A DNA stretch of 64,000 bases, taken from assembly GCF_963921235.1 (NCBI RefSeq), contig NC_086105.1:54188001-54252000 (forward strand), in the 5' to 3' direction. This document shows positions 1 through 64,000 of the stretch, piece after piece. The position numbers were made by a program, and so were the translations under genes. The DNA is from Mobula hypostoma (taxonomy: Eukaryota). The stretch's first letter is position 1. Each line of letters opens with the position of its first letter. The notes under the pieces are model-generated. The model saw only the letters and a program-made list of their open reading frames with translations, did no database searches and was not told where the DNA came from.

Positions 1-1250
1 TACATAAATACTATTGATAACCTGTGGGTGAAATGGACTCTTAAAATATGGAAAACTATTATAAAAGAACATAAACTAGAGTGATATGGCAATTCTTAAA
101 TGGTGTGCATATGACTCAGATTTTACGCCAAATAAACAGGATGCTAGATTTAAGGACTGGACAGCTAAAGGAATAACAGCTATTTGCAATATAATGAAAG
201 AAGGAACACTGTTCAGTTTTGAAATGCTCAGAGAAACACTTATTAGGAAAACAAGACTTTTACCGGTATTTACAGACAGTATGTTAATAGGACGGTTAAA
301 AATGTAACCAAGGCAAGTACATGTCTGATAGCGCTATTTAGAAAAGCATATAATTCAGACAATGGTAGTAGAATCATTTCAAGCTTGTATAAGGGTTTGC
401 CAAATCTTAAAACACATTCGACTTCATACATTACAACAAAATGGGAGAAGGAAGGAGGGATAATAATATCTGAGGAAGACTGGACAATAATATGGAGGTA
501 TCAATGGAAGTGTACCAGTTCACAGAAATGGAGGGAGTTCGGGTGGAAAAACTTGGTATTTTATTACACCCTCTCAGAAATCCCATTACGATAATAACCC
601 CCCTGTTTGCTGGAGAAATTGTGGAAATCAAAATGCAAACCATTATCATATTTTCTGGGAATGCCCCATTATCAATGACTATTGGAGTGGGATACATAAT
701 GCCCTACAAGACGTCTTTAAATGTGCAATACTTTTAGAGAGTAAGACCATATATTTTGGGTATATACCTCAAGAATGGTTGAAAAGAGATAAATATTTAA
801 TGAAGGTACTGCTGGTGGCTGGTAAAAAGACCCTTACCAGGAAATGGTTATCACAGGAGAGCCCAACTTTAAATGTATGGATGGAAATTACAATGGACAT
901 TTACAAAATGGAGAAGATAACAGCATCTGTTAATCATAAGTTAGAACAATTTTATTCATACTGGGAAAAATGGTTTAACTACATAACACCTCATAGGCCT
1001 GATTTTATTCTCACAAGTCAATGAATATGCTGTTAAAAAAAATCACTCCCTACTCTGTACATAGTTTTCTTCTTTCGATTGTTTTCTTTCCTCTCCTTTC
1101 TATAAATGTATACCTCAGATAAATATTATGTAGAGATCTGTGACAAATATGATTATATGATATATACACACACTATCTGAAATACATCTTATGGAAATGT
1201 TTGTTTTACGATTAAATTCAATAAAAAATAAATTACAAAAAAAAGAAACA
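1..1250 (+). mobile_element. L1/Tx1-clade LINE, 3' part of ORF2 and poly(A) tail
   Basis: Frameshifted ORF2 C-terminus (KWEKEGG..ISEEDW, CWRNCG..HIFWECP, KKTLTRKWL), ending in AATAAA plus an A-rich tail at ~1220-1248. Confidence 0.85.
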
Positions 1251-1284
1251 ACATTTGATGTGCACTTAAAGCAAAAAGTTTTTC

Positions 1285-2470
1285 TATGTCACCATTTACA
1301 ACCTAGAGATTCATTTTCTTGCAAGCTTATTAAATGCATAATAATAACAACCATAATCGAATCAATGAAACACCGCACCGACTTGGGTGTTCAACTAATG
1401 TGCAAAAGACAACAAACTGCAAATACAGAAATAACTGGTAATAAAAAGCAATAAATATCGAGAACATGATAATGGAGAGTCCTTGAAAGTGAGTCTATTG
1501 GTTGTGCAAAAATTCCAATTATGGGGCAGGTGAAGTTACCTGCTTTGGTTCACAAATCTGATGGTTGAGAGGTACTAATTGTTCCTGAACTTGGAGGTGA
1601 GAGTTCAGAGGCTCCTATCATCTTCCTAGTGGCAGCAGCAAGAACAGAGCATGACATGAGTGGAGCAGGTCCCCGATGACAGATACTGTAGGATTTTACT
1701 GGAGTTGGTGCCTCCATACTAGACTGTGATGCAGCCAGTCAATATATGCTCCATTATATATCTTACAAGTTTGTCAAAGTTTTAGCTGTCATGCTGAATC
1801 TTCGCAAAACTCTACCTAGAGGCACCACCACACCTTCTTCGTAATTGCACATTGTGCTGGGCCCAGAGCAGGACCTCCGAAATAGCAACATGGAGGAATT
1901 TAAAGTTGTTGACCCTCTCCACCTCTGATCTTCTGATGTCTGGCTCATAGGCCTCTGGTTTCTTCCTCCTGAAGTCAATGATCAGCTCCTTGGTCTTGCT
2001 GACATTGAGTAACAGGTTGCTGCTGTGGTCCCGCTCAGCCAGGTTTTCAATCTCCCTCCTACATGCTGATCTCTCACTGGCTTTAATTTTGCCTATGACT
2101 GTGGCGTCATCAAATAATTTGAATATGGCTTAGCCATACAGTCATAAGTATAAAGTGAATAGAACAGGGGACTAAGCACACAGCATTTTGGTGGACCTAT
2201 ACTGATGGAGATTCTGGAGAGAATGTTGCCAGTCCAAACTGACTGGAGTCTGTAAGGAAACAGAGGATCCAATTGCACAAGGAGGTATTGAGGCCAAGGT
2301 CTTGAAGCTTACTGATTAGTTTTGATGGGATGATGCTATTGAATGCCTAGCTGTAGTTGTTAAAGAGCATCCTGATGTACGCATCTTGGTTGCCCAGATC
2401 TCGAGTGAAGAGCCAGTGAGATAGCATCTGCTGGGGACCTGTTGCTCCAGTAGGCAAAATAAATGGGGAT
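1285..2470 (-). mobile_element. Rex1/Babar-type LINE relic (target of the LTR insertion; resumes at 7345)
   Basis: GPPKCCVLSPLFYSLYTYDC and RSPADAISLALHS motifs. Family-like sequence continues after the TSD. Confidence 0.75.
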
Positions 2471-3329
2471 TGTTACGAGAATACACATAAAATTAAGATG
2501 TTTGCTGGCCTGGGCTAGCATCAGTGGCATCAGCAGTTGGTCTGCCACCTGCCCTCAGGGGAAGGAGAGATAAGGAACAATGGAGCAGCGTCTGGAGATG
2601 TGTAATGAAGGGATGTGGGAGAGAGAGCTGTCTGGAGCGGCTCCCCTCTTTGAACCTTGAACTGTTTGAAGTGATGGACAGGCGATACCCCAGCAGGGGG
2701 ATAAAAAGGGACAGGTTCGCTAAGACAGAGACACACGCCACCCGAGGTAACGAGACCCTGGAAGCGGTACGCTTCTCACGAGTGGGTGAGAAGTATCAGA
2801 CAACGACCAGGGTGGAAAGGTACGATCAGCGGGAACCCGGTGTGTGTCCGCCCTTGCCTGGGTGCCGGGTTCACTGCAGAGGATCGACCGCATCTGGAGG
2901 AGGGGTCACAGTCGGTGACCTCAGGTGACATCACCAAGGACCCGCCCAAATGCTGTCTGTGAGCCATCTCGCTGGTCTGTGAGTGAAGCTGTGCTGAATG
3001 ATGAGTTGTTCCTATTCTATGTCTCTCTTCCCCCACCTTGTCCATCGCCATGGCAACGATTACTGCGAACTGAACTACAAACTGGACTGAACTTTGAGTC
3101 ATTTTGAAATTGGTCATTTACCCCTAGACAACGATAGAGCGTGATTGATGCTGTTATCTTAATTCTGTGCACATGTGTGGTTATCATTGTTGAATTGTTG
3201 CATTTATTATCCTTTCGATTACTGTGGTGCTTGTTTCTTTAATAAAACTTTCTTAGTTCTAGTACTCCAGACTCCAACTGAGTGATCCATTTCTGCTGGT
3301 TTGGCAACCCAGTTAAGGGGTACGTAACA
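2471..3329 (+). repeat. 5' LTR
   Basis: TG...CA ends, TATA-like GATAAAAA at ~2700, AATAAA at 3241-3246. I see only 4 mismatches to the 3' LTR by eye. Confidence 0.96.
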
Positions 3330-3333
3330 TAAG

Positions 3334-3351
3334 TGGGGGCTCGTCCGGGAT
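3334..3351 (+). other. Primer-binding site, tRNA-Pro
   Basis: TGGGGGCTCGTCCGGGAT, the canonical 18-nt tRNA-Pro PBS (as in MLV), 4 nt after the 5' LTR. Confidence 0.93.
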
Positions 3352-3427
3352 TTTGAACGCTAAATTTGGGACGGAGTAAATTGATTGGGTTAAAATTCCC
3401 GAAAGAAAGAAAAGACAAACAGCAGAA

Positions 3428-6313
3428 ATGGAGGTTGAGGAATTTATAAAGGCGCCGACCTTGGAGGCATTAGAGGATGCCAGGAAATCGGAATTGATAG
3501 CTGTGGCCAAACGGGTGAATCTTGCTAAGGTGAAGTCGACAATGAGGAGAGAGGAGATACACAGAGCTATTGTAGAGCACTATGTATCTAAAGGTGTGTT
3601 TCCCCAAGGTGAGCTGGGGGTGGTGTCTATTGAAAAACCTGCTGGAGATGCGGTACAGGTACAGCTTGAAAAACTGAGACTCGAGCACGAGTTCCGGGTA
3701 CGGCAGTTAGAACACGAAGAGAGAGAGAGAGAGTTAGAAAGGCGGGAGAGAGAGAAAGAGGTAGAAAGGCAAGAGAGAGAGAAAGAGGTAGAAAGGCAAG
3801 AGAGAGGAAGACAGTTGGAGAGAGAAGAGAGAGAGAGGGACAGACAGTTGGAGAGAGAGGAGAAACAGAGGGAAAGGGAATTTGAGCTGGAGAAGTTAAA
3901 AATAAGGGCCGAGCAGGGGCTCGTGCCGAACCAAGGTGGAGGGTTCCGGGCGACCCAGGAGGTTAGGCTGGTTCCCCCATTTGACGATACCGATGTGGAT
4001 CGGTACTTTCTCCACTTCGAAAAGGTGGCTATAAGTCAGGAATGGCCGAGGGATAAGTGGGTTGTTTTACTTCAGAGTGTACTGAAAGGGAAGGCCCAAC
4101 AAGCTTACTCCGCTTTATCCACGGAAGATGCCCAGAAGTATGAGGTGGTGAAGGAGGCCATCCTCAGGATTTATGAGTTGGTCCCGGAGGCATACCGGCA
4201 GAGGTTCCGGAATGCGAGGAAGCGGTGGGACCGCACGTATTTGGAGTTTGCTCGTGAGATGCAAACATATTGTGAGCGTTGGTGCGCCTGGAAAGGGGTA
4301 GAGGGGGATTATGACAGACTGCTGCAACTGATTCTGATTGAGCAGTTTAAAGGTTGTGTCCCTGAGGGTATGAGACCCTACCTCGATGAGAAAGAGGCAG
4401 CCACGTTAGCCGCAACTGCTAAGTTAGCGGATGAGTATGCGTTGACGCATAAAATGAAGTTTGCCCCGAGTAAAGGCTACCAGAAGGGTAGTCAGGACGG
4501 AGGGGAGAGTCCGCCGGAAAAGTCAGAAAGTAAACCGGGGACTAGTGAAAAGGATAAGGTAGACCGGGAGCAGTCTGGTAGGAAGTCTCCTGGGGTCGTC
4601 TGTTATAATTGTGGGAAAGTCGGACACTTTGCGTCCAGGTGCTTTGCCCCAAGGAAGGAGACGGGGAAAGGAAAAGCGGAAATTTTGAATGGCTGTATCG
4701 AGCTGTTAAGCGAACCGCTAGGGAAGGACAGGTCTGAAAAAGTCCAGGAAGGGCGCGAGAGGTTTATCTCGGCCGGACTGGTGTCAGTGAAAAAGAGGTT
4801 AAAACCAGTTCCAGTGCGGATCTGGAGAGACACGGGAGCGTGTCAGTCACTAATACTGAAGAGTGTATTAGAGTTTAGCTCAGAGACCCAGACTGGGGAG
4901 GTAGAGGTCAAAGGTGTTGGGGAAGGGACAGAGTCAGTCCCTTTGCACCAGATACACTTACAGAGCAACCTGGTCTCTGGACTAGTCACGATCGGGGTGA
5001 GGTCCGAATTACCGATGAAAGACGTGGAAGTCTTGCTCGGTAATGACATCGCCGGAGGAATCGTGTTCCCAGTCGTGAGATTGACGGGTCAGCCTGCCAG
5101 CATGGAGGCCCCGCCCGCGATGGTGAATTTGGCTGAAACATTTCTGCCAACCTTGTATGAGACAGGGTGTAGTGAGATAAGAGGTAGTGAGGGAGCTGGG
5201 ACGGACGTAGCAGTAGCCAGGAAAGAATTTGTGCAGACGCAGGAGCGAGGCGAGGGGCTGATGGGTTTTGCAGAGACAGCTCTCTCTGACACAGCCTTGA
5301 CAAGGGAACTAGTAGGCTATTGTGCGGATGAGGAAGTGCTAAGGAAGAAAGGGAAATCAAGGACAGTATCCGCAGATGAGGAGTGGGGGGTGGTGCAAAA
5401 GAGTTATGGGGATGAGGTTTTTAACATGGCCCACGAGGTACCCCCCGGTGGACATTTTGCGGTGCTGGAGGAAACAGTTGGTGGAATCATGAAAGAGATT
5501 TACCGGCTGCCCAGGGGGAAGAATGTTATTGATCATGACCGACGCGAACTGAGACGGTCACCGGCTTTTGATATGCTAACAAACCTAGTCGGTGTTAGCG
5601 TGGAAATCAATGAAGCTAGGGGCCCCCTGTTAAGAGAAAAGAACCATTTTGAAAAGATTAGGATGGGATCGGTCAGATGGGAGAAGGCTATTGTTTTGGC
5701 CAGGTCTACTGATAAGGTCTCTCCCTTAATCCCCGAAGGAGTAATTAAACGACTCGCACCCATGTGTTTGATTGTCCCGAGGAAATGCAAAGAACTGGGA
5801 CGTTGGGCGATTGTGGTTACAATAGGACGGCCAAGTAAACAACACCCATATTTTTTGAGTAATTCAGTGACTAAAGGGCTGATGAACACAGAGGTGTGTA
5901 TTGGCAATTTAACACGGCTGTCTGAAGCCAGCTTGATAGTGAACCTTGAAAAAAATGAATTCGGCCACACGAAGGTCACTTACCTGGGAATTGTGGTGAC
6001 ACAGGGGCAGCTGGCAGTGATGCAAGCTACAGTGCAGGCTATCGCTGACCTCCCAACCCCGACAGACAAGAGGGCCCTCAGAAGGCTTTTGGAGATGGTG
6101 GGGTACTGCAGGAAGTTTTGCAATAACTCTGCGGTCAATACCCGTCCCCCTCCTACTAAGCCCTTGCGAGAGAAAACTGAGCCGGAATGGGACGACCCTT
6201 GTTGTTGTGGTCCGGGACAAAACCAAATGAGAGGTTACATTGGTCGCAATTCATCAGTGTTTTTGGCCACTATGAAGTTTGCTGAGTTGGAGCCTGGTCT
6301 AAGGGATTATTAA
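3428..6313 (+). CDS. Gag(SCAN-like capsid, CCHC)-protease fused to compressed, inactive pol remnants, 961 aa
   Basis: E/R-rich coiled coil. LVPPF...YFLHFEKVA...WP, ELVPEAYRQRFR and LILIEQF capsid motifs. CYNCGKVGHFASRC knuckle. Protease RDTGA and LLGND. Integrase zinc-finger half AHE..GGH. RT scraps KQHPY, CIGN, VTYLG and MVGYCRKF. Confidence 0.9.
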   Translation: MEVEEFIKAPTLEALEDARKSELIAVAKRVNLAKVKSTMRREEIHRAIVEHYVSKGVFPQGELGVVSIEKPAGDAVQVQLEKLRLEHEFRVRQLEHEERERELERREREKEVERQEREKEVERQERGRQLEREERERDRQLEREEKQREREFELEKLKIRAEQGLVPNQGGGFRATQEVRLVPPFDDTDVDRYFLHFEKVAISQEWPRDKWVVLLQSVLKGKAQQAYSALSTEDAQKYEVVKEAILRIYELVPEAYRQRFRNARKRWDRTYLEFAREMQTYCERWCAWKGVEGDYDRLLQLILIEQFKGCVPEGMRPYLDEKEAATLAATAKLADEYALTHKMKFAPSKGYQKGSQDGGESPPEKSESKPGTSEKDKVDREQSGRKSPGVVCYNCGKVGHFASRCFAPRKETGKGKAEILNGCIELLSEPLGKDRSEKVQEGRERFISAGLVSVKKRLKPVPVRIWRDTGACQSLILKSVLEFSSETQTGEVEVKGVGEGTESVPLHQIHLQSNLVSGLVTIGVRSELPMKDVEVLLGNDIAGGIVFPVVRLTGQPASMEAPPAMVNLAETFLPTLYETGCSEIRGSEGAGTDVAVARKEFVQTQERGEGLMGFAETALSDTALTRELVGYCADEEVLRKKGKSRTVSADEEWGVVQKSYGDEVFNMAHEVPPGGHFAVLEETVGGIMKEIYRLPRGKNVIDHDRRELRRSPAFDMLTNLVGVSVEINEARGPLLREKNHFEKIRMGSVRWEKAIVLARSTDKVSPLIPEGVIKRLAPMCLIVPRKCKELGRWAIVVTIGRPSKQHPYFLSNSVTKGLMNTEVCIGNLTRLSEASLIVNLEKNEFGHTKVTYLGIVVTQGQLAVMQATVQAIADLPTPTDKRALRRLLEMVGYCRKFCNNSAVNTRPPPTKPLREKTEPEWDDPCCCGPGQNQMRGYIGRNSSVFLATMKFAELEPGLRDY

Positions 6314-6473
6314 TAACACGTGTAAAAGGAACAGAAAATGTGATGACTGTCTGTCAAGGTGTTGACAGCTTCAAATTCTCTGTATTAGCTAAATAACTGT
6401 TAAAGATGTATATTGTGTATGTATCAGATAATGTAGTCATGTTTGTAATTTTTACCTCCCGGTAAAAATCCTT

Positions 6474-6485
6474 AAAGGGGGGAAG
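6474..6485 (+). other. Polypurine tract
   Basis: AAAGGGGGGAAG directly abutting the 3' LTR. Confidence 0.9.
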
Positions 6486-7344
6486 TGTTACGAGAATACA
6501 CATAAAATTAAGATGTTTGCTGGCCTGGGCTAGCATCAGTGGCATCAGCAGTTGGTCTGCCACCTGCCCTCAGGGGAAGGAGAGATAAGGAACAATGGAG
6601 CAGCGTCTGGAGATGTGTAATGAAGGGATGTGGGAGGAAGAGCTGTCTGGAGCGGCTCCCCTCTTTGAACCTTGAACTGTTTGAAGTGATGGACAGGCGA
6701 TACCCCAGCAGGGGGATAAAAAGGGACAGGTTCGCTAAGACAGAGACACACGCCACCCGAGGTAACGAGACCCTGGAAGCGGTACGCTTCTCACGAGTGG
6801 GTGAGAAGTATCAGACAACGACCAGGGTGGAAAGGTACGATCAGCGGGAACCCGGTGTGTTTCCGCCCTTGCCTGGGTGCCGGGTTCACTGCAGAGGATC
6901 GACCGCATCTGGAGGAGGGGTCACAGTCGGTGACCTCAGGTGACATCACCAAGGACCCGCCCAAATGCTGTCTGTGAGCCATCTCGCTGGTCTGTGAGTG
7001 AAGCTGTGCTGAATGATGAGTTGTTCCTATTCTATGTCTCTCTTCCCCCACCTTGTCCATCGCCATGGCAACGATTACTGCGAACTGAACTACAAACTGG
7101 ACTGAACTTTGAGTCATTTTGAAATTGGTCATTTACCCCTAGACAACGATAGAGCGTGATTGATGCTGTTATCTTAATTCTGTGCACATGTGTGGTTATC
7201 ATTGTTGAATTGTTGCATTTATTATCCTTTCGATTACTGTGGTGCTTGTTTCTTTAATAAAACTTTCTTAGTTCTAGTACTCCAGACTCCAACTGAGTGA
7301 TCCATTTCTGCTGGTTTGGCAACCCAGTTACGGGGTACGTAACA
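6486..7344 (+). repeat. 3' LTR
   Basis: Direct repeat of 2471-3329, preceded by the purine tract. Confidence 0.96.
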
Positions 7345-7442
7345 GGATCCAAGTCACATCTCAGGCAGGAGTTGATATATTTGATCATGCACCTCTCAAA
7401 ACACTTTACTATGGATATAAGTGCTACTGAAGAATAGTCATT

Positions 7443-9250
7443 GAATCAGAATCAGAATCAGGTTTATTATCACTGGCATGTGTCATGAAATTTATTAACT
7501 TAGCAGCAGCTCAATGCAATAAATAATATAGAAAAGGAAAATAAATCAATTACTGTATACATATATTGAATAGATTAAAAATCGTGCAAAAAACAGAAAT
7601 GCATATTAAAAAGGTGAGATAGTGTTCAAGGGTTCAATGTCCATTTAGGAATCAGATGGCAGAGGGGAAGAAGCTGTTCCTGAATCACTGAGTGTGTGCC
7701 TTCAGGCTTCTGTACCTCCTACCTGATGGTAACAGTGAGAAAAAGGCATGCCCTGGGTTCTGGAGGTCCTTAATAATGGACACTGCCTTTCTGAGACACC
7801 ACTCCTTGAAGATGTCCTGGGTATTTTGTAGGCTAATACCAAAGATGGAGCCAACTAAATTTACAACCCTCTGCAGCTTCTTTTAGTCATTTGCAGTAGC
7901 TCCCCACCATCCCAATATGAGACTGTAATACAGCCTGTCAGCTCTCCACAGTACATCTATATAAGTTTTTGAGTGTATTTGTTGACAAACCAAATTTCTT
8001 CAAATTTCTAGTAATTGCCGTCTTGCCTTCTCTACAACTGCATTGGTATGTTGCGACCAGGCTAATTCCTTCGAGATCTTGACACCGAGGAACTTGAAAC
8101 TGCTCTCTCCACTTCTGACCCCTCTATGAGGATTGGTATTTGTTCCTTTGTCTTACCCTTCCTGAAGTCCACAATCAGCTCTTTCATCTTACTGATGTTG
8201 AGTGCCAGGTTGTTGCTGTGACACCACTCCACTAGTTGGCATATCTCACTCCTGTATGCTCTCGTGTCACCATCTGAGATTCTACCAACAATGGTTGTAT
8301 CATCAACAAATTTATAGATGCTATACAGCTGTGCCTAGCCACACAGTCCATGGGTATAGAAAGTAGAGGAGAGCAGTGGGCTAAGCACACACCCCTGAGG
8401 TGTGACAGTGTTGATCATCAGCAAGGAGGAGATAGAAACATAGAAAATAGGTGGAGTAGGCCATTCGGCCCTTCGAGCCTGCACCACCATTTATTATGAT
8501 CATGGCTGATCATCCAACTCAGAACCCCACCCCAGCCTTCCCTCCATACCCCCTGACCCCTGTAGCCACAAGGGCCATATCCAACTCCCTCTTAAACATA
8601 GGCAATGAACTGGCCTCAACAGTTTCCTGTGGCAGAGAATTCCACAGATTCACCACTCTCTGTGTGAAGAAGTTTTTCCTAATCTCAGTCCTAAAAGGCT
8701 TCCCCTCTATCCTCAAACTGTGACCCCTCGTTCTGGACTTCCCCAACATCGGGAACAATCTTCCTGCATCTAGCCTGTCCAATCCCTTTAGGATCTTATA
8801 CGTTTCAATCAGATCCCCCCTCAATCTTCTAAATTCCAATGAGTACAAGCCCAGTTCATCCAGTCTTTCTTCATATGAAAGTCCTGCCATCCCAGGAATC
8901 AATCTGGTGAACCTTCTTTGTACTCCCTCTATGGCAAAGATGTCTTTCCTCAGATTAGGGGACCAAAACTGCACACAATACTCCAGGTGTGGTCTCACCA
9001 AGGCCTTTTACAACTGCAGTAGTACCTCCCTGATGTTATCACCAATCTGCACAGATTGTGATCTTCCAGTTAAGAGTCGAGGATATAATTGCAGAGTGAG
9101 GTACAGAGGCCCAGGTCCTGTAACTTCTCAATCAGGATTGTTGAAATGATGGCATCAAATGCTGAGCTATAGTCAATGAACAGCATTCTGACATGGGTGT
9201 GTATTGTCCAGGTGGTCTAAAGCCATGTGAAGAGCCATTGAGATTGCATC
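7443..9250 (-). mobile_element. Rex1/Babar-type LINE with (GATTCT)n tail, split by a CR1
   Basis: Tail gaatcagaatcagaatcaggtttatt at 7443. RT motifs PQGVCLAHCS (degenerate) and [17 protein letters not shown]. Confidence 0.75.
8434..9031 (-). mobile_element. CR1 LINE 3' end nested in Rex1
   Basis: Open ORF2 C-terminus VRPHLEYCVQFWSP...RRLRGDLIETYK...RKNFFTQRVVNLWNSLP, 3' UTR and microsatellite-like tail. Confidence 0.9.
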
Positions 9251-9554
9251 TGCTTCATTTTTCTTGAGCACCTGTACAAGTTTGCTTGAAGCAGGTGGAT
9301 ACCTCAGTATGACAAAGTGAGAGGTTAAAGATCTCAATGAACACTCCAGCCTGTTGATCAGCACAGGTCTTCAGTACTTGGCCAGATACCCCATCTGGGC
9401 TGGTTGCTTTTCACAGGCCACTCACACATCAGCCTCAGACTGAAATCACATGACTATGCAGGGAAGAGGGAGACATGGGGGGTTGCTTTGGGAGTTCATG
9501 ATGGTTCCTTCATGTTTTGACATCAAAGCAAGCATAGAAGGCAATGAGTCACAA

Positions 9555-10300
9555 GTCCATAAGATAGAGGAGCAGAATTAGGCTAATTGGCTCATCAAGC
9601 CTGCTCCAGCATTTCATCTTGGCTGATCCACCTTTCTTCAGCCCCTGTATCCTATGTTCTCTCTGTATTCTTTCATGCCCTGACTATTCAAGTATCTATT
9701 ACCCTCTGCCTTAAATCTACCTAATGACTTAGCCTCCACAGTCACCTGTGGCAATGAATTCCAGATGCACCAATCTCTGGCTAAAGAAATTCCTTATCTC
9801 CATTCTAAAAGGATACACCCCTATTTTGAGGCTGAATCCTGTGGTCTTAGACACCCCCACCACAGAAAACATCCTCTCCACATCTAGGTCTTTCAACATA
9901 CAATAGGTTTCAATTATGTTATCCATCATTCTTCTGAATTCCAATGAGTACAGGCCCAGAGCCATCAAATGCTCCTCATATCACAAACCTTTCAATCCCA
10001 GAATCATTTTTATTAATCCCGTGTAGACACACAAGCCCCTTTGCACCTCAAATTTCTGAATTCTCTCTCCATTTAGAGAATAGATAACCCTTTTATTTCT
10101 TCTACCACAGTGCAGACCATATACTTTCCAACACTATTCCACCTGCCACTTCTTCGTCCATTCTCTTTTCTCTACTTTCTCAATCCTACTTGCCCCTCCA
10201 CCCATCCTTGTATCATCCACAAACTTGGGACACAAAGCCATGCATTCCATTATCCAAGTTATTGACATACAATGTAAAAAAAAAGCAGTCCCAACACAGA
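9555..10300 (-). mobile_element. Deleted CR1 relic (also present in the paralogous block at ~60160-60620)
   Basis: LGLYSLEFRR, RNFFSQRLV and KFVDDTRMGG motifs. Confidence 0.8.
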
Positions 10301-10726
10301 AGCCAAGTCCTATTGTCACCTATGTCACTTCATTTTACTTTAAGAGGTCGTGGCATTCAAGCCTGGCCACAACAGTTGAGCATCATTCATTGATTAGAGT
10401 TGAGACTGGAATTGCTACTTTATCTGTGAGATGGCTTTCTAGAGATCGTACTTAGTTACTCCTCCCCATTAAACTTGCTTCCTCATGTAGGACAGGTGCA
10501 TACAAAGTTGACTGGGCTGAGTGTGACTTTGTCTTTCCAGCTTTCAGAGGGACCATTTCACAGGTTATTAACAGTCATCTACATTGTTCAGACCATGATG
10601 CTGCATTAGCCAACCCTGTGGAAGGTCATCAGATTTCCTTCAAACAGGAAATTAGAATTTAACTTCTACATCCCTCTGGAAAACCCAGTGATTACAATCT
10701 GCAGTAATGGCATGATGTTTCTTCGC

Positions 10727-10765
10727 TTTATTCAATTTTACCAGTTTGGTGAAGTTTTATTTATT
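10727..10765 (-). terminator. Candidate polyadenylation signals of the AKR1B-like gene
   Basis: Cluster of minus-strand AATAAA (tttatt on + at ~10727, ~10756 and ~10760), about 0.8 kb past the stop. Equivalent sites occur in the paralogous copy at ~60980 and ~61008. Confidence 0.55.
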
Positions 10766-11523
10766 AATATCAGAGCAGGCCTCTGGATTATCACTGTGGT
10801 AATGCACCAACATAATGCTAGCTTGTTACAGAACTCAGGTACAGCATTTCCTGAAATTGTGAAATGGGATAAACTCCTAGCAAATGTTTTGAGTGAAAAA
10901 TTGTCAATGGACAAAAAGCATAATCTATTACTGGAATTTTTGACAGTTTCAATTGCTAAGTTGCACACATTCAAAGGTATGTGTCTCATGTCAAACTTAT
11001 ATTCCTTTCAGTGAGCAACTTAGCAGTTTCAAGCTCTGTGACCAAATGAAACCAGCTCTGAAGAAACAAGCAGTTACATGAAGTTATTCTGGGATTACTA
11101 CAACCTATAAAATGTAACACTAAACAGAACTATCATGTTGCAAGGTGATACTGAAGATTTGGACTTCAGAATTATAAATTTGTCTACTGTAAATTGGTTT
11201 CATAAATCCTGTGAAAATATTTTTCCTGCAATCAGACTTTTAGTAATTAGGTAAGGGCAAATTTTCTGAAGCCAAGAACAGAAAATTGTTTCTGGATTTG
11301 CACAGTAAGAAAATGGAGGCATCGCAGCAAGAGTGGAAAATTCTTGTGAATGTTTATTCATATCATTGATGCAATCAGAAAGTTACACTGCTAAAGCACA
11401 TCACCGTAGTTAAAGAACTTACTCTTCAAAATATCAAATTAATTCTGCTGTTCCAGGTCTACAGATAGGAGAGCTATTAATTTTCAGATAGCTTGTTCCA
11501 TTTGAAGCAGTTAGTTCATAATC

Positions 11524-11554
11524 TCAAAAAGGATAGTCCTTGTGGTTAACACAC
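11524..11554 (-). CDS. akr1b1: AKR1B-like exon 10 (terminal coding part)
   Basis: Long pyrimidine tract, then tag|(W)CVNHKDYPF-TGA. Phase matches exon 9. The ten exons sum to 951 nt = 316 aa plus stop. Confidence 0.92.
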
Positions 11555-12254
11555 CTAAAAAGAAAAAAAAGTTAGAGATCCCACTTTAAAGGCAGGCATA
11601 TAAACACCTACACATGCCAAGATAACTTGCCTGCAATTTTATTAAGTTTTATACTTTAGCCATAAACATTATTCAGATTAGTGTTCTGCACAGACATTTA
11701 CTGCAACTCCATTGCCTCAGAACCAGGCACTACTGATAGCCAACTCCAGCACACTGCACACCCCACTGGCCAATGCCCCACCCTTCCTCCAACCAGACCC
11801 ACAAACTCCAAGGTAAAGCACATGTGCACTGTTCCAAATGATTGGTACTCTTGTATTTCAAATGTAATTAACAACCATTAACATGTACAGCATACTTTCA
11901 TAATTGCAATTCCTTTCTACAAAAAGCCATGTTAAAAGCTGATCTTTTGTGGATTTCAAGGTAACAGCTTAGAGTCCCATATTTCAATTTTTTTTAAAAT
12001 CAAAATTTTGCTACATTTCCAAGCATATTTTTAGTTAAATTTGGGTCAGAAGCATTTAAGGGACTGGAAGTGTACAAATTGGGCTTGATAAGGATATAAA
12101 AATACTCGGCAATTCAGTCAGAGACATTTTTCTCTACAATGAGCTTGTACTTCTGCACATTTTCCATTGATTTTACTTTTGGCTGAAAGGAAGATTGGTT
12201 GCCAAAGTGGCAGGTGAAAGGCAAAAATTATGAAATGGACAAGCAACTGCATGT

Positions 12255-14007
12255 CACAAGCAAGAGAAAGTCTGCAGATGGTGAAAACCTAAGCAACACA
12301 CAAAATGCTGGAGGAACTCAGCAGGCCAGCCAGCATCTACGGATAAAAATACAGTCAACGTTTTGGGCCAAACTCCTTCAGCAGGACTGGAGAGAAAAAA
12401 AAGCTGAGGAGTAGATTTGAAGGGGGGGGGGGGAAAGAGGGGAGAGAGAAACATCAGGCAATTGGTGAAACTTGGAGAGGGAGGGATGAAGCAAAGAGCT
12501 AGGAAGTTCATTGGTGAAAAAGACAGAAGGCCATGGGGGGGCGGGGGAAGGGAAGAGGCGCACCAGAGGGAGGCGATGCGCAAGTAAGAAGATAACATAT
12601 GAGGGCGGCAATGAAATGGGAAATGGTGAAGGAGGGGGTAGAGGCATTACTGGAAGTTTGAGAAATCTATGCTCATGCCATAAGGCTGGAGGCTACCCAA
12701 ATGGAATACAAGGCTCCTCCAACCCAAGTGTGGCCTTATCCTGACAGTGGAGGCAGCCATGGATGGAAATACTGGAATGGGAATTGGAAGTGGAATTAAA
12801 ACGGGTTGCTACTGGGAGATCCCGTTTGTTGTGGCAGACAGAGCATAGATGCTCAGTGAAGCGGTCTCCCAACCTACATCAGGTCTCACAGATGTACAAG
12901 AGGCCACACCAGGCATACGAAACACAGTATATAACCCCAACAGACTCACAGGTGAAGTGTCACCTCACTTGGAAGTATTGTTTAGTACCCTGAATGGTAG
13001 TGAGTAAGGTGGTGTAGGGGGCAGGTGAAGCACTTGTTCTGCTTGCAAGGTTAAGTGCCAGGAGAGAGATCAGTGGGGAGGGACGAATGGACAAGGGACA
13101 AAGGAATGCACAGGAAGCGATCCCTGCAGAAAGCAGGAAGTGGGGGTGGGAGGAGATGTGTTTGGTGATAGGATCCAGTTGGAGATGGGGGAGGTTTCAG
13201 AAAATTATGTGCTGGGCATGCAGGCTGGTGGGGTGGTATGTGAGGACAAGAGGAATGCTATCCCTGGTAGCGTGGCGTGAGGATGGGGTTAGAGCTGATG
13301 TGCGTGAAATGGAAGAGATGCGGTTGAGGTCAGCGTTGATGAAGGAAGGGATGCCTTTTTTTTTGGAAAAAGGACATACCCTTCATTTTAGAATGAAAAG
13401 CCACATCCTGAAAGATGTGGGGGAGATTGAGAGAAGGGGAATGGCGTTTTTACAAGTAGCAGGGTGGGGAGAGGTATGGTCCAGGTAGCTGTAAGAGTCT
13501 GTTGGTTTATAATAGATATCAGTGGATAAGCTGTCACTGTAGATAGAGAAAGGGAAGGGAAATGTCGGAGATTGACTAGGTGAATTTGAGGGCTGGGTAG
13601 AAGTTGGATGCCAAGTGCATGAAACCGACGAGTTCAGCACTGGTGCAGAAAGCAGCACAAATGCAGTCGTTAATGCAGCATAGGAAAAGGGCAGGACAGT
13701 CACCAGTCTAAGCTTGCAACATAGACTGTTCCATGTAGCCAACAGGCAACATAGCTGGGACACATGTGAGTGCCCATGGCTACCCTTTTTATTTGAAGGA
13801 AGTGGGAGGACCCAAAGGAGAAATTACTTAGAAGGAGAAGTTCCACTAGGCAGAGGTGAATCGTGGAGAGGAACTGGTTGGGTCTGATGTCCAGAAAGAA
13901 AAAAAGAGCTTTGAGGCCTTCCTGGTCGGGGATGGAGGTGTATAGGGACTGGACATACATAGTAAAAATATGATGGGGGCCAGGAAACCTGAAATCCTTG
14001 AAAAGAT
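12255..14007 (-). mobile_element. Penelope-like element in AKR intron 9
   Basis: RT motifs SLYTSIP, FLQIKRVAMGT and YYKPTDS; GIY-YIG remnant; pseudo-LTR. 15-bp TSD CAAGCAACTGCATGT at 12240-12254 and 14008-14022. Empty site in the paralog at ~63735. Confidence 0.9.
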
Positions 14008-14719
14008 CAAGCAACTGCATGTTATTATCAGATTAAATCCACAAGGCTCAATCAGAATCAGGAAAATTGCAGTTTGAATTCAAAAGACAAATCAGATACA
14101 GAAAGGCCAAAACGTACAAGAATTTGGTATCAGAAGTTATATGGTGATGCTAGAGGTATTTACACTTGAATAAGCAGCTTCAATGTAGTTGAAAATGTAA
14201 TTTGTACACAATTTAGTACAAATCTTCCAGCAAGAAGCTATTATTGGACAGAAGGAGGAAACAAGCTTTTGACAACACTTCCTTTGTTTTCATCCTAAAA
14301 TTGCAAATATCAATAACTTAGGAAACAGAAGTTTCTCCCTTTGAAGATTTGAAACCTCAAAAGCGATACTCACTGCTCTAAAAGCCCCATTTTAGTTAAA
14401 TGACAGCTTTTTCAACTTATGGAGGCAAAATTGGACAGGACAATTTGGCATCAGGAGAGTCAAGGTCACCCACATTAATAAAGAATGGCTTAACCAAAGC
14501 TCCATTGAAATATTCCCTTAGTTCCAACTCCGCTACTGGGCAAATAGAAGCTATGCTCTCTTTCTTTGGACGTCTGCAATCTACCCTTGCTTGGACATTA
14601 ATTAACCTTTGCCGTGCTACCTCTTCCATAGTGACCATCACTTTGCTTCAAAGAGGATCAGGGTCTCCTTTATCCCCATTTCTGACATTTACCAGGAGCG
14701 CTGCCGACAAAGGACCCTA

Positions 14720-15052
14720 AAGCATTGAGGATCCATCCCTACCACCCATCCAACAATTTCTGACTCAGTACCAACTGGAAGAGGAACAGAAGCATCAGGA
14801 CTAGGACTGCCAGACTGGGTAACAGTTTCTTCCATCAGGCTGAGTCTAATGAATACTCTGCCACCACCGAGGTGGCGTCACTCATACTTTTGCTGCACTT
14901 CACTACCTGCATTTGAATTATATTTTAAACTTATTTATAGTACAATATTTTGGTTTGTGCTGTGTGTTACACGTGTGGGTGCCCTGCGGTCCCAAGGAAC
15001 ATTGTTTCATTTGGTTGTACATATATAGTCAGATGACCATCAATTTGAACTT
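14720..15052 (+). mobile_element. Rex1-like 3' end fragment
   Basis: Degenerate DP.HP...GR..RSIRTRTARLGNSFF C-terminus plus tail. Confidence 0.55.
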
Positions 15053-16420
15053 GTTTTCTTCATCCCACCCTCTCATTGGTGAGGCCCTGGGTGGCTGAGC
15101 TGGAGATGGTCTTGATTCATTCATTCCTAGGATACATTGTTGGCAATAATGACATTTAATGTCATTCCTCAAATGGCCTAAACTAAGTCAAGTTGGTCAG
15201 TTCAGAGTCACTTTTTGGCCACGGTGCAATGTTCTCTCCAAAGAGCATTATGGAACTAAGGTTTAAGCTTGGCAACTATTGAGAGCTGAAACTGGAGAAC
15301 CTCTTCAAAATTATGAAAATATACGAAGTATACTTAAAGAACTAAGGAAGACCTGAGAGAAAGAGCATCATATGGGGAAAATTGAAGAAAAATATTTAAA
15401 AACTAAAGGCAAGAGGATAATCAGGGAAGAATAGGGACAAGATAGGTTTGGAGTCAGAAAATATAGGTGATGTTTCAGTTAATACAGATAAGTAATCTAG
15501 GTAGAGATGGGCATTGTGGTTGGAGAATGCAAGGAGGTATATCTTGGTGGAATTAAAGGTGGCTAAATCTTTAGGGCTTGACAGAATGTATCCCAGGCTG
15601 CTGAGGGGGCAAAAAGGAAATCTTCCTTCATTCAAGATCAGCAAGACTAAGCTAAGCAATTACAGACTGGCAAATTTGGTATCAAGTGCACTTCAGATAG
15701 AGCCATTACCTTCTAAACACCTTCCTGTACTTTGACATCTAGCCAAGCAAAAATCCCCAATATCCACAACACCAGCTGGAGTGTCAACTTAGATAAATGA
15801 TGTGTGTTTTCACAACTAATTATGCAATCACGAGACTTGTGGGACCTAAACTTCTGCAATTTTCACTGATCAACAGCCTTTCCTCTCTACAGTCCAGAGG
15901 CCCAGAACTTGACTGGACCAAGAACATTAGAAGGTATAGCTGCAAATATAGGTCAGAAGCTGGATAGCCTCTAACAGAGTAACATCTTGTAACTCAATAT
16001 CTTTCCAGGTTACAAGCCAATTTATGGATGCTACAGAACTTTCTCTATTTACATCACAAGACCAATAGGCTGGTCCTGGACTTATTTCCATCCAGCATAG
16101 TTTACATTTTGTTGTTTGATTATTTGTGGGTTTTGTATTGCTATATTTATGCTCTATTTTTGGTTGGTGCAGCTGTAACGAAACCCAATTTCCCTCTGGA
16201 TCAATAAAGTATATCTATCTATCGATATGGAAGCAGAATTGGGCCATTTGGCCCATCTAGTCTGCTGCACCATTTCAACAAGGCCGATCCATTTCCCTCA
16301 GCCTTCACCCTATATCTTTTCATGTCTTGACTAATCAAGAATTCATCTACCTCTGCCATAAATATACCCAATGACTTGGCCTCCACAAACACCTGTAGCA
16401 AAACATTCCATAGATTCACT

Positions 16421-17655
16421 GTTTTTTTTTGAGGATGTAACTATGAAAATGGACAAGGGAGAGCCAATGGATGTAGTGTACCTGGACTTTCAGAAAGCCT
16501 TTGATAAAGTCCCACATAGGAGATTAGTGGGCAAAATTAGGGCACATGGTATTGGGGGCAGAGTACTGACATGGATTGAAAATTGGCTGGTTGACAGAAA
16601 ACAGAGTAGCGATTAACAGGTCCCTTTTGGAATGGCAGGCGGTGACCAGTGGGGTACCGCAGGGTTCAGTGCTGGGACCGCAGCTGTTTACAATATATAT
16701 TAATGATTTAGATGAGGGAATTAAAAATAACATTAGCAAATCTACCGATGACACAAAGCTGGAAGGCAGTGTGAAATGTGAGGAGGATGTTATGAGAATG
16801 CAGGGTGATTTGGACAGGCTGGGTGAGTGGGCAGATGCATGGCGGATGCAGTTTAATGTGGATAAATATGAGGTTATCCACTTTGGTGGTAAGAACGGGA
16901 AGGCAGATTATCTAAATGGAGTCAAGTTAGGAAAAGGGGAAGCACAACGAAATCTAGGTGTTCTTGTACATCAGTCACTGAAAGCAAGCATGCAAGTACA
17001 GCAGGCAGTGAAAAAAGCTAATGGCATGCTGGCCTTCATAACAAGGGGAATTGAGTATAAGAGCAAAGAGGTCCTTCTGCAGCTGTACAGGGCCCTGGTG
17101 AGACCACACCTGGAGTATTGTGTGCAGTTCTGGTCTCCAAATTTGAAGAAGGACATTCTTGCTATTGAGGGAGTGCAGCGTAGGTTCACAAGGTTAATTC
17201 CCGGGATGGCGGGACTGTCATATGTCGAACAATTGGAGCGACTGGGCTTGTATACTCTGGAATTTAGAAGGCTGAGAGGGGATCTTATTGAAACATAATA
17301 CTAAGGGATTGGATACGCTGCAGGCAGGAAGCATGTTCCCGCCGATGGGCGAGTCCAGAATCAGAGGCCACAGTTTAAGAATTAGGGGTAGGCCATTTAG
17401 AACGGAGTTGAGGAAAAACTTTTTCACCCATAGAGTGGTGGATATATGGAATGCTCTGCCCCAGAAGACTGTGGAGGCCAAGTCTCTGGATGCTTTCAAG
17501 AAAGAGATGGATAGAGCTCTTAAAGATAGTGGAATCAAAGGTTATGGGGATAAGGCAGGAATTGGATACTGATAATGGATGATCAGCCATGATCACAGTG
17601 AATGGCAGTGCTGGCTCAAAGGGCCGAATGGCCTACTCCTGCACCTATTGTCTAT
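16421..17655 (+). mobile_element. CR1 LINE (RT and 3' end) nested in an opposite-strand CR1 (16218-16420 and 17656-17990)
   Basis: VYLDFQKAFDKVPH, SGVPQGSVLGP and VRPHLEYCVQFWSP. Short flanking repeat attcac. The host CR1 continues on both sides. Confidence 0.9.
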
Positions 17656-20143
17656 TCACCACTACCCGACTAAAGAAATTCCTCATCTGTTCTAAATGGA
17701 CATCCCTATATTCAGAGGCCGTGTCGTCTGGTCTTAGACTCTACCATAGGAAACATCTTCTCCACATCCACTCTATCAAGGCCTTTCCACATTCATTAGG
17801 TTTTAGTGAGATCATGATTGTTCTGAATTCGAGTACAGGCCCACAGCCAAACACTCGAGCCTTTCAATCCTCAGATCATTTTTTGTGAATATCCTTTGAA
17901 CATAGGGCCCAAAACTGCTTGCAATACTCCAAATGAGGCTCACCAATGTCTTATAAAGTCTCAATAGTACATCCTTGCTTTTATATTCCATTTGCCTGAA
18001 TTATGAGCTCAGGTGCACATTCATGATTATTAGGAACAAAAATTACTCATCTTAACTAAACCCCTTTGTTAACAGCTCCTATCAATTGATGCTATGCAAA
18101 TTAACTAGACCCATTGAATGCACTAAGGTTTACTTATCAGGACCTTTCAAACAGGTAACTTCAGTAATCTAGGTAAACTTTGACAACACACGTGCCCATC
18201 ATCTGCGAACTCCCTTCCACAACTACCATCTTATCCTGGAGACATCACTTTCAGTTAAGTGTCAAAATCATGCAACTTCTCAAGTGCATTGTGGAGTTCG
18301 TAGTGGTTCAAGAACCACCTTCTCAGGACAATTACATACAATAAATGATAGCAACATCCACAATAAATCAGTAACTGTTCAGAAAGATCATGACTGCTAG
18401 TTTACAATTTACAGTGTCTGGGATTATGATCTCAGAGTTTTGTAGACTGCACATCAATTACAGGATTAAGATGGTGGTACTAGAACCACATTGGACAGAA
18501 GTGCTGGAAATAGTTAACAGTTGACGCACCATTCTTTCATTCATGAAATACGTGTTGCAGGAGATGCCAGCTTTTCTGTCCCTTTTATGTAATTATTCTT
18601 AAGGTGCGAGCTTAAAACAAATCACATGAAGATTATTCAACAGTGGGAATAATCACATTTGTTTGTTTTTATTCTTACCTTGCCAGTCATGACAGGAGTT
18701 CTTAATCCTATATGGAAGATCAACTCCTTTTTAAAATATGATTATGTTTTGGATGATATGGCTGAGGAACTCAAACAGAAGCAGTTTCCACATCCACATG
18801 AATTTTGGCAGATAATGGAAAGGTTGAGATGGTAGAGAATGGAACTGAATCAAAGTACTGGTGAGCACAATTTCCGTCCAGCTAATTACTGAGCTCTGAG
18901 TCAAACTTAATCCTAAATTTCCAACATTATTCTCACCAAAATAAACACTGTACACAAACTACATTTGATCAAGATTAGATTTAAGCAGCTTACACATTTA
19001 ACCTCAAACATCACCTGAAACTGCTTACATTTCAGTTAATCTGCTCTAACCTTCATCTAGGCACAAATCATATACAACCTTTACTGTTATAATAGTTTCA
19101 TCTCTTCCAGTCATTTCATCTTGCTTGAATTTAAGGTTATCTAAATGACAATAAAAGAGGACTGCGTGTCCTCAAAATCTAATCTAACAATGTGCATATT
19201 TTTCCTTGAGTTCCTTTCACCTGCTACCAAATTTCACTAGCTTCAGTGTCTTGCTCAGCGTTACTTCAAACCCATGACATCTTTGTCTTAAAAGAAACCT
19301 CAAATGTGGAGAGTGAACATGCAGAAGTATCAAATTGTTCGAAGCACTCAGAACAGGTTGAATAATGCTGGATTGTTTGTTTTCTGTAATATTATAACAA
19401 CTTCATTCATTTAGAAAAATGGGAAGCTTTCCTATACTATTCTAGTTCATCACTTAAGAAATAGTTAAGCAAAGTAACAGTCTGGTAACTCAAGACAGAA
19501 CACATTGCCTGTTCAATTATTCAAAATGGAATTGCAGCATACTCACAAGTGGAATAGTCAAAGTCATGCAACAACCGTTTGAAAATCTATTATGCACATC
19601 AGAAGTTCTAGACGTTCATTGGTCAAAGCTTTCCATGAGAACAGCAAGATGTGAAAAGTAGCTTTCAAAAATAGAGCCAAAAAGCAGGTATTAAAAATCT
19701 CTAATTTATGAACCAAAATAAAAACTAAGGAAAAATGAGAATGTGGAAAAACATCAGTACAGAGAAGATTCAAGGTCGAGGAACATAAGCGGAATTCGCA
19801 GGTAGATTTTAAGGACCGATATTACCCAGTCAGCCTGGCACCAGTAAAGGACTCTTGGCCAAAGTAATGCAAACACTTCTCTTTTATTTCTTCATGTAAT
19901 GTGCTACTGGGGACAAATCAGCTTTTATTAACAGGCTTTCAAAATAGATTAGTTCAGGCAGGCAGATCAGAGTCAAGCACACTTATTTGAGTCTAGGCTC
20001 AGAACAGCAAATTTCCATCTCTTAGATCTAGATGGCTTGACCACCATAAGAAAAAAAAATAGCAGAAGTGGTAATGTTTGAAAAACAATGCTCAGCTTTC
20101 GCTTCTGCTACACAGCCTGAATGGACACATGCACACAACTCAC

Positions 20144-20226
20144 CATTCCAATGGACAGCATCGCCAATTCCTGTTGAATGAAAGAATACTCTTCATTTCC
20201 TCATCACTCAACTGAAAATCAAACAC
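20144..20226 (-). CDS. akr1b1: AKR1B-like exon 9
   Basis: tgcag|[27 protein letters not shown](W)|gtgagt. 83 nt. Confidence 0.95.
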
Positions 20227-20589
20227 CTGCAACAGCAGAAACACATTTAGATTGTGAAATTAAAACAGTGAAAGATTGGTGAAATGACATATATGACATG
20301 TAGAAATAATCTTTCCATGAGCTTTTCAGCTGGGATTTAACAAGGGGCTGAAAAGTAACTATAGCATTTGACCTTTCAAAGACAAATCAGAAGCCTCAAG
20401 CTAACTATCATAAATTTAGTTTCTTCCCCCAACCCACCCCTAAAAAAAAAGCACTAATACAGATCTAAATTAAGTATGAGCTGGTGCAATGCATCATCTT
20501 TTGATCTCCTCTTCCTACCCCCTCTTACAACCTTGGCTCAGGAAGTAACACAAAGGAGTTGGGCCACGACAGGAAAACAGAAGATTTTT

Positions 20590-23500
20590 GTTAAGGTAAG
20601 GGAAGAAGGGTGATGTGTGATGTGGCTGCAGAATGGGAGAGAGGGAGAGGGAGTGGCCTCATTTTAAAAGCAGTCCCCAGCTGGTGCTGGCAATGGAAGG
20701 CTAATTGCAGGCATCCCAGAGAACTGCAACACAGGTTAAAAAGGAAACACAGGCCAGGAAAAGTACAGGACATAACCTCATCCTTAATAAGTTTGCTCTG
20801 GTGCAATTTAAAGCTACCCCAGTAGCAGGGATATGATGTAGAGGAGCAACAGGGATCTTCTGATTAAGCTTACCAACAACCTGACACACCTGGCATGACT
20901 TACGGTACTGTGCTACATCAGGCCTCACACCAGGCCAGAAGAAATGCCCAAGTGCACAAGGGCTTTCCTAGTGCCCAAATAATCAGCGAGGTTATTATTG
21001 TGAGCCAAATGCACTATGTCCGATCGGTAAACATCAGGGCACTACTCAAATTGTCCTGAACGGACACTTTTGGAGTCCTCTTTCTCACTATCACCCCATT
21101 GCTAATAACCACAACAAGGCCTCTAAATTGTCTCCTCTGAGACCACCTCTTCAGAGGAGACAGAAGGGTCTTTTTCTGTTCAAGTACTAGCTGTTCACAA
21201 GAGGAAACTCGTGGCCAAACCCTGTTAGATCTACATCACCTTAGCCATCAAAGTGTCACAGAGGGCAATATAGGGAGATTGTCAGAGCTCTTGCCTTTGC
21301 TTTGATCTTTCTTAGACATTGCAATGAGTAGTAACACAAACAAGAAAGGTATTGGGATAGTCAGCTCAAGCTGATCTGCACCACAGGATTAGAGGTTACT
21401 TCCGGAGTAGGGAGCACTACTACCCATCAAGTTGTTCCCTAGAATGAAAGACATGCCTTCAATTGGTATCTGGCAACAAAGGGCAACAACTTCACCAGAA
21501 ACTGAACCTGAGTGGAGACAAAAGTTATGCAAAGACATGGATAAAAAACCTGTACCAAACTCTTTCACAAGTGTCTCTGAACCCAAAGCAGACTCAATGT
21601 CAAAACATCGTGGAGAATCACACTGAAAAGCTCTGTTCCTCCAGATCTTAATGGGTTGCTTTGACTCAAGATCAGAGGCAGGAGAAATGAAACATCCATT
21701 AGGAAGAGCCAGCCAGCCAACCAATATTCCTTGCTTGAGATGTCACCAAATGAAGACAGGAATTTGTTACAGTTTTCTCAAAAGTTACAGGCTTCACAGA
21801 TTTCTGATTTTTATTAAGCACTGAGCATTCAGTAATTAGATGACCAGGCTTGTTGCAGTAGAAACACAGTGGAATGTAGCTTTCTCAGATGTAAAATTCT
21901 TAGCCAAGGGTGAGGTGGGGTACTGGTTTTAAAGATGGTATTTGATAGGATAGGCCTTTTTCCCCAGCATGCTGCTTACAGATAACACCGACTTTGTGGG
22001 TCAAGACATACTCATCTTCCAATACGGCAGCTTGCTCAAGGGGTGATGCCTTCTGCTCATTTAAACAGACAGATAGAACATCAGGCAGACAGGCGCTTAA
22101 ACTCCTCAAGCATGGTGAGCTGACCAAGCCGTTCTTTAGCTCAAGTAGAAATTAAACACCACTGGTCAAACAGACTCTCTCCCCTCCCCACCCGGAGAAA
22201 CTCAACACGTTTTCCTGTCAAGCTTGCTATAGCTAATAAAGTGTTGCCGATAAGACTCAAGAACTAATTCATAAGATTTCAAGATAGCCACTTTGACCCC
22301 ATCATAATCTGAGCTCTTTTCAGTGCTTGGAGCAGAGTAGGCTTCCGTGGCTTTACCCACGTTTAGGCTACTTTGAAGTGGTAGTCACACATTCAAAATG
22401 AGAGAAGTACTTCGGCATCCTTCTCTGCAAATGGTGGAACTTACTTACAATGGCTACCTACATCAAATACAGAAGGATTAATCTAGGAGACTTCTTAAAC
22501 TACAATTCCATAAGGAAACATTCATGTTCTAAATGCATTTGGTGTTCCTTGTGCCTGTCCACTAATTGTTTTTCTTGCAGCACTATCTATCTCGTTTAGC
22601 CGCAACTCAATGACAGCCTCTGACAAAGGAATAGGTTTGGGCATCCGGGGGGTGGGAAGCTAACTTCAAGAACCCCAGTGTCTATCAACACTTACCTGAT
22701 GACAACTTTTACACTCCTTTCAACCATTTTCAGTGTTAGTAAGCTCAATTTTGTAATCAGAGGCCAGCTGCAAAAGTTGATCTTCTGTAAACTGCTTAAG
22801 CAGCTCCTGAGAAGGAGCTTTAATGAACTCTTCAACAGATGCCATATTTAAAAGTTTCCCTACACTGAAGCACTGACAAGGTATAGAAATAAGCACAACT
22901 TACAATTGGGCCGTTTATTACAAAGCAACACTGTGTACACGACACACACGAGGGCCCAGTACAGCACATAGCTACCTAGATATGACATGTGGTAAATTTT
23001 GCTCTAGAAAATAGCCATTAAGACCATAATTACAAAATTAAAACTAGATGTTACCTCTCAAATACCAGAATAGCATAGAATGGATTACCTACCCCAGACA
23101 AGCATAATTCTTCAATGGAGACTACCAGTCATCCTAATTAACAAAACTCAGGATAGTAGTTTACAAACAAGTTCAAAGGTAGAACTTCACAGAAGCCAAT
23201 TATGGATCCACCACAAAAGTACCTAAAATTTAGTCACTTTAACTCTCCCAACTTAACCTATTCACTTAAGCTTTCTCTCATTCTCCCCTCCCCATCCCAC
23301 ACACACCAAAATGAGAATGGCGATTGAGTGCTAATCTAAACACACAAAAAAGTGCAGATCTAAGAATCAAATGAACAACCCTACTTATCTTCTGAGGGGT
23401 ACTGGACAAGAGATGACTTTAAAAGCAAAAATTCAGGAAGCATAGGCCATCAGCCTATGGTCATGCAGTTAAGAAATGCTCATCTTATCAGATAATGTCT

Positions 23501-23790
23501 CTACCTAGGAACACCTTGAAAACAATGGAGTGACCCATAGGAAAAACTGATTTACTCAGTTCAGCTGGAATACATTCCCTCTCTAACCAGCATACTCGTG
23601 CACTAGCTAACTTAACAGCACTCAAGCAACCACACTCACCCAGCAGTTATACCAAAAGGAAGAAAAATGGCAAAACAGCAGCACACCACAAGTCGTCCCC
23701 AGCAATGGAAGGGTAATTGCAGGTGTTCCAGGGAACGGCAACACAAGTTAAAGAGGAAACAGGCCAGGAAGTGTACAGGACACAACACCT
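20590..23790 (-). mobile_element. Old, frameshifted Gmr1-like LTR retrotransposon relic in AKR intron 8
   Basis: Gag start MASVEEFIKAPSQELL (ATG 22845) is homologous to the young element. Also EQAAVLEDEYVLTHK, knuckle CFYCNKPGHLITEC (~21830-21866), PIKIWR, FILGNNL, and integrase zinc finger HFFWPG..DVAQYRKSCQVCQVVGK. Flanked by ~100-bp direct repeats (~20673-20780 and ~23695-23792). Confidence 0.85.
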
Positions 23791-23804
23791 CAAATCTTAC
23801 TTAC

Positions 23805-23888
23805 CTGCAAGTTTTTCTTAATTCGCTCTGGAGTGACAGACTTTGGAATTACAACCAGCCTTCTTTGAATCTGGAACCGGATCAAAAC
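23805..23888 (-). CDS. akr1b1: AKR1B-like exon 8
   Basis: ttcag|[28 protein letters not shown]|gtaagt. 84 nt. IPKS NADPH-binding motif. Confidence 0.96.
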
Positions 23889-24630
23889 CTGAAACCAAAT
23901 CCACTATAGTTAGAGCCAATAGCCTGCTGTAGAATATTAATGACGATTGCAGATTTGCTGCTTCAATATAGGGTGGGTTCCATAGGCCAAATGTTTTGGA
24001 ATGCCGACTATGTGATTTTCCAAAGTGAGATTCCAAGTGAGGAAGTGACTTTGATTTCTTATATTAAAAGGAAACTACCCAGGTCACAGAAGAGGCTGCT
24101 GAACTTTAATGTTGGAAATGCCTTTTAACACGAGGGCCTGTACACAGGAACTCCAAACTTGTCATTCAGCCCCAAAATTCCTTCAAATTGTAGGACACTA
24201 CAATTTAACAAATCAGGAACAACGAAAGCAGTGTTAACTTAAAAAGTGGGACATCCATCCATTGGGCAGAAAGCAGCTTTAGTCAAGGTCCTAAGCACAT
24301 TGCTGACAACAAATCGGACAGAACCTACCCCTTTCTGGCTCAGACCACCAGAAGTGCCAAGCACAGCACTAAAACTGGTAGTTTCTGTAAAAAAAAAAGT
24401 TACATGCTAAATTAAAGAACAGATTTCCACCCTTCCAAACTTTTTACACTAATAGGTAAGGTACTGGAAGGAGAATAAACATTCACCCAATGTATCCAAC
24501 CAATTATGGAACTCTTCTTCAGTGAACTAACCAGAATCAGATTTGAGTTACAGCTTTTATAGATGAATAATCAAAATATTAAAGAAAATCAAGTATCAGT
24601 TCTTCGGAAGTTACATTAAAAAGATTCAAA

Positions 24631-26243
24631 CAGTGGATTCTGGTTAATCGGGCCATCAGTTAATAGGTGAAGCCACTTATTTTGGACAACACTTAATGAA
24701 CAAAAACTAAATCAAGAAAGTAGCCAAGATTCCCTTAATTCATTTGGGACACAATGTCACTTAATTAGGCAGCAGACGGTTGGTCATTGGCGCTTTTGTC
24801 ACTGTTAAGACTTCACCGTGCTTGGAACGACCAGTTTACACATGCTTGTGTGATGTTATGTTATCCACTTGAATGGACAGATTCAAAAAGCAGCAATTTT
24901 TGATGATTTTTAAAAAAGTTGTCTAATTGTCTTTTAAAAAAATTGAGATCGTTGCCAAATAAGCACCAACAGATTTGTCAATAGCCGAAAAAAATTACCT
25001 AGACCAAATTAAAACCCATCCACCCAACACCACTCAATGTGGGCTGGCAGAGATAACTGAGTGCCGAAATTGACAACTGCATCAGCAAGTTAAACTGTAA
25101 GAATGGGCATGACAAAAAGAATTATCCAAAAATAATGTGTGAAGGTGTTGGAGGCTCTCAATGGTTTTCCATTATAACTGGACAAGATGTGCATGATAAA
25201 GGACCAAATGTTAAAAAAGACAAGCCAGAGGGAGTAGCTAAGAAGCTGGGTAAAGAAGAATTTAAATGAACAGATGGCTGGTTATCTCAATGAAATGTCA
25301 GCACATTAAAGAAAGCACATGGTGAGAAAGGCAAAGCTGATGTTGCATATGTAGAAACAAGGAAATCTACAAACCTTCAAATTCAGTAATTTTACAGACA
25401 ATATCTGCAATGTCAATGAAATAGTTCTTTATAGTGTAGAATGTTTGAGAAACAGCCTTCCGGAATTTGTCTGACAATACAACATCCTTGGTGTAGCCAA
25501 TAGATATGTGAATCAAAAAATTTAAAGTTAGCGAACACATTAAAGAATTTGAAGAAAATCAATGACATCTTCAATAGCCTAGGAAGTGAGAGCAAAGTTT
25601 AATCTTTTACAGGCAGTATATTTTGTCAATAAAAGTTGGCAAGAAATAAGCAAGACAATTCAGAACTGTTTTGCTCAATGTAGTTTCAAGTGTTCAGGCT
25701 TAGAGATGCCAGAAATAGCTAAGAGTGAAAAGGAAATGATTTCACTACTTCAAGTTAGAAACTACAAAGAATTTGAAGGCATCAACAATCATCTTGAATA
25801 TTCTAAAGAAAATGAAGATTTGGAGGATGCAATCATTGAAAGCATTATATCAGAACACCAAGTGGGGAACGTTAAGACTAGGAAAGTGATGAGAATGACA
25901 CAATTGAACCTGAGCTTGACTACACAGGATGCCAGGAAATTATTTGGATTACAACACTGCTTCATGCAGGTAGACAATGAAGGCAATCCATTAGCTGCAT
26001 AGGTGTCTGCACTGGTTTTGTTCAAAGAATGTGCCAGCGTACACTTGACGAATTCCTCCATCTTTAAAGTAGTGGTAGTGTTCTAATTTGCTCTGTATTT
26101 AATTTAAATACAAACTATTCTTCAGTTAAACAGTACTTGTTCTTTTTTGTACCTAACTTTTCCATGAATCTTCTGCCAATTGGGGCAGCCACTCAACTGG
26201 GCCAAAACGTACTGGTCTCAACATGTCCGAATGGAATCCATTG
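24631..26243 (+). mobile_element. Tigger/pogo DNA transposon relic in AKR intron 7
   Basis: Terminal inverted repeat CAGTGGATTC...GAATCCATTG-TA. CENP-B-type HTH remnant (KKLGKEEFK.TDGWL). DDE_1 C-terminal motif NLLQAVYFVNKSWQEISKTIQNCF. Confidence 0.75.
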
Positions 26244-26340
26244 TATTTGAAATAAAATTAAAGTACATACGGTACAGCTACACGTAATGAACCAAAAAGC
26301 TAGAACTTGACACTGCTGCAGAGATTTAATAAGTTCCTAC

Positions 26341-26422
26341 TTGTGCAACTGACTTCCTATGGCGCTGTGCTATTTCCTGTAGCTTGGGATCCTCAAGGAG
26401 ATTAGGTTCATTTGGCTTTACC
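26341..26422 (-). CDS. akr1b1: AKR1B-like exon 7
   Basis: ttcag|(W)VKPNEPNLLEDPKLQEIAQRHRKSVAQ|gtagga. 82 nt, phase matches exon 6. Confidence 0.95.
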
Positions 26423-26569
26423 CTGAAATTAACGAAAGGAAATGGAATTAGTTGTGCAGAATCTCCTAGTAAGAACTTTCAGCAGCAATATATGATGCAT
26501 ATCGGTACAAGTGGCATGGAGAAGCTTAGCACAGAGGTAGATTGATTTTGAGATCCTCTAACTTTCCCA

Positions 26570-26893
26570 AAGATCACACCCACTTTCGACATTCTTCTCC
26601 CCTCTTCCGTCAGCCAAAAGATAGCACAGGCCTGAAAGCACATACCAGAGTCGAGGACAGTTTTTACCCTGCTCTTGTAAGACTATAAAATAGTTCCTTA
26701 GTACTACAAAATAAACCCGACTTCACAATCTACCTATGATCTTGCATCTCATTGTCTGCCCTACGCTTTCTCTCTAGGAGTTACATTATTCTGCATTTTG
26801 TATTGTTTTACCTTGTTCTTCCTCAAATTGATCTGAATGATTAGTATTCAAGACAAGTTTTCCACTGTACCTCAGTACAAGTGACAATAATAA
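26570..26893 (+). mobile_element. Rex1-like 3' end fragment
   Basis: FSPLPS..R...LKAHT...DSFYPA remnant and tail ttccactgtacctcagtacaagtgacaataataa. Confidence 0.6.
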
Positions 26894-27244
26894 GTGTGCA
26901 AAAATTGTAGCATGGTTTAAAAAAATTAGGGATTACTCAAAAATACATTATCTAATAAGAGCAAAGCAGAGATTATTTTTTGCAAATACATTTCTTAATG
27001 TACCAAGGATGAATCAATGGATGATCAGGTTTTGAAGAATATGGCAAATCAGATAGACAGTGTCAGGTAGGCACATGGCAAACAGTAATAATATTGTTTA
27101 GATTTAATAGAGAAGGACAATGGTCTTTCCATTATGTGTCCTCAAGATACACAGCTTTGCAGTTTGATTCTTTCATGTCAAGAGGTTGGCCAGATTACAC
27201 TGGAAATTTACTACAACTCTTTCTAAAGATTTGCAAAGATCTCT

Positions 27245-29570
27245 GAAGACCAGACCAGATTTATTAAAAATCATTATTCTCATTTTAACATTCGTTGTTT
27301 ACTGAATGTTATTTATTCTCCCTCTAAAGAAACTTTGGAATGCGTGATTTCTTTGGATGCTGAGAAAGCCTTTGACTGGGTTGAATGGAATTATTTACTT
27401 AAAATATTAGAAAAATTTAAATTTGGGTAAATTTTATTCAATGGATTAAATTACTTTATTCATCTCCCAATGCACAGGTTCTTATTAACTCTGAGCTCCA
27501 AACTATTTAACCTCCAACGTGGAACCAGACAAGAATGTCCTTTGAGTCCTTTGCTTTTTGTTTGGCTTTAGAGCTTTTAGCCATCGTGTTTCGAGAATCC
27601 ATTGACATCTCAGGTATTTTATGGAGGGGTATCACTCATAAGTTGTCACTTTATGCTAATGACCTTTTGCTCTACATCTCTAATGTGGAGTCCTCTCTAC
27701 CCTCAATACTCTTTACTTTCTGAATTTAGCCAGTTCTCAGGATATAAACTTAATCCTCATAAGAGTGAACTTTTTCCCTTGAATAATTTGGTATCAGTCA
27801 ACTCTGACCTTCCTTTTAAAATTTTGAGAAATCAATTTACTTATTTGGGTATAACAATTACTAGGAATTACAAATTTCTTTTTAAAGAAAACTCTCTCTC
27901 TCTTGGAATATATTAAGAAGGTACTATCAAATTGGTCTCCCCTTTCTTATCGCTGATTGGTCGTATTAATTCTACAAAAATGAATATTTTGCCTAAATTT
28001 TTTATAGTTATTTCAAGCCCTACCTGTTTTTATTCCTAAATCCTTTGACTCTTCAGATTCGATTTATATCTTCTTACTTATGGAAGAATAAAAACCCCCA
28101 ATTAAAAAAAGTTCATCTTCAGAAAAAAAAAGGGGGATTAGCCCTACCCAATTTTAGGTTTTACTACTGGGCAGTCAACATACGCCACTTTACGTTTTGG
28201 TTATACTACATTAATCGTGAAGACTGTCCAGTTTGGGTTTCTTCAGAAATTAATTCTGTTAATAAATGTTCTATTATTTCTCTTCTTGATCCTTTAATTC
28301 CTCTATCTTTACATAATTTAACTGATAATTATGTAGTTAAACATTTTTTGAGGATTTGGTTACAATTTAGAAAATTCTTTGGGTTATTTGGTTTTTCACT
28401 CCCATTTTTTCTAATTTTTTTTATACCTTCTTTGACCTATGTAGTTTTTAAAAGAGTGAAATAGACTAGGTATTAAATGTTTTCAGATCTGTTTGTTGGA
28501 GATGGTCATTCCTCATTTGATCAACTATTAATCTTCGTAAAGCTCACTTTTTTAGATATTTATAAATTAGAGACTTCTTGCATTCTCAACTTCATACATT
28601 TCCTAAATGTCCAGATAAGAACTTGATACAATTTTTACTTTGAAACCTTTTCATAATAGATCTATTTCTAATATTTATAGTATGTTGTTGGTAACGAGAA
28701 ACATTCCGTTAGACAAAATTAAAAACCTCTGGGAACAAGACCTACAGATTTCAATTGATGAGGATACTTGGAATGAAATTTTAAAACTTGTTCACACCTC
28801 TTCGTTATGTGCTCGTCACTCTCTTTTACAATTTAAAGTGGTTCAAAGAGCCTATATGACTAAAGATAACCTCTCTCGATTTTACTCAAGATTTTTCTCC
28901 ATACTGTAATAGGTGTAATATCGAAGAGGCCTCTCTAATTCATATGTTTTGGTCCTGCCCGCAGCTTGATAAATTTTGGAAAGAAGTATTTCAAACTTTC
29001 TCAGAGCTTTTTAAAAGTAAACTTTAAATCCAACCCCGACTGTCTTGTTTCGCATTGTTGGAGGAAATGATTTTACTCTTAAGCCAAATGATTTGCATAT
29101 TTTGGCTTTAATTTCTCTTGTAGCCAGAAGAGTTTTGTTGCTTAAATGGAAAGATGCCACTCCGCCTACTCATGTCCATTGGTTGATTGATGTTATGTCA
29201 CGTTTAAATCTGGAGAAGATTAGGTGTTCTGTTTCTATACCTAGACAAGATTTTTTCACATTATGGGGACCTTTTTGGAACTACTTTCACAATTTTCGAT
29301 TTGGCTATTATAGCAATGATGATGGCTATTATATGTTTGAATTTACGACTATATGTCAGATTTTTTTTTCTTGTAACCAAATAGCTTTTTTTTCCTTCGT
29401 TTTTGGTTTGTTATGGCATTTTGATTGTTTTAGATTAGAATAAAATATACCTTTTCAATATTATGGTTAGTTACTATACATAGTTATGGGGCACTTCAAT
29501 CTTGTTTCTGTTTCCATAATGTATTTTGTATTCGTCTATGTAAGTAATTAATAAAAATATTGAAAAAGAA
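27245..29570 (+). mobile_element. 5'-truncated L1-clade LINE in AKR intron 6 (antisense to the gene)
   Basis: SLDAEKAFDWVEW, GTRQECPLSPLLF, LSLYANDLLLY, SGYKLN, GGLALPNFRFYYWA. AATAAA and A-rich tail at ~29550. Confidence 0.9.
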
Positions 29571-29643
29571 AGTTGTCTTTATAAAATAAACTACAATATT
29601 AGCAATTTCTCATTACTAAAATAGGAGCAAATTACGTTAGTAC

Positions 29644-29750
29644 CATGGTCTGTCTGGAGATCCCAATGGACTATAGGCTGTCACAACAATATTGTTAGAA
29701 GTGCAATAGGAGATCAGATCTTCTTGAGTTAGATAAGGGTGGCACTCAAT
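29644..29750 (-). CDS. akr1b1: AKR1B-like exon 6
   Basis: ctag|[35 protein letters not shown](W)|gtacta. 107 nt, ends in phase 2. Confidence 0.96.
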
Positions 29751-29878
29751 CTAGTAAAACAAAAAAGAACACAATAAATGTTGATGAGAAATTTTCACAG
29801 AAAAAGGTAGTGTCAATAAATGCCATACTGAAAATAAGTGAACTTCTATAATGCCAAATTTTAAAAGTGATCAATTAC

Positions 29879-30001
29879 CTGGTTGACAGCCGGTCTGTAT
29901 TTCAAATTTTTTTTATTAAGGATGCGCTCTATCTGCTTACGATTAAAATTGGACACCCCTATAGCTTTAACCATATTTAGATCCACCAATTCTTCCATTG
30001 C
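29879..30001 (-). CDS. akr1b1: AKR1B-like exon 5
   Basis: tacag|[41 protein letters not shown]|gtaatt. 123 nt. IGVSNF signature. Confidence 0.96.
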
Positions 30002-30200
30002 CTGTAAATGGAAAATGATTATAATTAACAGTCAGATCAATTTAAATTTTAGACTGAAAACCATCCAGAATAATGTTTCAAGCAACTGAAGTCAAGGGAC
30101 CAATCTAACAACAAGAGCTTTAAGGAGGAAACATATTACAAGTTTAATTTCTAGATAAATCTAGTAACAATAAACTTAGATTCTTCAGTTACATACTCAC

Positions 30201-30278
30201 TTCCCAAGTGTCAACAAAATCTGTGTCACTTGGTATTACCATCCCATTCCCATCAAGAGGAAATTTCTCCAGGCCAGC
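30201..30278 (-). CDS. akr1b1: AKR1B-like exon 4
   Basis: ttttag|AGLEKFPLDGNGMVIPSDTDFVDTWE|gtgagt. 78 nt. Confidence 0.95.
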
Positions 30279-30819
30279 CTAAAAGGAGATATTTTAGAAA
30301 CAAGAACAAAAAGCATGACTTAAATTACTGAGAAAGGAGGTAGACCCAAGTAGGTTAATACATGCCAACATTTAAGAGCTGTTTGCAAGTTTGCCTTTGG
30401 TTTGTTTTCATTTATATTACAGAATATACTTCATGTCCAAGTCTTATCAAATTGTATTCACTACATATCCCTTGACATTACTCAACAAGAGGAACACATT
30501 GGCATGCAAGGGCACGGGTCCTGTGTTTCTTCTAACTGGGCCAAAGAGGCTGTTCTGCATTGTATGTTCGATGTTCCAGTATGGCTTGCTACTACCTAGC
30601 AATGTTCCTATGAGTCACTTCAATGTAATTCAGTTGGCTTAGATTTCTCATAAATGAATTTTAAAAAACCTCAAGTACAGTACCTGACCCCCCAAAATTT
30701 ACTCATTTTAAACAACCCACTGAGTACTTGGCTATCTAAGGGTCCAAATAATTTAACTCGAGCAGTGTGCAAATTAACCTAGAGAAAGATATACAAAATT
30801 GTTTTGCCAGGCAGTTTAC

Positions 30820-30936
30820 CTTGAATCCCATAGGCCAATGAATAAGGTACAGATCCAGATAGTCCAATTTCAGGTCACTTAATGTGTTAGAACAGGCATC
30901 CTTCACCAGGTCTTTGGCATGAAATGTACACCACAG
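30820..30936 (-). CDS. akr1b1: AKR1B-like exon 3
   Basis: ctag|[39 protein letters not shown]|gtaaac. 117 nt. Catalytic His in LIHW. Confidence 0.96.
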
Positions 30937-31027
30937 CTAGCAGGAAAACAAAACTATTCATTAGTGCATTGATATTGCTAAAGTTAAATTATACTTTAGC
31001 GACCTGGCAGCACCCCAAATCCTTTAC

Positions 31028-31195
31028 CTTGCTAACAATGAAAAGATCTTCACGCTTTACAGTTCCATCCTTGATCTTCGCCTGAATAGCTTCACCAACT
31101 CCTTTTTCATTGTCATACACAAATGCATCATCAATGTGACGATAACCAGCTTCAATGGCCGTTTTCACTGCTGCTGTCACTTTACCTAGTTCAGA
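31028..31195 (-). CDS. akr1b1: AKR1B-like exon 2
   Basis: ttcag|[56 protein letters not shown]|gtaaag. 168 nt. Carries the catalytic Asp, Tyr and Lys. Confidence 0.96.
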
Positions 31196-32388
31196 CTGAA
31201 AAGAAAAGTGCTTCTAATTAAAATTCAAATGGTAAGGCAAAGCCAAATGAAACAAATATAAATGGCACTCAATTCAAATTTAAGCATTTCAAAACAGCAA
31301 AGCTAAAAACATTCTTCCAACATCCTCTTTAGCCTAGAATTTAACCAAGCTCTACCAGAGCAGATCACAAGTCAGGTATCTTTTTTTTTGAGTGACACCT
31401 CCTGACAAAACCTTTCCAACTACCAGCCACAAGTAAGAAATAAAAAGGCAAAGGACAGCTGCATTTACACTTGGGAAGCTTGACATCAGTGGTAGCAGAC
31501 AATGACTTCCAACTCATTCACCAGTCTAGACATGCCCAATCCCACCAGAACTGAAACGCAAAGTATCCATAAAATAGTTAAGTCTTCTAGGTCACTCCAT
31601 CAGCACCTCTCTAAAGCACAAACTTTATCACTGAGACAAGGACAGTAAGTGATGAGAACATGGCCAAATGCAAGTTCACATGGAAAAAAAAATTATATCC
31701 CCTCCCCCCACAGTCACTGGGCCTTGAACTCTAACCAAAAGAACTATTTGAAGTACCTCTCCAGAACAACCACTGAGCCTCAAGATGGTGGATGAGCATC
31801 ACCACTAAAGGCAACAGGTTGTCTCTGCTACTACAACCAACAAGCCATAAAATGGGTGAAATCAGGACTGTTGAAGGGCCTCAGCCCAAAACATTGACTG
31901 TTTACTCTTTTGCATAGATGCTGCCCAGCTTGCTGCATTATCCAGCATTGAGTGTGATTTCTAGTATCTACAGATTTTGTGTTTGAAAATCCTAAGGATA
32001 CTGCTTACAGCAGACTTTAGGTTCTGTTAGTAATACAGCAAATCTGCCCTGCCATACACCAAACTTTTCTAGCACAGTCTTAATCCTGACACTCAGCCAA
32101 CCAAAAGCATTACCAAGTACTAAAAGGATCCCTTGACAATGCTATCAAGTGCCATTCTAGAAGCAGCAGGTGAAGTGACTCAAGTCTATTCACCATTTGA
32201 AGATAACAGCTCAATGGCTGACTGGATATTAGCTTGACCTCCAATTTGCTGCCCAAACCCAATTCCACCAGAACCCAGAAATCTGTTTCAGGCTTAAACA
32301 TATCCAATAATGCAACCTTCTCAGTACTCTGGAAAGTAGGATGCCAGGGACTTACAATCCTCATACAAGATTCCTCATTGTAATTTTT

Positions 32389-34023
32389 GGCTCCTCCCAC
32401 TTCCTCCAAACTAAAGGTGTAGCTATGGGCACCCGTATGGGTCCTAGCTATGCCTGCCTTTTTGTTGGGTTTGTGGAACAATCTATGTTCCGTGCCTATT
32501 CCGGTATCTGTCCCCCACTTTTCCTTCGCTACATCGACGACTACATTGGCGCTGCTTCCTGCACGCATGCAGAACTCGTTGACTTTATTAACTTTGCCTC
32601 CAACTTTCACCCTGCCCTCAAGTTTACCTGCTCCATTTCTGACACCTCCCTCCCCTTTCTAGATCTTTCTGTCTGTCTCTGGAGACAGCTTATCCACTGA
32701 TGTCTACTATAAGCCTACTGACTCTCACAGCTATCTGGACTATTCCTCTTCTCACCCTGTCTCTTGCAAAAACGCCATCCCCTTCTCGCAATTCCTCCGT
32801 CTCCGCCGCATCTGCTCTCAGGATGAGGCTTTTCATTCTAGGACGAGGGAGATGTCTTCCTTTTTTAAAGAAAGGGGCTTCCCTTCCTCCACTATCAACT
32901 CTGCTCTTAAACGCATCTCCCCCATTTCACGTACATCTGCTCTCACTCCATCCTCCCACCACCCCACTAGGAATAGGGTTCCCCTGGTCCTCACCTACCA
33001 CCCCACCAGCCTCCGGGTCCAACATATTATTCTCCGTAACTTCCGCCACCTCCAACGGGATCCCACCACTAAGCACATCTTTCCCTCCCCCCCTCTCTCT
33101 ACATTCCGCAGGGATCGCTCCCTACACAACTCCCTTGTCCATTCGTCCCCCCCCATCCCTCCCCACTGATCTCCCTCCTGGCACTTATCCGTGTAAGCAG
33201 AACAAGTGCTACACAAGCCCTTACATTTCCTCCCTTACCACCATTCAGGGCCCCAAACAGTCCTTCCAGGTGAGGCATCACTTCACCTGTGAGTCGACTG
33301 GGGTGATATAACTGCGTCCGGTGCTCCCGATGTGGCCTTTTATATATTGGCGAGACCCGACGCAGACTGGGAGACCGCTTTGCTGAACATCTACGCTCTG
33401 TCCGCCAGAGAAAGCAGGATCTCCCAGTGGCCACACATTTTAATTCCACGTCCCATTCCGACATGTCTATCCACGGCCTCCTCTACTGTAAAGATGAAGC
33501 CACACTCAGGTTGGAGGAACAACACCTTATATTCCATCTGGGTAGCGTCCAACCTGATGGCATGAACATCGACTTCTCTAACTTCCGCTAAGGCCCCACC
33601 TCCCCCTCGTACCCCATCTGTTACTCATTTTTATGCACACATTCTTTCTCTCACTCTCCTTTTTCTCCCTCTGTCCCTCTGAATATACCTCTTGCCCATC
33701 CTCTGGGTCACCCCCCCCCTGTCGTTCTTCCCGGACCTCCTGTCCCATGATCCTCTCGTATCCCCTTTTGCCTATCACCTGTCCAGCTCTCGGCTCTATC
33801 CCTCCCCCTCCTGTCTTGTCCTATCATTTTGGATCTCCCCCTCCCCCTCCAACTTTCAAATCCCTTACTCACTCTTCCTTCAGTTAGTCCTGACGAAGGT
33901 TCTCGGCCTGAAACGTCGACTGCACCTCTTCCTACAGATGCTGCTTGGCTTGCTGCGTTCACCAGCAACTTTGATGTATGTTGCTTGAATTTCCAGCATC
34001 TGCAGAATTCCTGTTGTTTGTGT
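32389..34023 (+). mobile_element. Penelope-like element (RT C-half, GIY-YIG endonuclease, pseudo-LTR) in AKR intron 1
   Basis: GVAMGTRMGPSYA, LRYIDD, GVIY..RC..CGLLYIGETRRRLGDRFAEH. Near-perfect 14-bp TSD TCATTGTA(A/G)TTTTT at 32375 and 34024. Confidence 0.92.
33886..33921 (+). ncRNA. Minimal type I hammerhead ribozyme motif in the Penelope pseudo-LTR
   Basis: AGTC-CTGACGA-AGGT(TCTCG)GCCT-GAAA-CGTC-GACT: both core boxes, helix I AGTC/GACT, helix II, and a palindromic helix III, as known for Penelope-like elements. Confidence 0.7.
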
Positions 34024-36984
34024 TCATTGTAGTTTTTCCCACTTATTCTGAACGTTCATCTCTGCCCAATCAGTTTTTCCATAGAAGGCAACATCTTCAG
34101 TATCCTGCTTCATAACTTCTTCAGCATATTATTTCAGTATCACCTCCATTTAGATCCTGACTGCTTAATACTTCTTCATAAGACAAGCCCTTCATTCCAA
34201 GAATCCACTTACCAATACTTTTGCACCATCAGAGCCACTTGTTTCAGAGCTAATTTACAATCTTGGTCCTAATACAGAGAAGATGGAAAAGACAAATTCC
34301 AGAGATAATACAAGAGATTTGACACAATAGATGCAACATGACTAAGTGCAACATCAAGGAGTCCAAATAAAATTGCACCAATAAGAATGAAGATATGAAC
34401 TCTCCAATCTCTATTCATATCTGAAAGAAGCTGGTTCTGATTGCTAGAGGTTAATCATTTCAACTCCAGAGCATCATTTCAGGAGGCATCAGAGCTATCT
34501 TCAGCTTGTTTAATGACATTTTCTTCACAAGGTCAGAAGTGAAGATTTTCTTTAACATTCGCTTAGTGTGCAGTTCCATTTGTTACTCCTCAGCTAACGA
34601 GGTGGTCCATGCCCACAGCCACCATGACCTAAATGGCACTGGGTATAATTGGCCAGTAAGGTTTGTGCCACACAAGAATCAGGCATCAACCATCAGCAGC
34701 AAGTCTGACCACTTTTATAATTTCAACTGCAGTATTATTACTGCATTCCCTTCTCAATATGCTGAGCATCAGCCCTGTCCAGAAACACTCTGACCAGATA
34801 CAGCAAGTTTAGTTATGTGAAGTGTCATTATCTTGGATAGTACTTTGATAATCTGACAGTTACCAATTGTGGCCAGATTCGAGCAGAGGTTGGGCACCCT
34901 ATGATCACCAAGTGACCACCTGACTCCTGAACACCTTAATAACTGATTAACTAATAACAGGTGAAATGTATGGTATTTGTTGTTTTCCTGGATAAATGCA
35001 ATTGTCGCAATATCCATGGAATAGGTCAAGCAGTAGGGCAAGACCCCAAGCCTGTTCTGCCATCTAAATACCTAGTTTTCCCACCCAATTCCCCCATCTC
35101 TCTCACAATAGAATTCAGGAACTTACAGAATCTTAACCTTTGACATGTTCAACAGCTGCACAGCCACAGCTCAAGAGTATAATCTTTTATTTTAAGAAAT
35201 CAATCCTCAAGTGAGGAACTTCCAGCTGACTTCATTAGCCAGTCCCTAATCCCAAAACAAAATCTCAGATTTAGTAATCCCAGCCATCAGAAAGTACCAA
35301 AGGAATAAACCTATCAACATTGACAATTTCCTTCCTAATCATATCTTAGCATTTCCTGAAATCATAAAAATTCTGCTCTATGTCTCCTCATGGAACAGCT
35401 TTCTCATCCCAACACATCTTAAGATCCTTTGTTGCATTGCTTTCAAGCTAAATATGGTTGAGATAAACAGACAATAAATCACATAGTAATCATGCCATAC
35501 AGCTTTACTAATTCAATTGCTTGCTAACCAGACAAAAACATCTCATTTCACTTAACCACACTCAATTTTTTCTAAAAACTGAGCATTCTACAAGTGAGTG
35601 GCTTCTTCAAAATCCTCACATTAAACCACTCTGCCACATTCTTGCCTATCCACCTGTATCCTCTTCTAACTTGTGTACTTTAACTTAAACTTCCTTACAC
35701 AAGTTTTACATCACCAGTACGCTTGCATATATTAAGATCAGGTATCCAGTTGTAGACAACAAATAACCAAAGCTCAATTACTGATCCTGACAGGTACCCA
35801 GTAATTATTTTTTGTCACTGTTAAAAATCTCCCTTCAGCTTTTATTCTGTAATGTCTAACCATGTCAAAATATTTACCTCAACCTCGAGCCCTTTCTTAC
35901 ATAACACCTTTACCTGGCACCTTATCAAAATTCCTTTCAAAAATTTCTTTCATATAACCAAGGTCACTGTACTACCAATGTTATTCAAATATTTCAATTA
36001 GATCCTTCAAAACGAAAGTCAAGATGTTATACAACACAGAACAAGACCCCACCCCCCAACATCACATCCAGACTAAAGTTATTCTCTCCACCGCCACGAC
36101 ACAAGGATTTTGTTAATCAAAAGTTAGAGCAATTCACTATAGCTCATCTATACTGCCAATTCAGGGAACACAGTTTTGACTTTGAACTTATAATAATTTA
36201 TGGAAAATTACTGACTTGCTCCCACACTGTCCAATTTTGCTTTGATGCTTGTATATGCACATAGCAGTTCAAACCTACAACACTTCTCACTTCGATTTTA
36301 TTCTTTCCTCTATTACTTCAACTTTGAAGGCTGACATCCCTATTCATAAGCTTCACTTGTGGTGCTTGCTACTATAAGAAAATCACCAAGCTCTTCTGTG
36401 CAAGACTCAGTGGCTCTAACATCCATCTTTTGTCTTCATTTCCTCTTCAAAACAATATTTGCTGCCACTTGCATATTTCTCTCTGCACGTCCACAGTTCA
36501 ACTTGCAGAGGCTTAAGCCTTTCTTCAGCATAAATTGCCATTACAGTCAATACTTGTACCTTCATTTTCTGCACTCCCCTCCCCTACACTTTTGCCTGCT
36601 TCTTCAATTCTTTCATTTGTGCATGACTTACTCTTGCAAGATACATCTACAATGTACAAACAATCCTCCCTACATACAGCACCAAAACCTAATGGAATAG
36701 AAAGCCATTTCATCAATCTTGCCCATGCCAGTAGGAAAAGATCCACCCATTTGAATTCCACATGTCAGCAAATGATCAGCTTAAGTGTAACAAGCCTCTA
36801 TCATCTGTTCAGGTATTGTTCTATATTAGTACCATCATCATTTGGGTTAAAATTAATATCCACTCAACATACTTGAAAACTATTCTCTTGGCTTTCATCC
36901 CTGTTGACAAATGGTTCTATACTATGCTGGTATCTCAATTAAAAAAAAGTTTCTTCCTAGCTTCCTCAGTGCCAAATAATTTGA

Positions 36985-37375
36985 ACCATCTGATTGAACT
37001 TGGCCTTTTTTCCTTGGAGCAACGGAGGATGAAAGGTGACCTGATAGAGGTGTACAAGATAATGCAAGACATTGATCATGTGGAAGGCCAGAGGCTTTTT
37101 CCCAGGGTTGAAGTAAGACAAGGGGCACAGTTTCAAGGTGCTTGCATGTAGCACAAGGAGGATGCCAGAGACAAGTTTTTCCACAGAGTAGTGGGTGCAT
37201 GGAATGCACTGCCAGCAAAGGTGGTAGAGACAGATACAACAGGGTCTTCTAAGAGACTCTTAGATAGATATACAGAAAGAAAAATAGAAGGCTGTGCGGT
37301 TGGATACATGGGTGACTCAAGATTGTAGGCCAAAGGGCCTGTAATTGTAGGACTAATGTGCTGTAGATTTGTGTT
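36985..37375 (+). mobile_element. CR1 3' end fragment
   Basis: ELGLFSLEQRRMKGDLIEVYKIM plus 3' UTR. Confidence 0.8.
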
Positions 37376-39579
37376 CCAGCACATCTTTCCTGTGAAAATG
37401 ACACCAAGCTATATGCATTAAAGTTGACAAACTGGAAATTTCATATTACAAGTGGTACTGGAATACTCAGGTCAAGTGGAAACTGAGTAGTTCTGATGAA
37501 TGACACTGGGCTCCACTGTTCATCATTTTCATTCTATGAAACCTGCCTGACTGAATGTATCCACAGTATTTTTCACTTCCATTTTCCAGGATCTACATGC
37601 TTGTTTTTGCTTTGATTTTGTTTCTATAGTTCTGGCAATATCAGCATTTTATATTCCATTCCTCAAAAACCATCACATACCATACTAAGCCATACTCCTT
37701 TCCTTGTTAATCCTCTCCACCCTTCTATACTAGCAAGGGCATGCTCACATGTTTTGAAGAAATAGGAGTAGACCACTCAGTAAGATCACCAGTTTCTGCC
37801 CCAAACAGCTTTTATCCTGCTCATCTCCATATCTTAGTATCCAGAGATCTTTCAATCTCAGTTTTGTATGGCATCAAAGCCTTTATCCTTCTAATGATAG
37901 CCCATCAACTCAAAGTAAATGCTTCAATTACTACAACAAATGAAAATGCAAAATTCCAGATGAATTTCAGATTAGGCAGTACTTGAAAAACTGAGGGTTG
38001 CAGACACAAAAATTGCCCCACCTGTTAAGCTTTTTCCTAACTTTTCCGTTTGTTTCAGATTTCTAGCATCTGCATTTAAATTTTCCCTTTATTCCTTTCC
38101 TTCCAACCAACATATCCATGCTAGTACTTTATCACCAATGTCCAACTTGTGTGGACCTTATCACAAGCTTTCTGAGAATTAAAATACATAATTTGTACTC
38201 GCTCCACTCTCCTCAAAGAAATCCAATGCATTGTCATGCACAATTTCCCTTTTATAAACCCATTGTTCACTATTCAGTCATTTGACAGCTTTCCTCCTCT
38301 TTGGCTCTCAGTGCTTTCCCCAATTCTGATATTATGTTAATGTAAAGAATGTTATCCTTTACTGACAATATGCATGGGCTGTTGGCGTATACCCACCCAA
38401 CACCAGACATCTCCCCCCCCACCCCCCCCGTAATCCATTCCATCCTCAGAATTTGAATGCTTTCACTATTCATGTAATGCCTTCCATTTGCTTCATTCAA
38501 TCTTGATTTCTGCCACTCTGAAAAAGTTGCTTTCAGTCTACCTCAATGAGAAAGAATGTCATCAAGCTGTAAAAACAATACACCTGAGGTCCCAGTACTT
38601 TCAGACGGCTCAAAGGATTCAAACTGTACCACTTACCTGTCTTAAGCACAGGAATTATCACTGGATAAGCTGTGATGTGGCAGCAGGCAGTCACCAGAAA
38701 GACCTGTGGTAACTTTAGGTTCAGTATGGGATCTGTACTTGGCGGCATTGAGACTTGATCAGGCAACCAAGGCCGGTAACATCAAAACTCATAATTGGAT
38801 AACCATGTAAAGTGGCATTCGGAGTTTTGAAAGAATTATTGTTTATTTCCCTTGCATAGAATGTTGACTGATCACACCCACCTCTTTCTCCACTTACTGG
38901 TTACTTTCATCTTACAGGCTTAATGTTAAACAGTGAATTTCCTCCAATTGATCATGAAAATTACTTAACTGAAAACATGACAAAATTCTCAATTCAAAAA
39001 GTATAACTCATCCTAGCTTTCCAAATCAAAATTGTTTGTAATGTGAGTAGGTCCAGCCAATCTTTGCTCACCTTTAAACACCCTCCCTGGTCATTCACAA
39101 TACTACTTAGCAAAGTTTTAAACCCTACATCCCAAAAATTATCAAGATCTCTTACACCCTTAGCATCATCACAGCTAACACTACTACTGCTAGAATTCAC
39201 ATCTATGGTAGTTCCAAACAGCTTTGGTACCCAACATTCTCCATAAAATATTTAAAATACTGTATTTGCCACATTGAACTCAACAAGTCAAAATAATATC
39301 ATTTCTTTTTAAGTAAAAAAGAAACAAACAGAATAGTTACTTCTGGTTAGAACTATTTGCACAATTAAAAGCTCCGGTCATCAAAAATTGGTCAGACCTC
39401 AGCTCTGCAGTATGAACACTCACTGGCCAAGAAATTCTAGTAGTGTACACTCAGGCAATGGGTCAATTGAGTAGCAGTCCAAACATTCAGAGCAATCAAG
39501 AGACAAGGAGCACAGACTGGAAATAGAGGATTCAACAAGAAGGAATACCAGGACGAATACTGTACAAAATGGAGATGAG

Positions 39580-40442
39580 ATAAAACCTTAAGATATAGGA
39601 GCAAAAGGCGGCCATTTGGCCCATCGAGTCTGGTCTGCCATTCAATCATGGGCTGATCCAATTCCTCCAGTCATTCCCATTCCCCTGCCTTCTCCCGATA
39701 CCCTTTGATGCCCTGGCTAATCAAGAACCTATCCATCTCTGCCTTAAATACACACAAATGACTTGTCCCCCACAGCCACTTGTGGCAAATTCCACAGATT
39801 TACCACCCTGACTAATTTCTCCGCATCTCAGTTCTAAAAGGACATCCTTCAATCCTGAATTCTCTCCCCATCTAAATGTCTGCCCGTTTATTTCTTCCAA
39901 AGTGCATGACCATACTTTCCAACATTGTATTTCATTTGCCACTTCTTTGCCCATTCCCCTAAACTATCTAACTCTCTGCAGCTCTGTTTTCTCAATAGTA
40001 CCCGTTCGTCCACCTATCTTTGTATCATCGGCAAATTTAGCCACAAATCCATTAATACTGTAGTCCAATTCATCGACATACATCATAAAAAACAGCAGTC
40101 CCAACACCAAGCCTTGTGGAACTCCACTGGCAGCCAGCCAGAATAGGATCCCTTTATTCCCACTCTGTTTTCTGCCAACCAGCCAATGCTCCACCCACAC
40201 TAGTAACTCCCCTGTAATTCCATGGACTCTTACCTTGCTAAGCAGTCTCATGAGCGGCACCTTGTCAAAGGCCTTCTGAAAATACAAGTACACCACGTTT
40301 CCTGTATTTCCTCTGTCTACCCTGCTTGCAATTTCCTCAAAGAATTGCAGTAGGTTTGTCAGATATGGTTTTCCTTTCAGGAAACCATGCTGGCTTTGGC
40401 CTATCTCGTCATGTGCTTCCAGGTACTCTGTAATCTCATCCC
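39580..40442 (-). mobile_element. Internally deleted CR1
   Basis: YLYFQKAFDKVP, SGVPQGLVLG, KFADDTKIGG and a CR1 3' UTR. Confidence 0.85.
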
Positions 40443-40516
40443 AGAAGGCATTCTAGTCCAGCAGTGCTGACCAGAATTCGGTGACTAAAGGTCACCAACA
40501 AACTGCAATCCAGTTT

Positions 40517-40722
40517 CACACATCAAAGTTGCTGGTGAACGCAGCAGGCCAGGCAGCATCTCTAGGAAGAGGTACAGTCGACGTTTCAGGCCTTAACGAA
40601 GGGTCTCGGCCTGAAATGTCAACTGTACCTCTTCCTAGAGATGCTGTCTAGCCTGCTGCGTTAACCAGCAATTTTGATGCGTGTTGCTTGAATTTCCAGC
40701 ATCTGCAGAATTCCTGTTGTGT
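40517..40722. mobile_element. Inverted pair of Penelope pseudo-LTR ends (palindrome)
   Basis: Arms 40517-40592 and 40608-40683 are reverse complements, and both match the 33905-34020 pseudo-LTR end. Confidence 0.85.
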
Positions 40723-41149
40723 TCAATCCAGGTTTCCCCATTATGCTCAAAACGGCGTGTTGTCTGGAAACGATCTCCCCAAGCAGACATGGCACAAATA
40801 CTTTGGAGATGAAACTGTGAATTCAGATTATTTTCAGCTGGAGATAAATGAAGGCATAAATCTAAAAAGAAAATAAAAAAACTAAGAGCACCTATTGGCT
40901 GTTTACTCGTTAGATTAGATTCACTCTTACACTTCCACCAGATATTTACATTCCGGTGCTGGATAAAACAGATACAAAAGCTCAATTCTACCCGGGCATT
41001 TGTCCATTAGTGAAAACAGAAAACTCGAACTTCTGACTTAGTCTGCAAGGCATCACATTAGTACGTTGACACTGGACCTATAGATTTAAACATCAACACC
41101 CTCCCCAACTCCTATCTCCCACCCGAATTTTTTTTTGTTCAGGATTATT

Positions 41150-42250
41150 CTGGATAAAGACAGCGCTGCGGATGCAAAATATGTTCCTTCAGATAACGGC
41201 GAAGGAGAATATGACAAGTTGAAACAAAGATATCATACAGACACTTCTTTATTAAGGAATTGCTTGCACGCTTTCGCTTTAAAGACGAAGTTCCTTTGCG
41301 AGAATACCCCCCCCCCCCCCGCCAGCGCACATCTATGCGAGCAGTAACGCCCCTACCTCGGGGAGATTCACAGCACTGTCCGGTCCCAGAACTCGGGCAC
41401 CCCTCACTCAGTCTCGCCTGCGCTGCAATGAACACCCCCCCCCCAACACAGCGTGTTAACCCGCGTCTGAACAACCTTCCCCCCCCCACACTATCAGTTC
41501 TTCACTCGGACCGAGATCGAGTCGGCCATGTGCGCCACAGATGGTGATCGCGCGTCCCCGCCCCCACCCCATCACCTCAGCGCTTGGGGGGGCAACCCCC
41601 GAACACACGGTTCGGCCCGCATGCTCTCGGGGTACGGACCGCTACCCCATTCCCCCCCACCCCACCGGGCGGGGAGTGACATTGACCAAGCGCACAGAAC
41701 TCCGGTGAGGTTTAATTTTGCCGAGTGCCCATCCTTCGAGTTACTGAACGGAACGGCGGCAGCTGCCTCACTCACTTTCCAGGTCCCCAGCCCAACAACG
41801 GGCATGTGAGCTCCAGTGTTGAGGGTAATAGTCCAAGCACCACCACCAGCCATGACGCACACTAATAGAAGATTCTGTCTGTATCTAGTTTTACGGCGGT
41901 TAGCATCCAGCTTAACAGTGCATTACCGCCACGTAGAAGATTCTAGCAAGCACGTTCGTTTAAATGGAAAAAATAAACTCGTACCCGCCCCCACCCCGCT
42001 CCTGAAGCCAATTCCTCCTCTGATTGGCTGCTGTCGCTCAAAGGTGGGCTTTACACACTGCTCTCCTTTACCCTCCCAGCCCGCCTGCTGACGCCAGTCC
42101 TTTCTCCGATTGGCTAACAGGCGCTGTCATTTAAAGGGCGCCCGCAATAGACCCGCCCCTTCCAAACCGGTTATTCGCCCACATTCCTCCTCCCTCCCCC
42201 CCCCACCCATGCACCATCGGGTCTACTGACCCTCTGAACGGGAAAGAAGG
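41150..42250 (-). promoter_or_regulatory. CpG-rich promoter/first-exon region of the AKR1B-like gene
   Basis: Sharp CpG enrichment relative to the flanks. TATA-like CATTTAAA on minus (41959-41966). GC boxes cccgcccc at ~41984 and ~42152. CCAAT/ATTGG boxes at ~42008, ~42023 and ~42109. Confidence 0.8.
41776..41853 (-). CDS. akr1b1: AKR1B-like aldo-keto reductase (aldose reductase-like), coding exon 1 of 10
   Basis: ATG at 41853 in context gtcATGG. Encodes MAGGGAWTITLNTGAHMPVVGLGTWK (AKR GLGTWK motif), followed by donor GTGAGT. 78 nt. Symbol is the closest family member; exact orthology is not provable here. Confidence 0.93.
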
Positions 42251-42766
42251 GACTGGTAGTAATCTCTCAGTACAGTATGCGAGACAGGAGGGAAAACATC
42301 AATTTTGAAGTTATTCTAACGATTTTTATAAGGACTGGAAATGATAGTGATAAAAGGCTATTGGGAAGAACAAAATGAAATCTGAGTGACTGGACGGAAG
42401 ACAGATTAAATAACAAAAGATATTAATCAATAGCACAGGGAAAGGAACAAAAGATTGGTAAAATGGATAACGATAAAACAGCATATAATAACATCATTTT
42501 GTTCAAATCATTGGTCAAAGTTGAAATGTGCTTTGTCAAGGTATGTACTTTATTTCTCAGTAAGAATACAAAGAAAAAGTATTTCTTCAATATACTCGAT
42601 GACTGAACCTCCTCGGCTTTCTTGGATAGAGAATTCCAGAAATTTCATTCTTTTGGTGAAGGGTTTTTCTTTCCCCTTCGTGTCCCGAATGGCTGAGCCT
42701 TCATACTGAGACTGGTCCCTCTTAAAAGTAACTCCTACCAGGGAATTAGTCATCCTTACCAAGTTA

Positions 42767-43277
42767 AGTAAGAACTTTGATTGCTTTAACGAGAATGCAC
42801 CTCATATTCCTGAACTCGGACACAGCCTGCTTTGTCTTCATGTGACCTCCATTCCAGATGGCCAGTTTTGGATGAGTAAGAACTTTGATTGCTTTAACGA
42901 GAATGCACCTCACTGGAACACAGCCTGCTTTGTCTTCATGTGATCTCCATTCCAGATAGGCAGTTTTGGATAAATTAGGTAAGAACTTTGATTGCTTTAA
43001 CGAGAATGCACCTCATATTCCTGAACTTGGACACAGCCTGCTTTGTCTTCATGTGACCTCCATTCCAGATGGCCAGTTTTGGATGAGTAAGAACTTTGAT
43101 TGCTTTAACGAGAATGCACCTCACTGGAACACAGCCTGCTTTGTCTTCATGTGACCTCCATTCCAGATGGCCAGTTTTGGATGAGTAAGAACTTTGATTG
43201 CTTTAATGAGAATGCATCTCACTTGGACACAGCCTGCTTTGTCTTCATGTGACCTCCATTCCAGATAGACAGTTTTG
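42767..43277. repeat. Minisatellite, 5 units of ~94-108 bp (long-short-long-short-short)
   Basis: Units start at 42767, 42875, 42978, 43086 and 43184 with gtaagaactttgattgctttaa. Confidence 0.95.
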
Positions 43278-43664
43278 CTCTGCTGATTAAGCAGTGAGTT
43301 GAAATGTCTAGTCAGTATTCTGGGTTGGACCTTATCAAGCTATTGTACAATTTCAGTAATTTGTGATAGGAGACTAAAGATTCTGGAATTGAAATAAATG
43401 TTCCTTATTTCAGTATAAAGTTGATGGTGTTGTATGAGATAAGCATGCCACATTTTAGTTCCTTTATAATTTTCTTTCTGAGCATACAACTATAAAGGTT
43501 GAATCCTGAACCAGTGGGCAGGATTTTACAGTCACTGCCAGCTCCCAATGATTTAAACTGCATTTAAACTTGCCTCACTGGATTCTTGACTGCTGGGGAA
43601 ATCCTGCATCCACAGTGCATGACAGCTTTGCAGGAGGAATGATTAGTTGAAGGCTAATCTATGA

Positions 43665-43925
43665 CCTTCCAAGAGGACCACAACCTTGGTCCCCTGGTCC
43701 TCCAGGTTCAGGGGTTCAGCTCAGGGCTAACAACCTTGATTGGTAAAACTAAATTGTTATGGAAACAGCAATGAAGAGTCCTTCAATATCTGATTATGAC
43801 GGTATTTCTGAGCCTCCACTCAGAACTTCCATGACTGACTGTGGTGGAAACCGAGCTACTGACACAATGAAGGATACCCTGAGCACTGCCAGTGATGGAA
43901 GACCTTCATTGCTTTCCTAAATACC
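43665..43925 (+). mobile_element. RTE-like 5'-end repeat (inverted copies at ~45560-45950 and ~51000-51332)
   Basis: gggttcagctcagggctaacaacc...gtaaaac...gttatggaaacagcaatgaag is the reverse complement of 45715-45790. Family name is tentative. Confidence 0.55.
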
Positions 43926-43964
43926 ACCAATATAACTGGCAGTGGGGTAGCTATGACAACCAGC

Positions 43965-45960
43965 TTTCTTCTCCATTCTCTGGAGACATCTGCATTGCAA
44001 TGCCTCGACACATTCCATGTTGAATTGCCAGATAAAACAGAAAATGCTTCGGGTAACTGCCACAGTGCAGGAACAGGATAAGGATAGTACCTGTGCCACA
44101 TACAGCAACGTTGAGAGTACTTCTCACCTGTTGATCAGGTTCTTACCTGCCAATGTGGGGAAGGCCACTCCTATAGTCCCAGTTTTTGTTTATTTTTGAC
44201 TATTCTTGCTGTATCCCCCCCCCCAGCTCCTCACTTACCCAACTATCAAAAGACTAGCTTTTAATATCTTACTGCCAGTATAGAGAGAAGAAAATGGGAA
44301 GAGAAAGAGGAAGAAGATGGGGTAATCAGAGAAGAAGTAGAGAAATACAGGACAGAAGTAATGATGCAGGAGGAAGGAGGGAAGAACAGATCAGAAAGAA
44401 TAATGAGAGAGATGCACAAAGACCAAGTGACAGTCTTGAGATCTGTAATATTATCTCAAAGCAATCCTATTAGGAAGTGCTTTAGAAACTACTGAATTCC
44501 TAACTGATATGGCAAACATGACCTGCCCAATTAGGCCCTCCAAAACAAGCCATAGCCACAACTGTCCTTTAGTTTTGAAATACATTAGTTGTAACAAAGG
44601 ATACATATGTGAGACTGAAAATGAAAATTAGTAGAAAGAGGAAGCTCAGAATCACTCTTGGAAGACAAATTATGCTCTGGATGAGGCCATTCTCAGGGTG
44701 GAGGGGCAACATCTCATTCCATCTGAATAGCCTCCAACCTGATGGCATCAATATAGATTTCTTCTGGTCAATGTTTTTTCCCTTCTGCTTCCCCCTTCTA
44801 TTCCCCACTTTGTCCTTTTGCCTCTTCTTATCTGCTTATCACCTCCCACTAGTGCCTCCCCTACTTCCCTTTCTCCCGAGGTCCACACTCCTCTCCAGTC
44901 CTTTCGTTTTCTTACCCACCTGACTTCACCTATCACTTCGTTATCTTTCTTCCCTCCCCCACCTTTTTATTCTGGTGTCTCTTCCTTCCTTTGAGTCCTG
45001 AAGGATAAATATATAATATAGCTTAAGTAAATTGATTTTATGTCTATAAAGTGGTGCTAAGCAAGGGAGTGTCCATACATAAGGTGACAGACAGACAGTT
45101 TTGACTGCCCATTGTAGAGCCTTTCTGTCTGCCGCAGTGCAGTTTCTGTACCCTGCAGCGATGCAGCATGTTAGGATGTTGTCTACTGCACATCTGTAGA
45201 ATGACCTGAGCATAGATGTGCATAGACCAGCTCTCTTCAGACCCCTCAGAAAGTAGAGTTTTCCTGATTGTGGTCTGGAACCAGAGAGGTTGTGCGAGAT
45301 GTACAATCCCAGGAGTTTGATGCTGCTCACAGTTTCCATAGCTGTGCTGTTGATATTTATTTATTTATTTGTTTATTGAGATATGTACAAACTTGTTATG
45401 GGCAGTGATGGGAATTAAAACTGGGTTGCCGGTACTGTAAAGCATTGTGCAAACTACTACACTACCTGATATAAAGGGGTATGAGTGGTGTGAGTTCTGC
45501 TGAAGTCTGTAACAATTTCCTTTGTCCTGTTGACATGTAAATAAACTGGCCATTACGTGGCTGGCATTTAGGGCAGTAATGAAGGTCTTCTATCTCTGGC
45601 GGTGTTCAGGGCTTCCTTCTCCCTGACAGTAGCTTCTTGGTTTTCACTACTGCCAGTCATGCAAGTCCCGGGTGGAGACTCAGGAATACCGTCACACTCA
45701 GATGTAGAAGGATTCTTCATTGCTGTTTCCGTAACAGTTTTGTTTTACCAGTCACGGTTGTTAGCTCTGAGCTGAACCCCCGAACCTGGAGATCCAGTGG
45801 ACCACTCTTAGTCTGGCCTCTGCCCTTTGACCTGTTTGGCATGAGTAAGCCTACCAAGAGCTAAAACATAAGGCCTTGATTCCAGCCAACAAAGTCATTG
45901 AGGCACACAGGCCTGCAAACAGCGACAAGGTTGTGGTCCTCTTGGAGGATTGAAATAAGT
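43965..45960. repeat. ~2-kb local duplication, copy 1 (copy 2 ~49405-51350; partial copy 3 51351-51732)
   Basis: Near-identical composite of Tx1 fragment, unique DNA, Penelope end, Rex1 and RTE-like pieces. Paired ORF calls 44609/50048 and 44941/50380 are almost identical. Confidence 0.93.
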
Positions 45961-45974
45961 TATATGCTTTTATA

Positions 45975-46180
45975 CAGCGTGGAATAGGACCTTACAGCCC
46001 TTCGCGCTACGCTACCCAGCAATACCCCAATTTAATCCTACTTACAATGACTAATTAACCTACCATCCAGTACATCTTTGGAATGTGGGAGGAAACTGGA
46101 GCCCCTAGAGGAAACCCACATGATAATGGGGAGAACATCCAACTCCTTACAGGCAGTGGCAGGAATTGAACCTGGGTTTA
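45975..46180 (-). mobile_element. V-SINE (tRNA-derived, HE1-like)
   Basis: Minus strand shows B-box GGTTCAATTCC and V-domain GGGTTTCCTCTAGGGGCTCCAGTTTCCTCCCACA. Confidence 0.7.
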
Positions 46181-46351
46181 TAGTAGGATTGCACCTAAAT
46201 TGGTAGTGGCAATATACCAGGCTATTGAAATTTTTTAATATTGTAGAGGTTTTTGCCCCAAAGGTACTTCAGTGTCAACACTGACTAGCATACTTTAATA
46301 TGTATCCACAAACAAAGTTGACTAGTCAGACAAAAGATTCTGAACATGGTA

Positions 46352-47583
46352 CAAACCCCATTTCCCAAAAAGTTGGGATATTTTCCAAATGCAATAAAAA
46401 CAAAAATCTGTGATGTGTTAATTCACGTGAACGTTTATTTAACTGAAAACAAAGAAAAGATTTTCAATAGTTTTACTGACCAACTTAATTGTATTTTGTA
46501 AATATACACAAATTTAGAATTTGATGGCTGCAACACACTCAACAAAAGTTGGGACAGGGTTAAAATAAGATTGAAAAGTGCACAGAAAAGTCATGCTCCT
46601 GTGACAATTATAGCCACCTGGGCTCGGGAGTACTTCGGAAAACCATTGTCACTCAACACAGTCCGTCGCTGCATCCAGAAATGCAACTTGAAACTGTATT
46701 ACGCAAGGAGGAAGCCATACATCAACTCTATGCAGAAATGCCGGTGAGTTCTCTGGGCCCGAGCTCATCTCAGATGGACCAAAAGACTGTGGAACCGTGT
46801 GCTGTGGTCAGGTGAGTCCACATTTCAGCTAATTTTCGAAAAAAACGGGCGTCGAGTTCTCCGTGCCAAAGATGAAAACGACCATCCAGATTATTATCAG
46901 CGAAAGGTGCAAAAGCCAGCATCTGTGATGGTATGGGCGTGCATCAGTGCCCACGGCATGGGTGAGTTGCATGTATGTGAAGGTACCATTGACTCTGAGG
47001 CATATATTAGGATTTTAGATATGTTGCCATCAAGGCGACGTCTCTTCCCGGGACATCCATGCTTATTTCAGCAGGACAATGCCAGACCACATTCTGCACG
47101 GGCTACAACAGCGTGGCTTTGTAGACACAGAGTGCGTGTGCTTGACTGGCCTGCTGCCAGTCCAGATCTATCTCCTATTGAAAATGTATAGCGCATCATG
47201 AAGAGGAGAATCAGACAACGGAGACCACGGACTGTTGAGCAGCTGAAGTATCAAGCCAGAATGGACAAAATTTCCAATTGCAAATCTACTACAATTGGTA
47301 TCCTCAGTTCCAAAACAATTAAAGGGTGTTATTAAAAGGAAAGGTGATGTAACACAATGGTAAACATGCCTCTGTCCCAACTTTTGTTGAGTGTGTTGCA
47401 GCCATCAAATTCTAAATTTGTGTATGTTTACAAAATACAATTAAGTTGGTCAGTAAAACTATTGAAAATCTTTTCTTTGTACTTTTGTCAGTTAAATAAA
47501 GGTTCACGTGAATTAACATATCACAGATTTTTGTTTTTATTGCATTTTGGAAAATATCCCAACTTTTCTGGAAATGGGGTTTG
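46352..47583 (+). mobile_element. Tc1 (DD34E) DNA transposon, IR/DR type, internally deleted
   Basis: TA target duplication on both sides. ~205-215-bp TIRs starting CAAACCCCATTTCC, with inner and outer AAAAGTTGGGA direct repeats. Transposase LWSGES..VMVW..FQQDN-(34 aa)-PIEN; first catalytic D reads G; N-terminus missing. Confidence 0.93.
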
Positions 47584-47859
47584 TAGATACATGATTCAAA
47601 AAAAAACGACAAAGCTCTTTGGAAGTGTTTTACTAGTTTTGAAAAATTAAAATAACACAAGAATTCTAGGCAAATTCAGTGGATTAAATGGCAACATGAT
47701 AAACTGGGAGAGAGTGCTTGAAGACTTAATGGGAATTCTTGCAGTAAGAGAGACAGTTTTGGAATTCCTGTGGTTGAATAGGAAGGTGTTGATGGAAAGG
47801 ATTTAAAGGTGTTAGGTGTCAAGGGGTAAAAAAGGTGTTATTGATACTAGTCATGATGT

Positions 47860-49650
47860 AATTTTTATTTCAAAATTAAAGTTGATTCATAGTATATACA
47901 GAAAATACAATGCATTGAATAGATGTTTTACATTCATCTTGTGTTTGTTTTATACATTTGTTGTGACATCAAATCATAATATCCCTTTTACGAAAAGCAA
48001 TGGCAATCATGTTTCCTGTTCAAATAATACACCAAAGTGCTTGAGAGGCTCTTACACAGGGCAGAGCTCCTCAGTGTCCAATAGCAGAAAAAATTTAGAT
48101 TGTGGTCTTAGCCCATAAAGCCTTTGTAGTGGCAATTTTTTTTACAGCTGCGTGGACCAACTATTGCTCTGGGCAGGAAATTCTTTTACAAGGCCTCAAA
48201 ACTGCATGGCCCTTTAAATGTTTTATATAAAATATGCACACTATGAATATTTCAAATGAAATTTGAAAAATCACATACTGTACATTTTATTTATTAATTG
48301 AAATGCATAATGAAATACAGTACAACAAAGAAAATCCTTTGCGTCAGCATTCAATGGGCTACCTACTTCCATTTTGTTTCTATTGCTATAACTTGTAACA
48401 GTGTTGTAGTGTGAAACACTCAATGTAAATGTGTTTAAGCTCTAAAATATTTCAAAATAAAGGTTGTGGTATGTTTATTATTTAGAAAATTTGTGGATTA
48501 TATTAATTAATACATAATTAATTACAGGATATTTTATCATTATATTAACATTATATAAAAGAAACTTGTACCTGTGCAGCAACAAAGACTATGTGCGCCA
48601 GAACATTTCAGTTACTGTGTGCCTGTACTACTTAGTGGGTTGAGTGGTGACAGCTGCATCAAGTTTCACTATGTCCCTCAGCACTGAATTCTTCATCCCG
48701 GAATATGTTGGTCAGCAACATTCAGTTGCACTGATATAGACCAGTATTCCTTTTACCAAGCTGATGGTAAAAGAAGCAGTTGATGGTCTCTCGGTTTGCA
48801 TCCCTAGGACCAACCCATAGATAAGCGGATCTTTTATGCAGCTGCGTAGAACAATCCTCAGCAAGAACGTTTGCAACCTTTTCCATATCATCTTGACGAA
48901 AGCACAGTCTGTTAAAAACCTGGACAATTGTTTTACCCAAGTTGTAGGCATCTCGAGAGCAGTGTGTGTTGAGAGTGAAACTCCAACTGTGCAGCAAGGA
49001 CCAGAGGGGGCTGGCCTCTCTCACTGTCAGCCAAGCAAGGATTTGGGCCTAATTGGTGAGTTCTGTCAATGAGCTATTCTTCCAACAGGTTTTGGCATCC
49101 TCCTTCAGAAGCTATTGAGATGGTCCATTGTGCCCTTCTCCCACAGGGTCTGCAGGATGTTCTGTGCTGACCACTGACAGATGGACTTCAGGCCAAGAGA
49201 TGCTTTTCTACAGAAACTTTTCACTAAGGGACAGGTAGTGTGGCAAGGTCCAAGTGAATGGAATGTTATACAGCAAAAGACAAGTCATCCTCTGGAACAC
49301 CATGAAAAGGCAGAACCTCAGCACAGAGGGACAGTTGGGGCCTGACTTTAGTTGCAAGCACAGCATAATGCAATTACATACAAAGGTGGCCATCACTCTA
49401 TGCTTTCTCGTTCGTTCTCTGGAAACTTGTGCATTGCAATGCCAACACATTCCATTTTGAATTTTCAGATAAAACAGAAAATGCTTCAGGTAACTGCCAC
49501 GATGCAGGAACAGGATAAGGATAATACCTTTGCTGCATGCAGCAACATTGAGGGTACTTCTCACCTGCTGATCAGGTTCTTACCTGCCAATGTGAGGAAG
49601 GCCACTCCTATAGTCCCAGTTTTTGTTTATTTTTGACTATTCTTGCTGTA
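47860..49650 (-). mobile_element. Tx1-clade L1 relic, ORF2 C-terminus (interrupted by AT-rich DNA at ~48150-48620)
   Basis: MATFVCNCIMLC...VLRFCL...WTLPHYLSLSEKFL and terminal KALWAKTTI-stop. Related piece LYVAQV..AVTRSIFCFIW at 43965-44215. Confidence 0.65.
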
Positions 49651-51830
49651 TCCCCCCCCCCCCAGCTCCTCACTTACCCAACTATCAAAAGACTAGCTTT
49701 TAATATCTTACTGCCAGTATAGAGAGAAGAAAATGGGAAGAGAAAGAGGAAGAAGATGGGGTAATCAGAGAAGAAGTAGAGAAATACAGGACAGAAGTAA
49801 TGATGCAGGAGGAAGGAGGGAAGAACAGATCAGAAAGAATAATGAGAGAGATGCACAAAGACCAAGTGACAGTCTTGAGATCTGTAATATTATCTCAAAG
49901 CAATCCTATTAGGACGTGCTTTAGAAACTACTGAATTCCTAACTGATATGGCAAACATGACCTGCCCAATTAGGCCCTCCAAAACAAGCCATAGCCACAA
50001 CTGTCCTTTAGTTTTGAAATACATTAGTTGTAACAAAGGATACATATGTGAGACTGAAAATGAAAATTAGTAGAAAGAGGAAGCTCAGAATCACTCTTGG
50101 AAGACAAATTATGCTATGGATGAGGCCATTCTCAGGGTGGAGGGGCAACATCTCATTCCATCTGAATAGCCTCCAACCTGATGGCATCAATATAGATTTC
50201 TTCTGGTCAATGTTTTTTCCCTTCTGCTTCCCCCTTCTATTCCCCACTTTGTCCTTTTGCCTCTTCTTATCTGCTTATCACCTCCCACTAGTGCCTCCCC
50301 TACTTCCCTTTCTCCCGAGGTCCACACTCCTCTCCAGTCCTTTCGTTTTCTTACCCACCTGACTTCACCTATCACTTCGTTATCTTTCTTCCCTCCCCCA
50401 CCTTTTTATTCTGGTGTCTCTTCCTTCCTTTGAGTCCTGAAGGATAAATATATAATATAGCTTAAGTAAATTGATTTTATGTCTATAAAGTGGTGCTAAG
50501 CAAGGGAGTGTCCATACATAAGGTGACAGACAGACAGTTTTGACTGCCCATTGTAGAGCCTTCCTGTCTGCCACAGTGCAGTTTCTGTACCCTGCAGCGA
50601 TGCAGCATGTTAGGATGCTGTCTACTGCACATCTGTAGAATGACCTGAGCATAGATGTGCATAGTCCAGCTCTCTTCAGACCCCTCAGAAAGTAGAGTTT
50701 TCCTGATTGTGGTCTGGAACCAGAGAGGTTGTGCGAGATGTACAATCCCAGGAGTTTGATACTGTTCACAGTTTCCATAGCAGTGCTGTTGATATTTATT
50801 TATTTATTTGTTTATTGAGATATGTACAAACTTGTTATAGGCAGTGGTGGGAATTGAAACTGGGTCGCCGGTAATGTAAAGCATTGTGCAAACTACTACA
50901 CTACCTGATAGAAAAGGGTATGAGTGGTGTGAGTTCTGCTGAAGTCAGTAACAATTTCCTTTGTCCTGTTGACATGTAAATAAACTGGCCATTACGTGGC
51001 TGGCATTTAGGGCAGTAATGAAGGTCTTCTATCTATGGCGGTGTTCAGGGCTTCCTTCTTCCTGACAGTAGCTTCTTGGTTTTCACTACTGCCAGTCATG
51101 CAAGTCCCGGGTGGAGACTCAGGAATACCGTCACACTCAGATGTAGAAGGATTCTTCATTGCTGTTTCTGCAACAGTTTTGTTTTGCCAGTCACAGTTGT
51201 TAGCTCTGAGCTGAACCCCCGAACCTGGAGATCCAGTGGACCACTCTTAGTCTGGCCTCTGCCCTTTGACCTGTTTGGCATGGGTGAGCCTACACAGGCC
51301 TGCAAACAGCAACAAAGTTGTCCTCTAGGAGGATTTAAATAAGTTATATGAGTCATCCTTTGGAACACCATGAAAAGGTAGAACCTCAGCACAGAGGGAC
51401 AGTTGGGGCCTGACTTTAGTTGCAAGCACAGCATAATGCAATTACATACAAAGGTGGCCATCACTCTATGCTTTCTCGTTCGTTCTCTGGAGACTTGTGC
51501 ATTGCAATGCCAATACATTCCATTTTGAATTTTCAGATAAAACAGAAAATGCTTCAGGTAACTGCCACGATGCAGGAACAGGATAAGGATAATACTTTTG
51601 CTGCATGCAGCAACATTGAGGGTACTTCTCACCTGCTGATCAGGTTCTTACCTGCCAATGTGAGGAAGGCCACTCCTATAGTCCCAGTTTTTATTTATTT
51701 TTGGTTATTCTTGCTGTATCCCCCAGCTCCTCCAAAGCAGATTCCCAGCACCTACAGGTATTTAGAGGTCATGGAAAGGAAACAAAGCATTGCTAGGATC
51801 AGTTGCCAAAGAAGATGGCCTCACCCTTCT

Positions 51831-51978
51831 NNNNNNNNNNNNNNNNNNNNNNNNNNNNNNNNNNNNNNNNNNNNNNNNNNNNNNNNNNNNNNNNNNNNNN
51901 NNNNNNNNNNNNNNNNNNNNNNNNNNNNNNNNNNNNNNNNNNNNNNNNNNNNNNNNNNNNNNNNNNNNNNNNNNNNNN
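51831..51978. other. Assembly gap (148 N)
   Basis: Run of N. Confidence 1.
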
Positions 51979-52224
51979 TTTATAGTTTTTTTAATATATT
52001 GCATTGAATTGCTGGTGCAAAACAAAACAACAGATTTTGCAACATATGTGTGATAATAAACCTGATTCTGATTGTGGTTGCATTTCAAAAATGCACTTTG
52101 CCATATATTTCAAATTTATATCAGCATAATGTCAAAATTATATAAAAGAAAACTCCAGCTGTGTGGCAGTAAAGGTCATGTGTGCGTGAGTATTCCAGTT
52201 ACTGTGCAGCTTAGAGGGAACACT

Positions 52225-52950
52225 GATGATGACCCTGTGATCTCTGCCTCAGAAGCTGACGTCAGAATACCTTTCAACAGGGAGAACCATCACAAGGCAT
52301 CAGGCCATGATATTGTACGTGGTAGGCCTCTGGAAAATCTGTGCCAACCCTCTGGCACGAGTGTTTAAGGAGATCTTCAATCCCTCACTGTTGCTATCAA
52401 AGGTTCCCACTTGCTTCAAAAGGGCAACAATAAATCCAGTGCCCAAGGAGAGCAGTGTGAACTGCCTCAATGACTGTCACCTAGTGGCATTCTCATATGC
52501 TGTGATGAAGTGCTTTAAGAAGTTGGTCGTTGCTAGAATCAACTCCTGCCTAAGCACGGACCTGGACTCGCTGCCAACTTGCCTATTGCCACAATAACTC
52601 TACTGCAAATACAATCTCACTGGCTCTTCACTCAGCCTTGGATCTCTTGGTCAATAGTAACACCTACATCAGACCACTATTTATCGATTAGAGTTCAGCT
52701 TTGAATACAATCATATCCTCAGTTCTAATTGAAATGCTCCAAAACCTGGGACTCTGTACCTCTTACTGCAACTGAATCCTTGACTTCTCCACCGGATGAC
52801 CACTGTCCATACGGATTGGAAATAACATCTCCTCCTCAAAGATAATCAACACTGGCGCACCACAAGGTTGCGTGCTTAGCCCACTGCTCTACTCTCTCTA
52901 CACCCATGACTGTGTGGCTGGGCGCAGCTCAAATGCCATCTATAAATTTG
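52225..52950 (+). mobile_element. Rex1/Babar RT fragment
   Basis: VPTCFKRATINPVPK..VNCLNDCHLVA..VMKCFKKLV and TGAPQGCVLSPLLYSLYTHDC. Confidence 0.85.
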
Positions 52951-53084
52951 AAAAACCACAAATCTACATTTAATGGCCACTTTACAGGAGGTATATGAGG
53001 GGGAACCTCTTCACTCAGAGATTGGTGCGAGTGTGGAACAAGCTGCCAGTAGAATTGGTGGTTACCGGTTCAAATCTAAGATTT

Positions 53085-53400
53085 CTTTCTTTCTTTTTCA
53101 ATCTTTTTATTAAGTTTCAAGATTAATAAACATAACAGTAATGATTTACAATAATAACAGTTAACATGTACAAGCACAGATTCCAAGTTTCTTCAAATTT
53201 AACTGAAGGATCCATAGTACCATTCCTAATCTTTTCCAAGTTTAGGCATGCTATCATTTGGGAAAATCACTGAAGTGTAGTGGGGGGATTAGAATCTTTC
53301 CATTTAAATAAAATGGATCTTCTGGCTATTAATGTAACAAATGCAATTAGATGACAAGCTGACAAGGATAAACGACTAGAGTCTATCACTGGTAGTCCAA
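53085..53400 (-). mobile_element. L1-clade 3' end fragment
   Basis: IAFVTLIARRSILFKWKDSNPPT, homologous to 29100-29170. T-rich tail on the + strand at ~53085-53112. Confidence 0.75.
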
Positions 53401-53897
53401 GATTTAAAAGAAGTTTAGATATGTACATTGATGGAAGGGGTATGGTGCAGGTACAGGTCGATGGGACTAGGCAGAATAACAGTGCAGCACAGACTAAGTG
53501 GGCCGAAAGGCCTCTCTCTGTCCTGTACTGCTCTATGACTCTGACTGTCAATGAAAGATGTACAATGTATGTATCTTCAAAAAAAATTAAGTCAATGGAT
53601 CTAATCACAGGGAAGTAATTGGATTTGTCCTGCATTGTGTAGAATTGTCGAGTAGATATCAGTGGTGTTATAATATTGGGACAGCCTGCCCGGAAGCCTG
53701 ACTAGTTTTGAAGCACAAGTTTTTATGCAAAACTGTGGTGTCACACTGCTACCTTTGTATAAGTAATAATTGCACAGAATGAATGAAGTTCACAGGGACT
53801 CCACCTCTCATTGGTAAATACCCATCACAATTTAAAACTGAATGACGCAAGAATCCAGATTTCACCATGTATGAGATTATTGAAATATCTATTCCAT

Positions 53898-54545
53898 AAA
53901 AACATAGAAAACAGAAAAGCCTACAGCACAATACAGGCCCTTCGGCCCACAAAGGTGTGCCGAACATGTCCTTACCTTAGAAATTACCTAGGGTTACCCA
54001 TAGCCCTCTATTTTTCTAAGCTCCATGTACCTATCTTGGAGTCTCTTAAAAGACCCTTTTGTATACAGTACTGCCTCCACCACTGTCTCCGGCAGCCCAT
54101 TCCATGCACTCACCACTCTCTGCGTAAAAAAAAATGTAACCCTGACATCTCCTCTGTACCTACTTCCAAACACCTTAAAGCTGTGTCCTCTCGTGCTAGC
54201 CATTTCAGCCATGGGGAAAAAGCCTCTGACTATCCAGGTGATCAATGCCTCTCATCATCTTATACACCTCTATCAGGTCACCTCTCATCCTCCGTCGCTC
54301 CAAGGAAAAAAGGCTGTGTTCACTCAACCTATTCTCATAAGGCATGCTCCCCAATACAGGCAACATCCTTGTAAATCTCCTCTTCACCCTTTCTATGGTT
54401 TCCACATCCTTCCTGTAGTGAGGCGACCAGAACTGAGCACAGTACTTCAAGTGGGGTCTGACCAGGGTCCTATAGAGCTGCAACATTACCTCTTGGCTCC
54501 TAAACTCAATCCCACATTACTGCTTGGCTCCTAAACTCAATCCCA
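53898..54545 (-). mobile_element. CR1 3' end
   Basis: MLQLYRTLVRPHLKYCAQFWSPHYRKD...RRMRGDLIEVYK plus tail. Confidence 0.88.
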
Positions 54546-55864
54546 CTGCATACTGCTTTTGCTCATTAAATGGTTTTAATCCTGTATTGTGTCTTCAACA
54601 GTGTGTCCCTGATCAGTCCTATCCTCACTCTAGTCATCCTGTTCTTCACGCATGTATAGAAGGCCTTAGGGTTTTCCTTAATTCTGCTCACCAAGGCCTT
54701 CTCATGTGCACTTCTCCTAAATCCATTCTTAAGCTCCTTTCTGGTTACCTTACAATTTTCAAGAGCCTTGACCGGCCCTTGTTTCCTAAATTTTAAAGTT
54801 TGTTCCCTTCTTTCTCTTGATTAGACTTTCACAATCTCTTGTCAACCATAGTTCCTTCAGCCTACCATCCTTTGCCTGCCTCAATGGGACAACCCTATTG
54901 AGAACCCCATGCAAGTGCTTCCTAAGCATCCTTCATATTTCCATAGTGCATTTCCCTGAGTACATCTACTCCCAATTTATTCTCCCAAATTCCTGCCTAG
55001 TAGCATCATTATTCACCCTTCCCCGAATTAAATACTTTCCCATACAGTCTGCTCCTATATCCCTGGTAAAGGTTAGGGAGTTGCAGTGACTGTCTCTGAA
55101 ATGCTCACTTGCCGTTCTGTCACCAGAGCAGGTTCATTGCTCAGTAGCAGATCCAATCTAGCCTCTCCTCTAGTTGCCATCTGCATATTCTCCACTTCCT
55201 GAAGTTCACAGTGAATTCCACACTCTTACCAATGTTGAGCACACGGTTGATGTTGTGACAGCACTCAACCAGATAATCGGTCTCAGTCCTGAGATTCAAC
55301 CAATAACAGATGTGTTATCGGCAAATTTATTGATGGCATTTGAGCTGTGCCTACCCACACAGTCATGAGTGTAGAGATGGTACATCAGTGGGCTAAGCAC
55401 ACATCCTTGAGGCATGACTCTTTGTTCGTGTCACCTGCAAAATTACTAATCGTACCTCCTGTATTCACATCCAGTTCATTAAAATATATTACAAAAAGGA
55501 GTACCAGGACTGATACCTATCAAAAAAAAAACACCCTTCCTACACCACCCTTTGCTTTGAATATATCAGGGCTATAGTTTTGAATAGTTCAAAACCCAAG
55601 GCAGTTTTTCCCTTAACTGTGTACCATTGTGGCAGGAACAGACCAAATGTATCTAAGAGTAAGGCAACAAACTGTGGAAGACAAAATACAGGATTAAAGC
55701 CATTTAATGAGCTAGAGCAATATGGAATAGATATTTCAATAATCTCATAAATGGTGAAATCTGGATTCTTGCCTCATTCAGTTTTAAATTATGATGGGTA
55801 TTTACCAATGGGAGGTGGAGTGGCTGTAAATTAATTCATTCTGTGTAATTTTTATTGATACAAA

Positions 55865-58800
55865 GGCAGGCAAAGGATGGTAGGGTGAAGGAACCATAGT
55901 TGACAAGAGATAAGGCATGTCTAATCAAGAGAAAGAGAAAACATACACTAGGGATAACCCTGGAATTTATAGACCAGGGTTAACCTTGTCAGTGATGGAT
56001 AAACTATTGGAGAAGATTCAGAGAAACAGGATTTGAGCATTTGGAGAAACAAAGTCTGGTTAGGGATAGTCAGCATGGCTTTGTGGGGACCAGGCTATGC
56101 CTCATGAGCCTGCTTGAATTCTTTGAGGAAGTAACAAAACAGATTGATGAAGGTAGAGTAGTGGATGTGGTGTATATGGATTTTAGTAAGGTGTTGAAGT
56201 TTGCCTGCGGTAGGCTCATTCTGAAAATTAGGAGGCATGGGATCCAAGGAAACCTGGATTCAATATTGGCTTGCCCCTAGAAGGAAGGTGTTGGTAGCAG
56301 ATGGAGTGTTTTCTGCCTGGAGGTTGGTGTTCCGCAGGGATCTGCTCTGGCACCTCTGATCTTTGAGATTTTTATAAATGACTTCAATAAGAATTAGAAA
56401 GGTGGATTAATAAGGTTTCAGATTATACAAAGGTTGGTAGTGTTGTGGGTATGTAGAAGGTTGTCTTAGGTTGCAACAGGATATTGATAGGATGCAGAGC
56501 TGGGCACTTGCTGGAACATGTTGGCATTAAGAAAGAGGATGCACTGGAACTTTTGAAAAACATTAGGATAGTTAAACCTCCAGGCTTATGGTATATACAC
56601 CAGGCAACTATAGGAAGCAAGGGAAAGATAGCTGCGTCTTTGACTATCTTTGATTATTCACTGGCTATAGGAGTAGTAGCAGAAGATTGGAGGGTGGCAC
56701 GTGTCATTCCTCTGTTCAAGAAAGTTAATAGGGATAATCCTGGAATTTATAGATCAGTGAGTCTTATGTCAGTGTTGGATAAACTATTGGAAAGGATTCT
56801 GAGAAACAGGATTAATGAGCATTTCGAGAAGCGTAGTCTGGTTAGGGATAGTCAGCATGGCTTTGTGGGGACCAGGCTATGCCTCATGAGCCTGCTTGAA
56901 TTCTTTGAGGAAGTAACATAACAGATTGATGAAGGTAGAGTAGTGGATGTGGTGTATATGGATTTTAGTAAGGTGTTGAAGCTTGCCTGCGGTAGGCTCA
57001 TTCAGAAAATCAAGAGGCATGGGATCCAGGGAAACTTGGATTCAATATTGCCTTGCCCACAGAAGGAAGGTGTTGGTAGTAGATGGTCCGTCAACTGTAC
57101 CTCTTCCTATAGATGCTTCCTGGCCTGCTGCGTTCACCAGCAACTTTTATAAGTGTTGCTTGAAATTCCAGCATCTGCAGATTTCCTTGTGTTGGAGTGT
57201 TTTCTGCTTGGAGGTTGGTGTTCCACAGGGATCTGCTCTGGCACCCCTGCTCTTTGTGATCTTTATAAATGACTTGGATGAGGAACTAGAAGGGTGGATT
57301 AATAAGGTTTCAGATGATAACAAAGATTAGTAGTGTTGTGGATATGTAGACGGTTGTCTTAGATTGCAACGGGATATTGATAGGATGCAGAGCTGGGCAG
57401 CAAGGGGCAGATGGAGTTCAATCTGAAAACATGGAGTAATTCACTTTGGAAGATTGATTTTTTTTTAAAGGAGTGTACAAGGTTAATCGTAGGATTCTGA
57501 GCAGCATAGAGAAACAGGGATCTTGAGGTCCACATTGACAGTCCCCTCAAAGTTACTGTGCATGTTGATAGGGTGGTTAAGAAGGTATATGCAGTGTTGG
57601 CATTCCTTAGTTGGGGGACTGAGTTCAAGAGTTGCAAGGTAATTCTCCAGCTCTAAAACTCAGGTTAAAGCAACATGCACAACACGCTGGAGGAACTCAG
57701 CAGGTCGGGCAGCATCCTTGGAAATGAAGTCAATGTTTCGAGTTTCTGCTTCAGGTTTCACTGATGTAGAGGAGGCCGCACGGGGAGCACCGGATGCAAT
57801 AGATGACCCCAACAGACTCATAAATGAAGTGTTGCCTCACCTGGAAGGACTGTTTGGGGCCCTGAATGGTAGTGAGAGAGGAGCTGTAGGGACAGGTGTA
57901 GCACTTACGCTTGCAGGGATAAGTGCCAGGTGGGAGATCTGTGGGGAGGGTCATGTGGACCAGGGAGTCATGGAGGGAATGATCCCTGCGGAAAGCAGAG
58001 AGAGGTAGAGAGGGAAAGATGTGCTCTGTGGTGGGGTCCTGTTGAAGGTGGCGGAAGTTGTGGAGGATAATGTGCTGGAGGCTGGTGGGGTGGTAGGTGA
58101 GGACAAGGGGAACTGTGTCCCTGTTGTGGTGGCGGGAGGATGGGGTGAGGGCTGAAGTGCGGGAAATGGAGGAGATGCGGGTGAGGGCATCATTGATGAC
58201 GGCAGAAGGGAAACCACGATCCTTAAAGAAAGAGGACATTTGAGATGTCCTGGAACGGAAAGCCTCATCCTGGGAGCAGATGTGGCGAAGACGGAGGAAC
58301 TGGGAATAGGGAATAGCATTTTTGCATGTGACAGTATGGGAAGAGGTATAGTCGAGGTAGTTATGAGAGTCAGTAGGCTTATAGAAGATATCAGTGGACA
58401 GTTTGTCTCCAGAGATGGGGACCGAGAGATCGAGAAAGGGGAGAGAAGTGTCTGAGATGGACCAAGTGAATTTGAGGGCTGGGTGTAAGTTAGAAGCAAA
58501 GTCGAAATTGACGAGCTCAGCATGGGTGCAGGAAGCAGCACCAATGTAGTCGTCAATGTAGTGAAGGAAAAGTTGGGGAGTAGTACCAGTATAGGTTTGG
58601 AGCATAGACTGTTCCACATAACCAACAAAGAGGCAGGCATAGCTGGGGCCCATGCCAATGCCCATAGCTATACCCTTGGTCTGAAGAAAGTGGGAAGAGC
58701 CAAAAGAGAAGTTATTAAGTGTGAGTACCAGTTCCGCCAACCGGAGGAGGATGGTGGTGGTGGGGAACTAGTGAGGTCTATTATCCAGAAAGTAGCGGAG

Positions 58801-59800
58801 GGCTTTGAGGCCTTCTTGATGGGGAATGGAGGTGTATAGGGATTGGACATCCATAGTGAAAATGAAGCGGTCGGGACCGGGAAACTGGAAGCTATTGAAG
58901 AGGTGGAGGGCATGGGATGTATCCCAGATGGAGGTGGGGAGGGACTAAACTATGGGTGTCAAAATGGAGTCCAGGTAGGCAGATACCTGGATGCTGCCTG
59001 AATTGGAGAGCAGGTCTTATGAGGAATGGTCGAGCAAACTTGGGTTTTTCTCTTTGGAGAAAAGGAGGATAAGATGTTTCTATGATAGGAGGCATAGATA
59101 GAGTGGACAGCCAGAGCTGTTTTCCCAGGACAGAAATGGCTAATATGGAGGTACATAGTTTTAGTGATAGGAACGACATAGGGGGATGCCAGAAGTAGGT
59201 TTGTTTTTTTTTAAAAAAGAGAGTAAGTGCATGAAAGTGGCAACTCAGATAAAGTGGTAAAAAAGGCAGACGGCATGATTGTCTTCATAGGACAGGGTAT
59301 GGAACATAAAAGTTGGGATGTTACATTGCAACTTTACAAAACACTTGAATTGTATGTAGTTTTGGTTGCTATGTGACTGAGCTAATGTGTAGAGGAGATT
59401 CTCCAAGACATTGCTTGGATTGGAGCACCAGTTATGGGGAGAGATTGAATAGGCTTGTTTTTCCTGGAACAAGGGAGTTTGGGGTGGGGTGGGGGTTTGA
59501 AGGAAAGGCAAGTGGGGCAGCAGTATGACATGGTAGACGTATACAAAAATAAGCATACAGATAAATAGATTCTACTTCCCATGAGCCAAGAGGAAGAAGA
59601 GTTTTAAAGATTTGAGGAAAATGTCCCCCACCCCCCCAAGATAGGGAAAGGTTGGTACCTAAAGTGCATTTCAAGGAAATAGTGAAGTATGATCACTGCA
59701 TTTAAGAGACATTTAGACAGGCACGTACATAGGCAAGACATAGGATACGGAATAAGGTGGGCAAATGGAACTAGCATAGCTGGGCAAAGAACATGGATGT
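55865..59800 (+). mobile_element. Fragmented CR1 with internal tandem duplication and nested Penelope pieces
   Basis: EDWRVARVIPLFKK..RDNPGIYR, SQHGF, VDVVYMDFSK and VPQGS. 55950-56505 repeats 56730-57400. Confidence 0.8.
57671..58970 (-). mobile_element. Penelope-like element with a 329-aa open RT/GIY-YIG segment
   Basis: ORF 57751-58740: GIAMGIGMGPSYA, LHYIDD, FYKPTDSH, GVIYCIRCSPCGLLYISET. A deletion joins it to the pseudo-LTR end. Confidence 0.9.
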
Positions 59801-59894
59801 TTTTGTGCAGTACTACTCTTAGTCAGGACCAGTAATCATAGCATTGAATCAGCCTTTCTGATGGATGGCAAAGATCCCCCATGGCAAAATCCTA

Positions 59895-60145
59895 AGTAGA
59901 GGTACTGCCACGCTTTTTGTAATTGCACTTGCGTGTTGAGTCCAGGACAGGTCCTCCGAAATAATAACAGTGAGGAATTTAAAGTTGCTGACCCTCTCCA
60001 CCTCTGATCCTTTGAGGAGAACTGGCTCATGGGCTTCTGGTTTCCTTCTCCTGAAGTCAATAATCTGCTCCTTGAACTTGCTGACATTAAGTAAGAGGTT
60101 TGTTGCTGTGGCACCCCTCAGCCAGGTTTTCGATCTCCCTTCTAT
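59895..60145 (-). mobile_element. Rex1/Babar fragment
   Basis: NLLLNVSKFKEQIIDFRR...VERVSNFKFL...EDLSWT. Confidence 0.8.
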
Positions 60146-61410
60146 ATCTCTATTTTGAGGCTGTTCTGAGACCACATCCTTTCTTAGATAAGAGCCCTGT
60201 GCTCAATACTCCAAGTGAGGCCTCACTATTGCAATATGAAGTCTCAACATTATATCCTTGCTTTTACATTCTAGTCCTCGTGAAATGAATGCTATCAACA
60301 TTTGCCTTCCTCACCACTGAATCAACCTGTAATTTAACCTTTAGGGAACTTGTGTGAAGATTCCCAAGCCACTTTGCACCTCAGATTTTTTGAATTCTCT
60401 CTCCATTTAGAAAATAGTTAACCTTTTTATTTCTTCTACCACAGTGCATGACCATACACTTTACAACTTTGTATTCCATCTGCCACTTGTCGTCTTTTCT
60501 CCTTCCTCAAACCTACCTGCCCCTCCACCTATCCTTGTATTGTCCACAAACTTGGACAAAAAACCATGAATTCCATTATCCAAGTTATTGACATATAATA
60601 TAAAAAAGCAGTCCCAACACAGAAGCCAAGTCCTATTGTCACCTATATCACTTGATTTTACTTTGAGGTGATAGTGTCTAGAATTGCCACTTTGCCCTTG
60701 AGATGGCTCTCCAGAGATCGTACTTAGTTACTCCTCCACATTAAACTTGCTTCCTCATGTAGGACAGGTGCATACAAAGTTGACTGTGCTGAGTGTGCCT
60801 TTCCAGCTTTCAGAGGGACCAGAACAGTCATCTGCATTGTTCAGACCATGATGCTGCATTAGCCAACCCTGTGGAAGGTCATCAGATTTCCTTCAAACAG
60901 GAAATTAGAATTTAACTCCTACACTCCTCTGGAAAATCTGGTGGTTATCATCTGCATTAATATCATGATGTTTCTTTGCTTTATTCAATTTCATCAGTTT
61001 GGTGCAGTTTTATTTATGAGGGCAGGCCTCTGGATTATTAGTGTGGTAGTCATCAACATAATGTTAGCTCATTACATAATTCTTGTATGACATTTCCTGA
61101 ATTTATGAAATGGGATAAATTCCTCGCAAATGTTTTGAGTGGAAAAAATTTGTCAATGGACAAAAAACAAAACCTATTACTGGAATTTTTGATAGTTCCA
61201 ATTGCCAAGTTGCACCCATTCGAAGGTATGTGTCTTATGTCAAACTGTTATATTCCTTTCAGTGAACAATTTGGCAGTTCAAGCTCTGTGACCAAATGGA
61301 ACCAGCTCTGAATGAAACTCAAGCAGTTACATGAAGTTATTCTGGGATTATTATACCAGCCTGTAGAAACATAACAGTAAACAGAACTATCATGTTGTGA
61401 AGTGATACTG

Positions 61411-61742
61411 GTGCTTCCAGGATGCTGCATCGGCAAGTTTGCGGCACTGGAAGCTCATGGCAGGGAGAGTTTTCTTCCTTCTACCACCTGTGTGAGATGT
61501 TGGGACTTTCGAGAGACTTTGAGACTTTTTTTTACCGTGCCCATGGTCTGTTCTTCTATCAAATTACAGTATTGCTTGCGCTGTTGTAACTATATGTTAT
61601 AATTATGTGGTTTTTGTCAGTTTTTCAGTCTTGGTCTGTCTTGTGTTTCTGTGATATCACACTGGAGGAACGTACCATTTCTTAATGCATGCATTACTAA
61701 ATGACAATAAAAGAGGACTGCATGTCCTCATAATCTAATCTA
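61411..61742 (+). mobile_element. Short retroposon (SINE or LINE 3' end) with (AATCT)n tail
   Basis: TSD ATACTG at 61405-61410 and 61743-61748. 3' stem-loop GAGGAC-tgcat-GTCCTC. Absent from both homologous sites (~11150 and ~62115). The same tail occurs at 19141-19187. Confidence 0.8.
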
Positions 61743-62787
61743 ATACTGAAGAGTTGGACTTCAGAATTATAAATTTATGTCTACTGTAAACTGGTTTCAT
61801 AAATCAAGTGAAGTTTTATTTTTCCTACAATCAGACTCTTGGTAATCTTTGATCTACATCATTAATTCTTAACTGCCAAGTCTATCAAAAATACCCATAA
61901 ACAGCCTGGTCTTTGTTTGAGGGAAAAATTTGGAAAGACCGGGCTACTTATGGGTATTTTTGATATAGTATTTTACTGTACTTGGCAGTTAAGAATTAAC
62001 GATGTAGATCAAAGATTCCAAGAGTCTGATTGCAGAAAAAATAAAATTTCTTTTGATTTATGAAACCAATTTATAGTAGACATAAATTTATAATTCTGAA
62101 GTCCAACTCTTCAGTATCACCTCGCAACATGATAGTTCTGTTTAGTGTTATGTTTCTAAAGGCTGGTATAATAATCCCAGAATAACTTCATGTAACTGCT
62201 TAAGTTTCAATCAGAGCCGGTTCCATTTGATCACAGAGCTTGAAACTGCCAAATTGTTCACTTAAAGGAATACAACAGTTTGACATAAGACACATAACTT
62301 TGAATGGGTGCAACTTGGCAATTGGAACTATCAAAAATTTCAGTAATAGATCTTGCTATCTATATATAGTTTTACACTCACATTTGGCACATGACAAAGC
62401 TGCCTGGTGCATGATGGGCCCATGGCCAACAAGAAACTTACCATTTGCTTTAAGCCCTTAAGGCATAAAATCAAATCACACCCAGCAACAGATGCTATGA
62501 AATAACAAAAATTTGATAAACTGGAGCCAGGAACAGAAAATTGATTCTGGATTTGCACAGCGAGAAAATGGAGGCATCTCAGCAAGAGTGGAATGTTTAT
62601 TCACATCATTGATACAAGCAGAAAGTTACACTGCTAAAACACATCACTGTACAGTGATTTGTTCTTCAAAATATTACAAATGGGTTTGTATATTAATTCT
62701 GCTGTCCAAGACTACAGATAGGACAACCATAAAAGAAACTTAAATTTTCAGACAGCTTGTTCCATCTGAAGCAGTTAGTTTGTAATC

Positions 62788-62818
62788 TCAAAAAGGATAG
62801 TCCTTGTGGTTAACACAC
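62788..62818 (-). CDS. Terminal coding exon of a second, tandem AKR1B-like paralog (rest lies beyond the window)
   Basis: Identical 31-nt coding sequence (W)CVNHKDYPF-TGA with intact ttttag acceptor, inside a duplicated block. Functional status cannot be judged from this exon alone. Confidence 0.8.
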
Positions 62819-64000
62819 CTAAAAGAAAAAGTTAGTTTCCATTTTAAGGGCAGGCAAATAAAAGGCTACACACCCCAAGGTGTCTTGCCCGCAATTTTAT
62901 TAAGTTTTGTACTTCAGCCATAAATAAAATTATTCAGATTAGTGTTCAACACAGACCTTTACTGCAACTCCATTGCCTCAGAACCAGGCACTACTGACAG
63001 ACGACTCCAGCTCCAACACCTCCCAACCAGAAATCTAGCCCTCAGTTGTAGGGAACAGGCTTGTGGGTGTTGGGAAGCAGCAGAAGCAATACTTTAGAGA
63101 AGCCTGGTAGGCCAGTAACAGAAGGGGGCAAATAGAGATGTGGAAGGGGTCATACAATGGCTTCACTTCTCTGGGCAGCAAGTCTACAGTTATTGATTAT
63201 AAGCCAGGCCCTTATTTGATACACTGCACACCCCACTGGCCAATGCTCCACCCTTCCTACAATCAGACCCATAAGCTCCAAGGTAAAGCCCATGTGCACT
63301 TTTCCAGATGATTGCTACTCTTGTATTTCAAATGTAATTAACAACTATTAACATGTACAGTATACTTTCATAATTGCAATTCCTTTCTATAAAACGCTAT
63401 GTTAAATGCTGATAACTGAATGTAGCAATTTTTTTTGCAGACTAACAGCTCAGAGACCCCCTCCCCCATTTCCTTGCTGTTTTTAAATAAACATTTTGCT
63501 CTATTTCCAAGTTTATTTTTAGTTAAATTTGGGTCAGAAGTATTTAAGGGACTGAAAGTGTACAAATTGAGCTTGATAAGGATATAAAAATTCTCTGCAA
63601 TTCAGTCAGAAACATTTTTCCCTACAATGAGCTTGTACTTTTGCACATTTTCCATTGACTTTGCTTTGGCTGCTTGGCTGAAAGGAAGACTGGTTGCCAA
63701 AGTGACAGGTGAAAGGCAAAAATTATGAAATGAACAAGTAACTGCAGGTCATTATCAGATTAAACCCACAAAGCTCAATCAGAATCAGGAAAATTGCAGT
63801 TTGAATTCAAAAGACAAATCAGATACTAAGCTCTTGTACACTTGACCTTTCTGTATCAGAGGTTATATGGTGATAGTTGTGTTAGAGGTACTTGAATAAC
63901 CAACTTAAATGTAGTTGAAAATGTAATTTGTACACAATTTAGTACAAAACTTCTGGCCAGAAGCTATTATTGGACAGGAGGAACCGAGCTTTTGACAACC

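What the first reader, a model, noticed from the sequence alone, without database searches (positions are those of the whole stretch)
61174..62349. ~400-bp fold-back inverted duplication inside the putative 3' UTR of one AKR paralog only
Seen: 61174-61410 plus 61749-61914 is the reverse complement of 61934-62349, with a 19-nt loop (61915-61933). The arms are the gene's own UTR sequence, not a transposon, and lie between the stop (62788) and the conserved AATAAA sites (~60980-61013). The sister gene (10925-11245) has a single arm. Known: long UTR dsRNA is a substrate for ADAR, Staufen and Dicer. Inference: the hairpin could regulate this paralog. The inverted arm is also antisense to the sister gene's 3' UTR, so it or derived siRNAs could act on the sister mRNA in trans, giving a paralog cross-regulation circuit.
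Basis: partly seen in the sequence, partly recalled or inferred. Interest (0 to 1): 0.72.

Follow-up and report, generated by a model that had tools for sequence, protein, structure and literature searches.

The report
Decayed inverted duplication beside a ray gene
A roughly 415-base stretch just downstream of one copy of an aldose-reductase-like gene in a devil ray was copied back-to-front next to itself long ago; the structure is real, but nothing shows that it is in the messenger RNA or does anything.

Summary
Left arm 61168-61410 + 61743-61914 is the reverse complement of right arm 61934-62355. Identity is 93.4%, the spacer is 19 nt, and the BLAST E-value is about 3e-101. The arms are local sequence, not a repeat found elsewhere in the window. 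The sister gene copy has one arm only (10917-11247).

The 332 nt that split the left arm are a retroposon with a 6-bp target-site duplication (ATACTG) and an L2-type tail. The window is Mobula hypostoma; the sister is its annotated AKR1B1-like gene.

The arms differ from each other less (K2P 0.07) than from the sister (0.11-0.12). The inversion therefore came after the gene duplication.

The regulatory reading has no support:
- Both copies keep a canonical AATAAA 166/188 nt after the stop, upstream of the hairpin.
- Identity between the copies is flat (84-92%) in intron, putative UTR and beyond, so the "conserved" distal AATAAA tells nothing.
- The arms decay evenly and mostly by transitions, with no significant bias toward G:U pairs.
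- No protein of the second copy turned up in the searched collection.
- No transcripts or DNA from related species could be fetched.

Most likely this is a neutral, decaying local inverted duplication.

The parts
61168..61410 (.). Left arm, outer segment (ancestral copy, collinear with sister 10917-11153)
   Evidence: 94% complementary to 62112-62355; 90.2% identical to the sister
61411..61742 (+). 332-nt non-LTR retroposon (SINE or 5'-truncated LINE) inserted into the left arm. The 6-bp target-site duplication ATACTG lies at 61405-61410 and 61743-61748. The 3' tail has a stem-loop GAGGACTGCATGTCCTC followed by ATCTA repeats.
   Evidence: the right arm and the sister show the empty site GGTGATACTGAAGAG; the same 46-nt tail at 19141-19186 (96%); no tRNA or Rfam match
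61743..61914 (.). Left arm, inner segment. 61743-61846 matches sister 11148-11247. 61847-61914 (segment X) has no counterpart in the sister.
61915..61933 (.). 19-nt single-copy spacer (the hairpin loop)
61934..62355 (.). Right arm: the derived, inverted copy of segment X plus the ancestral arm. It carries 13 extra nt near the centre (within 61971-61990).
62356..62520 (.). 165-nt segment Y, found in this copy only, between the right arm and the sequence shared with the sister. Its origin is unresolved: either ancestral and deleted in the sister, or inserted here.
   Evidence: no match elsewhere in the window
62596..62601 (-). Proximal canonical AATAAA, 188 nt after the stop and upstream of the hairpin. 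It is conserved in the sister (11353-11358, 166 nt after its stop).
61815..61820 (-). AATAAA inside the left arm. It is absent from the sister.
60980..61014 (-). Distal pair of AATAAA hexamers, 1775 and 1804 nt after the stop.
62789..62820 (-). Last coding exon of the second AKR1B1-like copy (encodes ...CVNHKDYPF, then the stop at 62789-62791), preceded by an AG acceptor. It is the only exon of this copy in the window.
10917..11247 (.). The single, uninverted arm downstream of the sister gene
11524..41853 (-). Sister gene: Mobula hypostoma AKR1B1-like, 10 coding exons. Its exons match P0375 and P0153 at 100%.

Best explanation
This is a neutral structural relic: a local inverted duplication in the downstream flank of one copy of a tandemly duplicated AKR1B1-like gene of Mobula hypostoma. 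After the two gene copies had diverged, about 415 nt of unique flank (segment A plus segment X) was copied in reverse orientation right next to itself, leaving a 19-nt spacer. This is the pattern expected from a replication template switch or fold-back repair synthesis; that mechanism is inferred. The near-palindrome has since decayed by about 7%, acquired a 13-nt indel near its centre, and been split by a retroposon insertion. Most transcripts of the gene, if it is expressed at all, probably end at the conserved AATAAA 188 nt after the stop. In that case the hairpin is mostly intergenic DNA with no selected function. If read-through or a long-UTR isoform exists, the RNA would form a stem of roughly 415 bp, interrupted by the 332-nt insertion, and would be an ordinary ADAR or dsRNA-binding substrate.
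For: - Geometry and identity of the arms.
- The left arm is collinear with the sister on its outer side and carries on into shared sequence, so it is the original copy. The right arm is the extra copy.
- No other copy of the arm, of X or of Y exists in the 64-kb window, and no target-site duplication flanks the unit.
- K2P between the arms is 0.068, against 0.106 and 0.124 between each arm and the sister. The inversion therefore postdates the gene duplication.
- Decay looks neutral. Polarised changes number 8 on the left arm and 13 on the right, with 20 transitions to 7 transversions. Mismatches that remain G:U number 13 in sense RNA and 7 in antisense RNA, which is not significant.
- A retroposon with a clean 6-bp target-site duplication sits in one arm only.
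- A proximal AATAAA conserved in both copies lies upstream of the hairpin.
- Identity between the copies is flat across intron, putative UTR and the sequence beyond it.
- Fold-back and template-switch routes to inverted duplications with short spacers are documented (PMC3907307, PMC11724301, PMC10766183).
Against: - No expression data could be obtained, so use of the distal poly(A) sites cannot be excluded. The distal AATAAA cluster also exists in the sister.
- The exact junctions and any microhomology are blurred by later divergence.
- Without an outgroup it is unknown whether X and Y are ancestral.
- A stem of this length surviving 7% divergence without deletion could also reflect some constraint.
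- The arm was tested for repeat status only within 64 kb.
Confidence: 0.68

Rival explanations
1. The hairpin lies in a real long 3' UTR isoform of the second gene copy. It acts in cis as a dsRNA element (ADAR editing, Staufen binding, nuclear retention or translational control), as inverted Alu pairs do in human 3' UTRs.
For: Distal AATAAA hexamers lie 1775-1804 nt after the stop, and the equivalent cluster exists in the sister. The RNA fold gives -701.7 kcal/mol. The effects of 3' UTR inverted repeats are well documented and depend on alternative polyadenylation (PMC11263572, PMC4378195, PMC3458544).
Against: A canonical AATAAA with a U/GU-rich downstream stretch lies 188 nt after the stop and is conserved in both copies. 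Another lies inside the left arm. There is no excess conservation of the putative UTR and no pairing-preserving bias. A retroposon disrupts one arm. No protein of this copy was found in the collection.
Confidence: 0.2
2. The locus works like a hairpin-RNA (hpRNA) gene. Dicer cuts the stem into siRNAs, and those from the inverted arm silence the sister gene's mRNA in trans.
For: The inverted arm is antisense to the sister's downstream region: 88.7% identity, a longest perfect run of 30 nt, and 20 perfect 21-mers out of 402. In Drosophila simulans, hpRNAs arise from inverted copies of their targets, some of them inside existing transcription units (PMC10317233, PMC10292708).
Against: Both genes would have to use distal poly(A) sites, since the sister's target segment starts about 280 nt after its stop, beyond its proximal AATAAA. 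From general knowledge, vertebrate somatic cells process long dsRNA poorly, and such RNA goes to ADAR instead. Few perfect 21-mers remain. No small-RNA data exist.
Confidence: 0.04
3. The inverted structure is a fold-back or MITE-type transposon, and the sister's single arm is a half-deleted copy.
For: Other short palindromic repeat families occur in the window, for example 40517-40683 with copies at 33893-34017 and 57089-57193.
Against: The arm has no further copy in the window. No target-site duplication flanks 61168 and 62355. The sister is collinear with the left arm across its outer boundary, so that boundary is not an element end. The arms are closer to each other than to the sister.
Confidence: 0.05
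4. The structure is an assembly or long-read artefact, such as a palindromic chimeric read.
For: Near-palindromes with short spacers are a known artefact class; this rests on general knowledge.
Against: The arms differ at 27 sites and several indels, and one arm alone carries a 332-nt insertion with its own target-site duplication. An artefact would have near-identical arms.
Confidence: 0.02

Closest known systems
Local inverted duplications formed by fold-back priming or replication template switching (PMC3907307, PMC11724301, PMC10766183)
   Same: An inverted copy lies directly beside its source, with a short single-copy spacer. The duplicated sequence is local and unique, with no transposon hallmarks.
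   Different: The published cases are either very large (kilobases to megabases, in human patients) or very short (5-34 bp, at yeast breaks). This one is about 415 nt, old and decayed, and its junction microhomology can no longer be read.
Inverted SINE pairs in 3' UTRs (IRAlus; mouse CTN-RNA) (PMC11263572, PMC4378195, PMC3458544)
   Same: If transcribed, it would give a stem of several hundred base pairs downstream of a coding region, a substrate for ADAR, STAU1 and NONO. Its inclusion in the mRNA would depend on the choice of poly(A) site.
   Different: The arms are not transposon copies but a duplicated piece of the gene's own flank. Inclusion in the mRNA is not shown, and a proximal poly(A) signal lies before it.
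Drosophila hpRNA loci that yield endo-siRNAs (PMC10317233, PMC10292708)
   Same: A long inverted repeat made from sequence homologous to a paralogous gene. Some hpRNAs arose next to their progenitor gene or inside an existing 3' UTR.
   Different: hpRNA arms usually carry exon sequence of the target, and the loci are defined by Dcr-2-dependent siRNAs. Here the homology is to non-coding flank, the animal is a vertebrate, and no small-RNA evidence exists.

Membership tests
Local inverted duplication (fold-back / template switch) | An inverted copy next to its source, with a short spacer | tested here: met
   19-nt spacer between arms of 415 and 422 nt
Local inverted duplication (fold-back / template switch) | The source is local single-copy sequence, and the unduplicated state is seen in a homologous locus | tested here: met
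   The sister has one arm, collinear with the left arm, and the window holds no other copy. Genome-wide copy number was not testable.
Local inverted duplication (fold-back / template switch) | Microhomology at the junctions | tested here: inconclusive
   The junctions at 61914/61934 and about 62355-62357 are blurred by roughly 7% divergence and by indels
3' UTR inverted-repeat dsRNA element (IRAlu type) | Two inverted copies close enough to pair within one RNA | tested here: met
   The RNA fold gives one long stem at -701.7 kcal/mol
3' UTR inverted-repeat dsRNA element (IRAlu type) | Both arms lie inside the mature mRNA's 3' UTR | tested here: inconclusive
   No transcripts were available. AATAAA sites at 188 nt (before both arms) and 969 nt (inside the second arm) lie ahead of the distal sites at 1775 and 1804 nt
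3' UTR inverted-repeat dsRNA element (IRAlu type) | The arms are copies of a SINE or other transposon | tested here: not met
   The arms are locus-derived. The only retroposon is the 332-nt insertion in one arm
3' UTR inverted-repeat dsRNA element (IRAlu type) | A-to-I editing, or binding by STAU1 or NONO | not testable with these tools
   Needs RNA-seq or CLIP data
hpRNA / endo-siRNA hairpin locus | A long inverted repeat homologous to a target gene's transcript | tested here: inconclusive
   The homology is to the sister's downstream flank (88.7%; 20 of 402 perfect 21-mers). Whether that flank is part of the sister's mRNA is unknown.
hpRNA / endo-siRNA hairpin locus | Dicer-dependent 21-23 nt small RNAs from the arms | not testable with these tools
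   No small-RNA data. The Rfam miRNA matches at the hairpin tip are far below threshold (26.5 against 80 bits)
Fold-back / MITE transposon | Several dispersed copies, and a target-site duplication at the ends | tested here: not met
   There are no other copies in the 64-kb window. The flanks...ACAAAAAA and CTATCTAT..., are unrelated. This was tested in the window only.
Non-LTR retroposon (the 332-nt insertion) | A target-site duplication, an empty site in homologous copies, and a LINE-type 3' tail | tested here: met
   The ATACTG duplication, empty sites in the right arm and in the sister, and a tail shared with 19141-19186
Aldo-keto reductase family 1B (the host gene) | Aldo_ket_red domain, and identity to annotated AKR1B1-like proteins | tested here: met
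   The sister's exons match P0375 and P0153 (Mobula hypostoma AKR1B1-like, PF00248) at 100%. For the second copy only the last exon could be seen.

The most novel reading that the evidence does not exclude
A long-UTR isoform of the second AKR1B1-like copy carries a stem of about 415 bp made from its own flank. The inverted arm, or small RNAs cut from it, lowers the sister gene's long-UTR mRNA. That would be a vertebrate counterpart of Drosophila hpRNA-target pairs, born from a local inverted duplication between tandem paralogs.
Probability: 0.04. Interest if true: 0.7.

Novelty: new member of a known kind. Interest (0 to 1): 0.2.

Why it matters
As it stands, this is a well-dated example of how a local inverted duplication arises in unique DNA and then decays, through divergence, a central indel and a retroposon insertion. 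It is useful as an illustration but not surprising. It would matter only if expression data showed the hairpin inside an mRNA. It would then be a rare case of a gene-derived, rather than transposon-derived, 3' UTR dsRNA in a cartilaginous fish, with a ready paralog control that lacks the second arm.

Tried and rejected
1. Transcript evidence. I looked for Logan or ENA transcript contigs through the protein searches: an exon-seeded profile, the full protein and the C-terminal 127 aa. No Mobula transcript-derived protein turned up, so the 3' end could not be read.

2. Orthologous DNA. The look-up of encoding contigs for the M. birostris genes (P0154) and for the M. hypostoma gene (P0375) returned gene ranges only, with no DNA because the files are too large. 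The range of 30,330 nt equals the CDS span, so it gives no UTR information.

3. Rfam scan of 60500-63000. It gave only sub-threshold miRNA-like matches at the hairpin tip, which reflect hairpin shape alone.

4. tRNA scan of the insertion. Nothing was found, so it cannot be called a tRNA-derived SINE.

5. Earlier notes of the scan, by place, by words and by sequence. Nothing at this locus.

6. Transposon origin of the arms and assembly artefact. Both were considered and rejected; see the rival explanations.

7. Conservation of the poly(A) signals between the copies as evidence. Rejected, because identity is flat at 84-92% everywhere.

8. A metagenome or bacterial-genome DNA scan for the arm. 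Not run, since those collections do not hold ray genomes.

Full report
**The observation**

The repeat finder and a BLAST of 60500-63000 against the whole window give five contiguous inverted blocks. Together they pair 61168-61410 + 61743-61914 with 61934-62355 around a 19-nt spacer (61915-61933).

With the intervening 332 nt removed, the arms are 415 and 422 nt. They show 381 matches, 27 mismatches (20 transitions, 7 transversions) and 21 gap columns, which is 93.4% identity and K2P 0.070. The BLAST E-values are about 3e-101 and 1e-89. Folded as the minus-strand (gene-sense) RNA, 61150-62375 forms one long stem at -701.7 kcal/mol, with the 332 nt as a side branch.

**What splits the left arm**

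The stretch 61411-61742 is a retroposon insertion. The right arm and the sister copy both show the empty site GGTGATACTGAAGAG. The left arm reads ...GTGATACTG[332 nt]ATACTGAAGAG, a 6-bp target-site duplication.

The element ends in a short stem-loop followed by ATCTA repeats. The same 46-nt tail occurs at 19141-19186 at 96% identity. That is the pattern of an L2-type LINE tail shared with its SINEs, an assignment I make from general knowledge. ARAGORN and Rfam find no tRNA or other RNA-gene head. I therefore call it a non-LTR retroposon, either a SINE or a 5'-truncated LINE. It postdates the inverted duplication.

**Organism and genes**

Minus-strand ORF pieces between 41853 and 11524 encode a 10-exon AKR1B-type protein. 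A phmmer search with exon 2, followed by profile and single-sequence searches, led to P0375 and P0153. These are "aldo-keto reductase family 1 member B1-like" isoforms X1 and X2 of Mobula hypostoma, and their exons match the window at 100%. The recorded gene range of 30,330 nt equals the CDS span seen here. The window is therefore M. hypostoma, and the "sister" is that annotated gene.

The window contains only the last exon of the second copy, encoding ...CVNHKDYPF and then the stop at 62789-62791, with an intact acceptor. Its exon 9 lies beyond 64000.

No M. hypostoma protein other than the sister's two isoforms appeared among candidates of 160-507 aa or 70-222 aa. M. birostris, by contrast, has several such genes. 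This suggests, but does not prove, that the second copy is not annotated as protein-coding.

**History of the locus**

A self-comparison of the window shows that 10032-14276 is collinear with 60365-63999. The tandem duplication therefore covers intron 9, the last exon and at least 2.4 kb of downstream flank.

The sister has a single arm (10917-11247), collinear with the left arm on its outer side. The left arm is thus the original copy and the right arm is the extra one.

Relative to the sister, the second copy has four additional pieces between the arm and the shared sequence that starts at 62521:
- segment X (61847-61914)
- the spacer
- the inverted copy of X plus the arm
- a unique 165-nt segment Y (62356-62520)

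Without an outgroup I cannot tell whether X and Y are ancestral and were lost in the sister, or were gained here.

K2P is 0.068 between the arms, against 0.106 and 0.124 between each arm and the sister. The inversion therefore happened after the copies split, at roughly 0.6 of that age. It is not at the edge of the tandem duplication.

The pattern is an inverted copy abutting its source, a short spacer, unique sequence and no flanking target-site duplication. This fits a template switch or fold-back synthesis (PMC3907307, PMC11724301, PMC10766183). That mechanism is inferred, and microhomology can no longer be read at the junctions.

An assembly artefact is excluded by the 27 substitutions, the indels and the insertion present in one arm only.

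**Is it in the 3' UTR?**

On the gene strand, canonical AATAAA hexamers lie 188 nt (62601), 969 nt (61820, inside the left arm), 1775 nt and 1804 nt after the stop. The sister has them at 166, 759/763 and 792 nt.

The proximal one is conserved in both copies. It is followed by CA dinucleotides and a U/GU-rich stretch. It lies upstream of the whole hairpin.

But identity between the copies is 84-92% in every segment tested: intron 9, stop to proximal signal, arm, arm to distal signal, and 600 nt beyond the distal signal. Conservation of any hexamer therefore says nothing about use.

No transcript data could be reached. Whether the hairpin is ever in mRNA remains open. On sequence alone I judge a short UTR that ends before it to be more likely.

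**Signs of function**

None were found.
- With the sister as outgroup, 8 changes fall on the left arm and 13 on the right.
- The changes are mostly transitions.
- Of the 27 mismatches, 13 stay G:U in sense RNA, 7 stay G:U in antisense RNA and 7 pair in neither. This difference is not significant.
- One arm has tolerated a 332-nt insertion.

For action in trans, the inverted arm would be antisense to the sister's flank. Only 20 of 402 21-mers are perfect matches, and the longest perfect run is 30 nt. The target segment lies beyond the sister's own proximal AATAAA.

Inverted repeat pairs are not rare in this window; several transposon-derived pairs appear. What sets this one apart is its length, its short spacer and its non-transposon origin.

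**Comparison with known systems**

If transcribed, it would behave like a 3' UTR inverted SINE pair: ADAR editing, STAU1 or NONO binding, and dependence on alternative polyadenylation (PMC11263572, PMC4378195, PMC3458544). It fails the transposon-arm criterion for that class, and its inclusion in a UTR is unproven.

The cross-paralog idea mirrors Drosophila hpRNAs, which arise from inverted copies of their targets, sometimes next to the progenitor gene or inside an existing 3' UTR (PMC10317233, PMC10292708). No defining feature of that class (small RNAs, Dicer dependence) can be tested here. From general knowledge, vertebrate somatic cells rarely process long dsRNA that way.

The structure does meet the tested criteria for a local inverted duplication.

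**Verdict**

The origin part of the reading holds: own sequence, one paralog only, not a transposon. The regulatory part is unsupported speculation that sequence evidence mildly disfavours. The structure is best read as a neutral, decaying inverted duplication (confidence about 0.68). Interest is low unless expression data place it in an mRNA.

Noticed in passing
window 2465-7344: An LTR-flanked element. Two 866-bp direct repeats (2465-3329 and 6479-7344) are 99.3% identical and enclose one 977-aa open reading frame (3380-6310) with a SCAN (capsid-like) domain and a CCHC zinc knuckle. No protease, RT or integrase match was seen. It is either a young gag-only LTR retroelement or a domesticated gag-like gene. 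It lies in the sister's downstream flank only.
   Followed up: partly
window 40517-40683; also 33893-34017 and 57089-57193: A 167-nt self-complementary (85%) short element with at least three copies in the window. It looks like a MITE family. One copy lies about 1.1 kb downstream of the sister gene's first coding exon, inside its first intron.
   Followed up: no
window 43963-45854 vs 49402-51293; N run 51831-51978: A 1.9-kb direct duplication at 97% identity, with further matching blocks (49283-49656 vs 51351-51724), lies next to an assembly gap. A tandem array sits at 42761-43277. This intergenic stretch between the two gene copies is repeat-rich and may be imperfectly assembled.
   Followed up: no
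window 12257-13998 (sister intron 9): A LINE fragment, with inverted or direct relatives at 32386-33607 and 57751-58863, is present in the sister's intron 9 but absent from the matching intron of the second copy. It is another insertion that postdates the gene duplication.
   Followed up: no
window 30198-30290 (sister exon 4); proteins P0375 and P0153: The annotated isoform X2 (P0153, 290 aa) skips exon 4, which removes 26 residues from the barrel. The sister protein also reads [10 protein letters not shown] where the M. birostris paralogs read IDCAFLYENE, next to the catalytic Asp and Tyr. It is only 93-94% identical to them, while they are 99% identical to each other.
   Followed up: partly
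window 59852-60202 and 9732-9980 (minus strand): ORF fragments with LINE reverse-transcriptase C-terminal-like motifs lie just downstream of both gene copies. There was no Pfam match at E below 0.01, so they are probably decayed non-LTR elements.
   Followed up: partly
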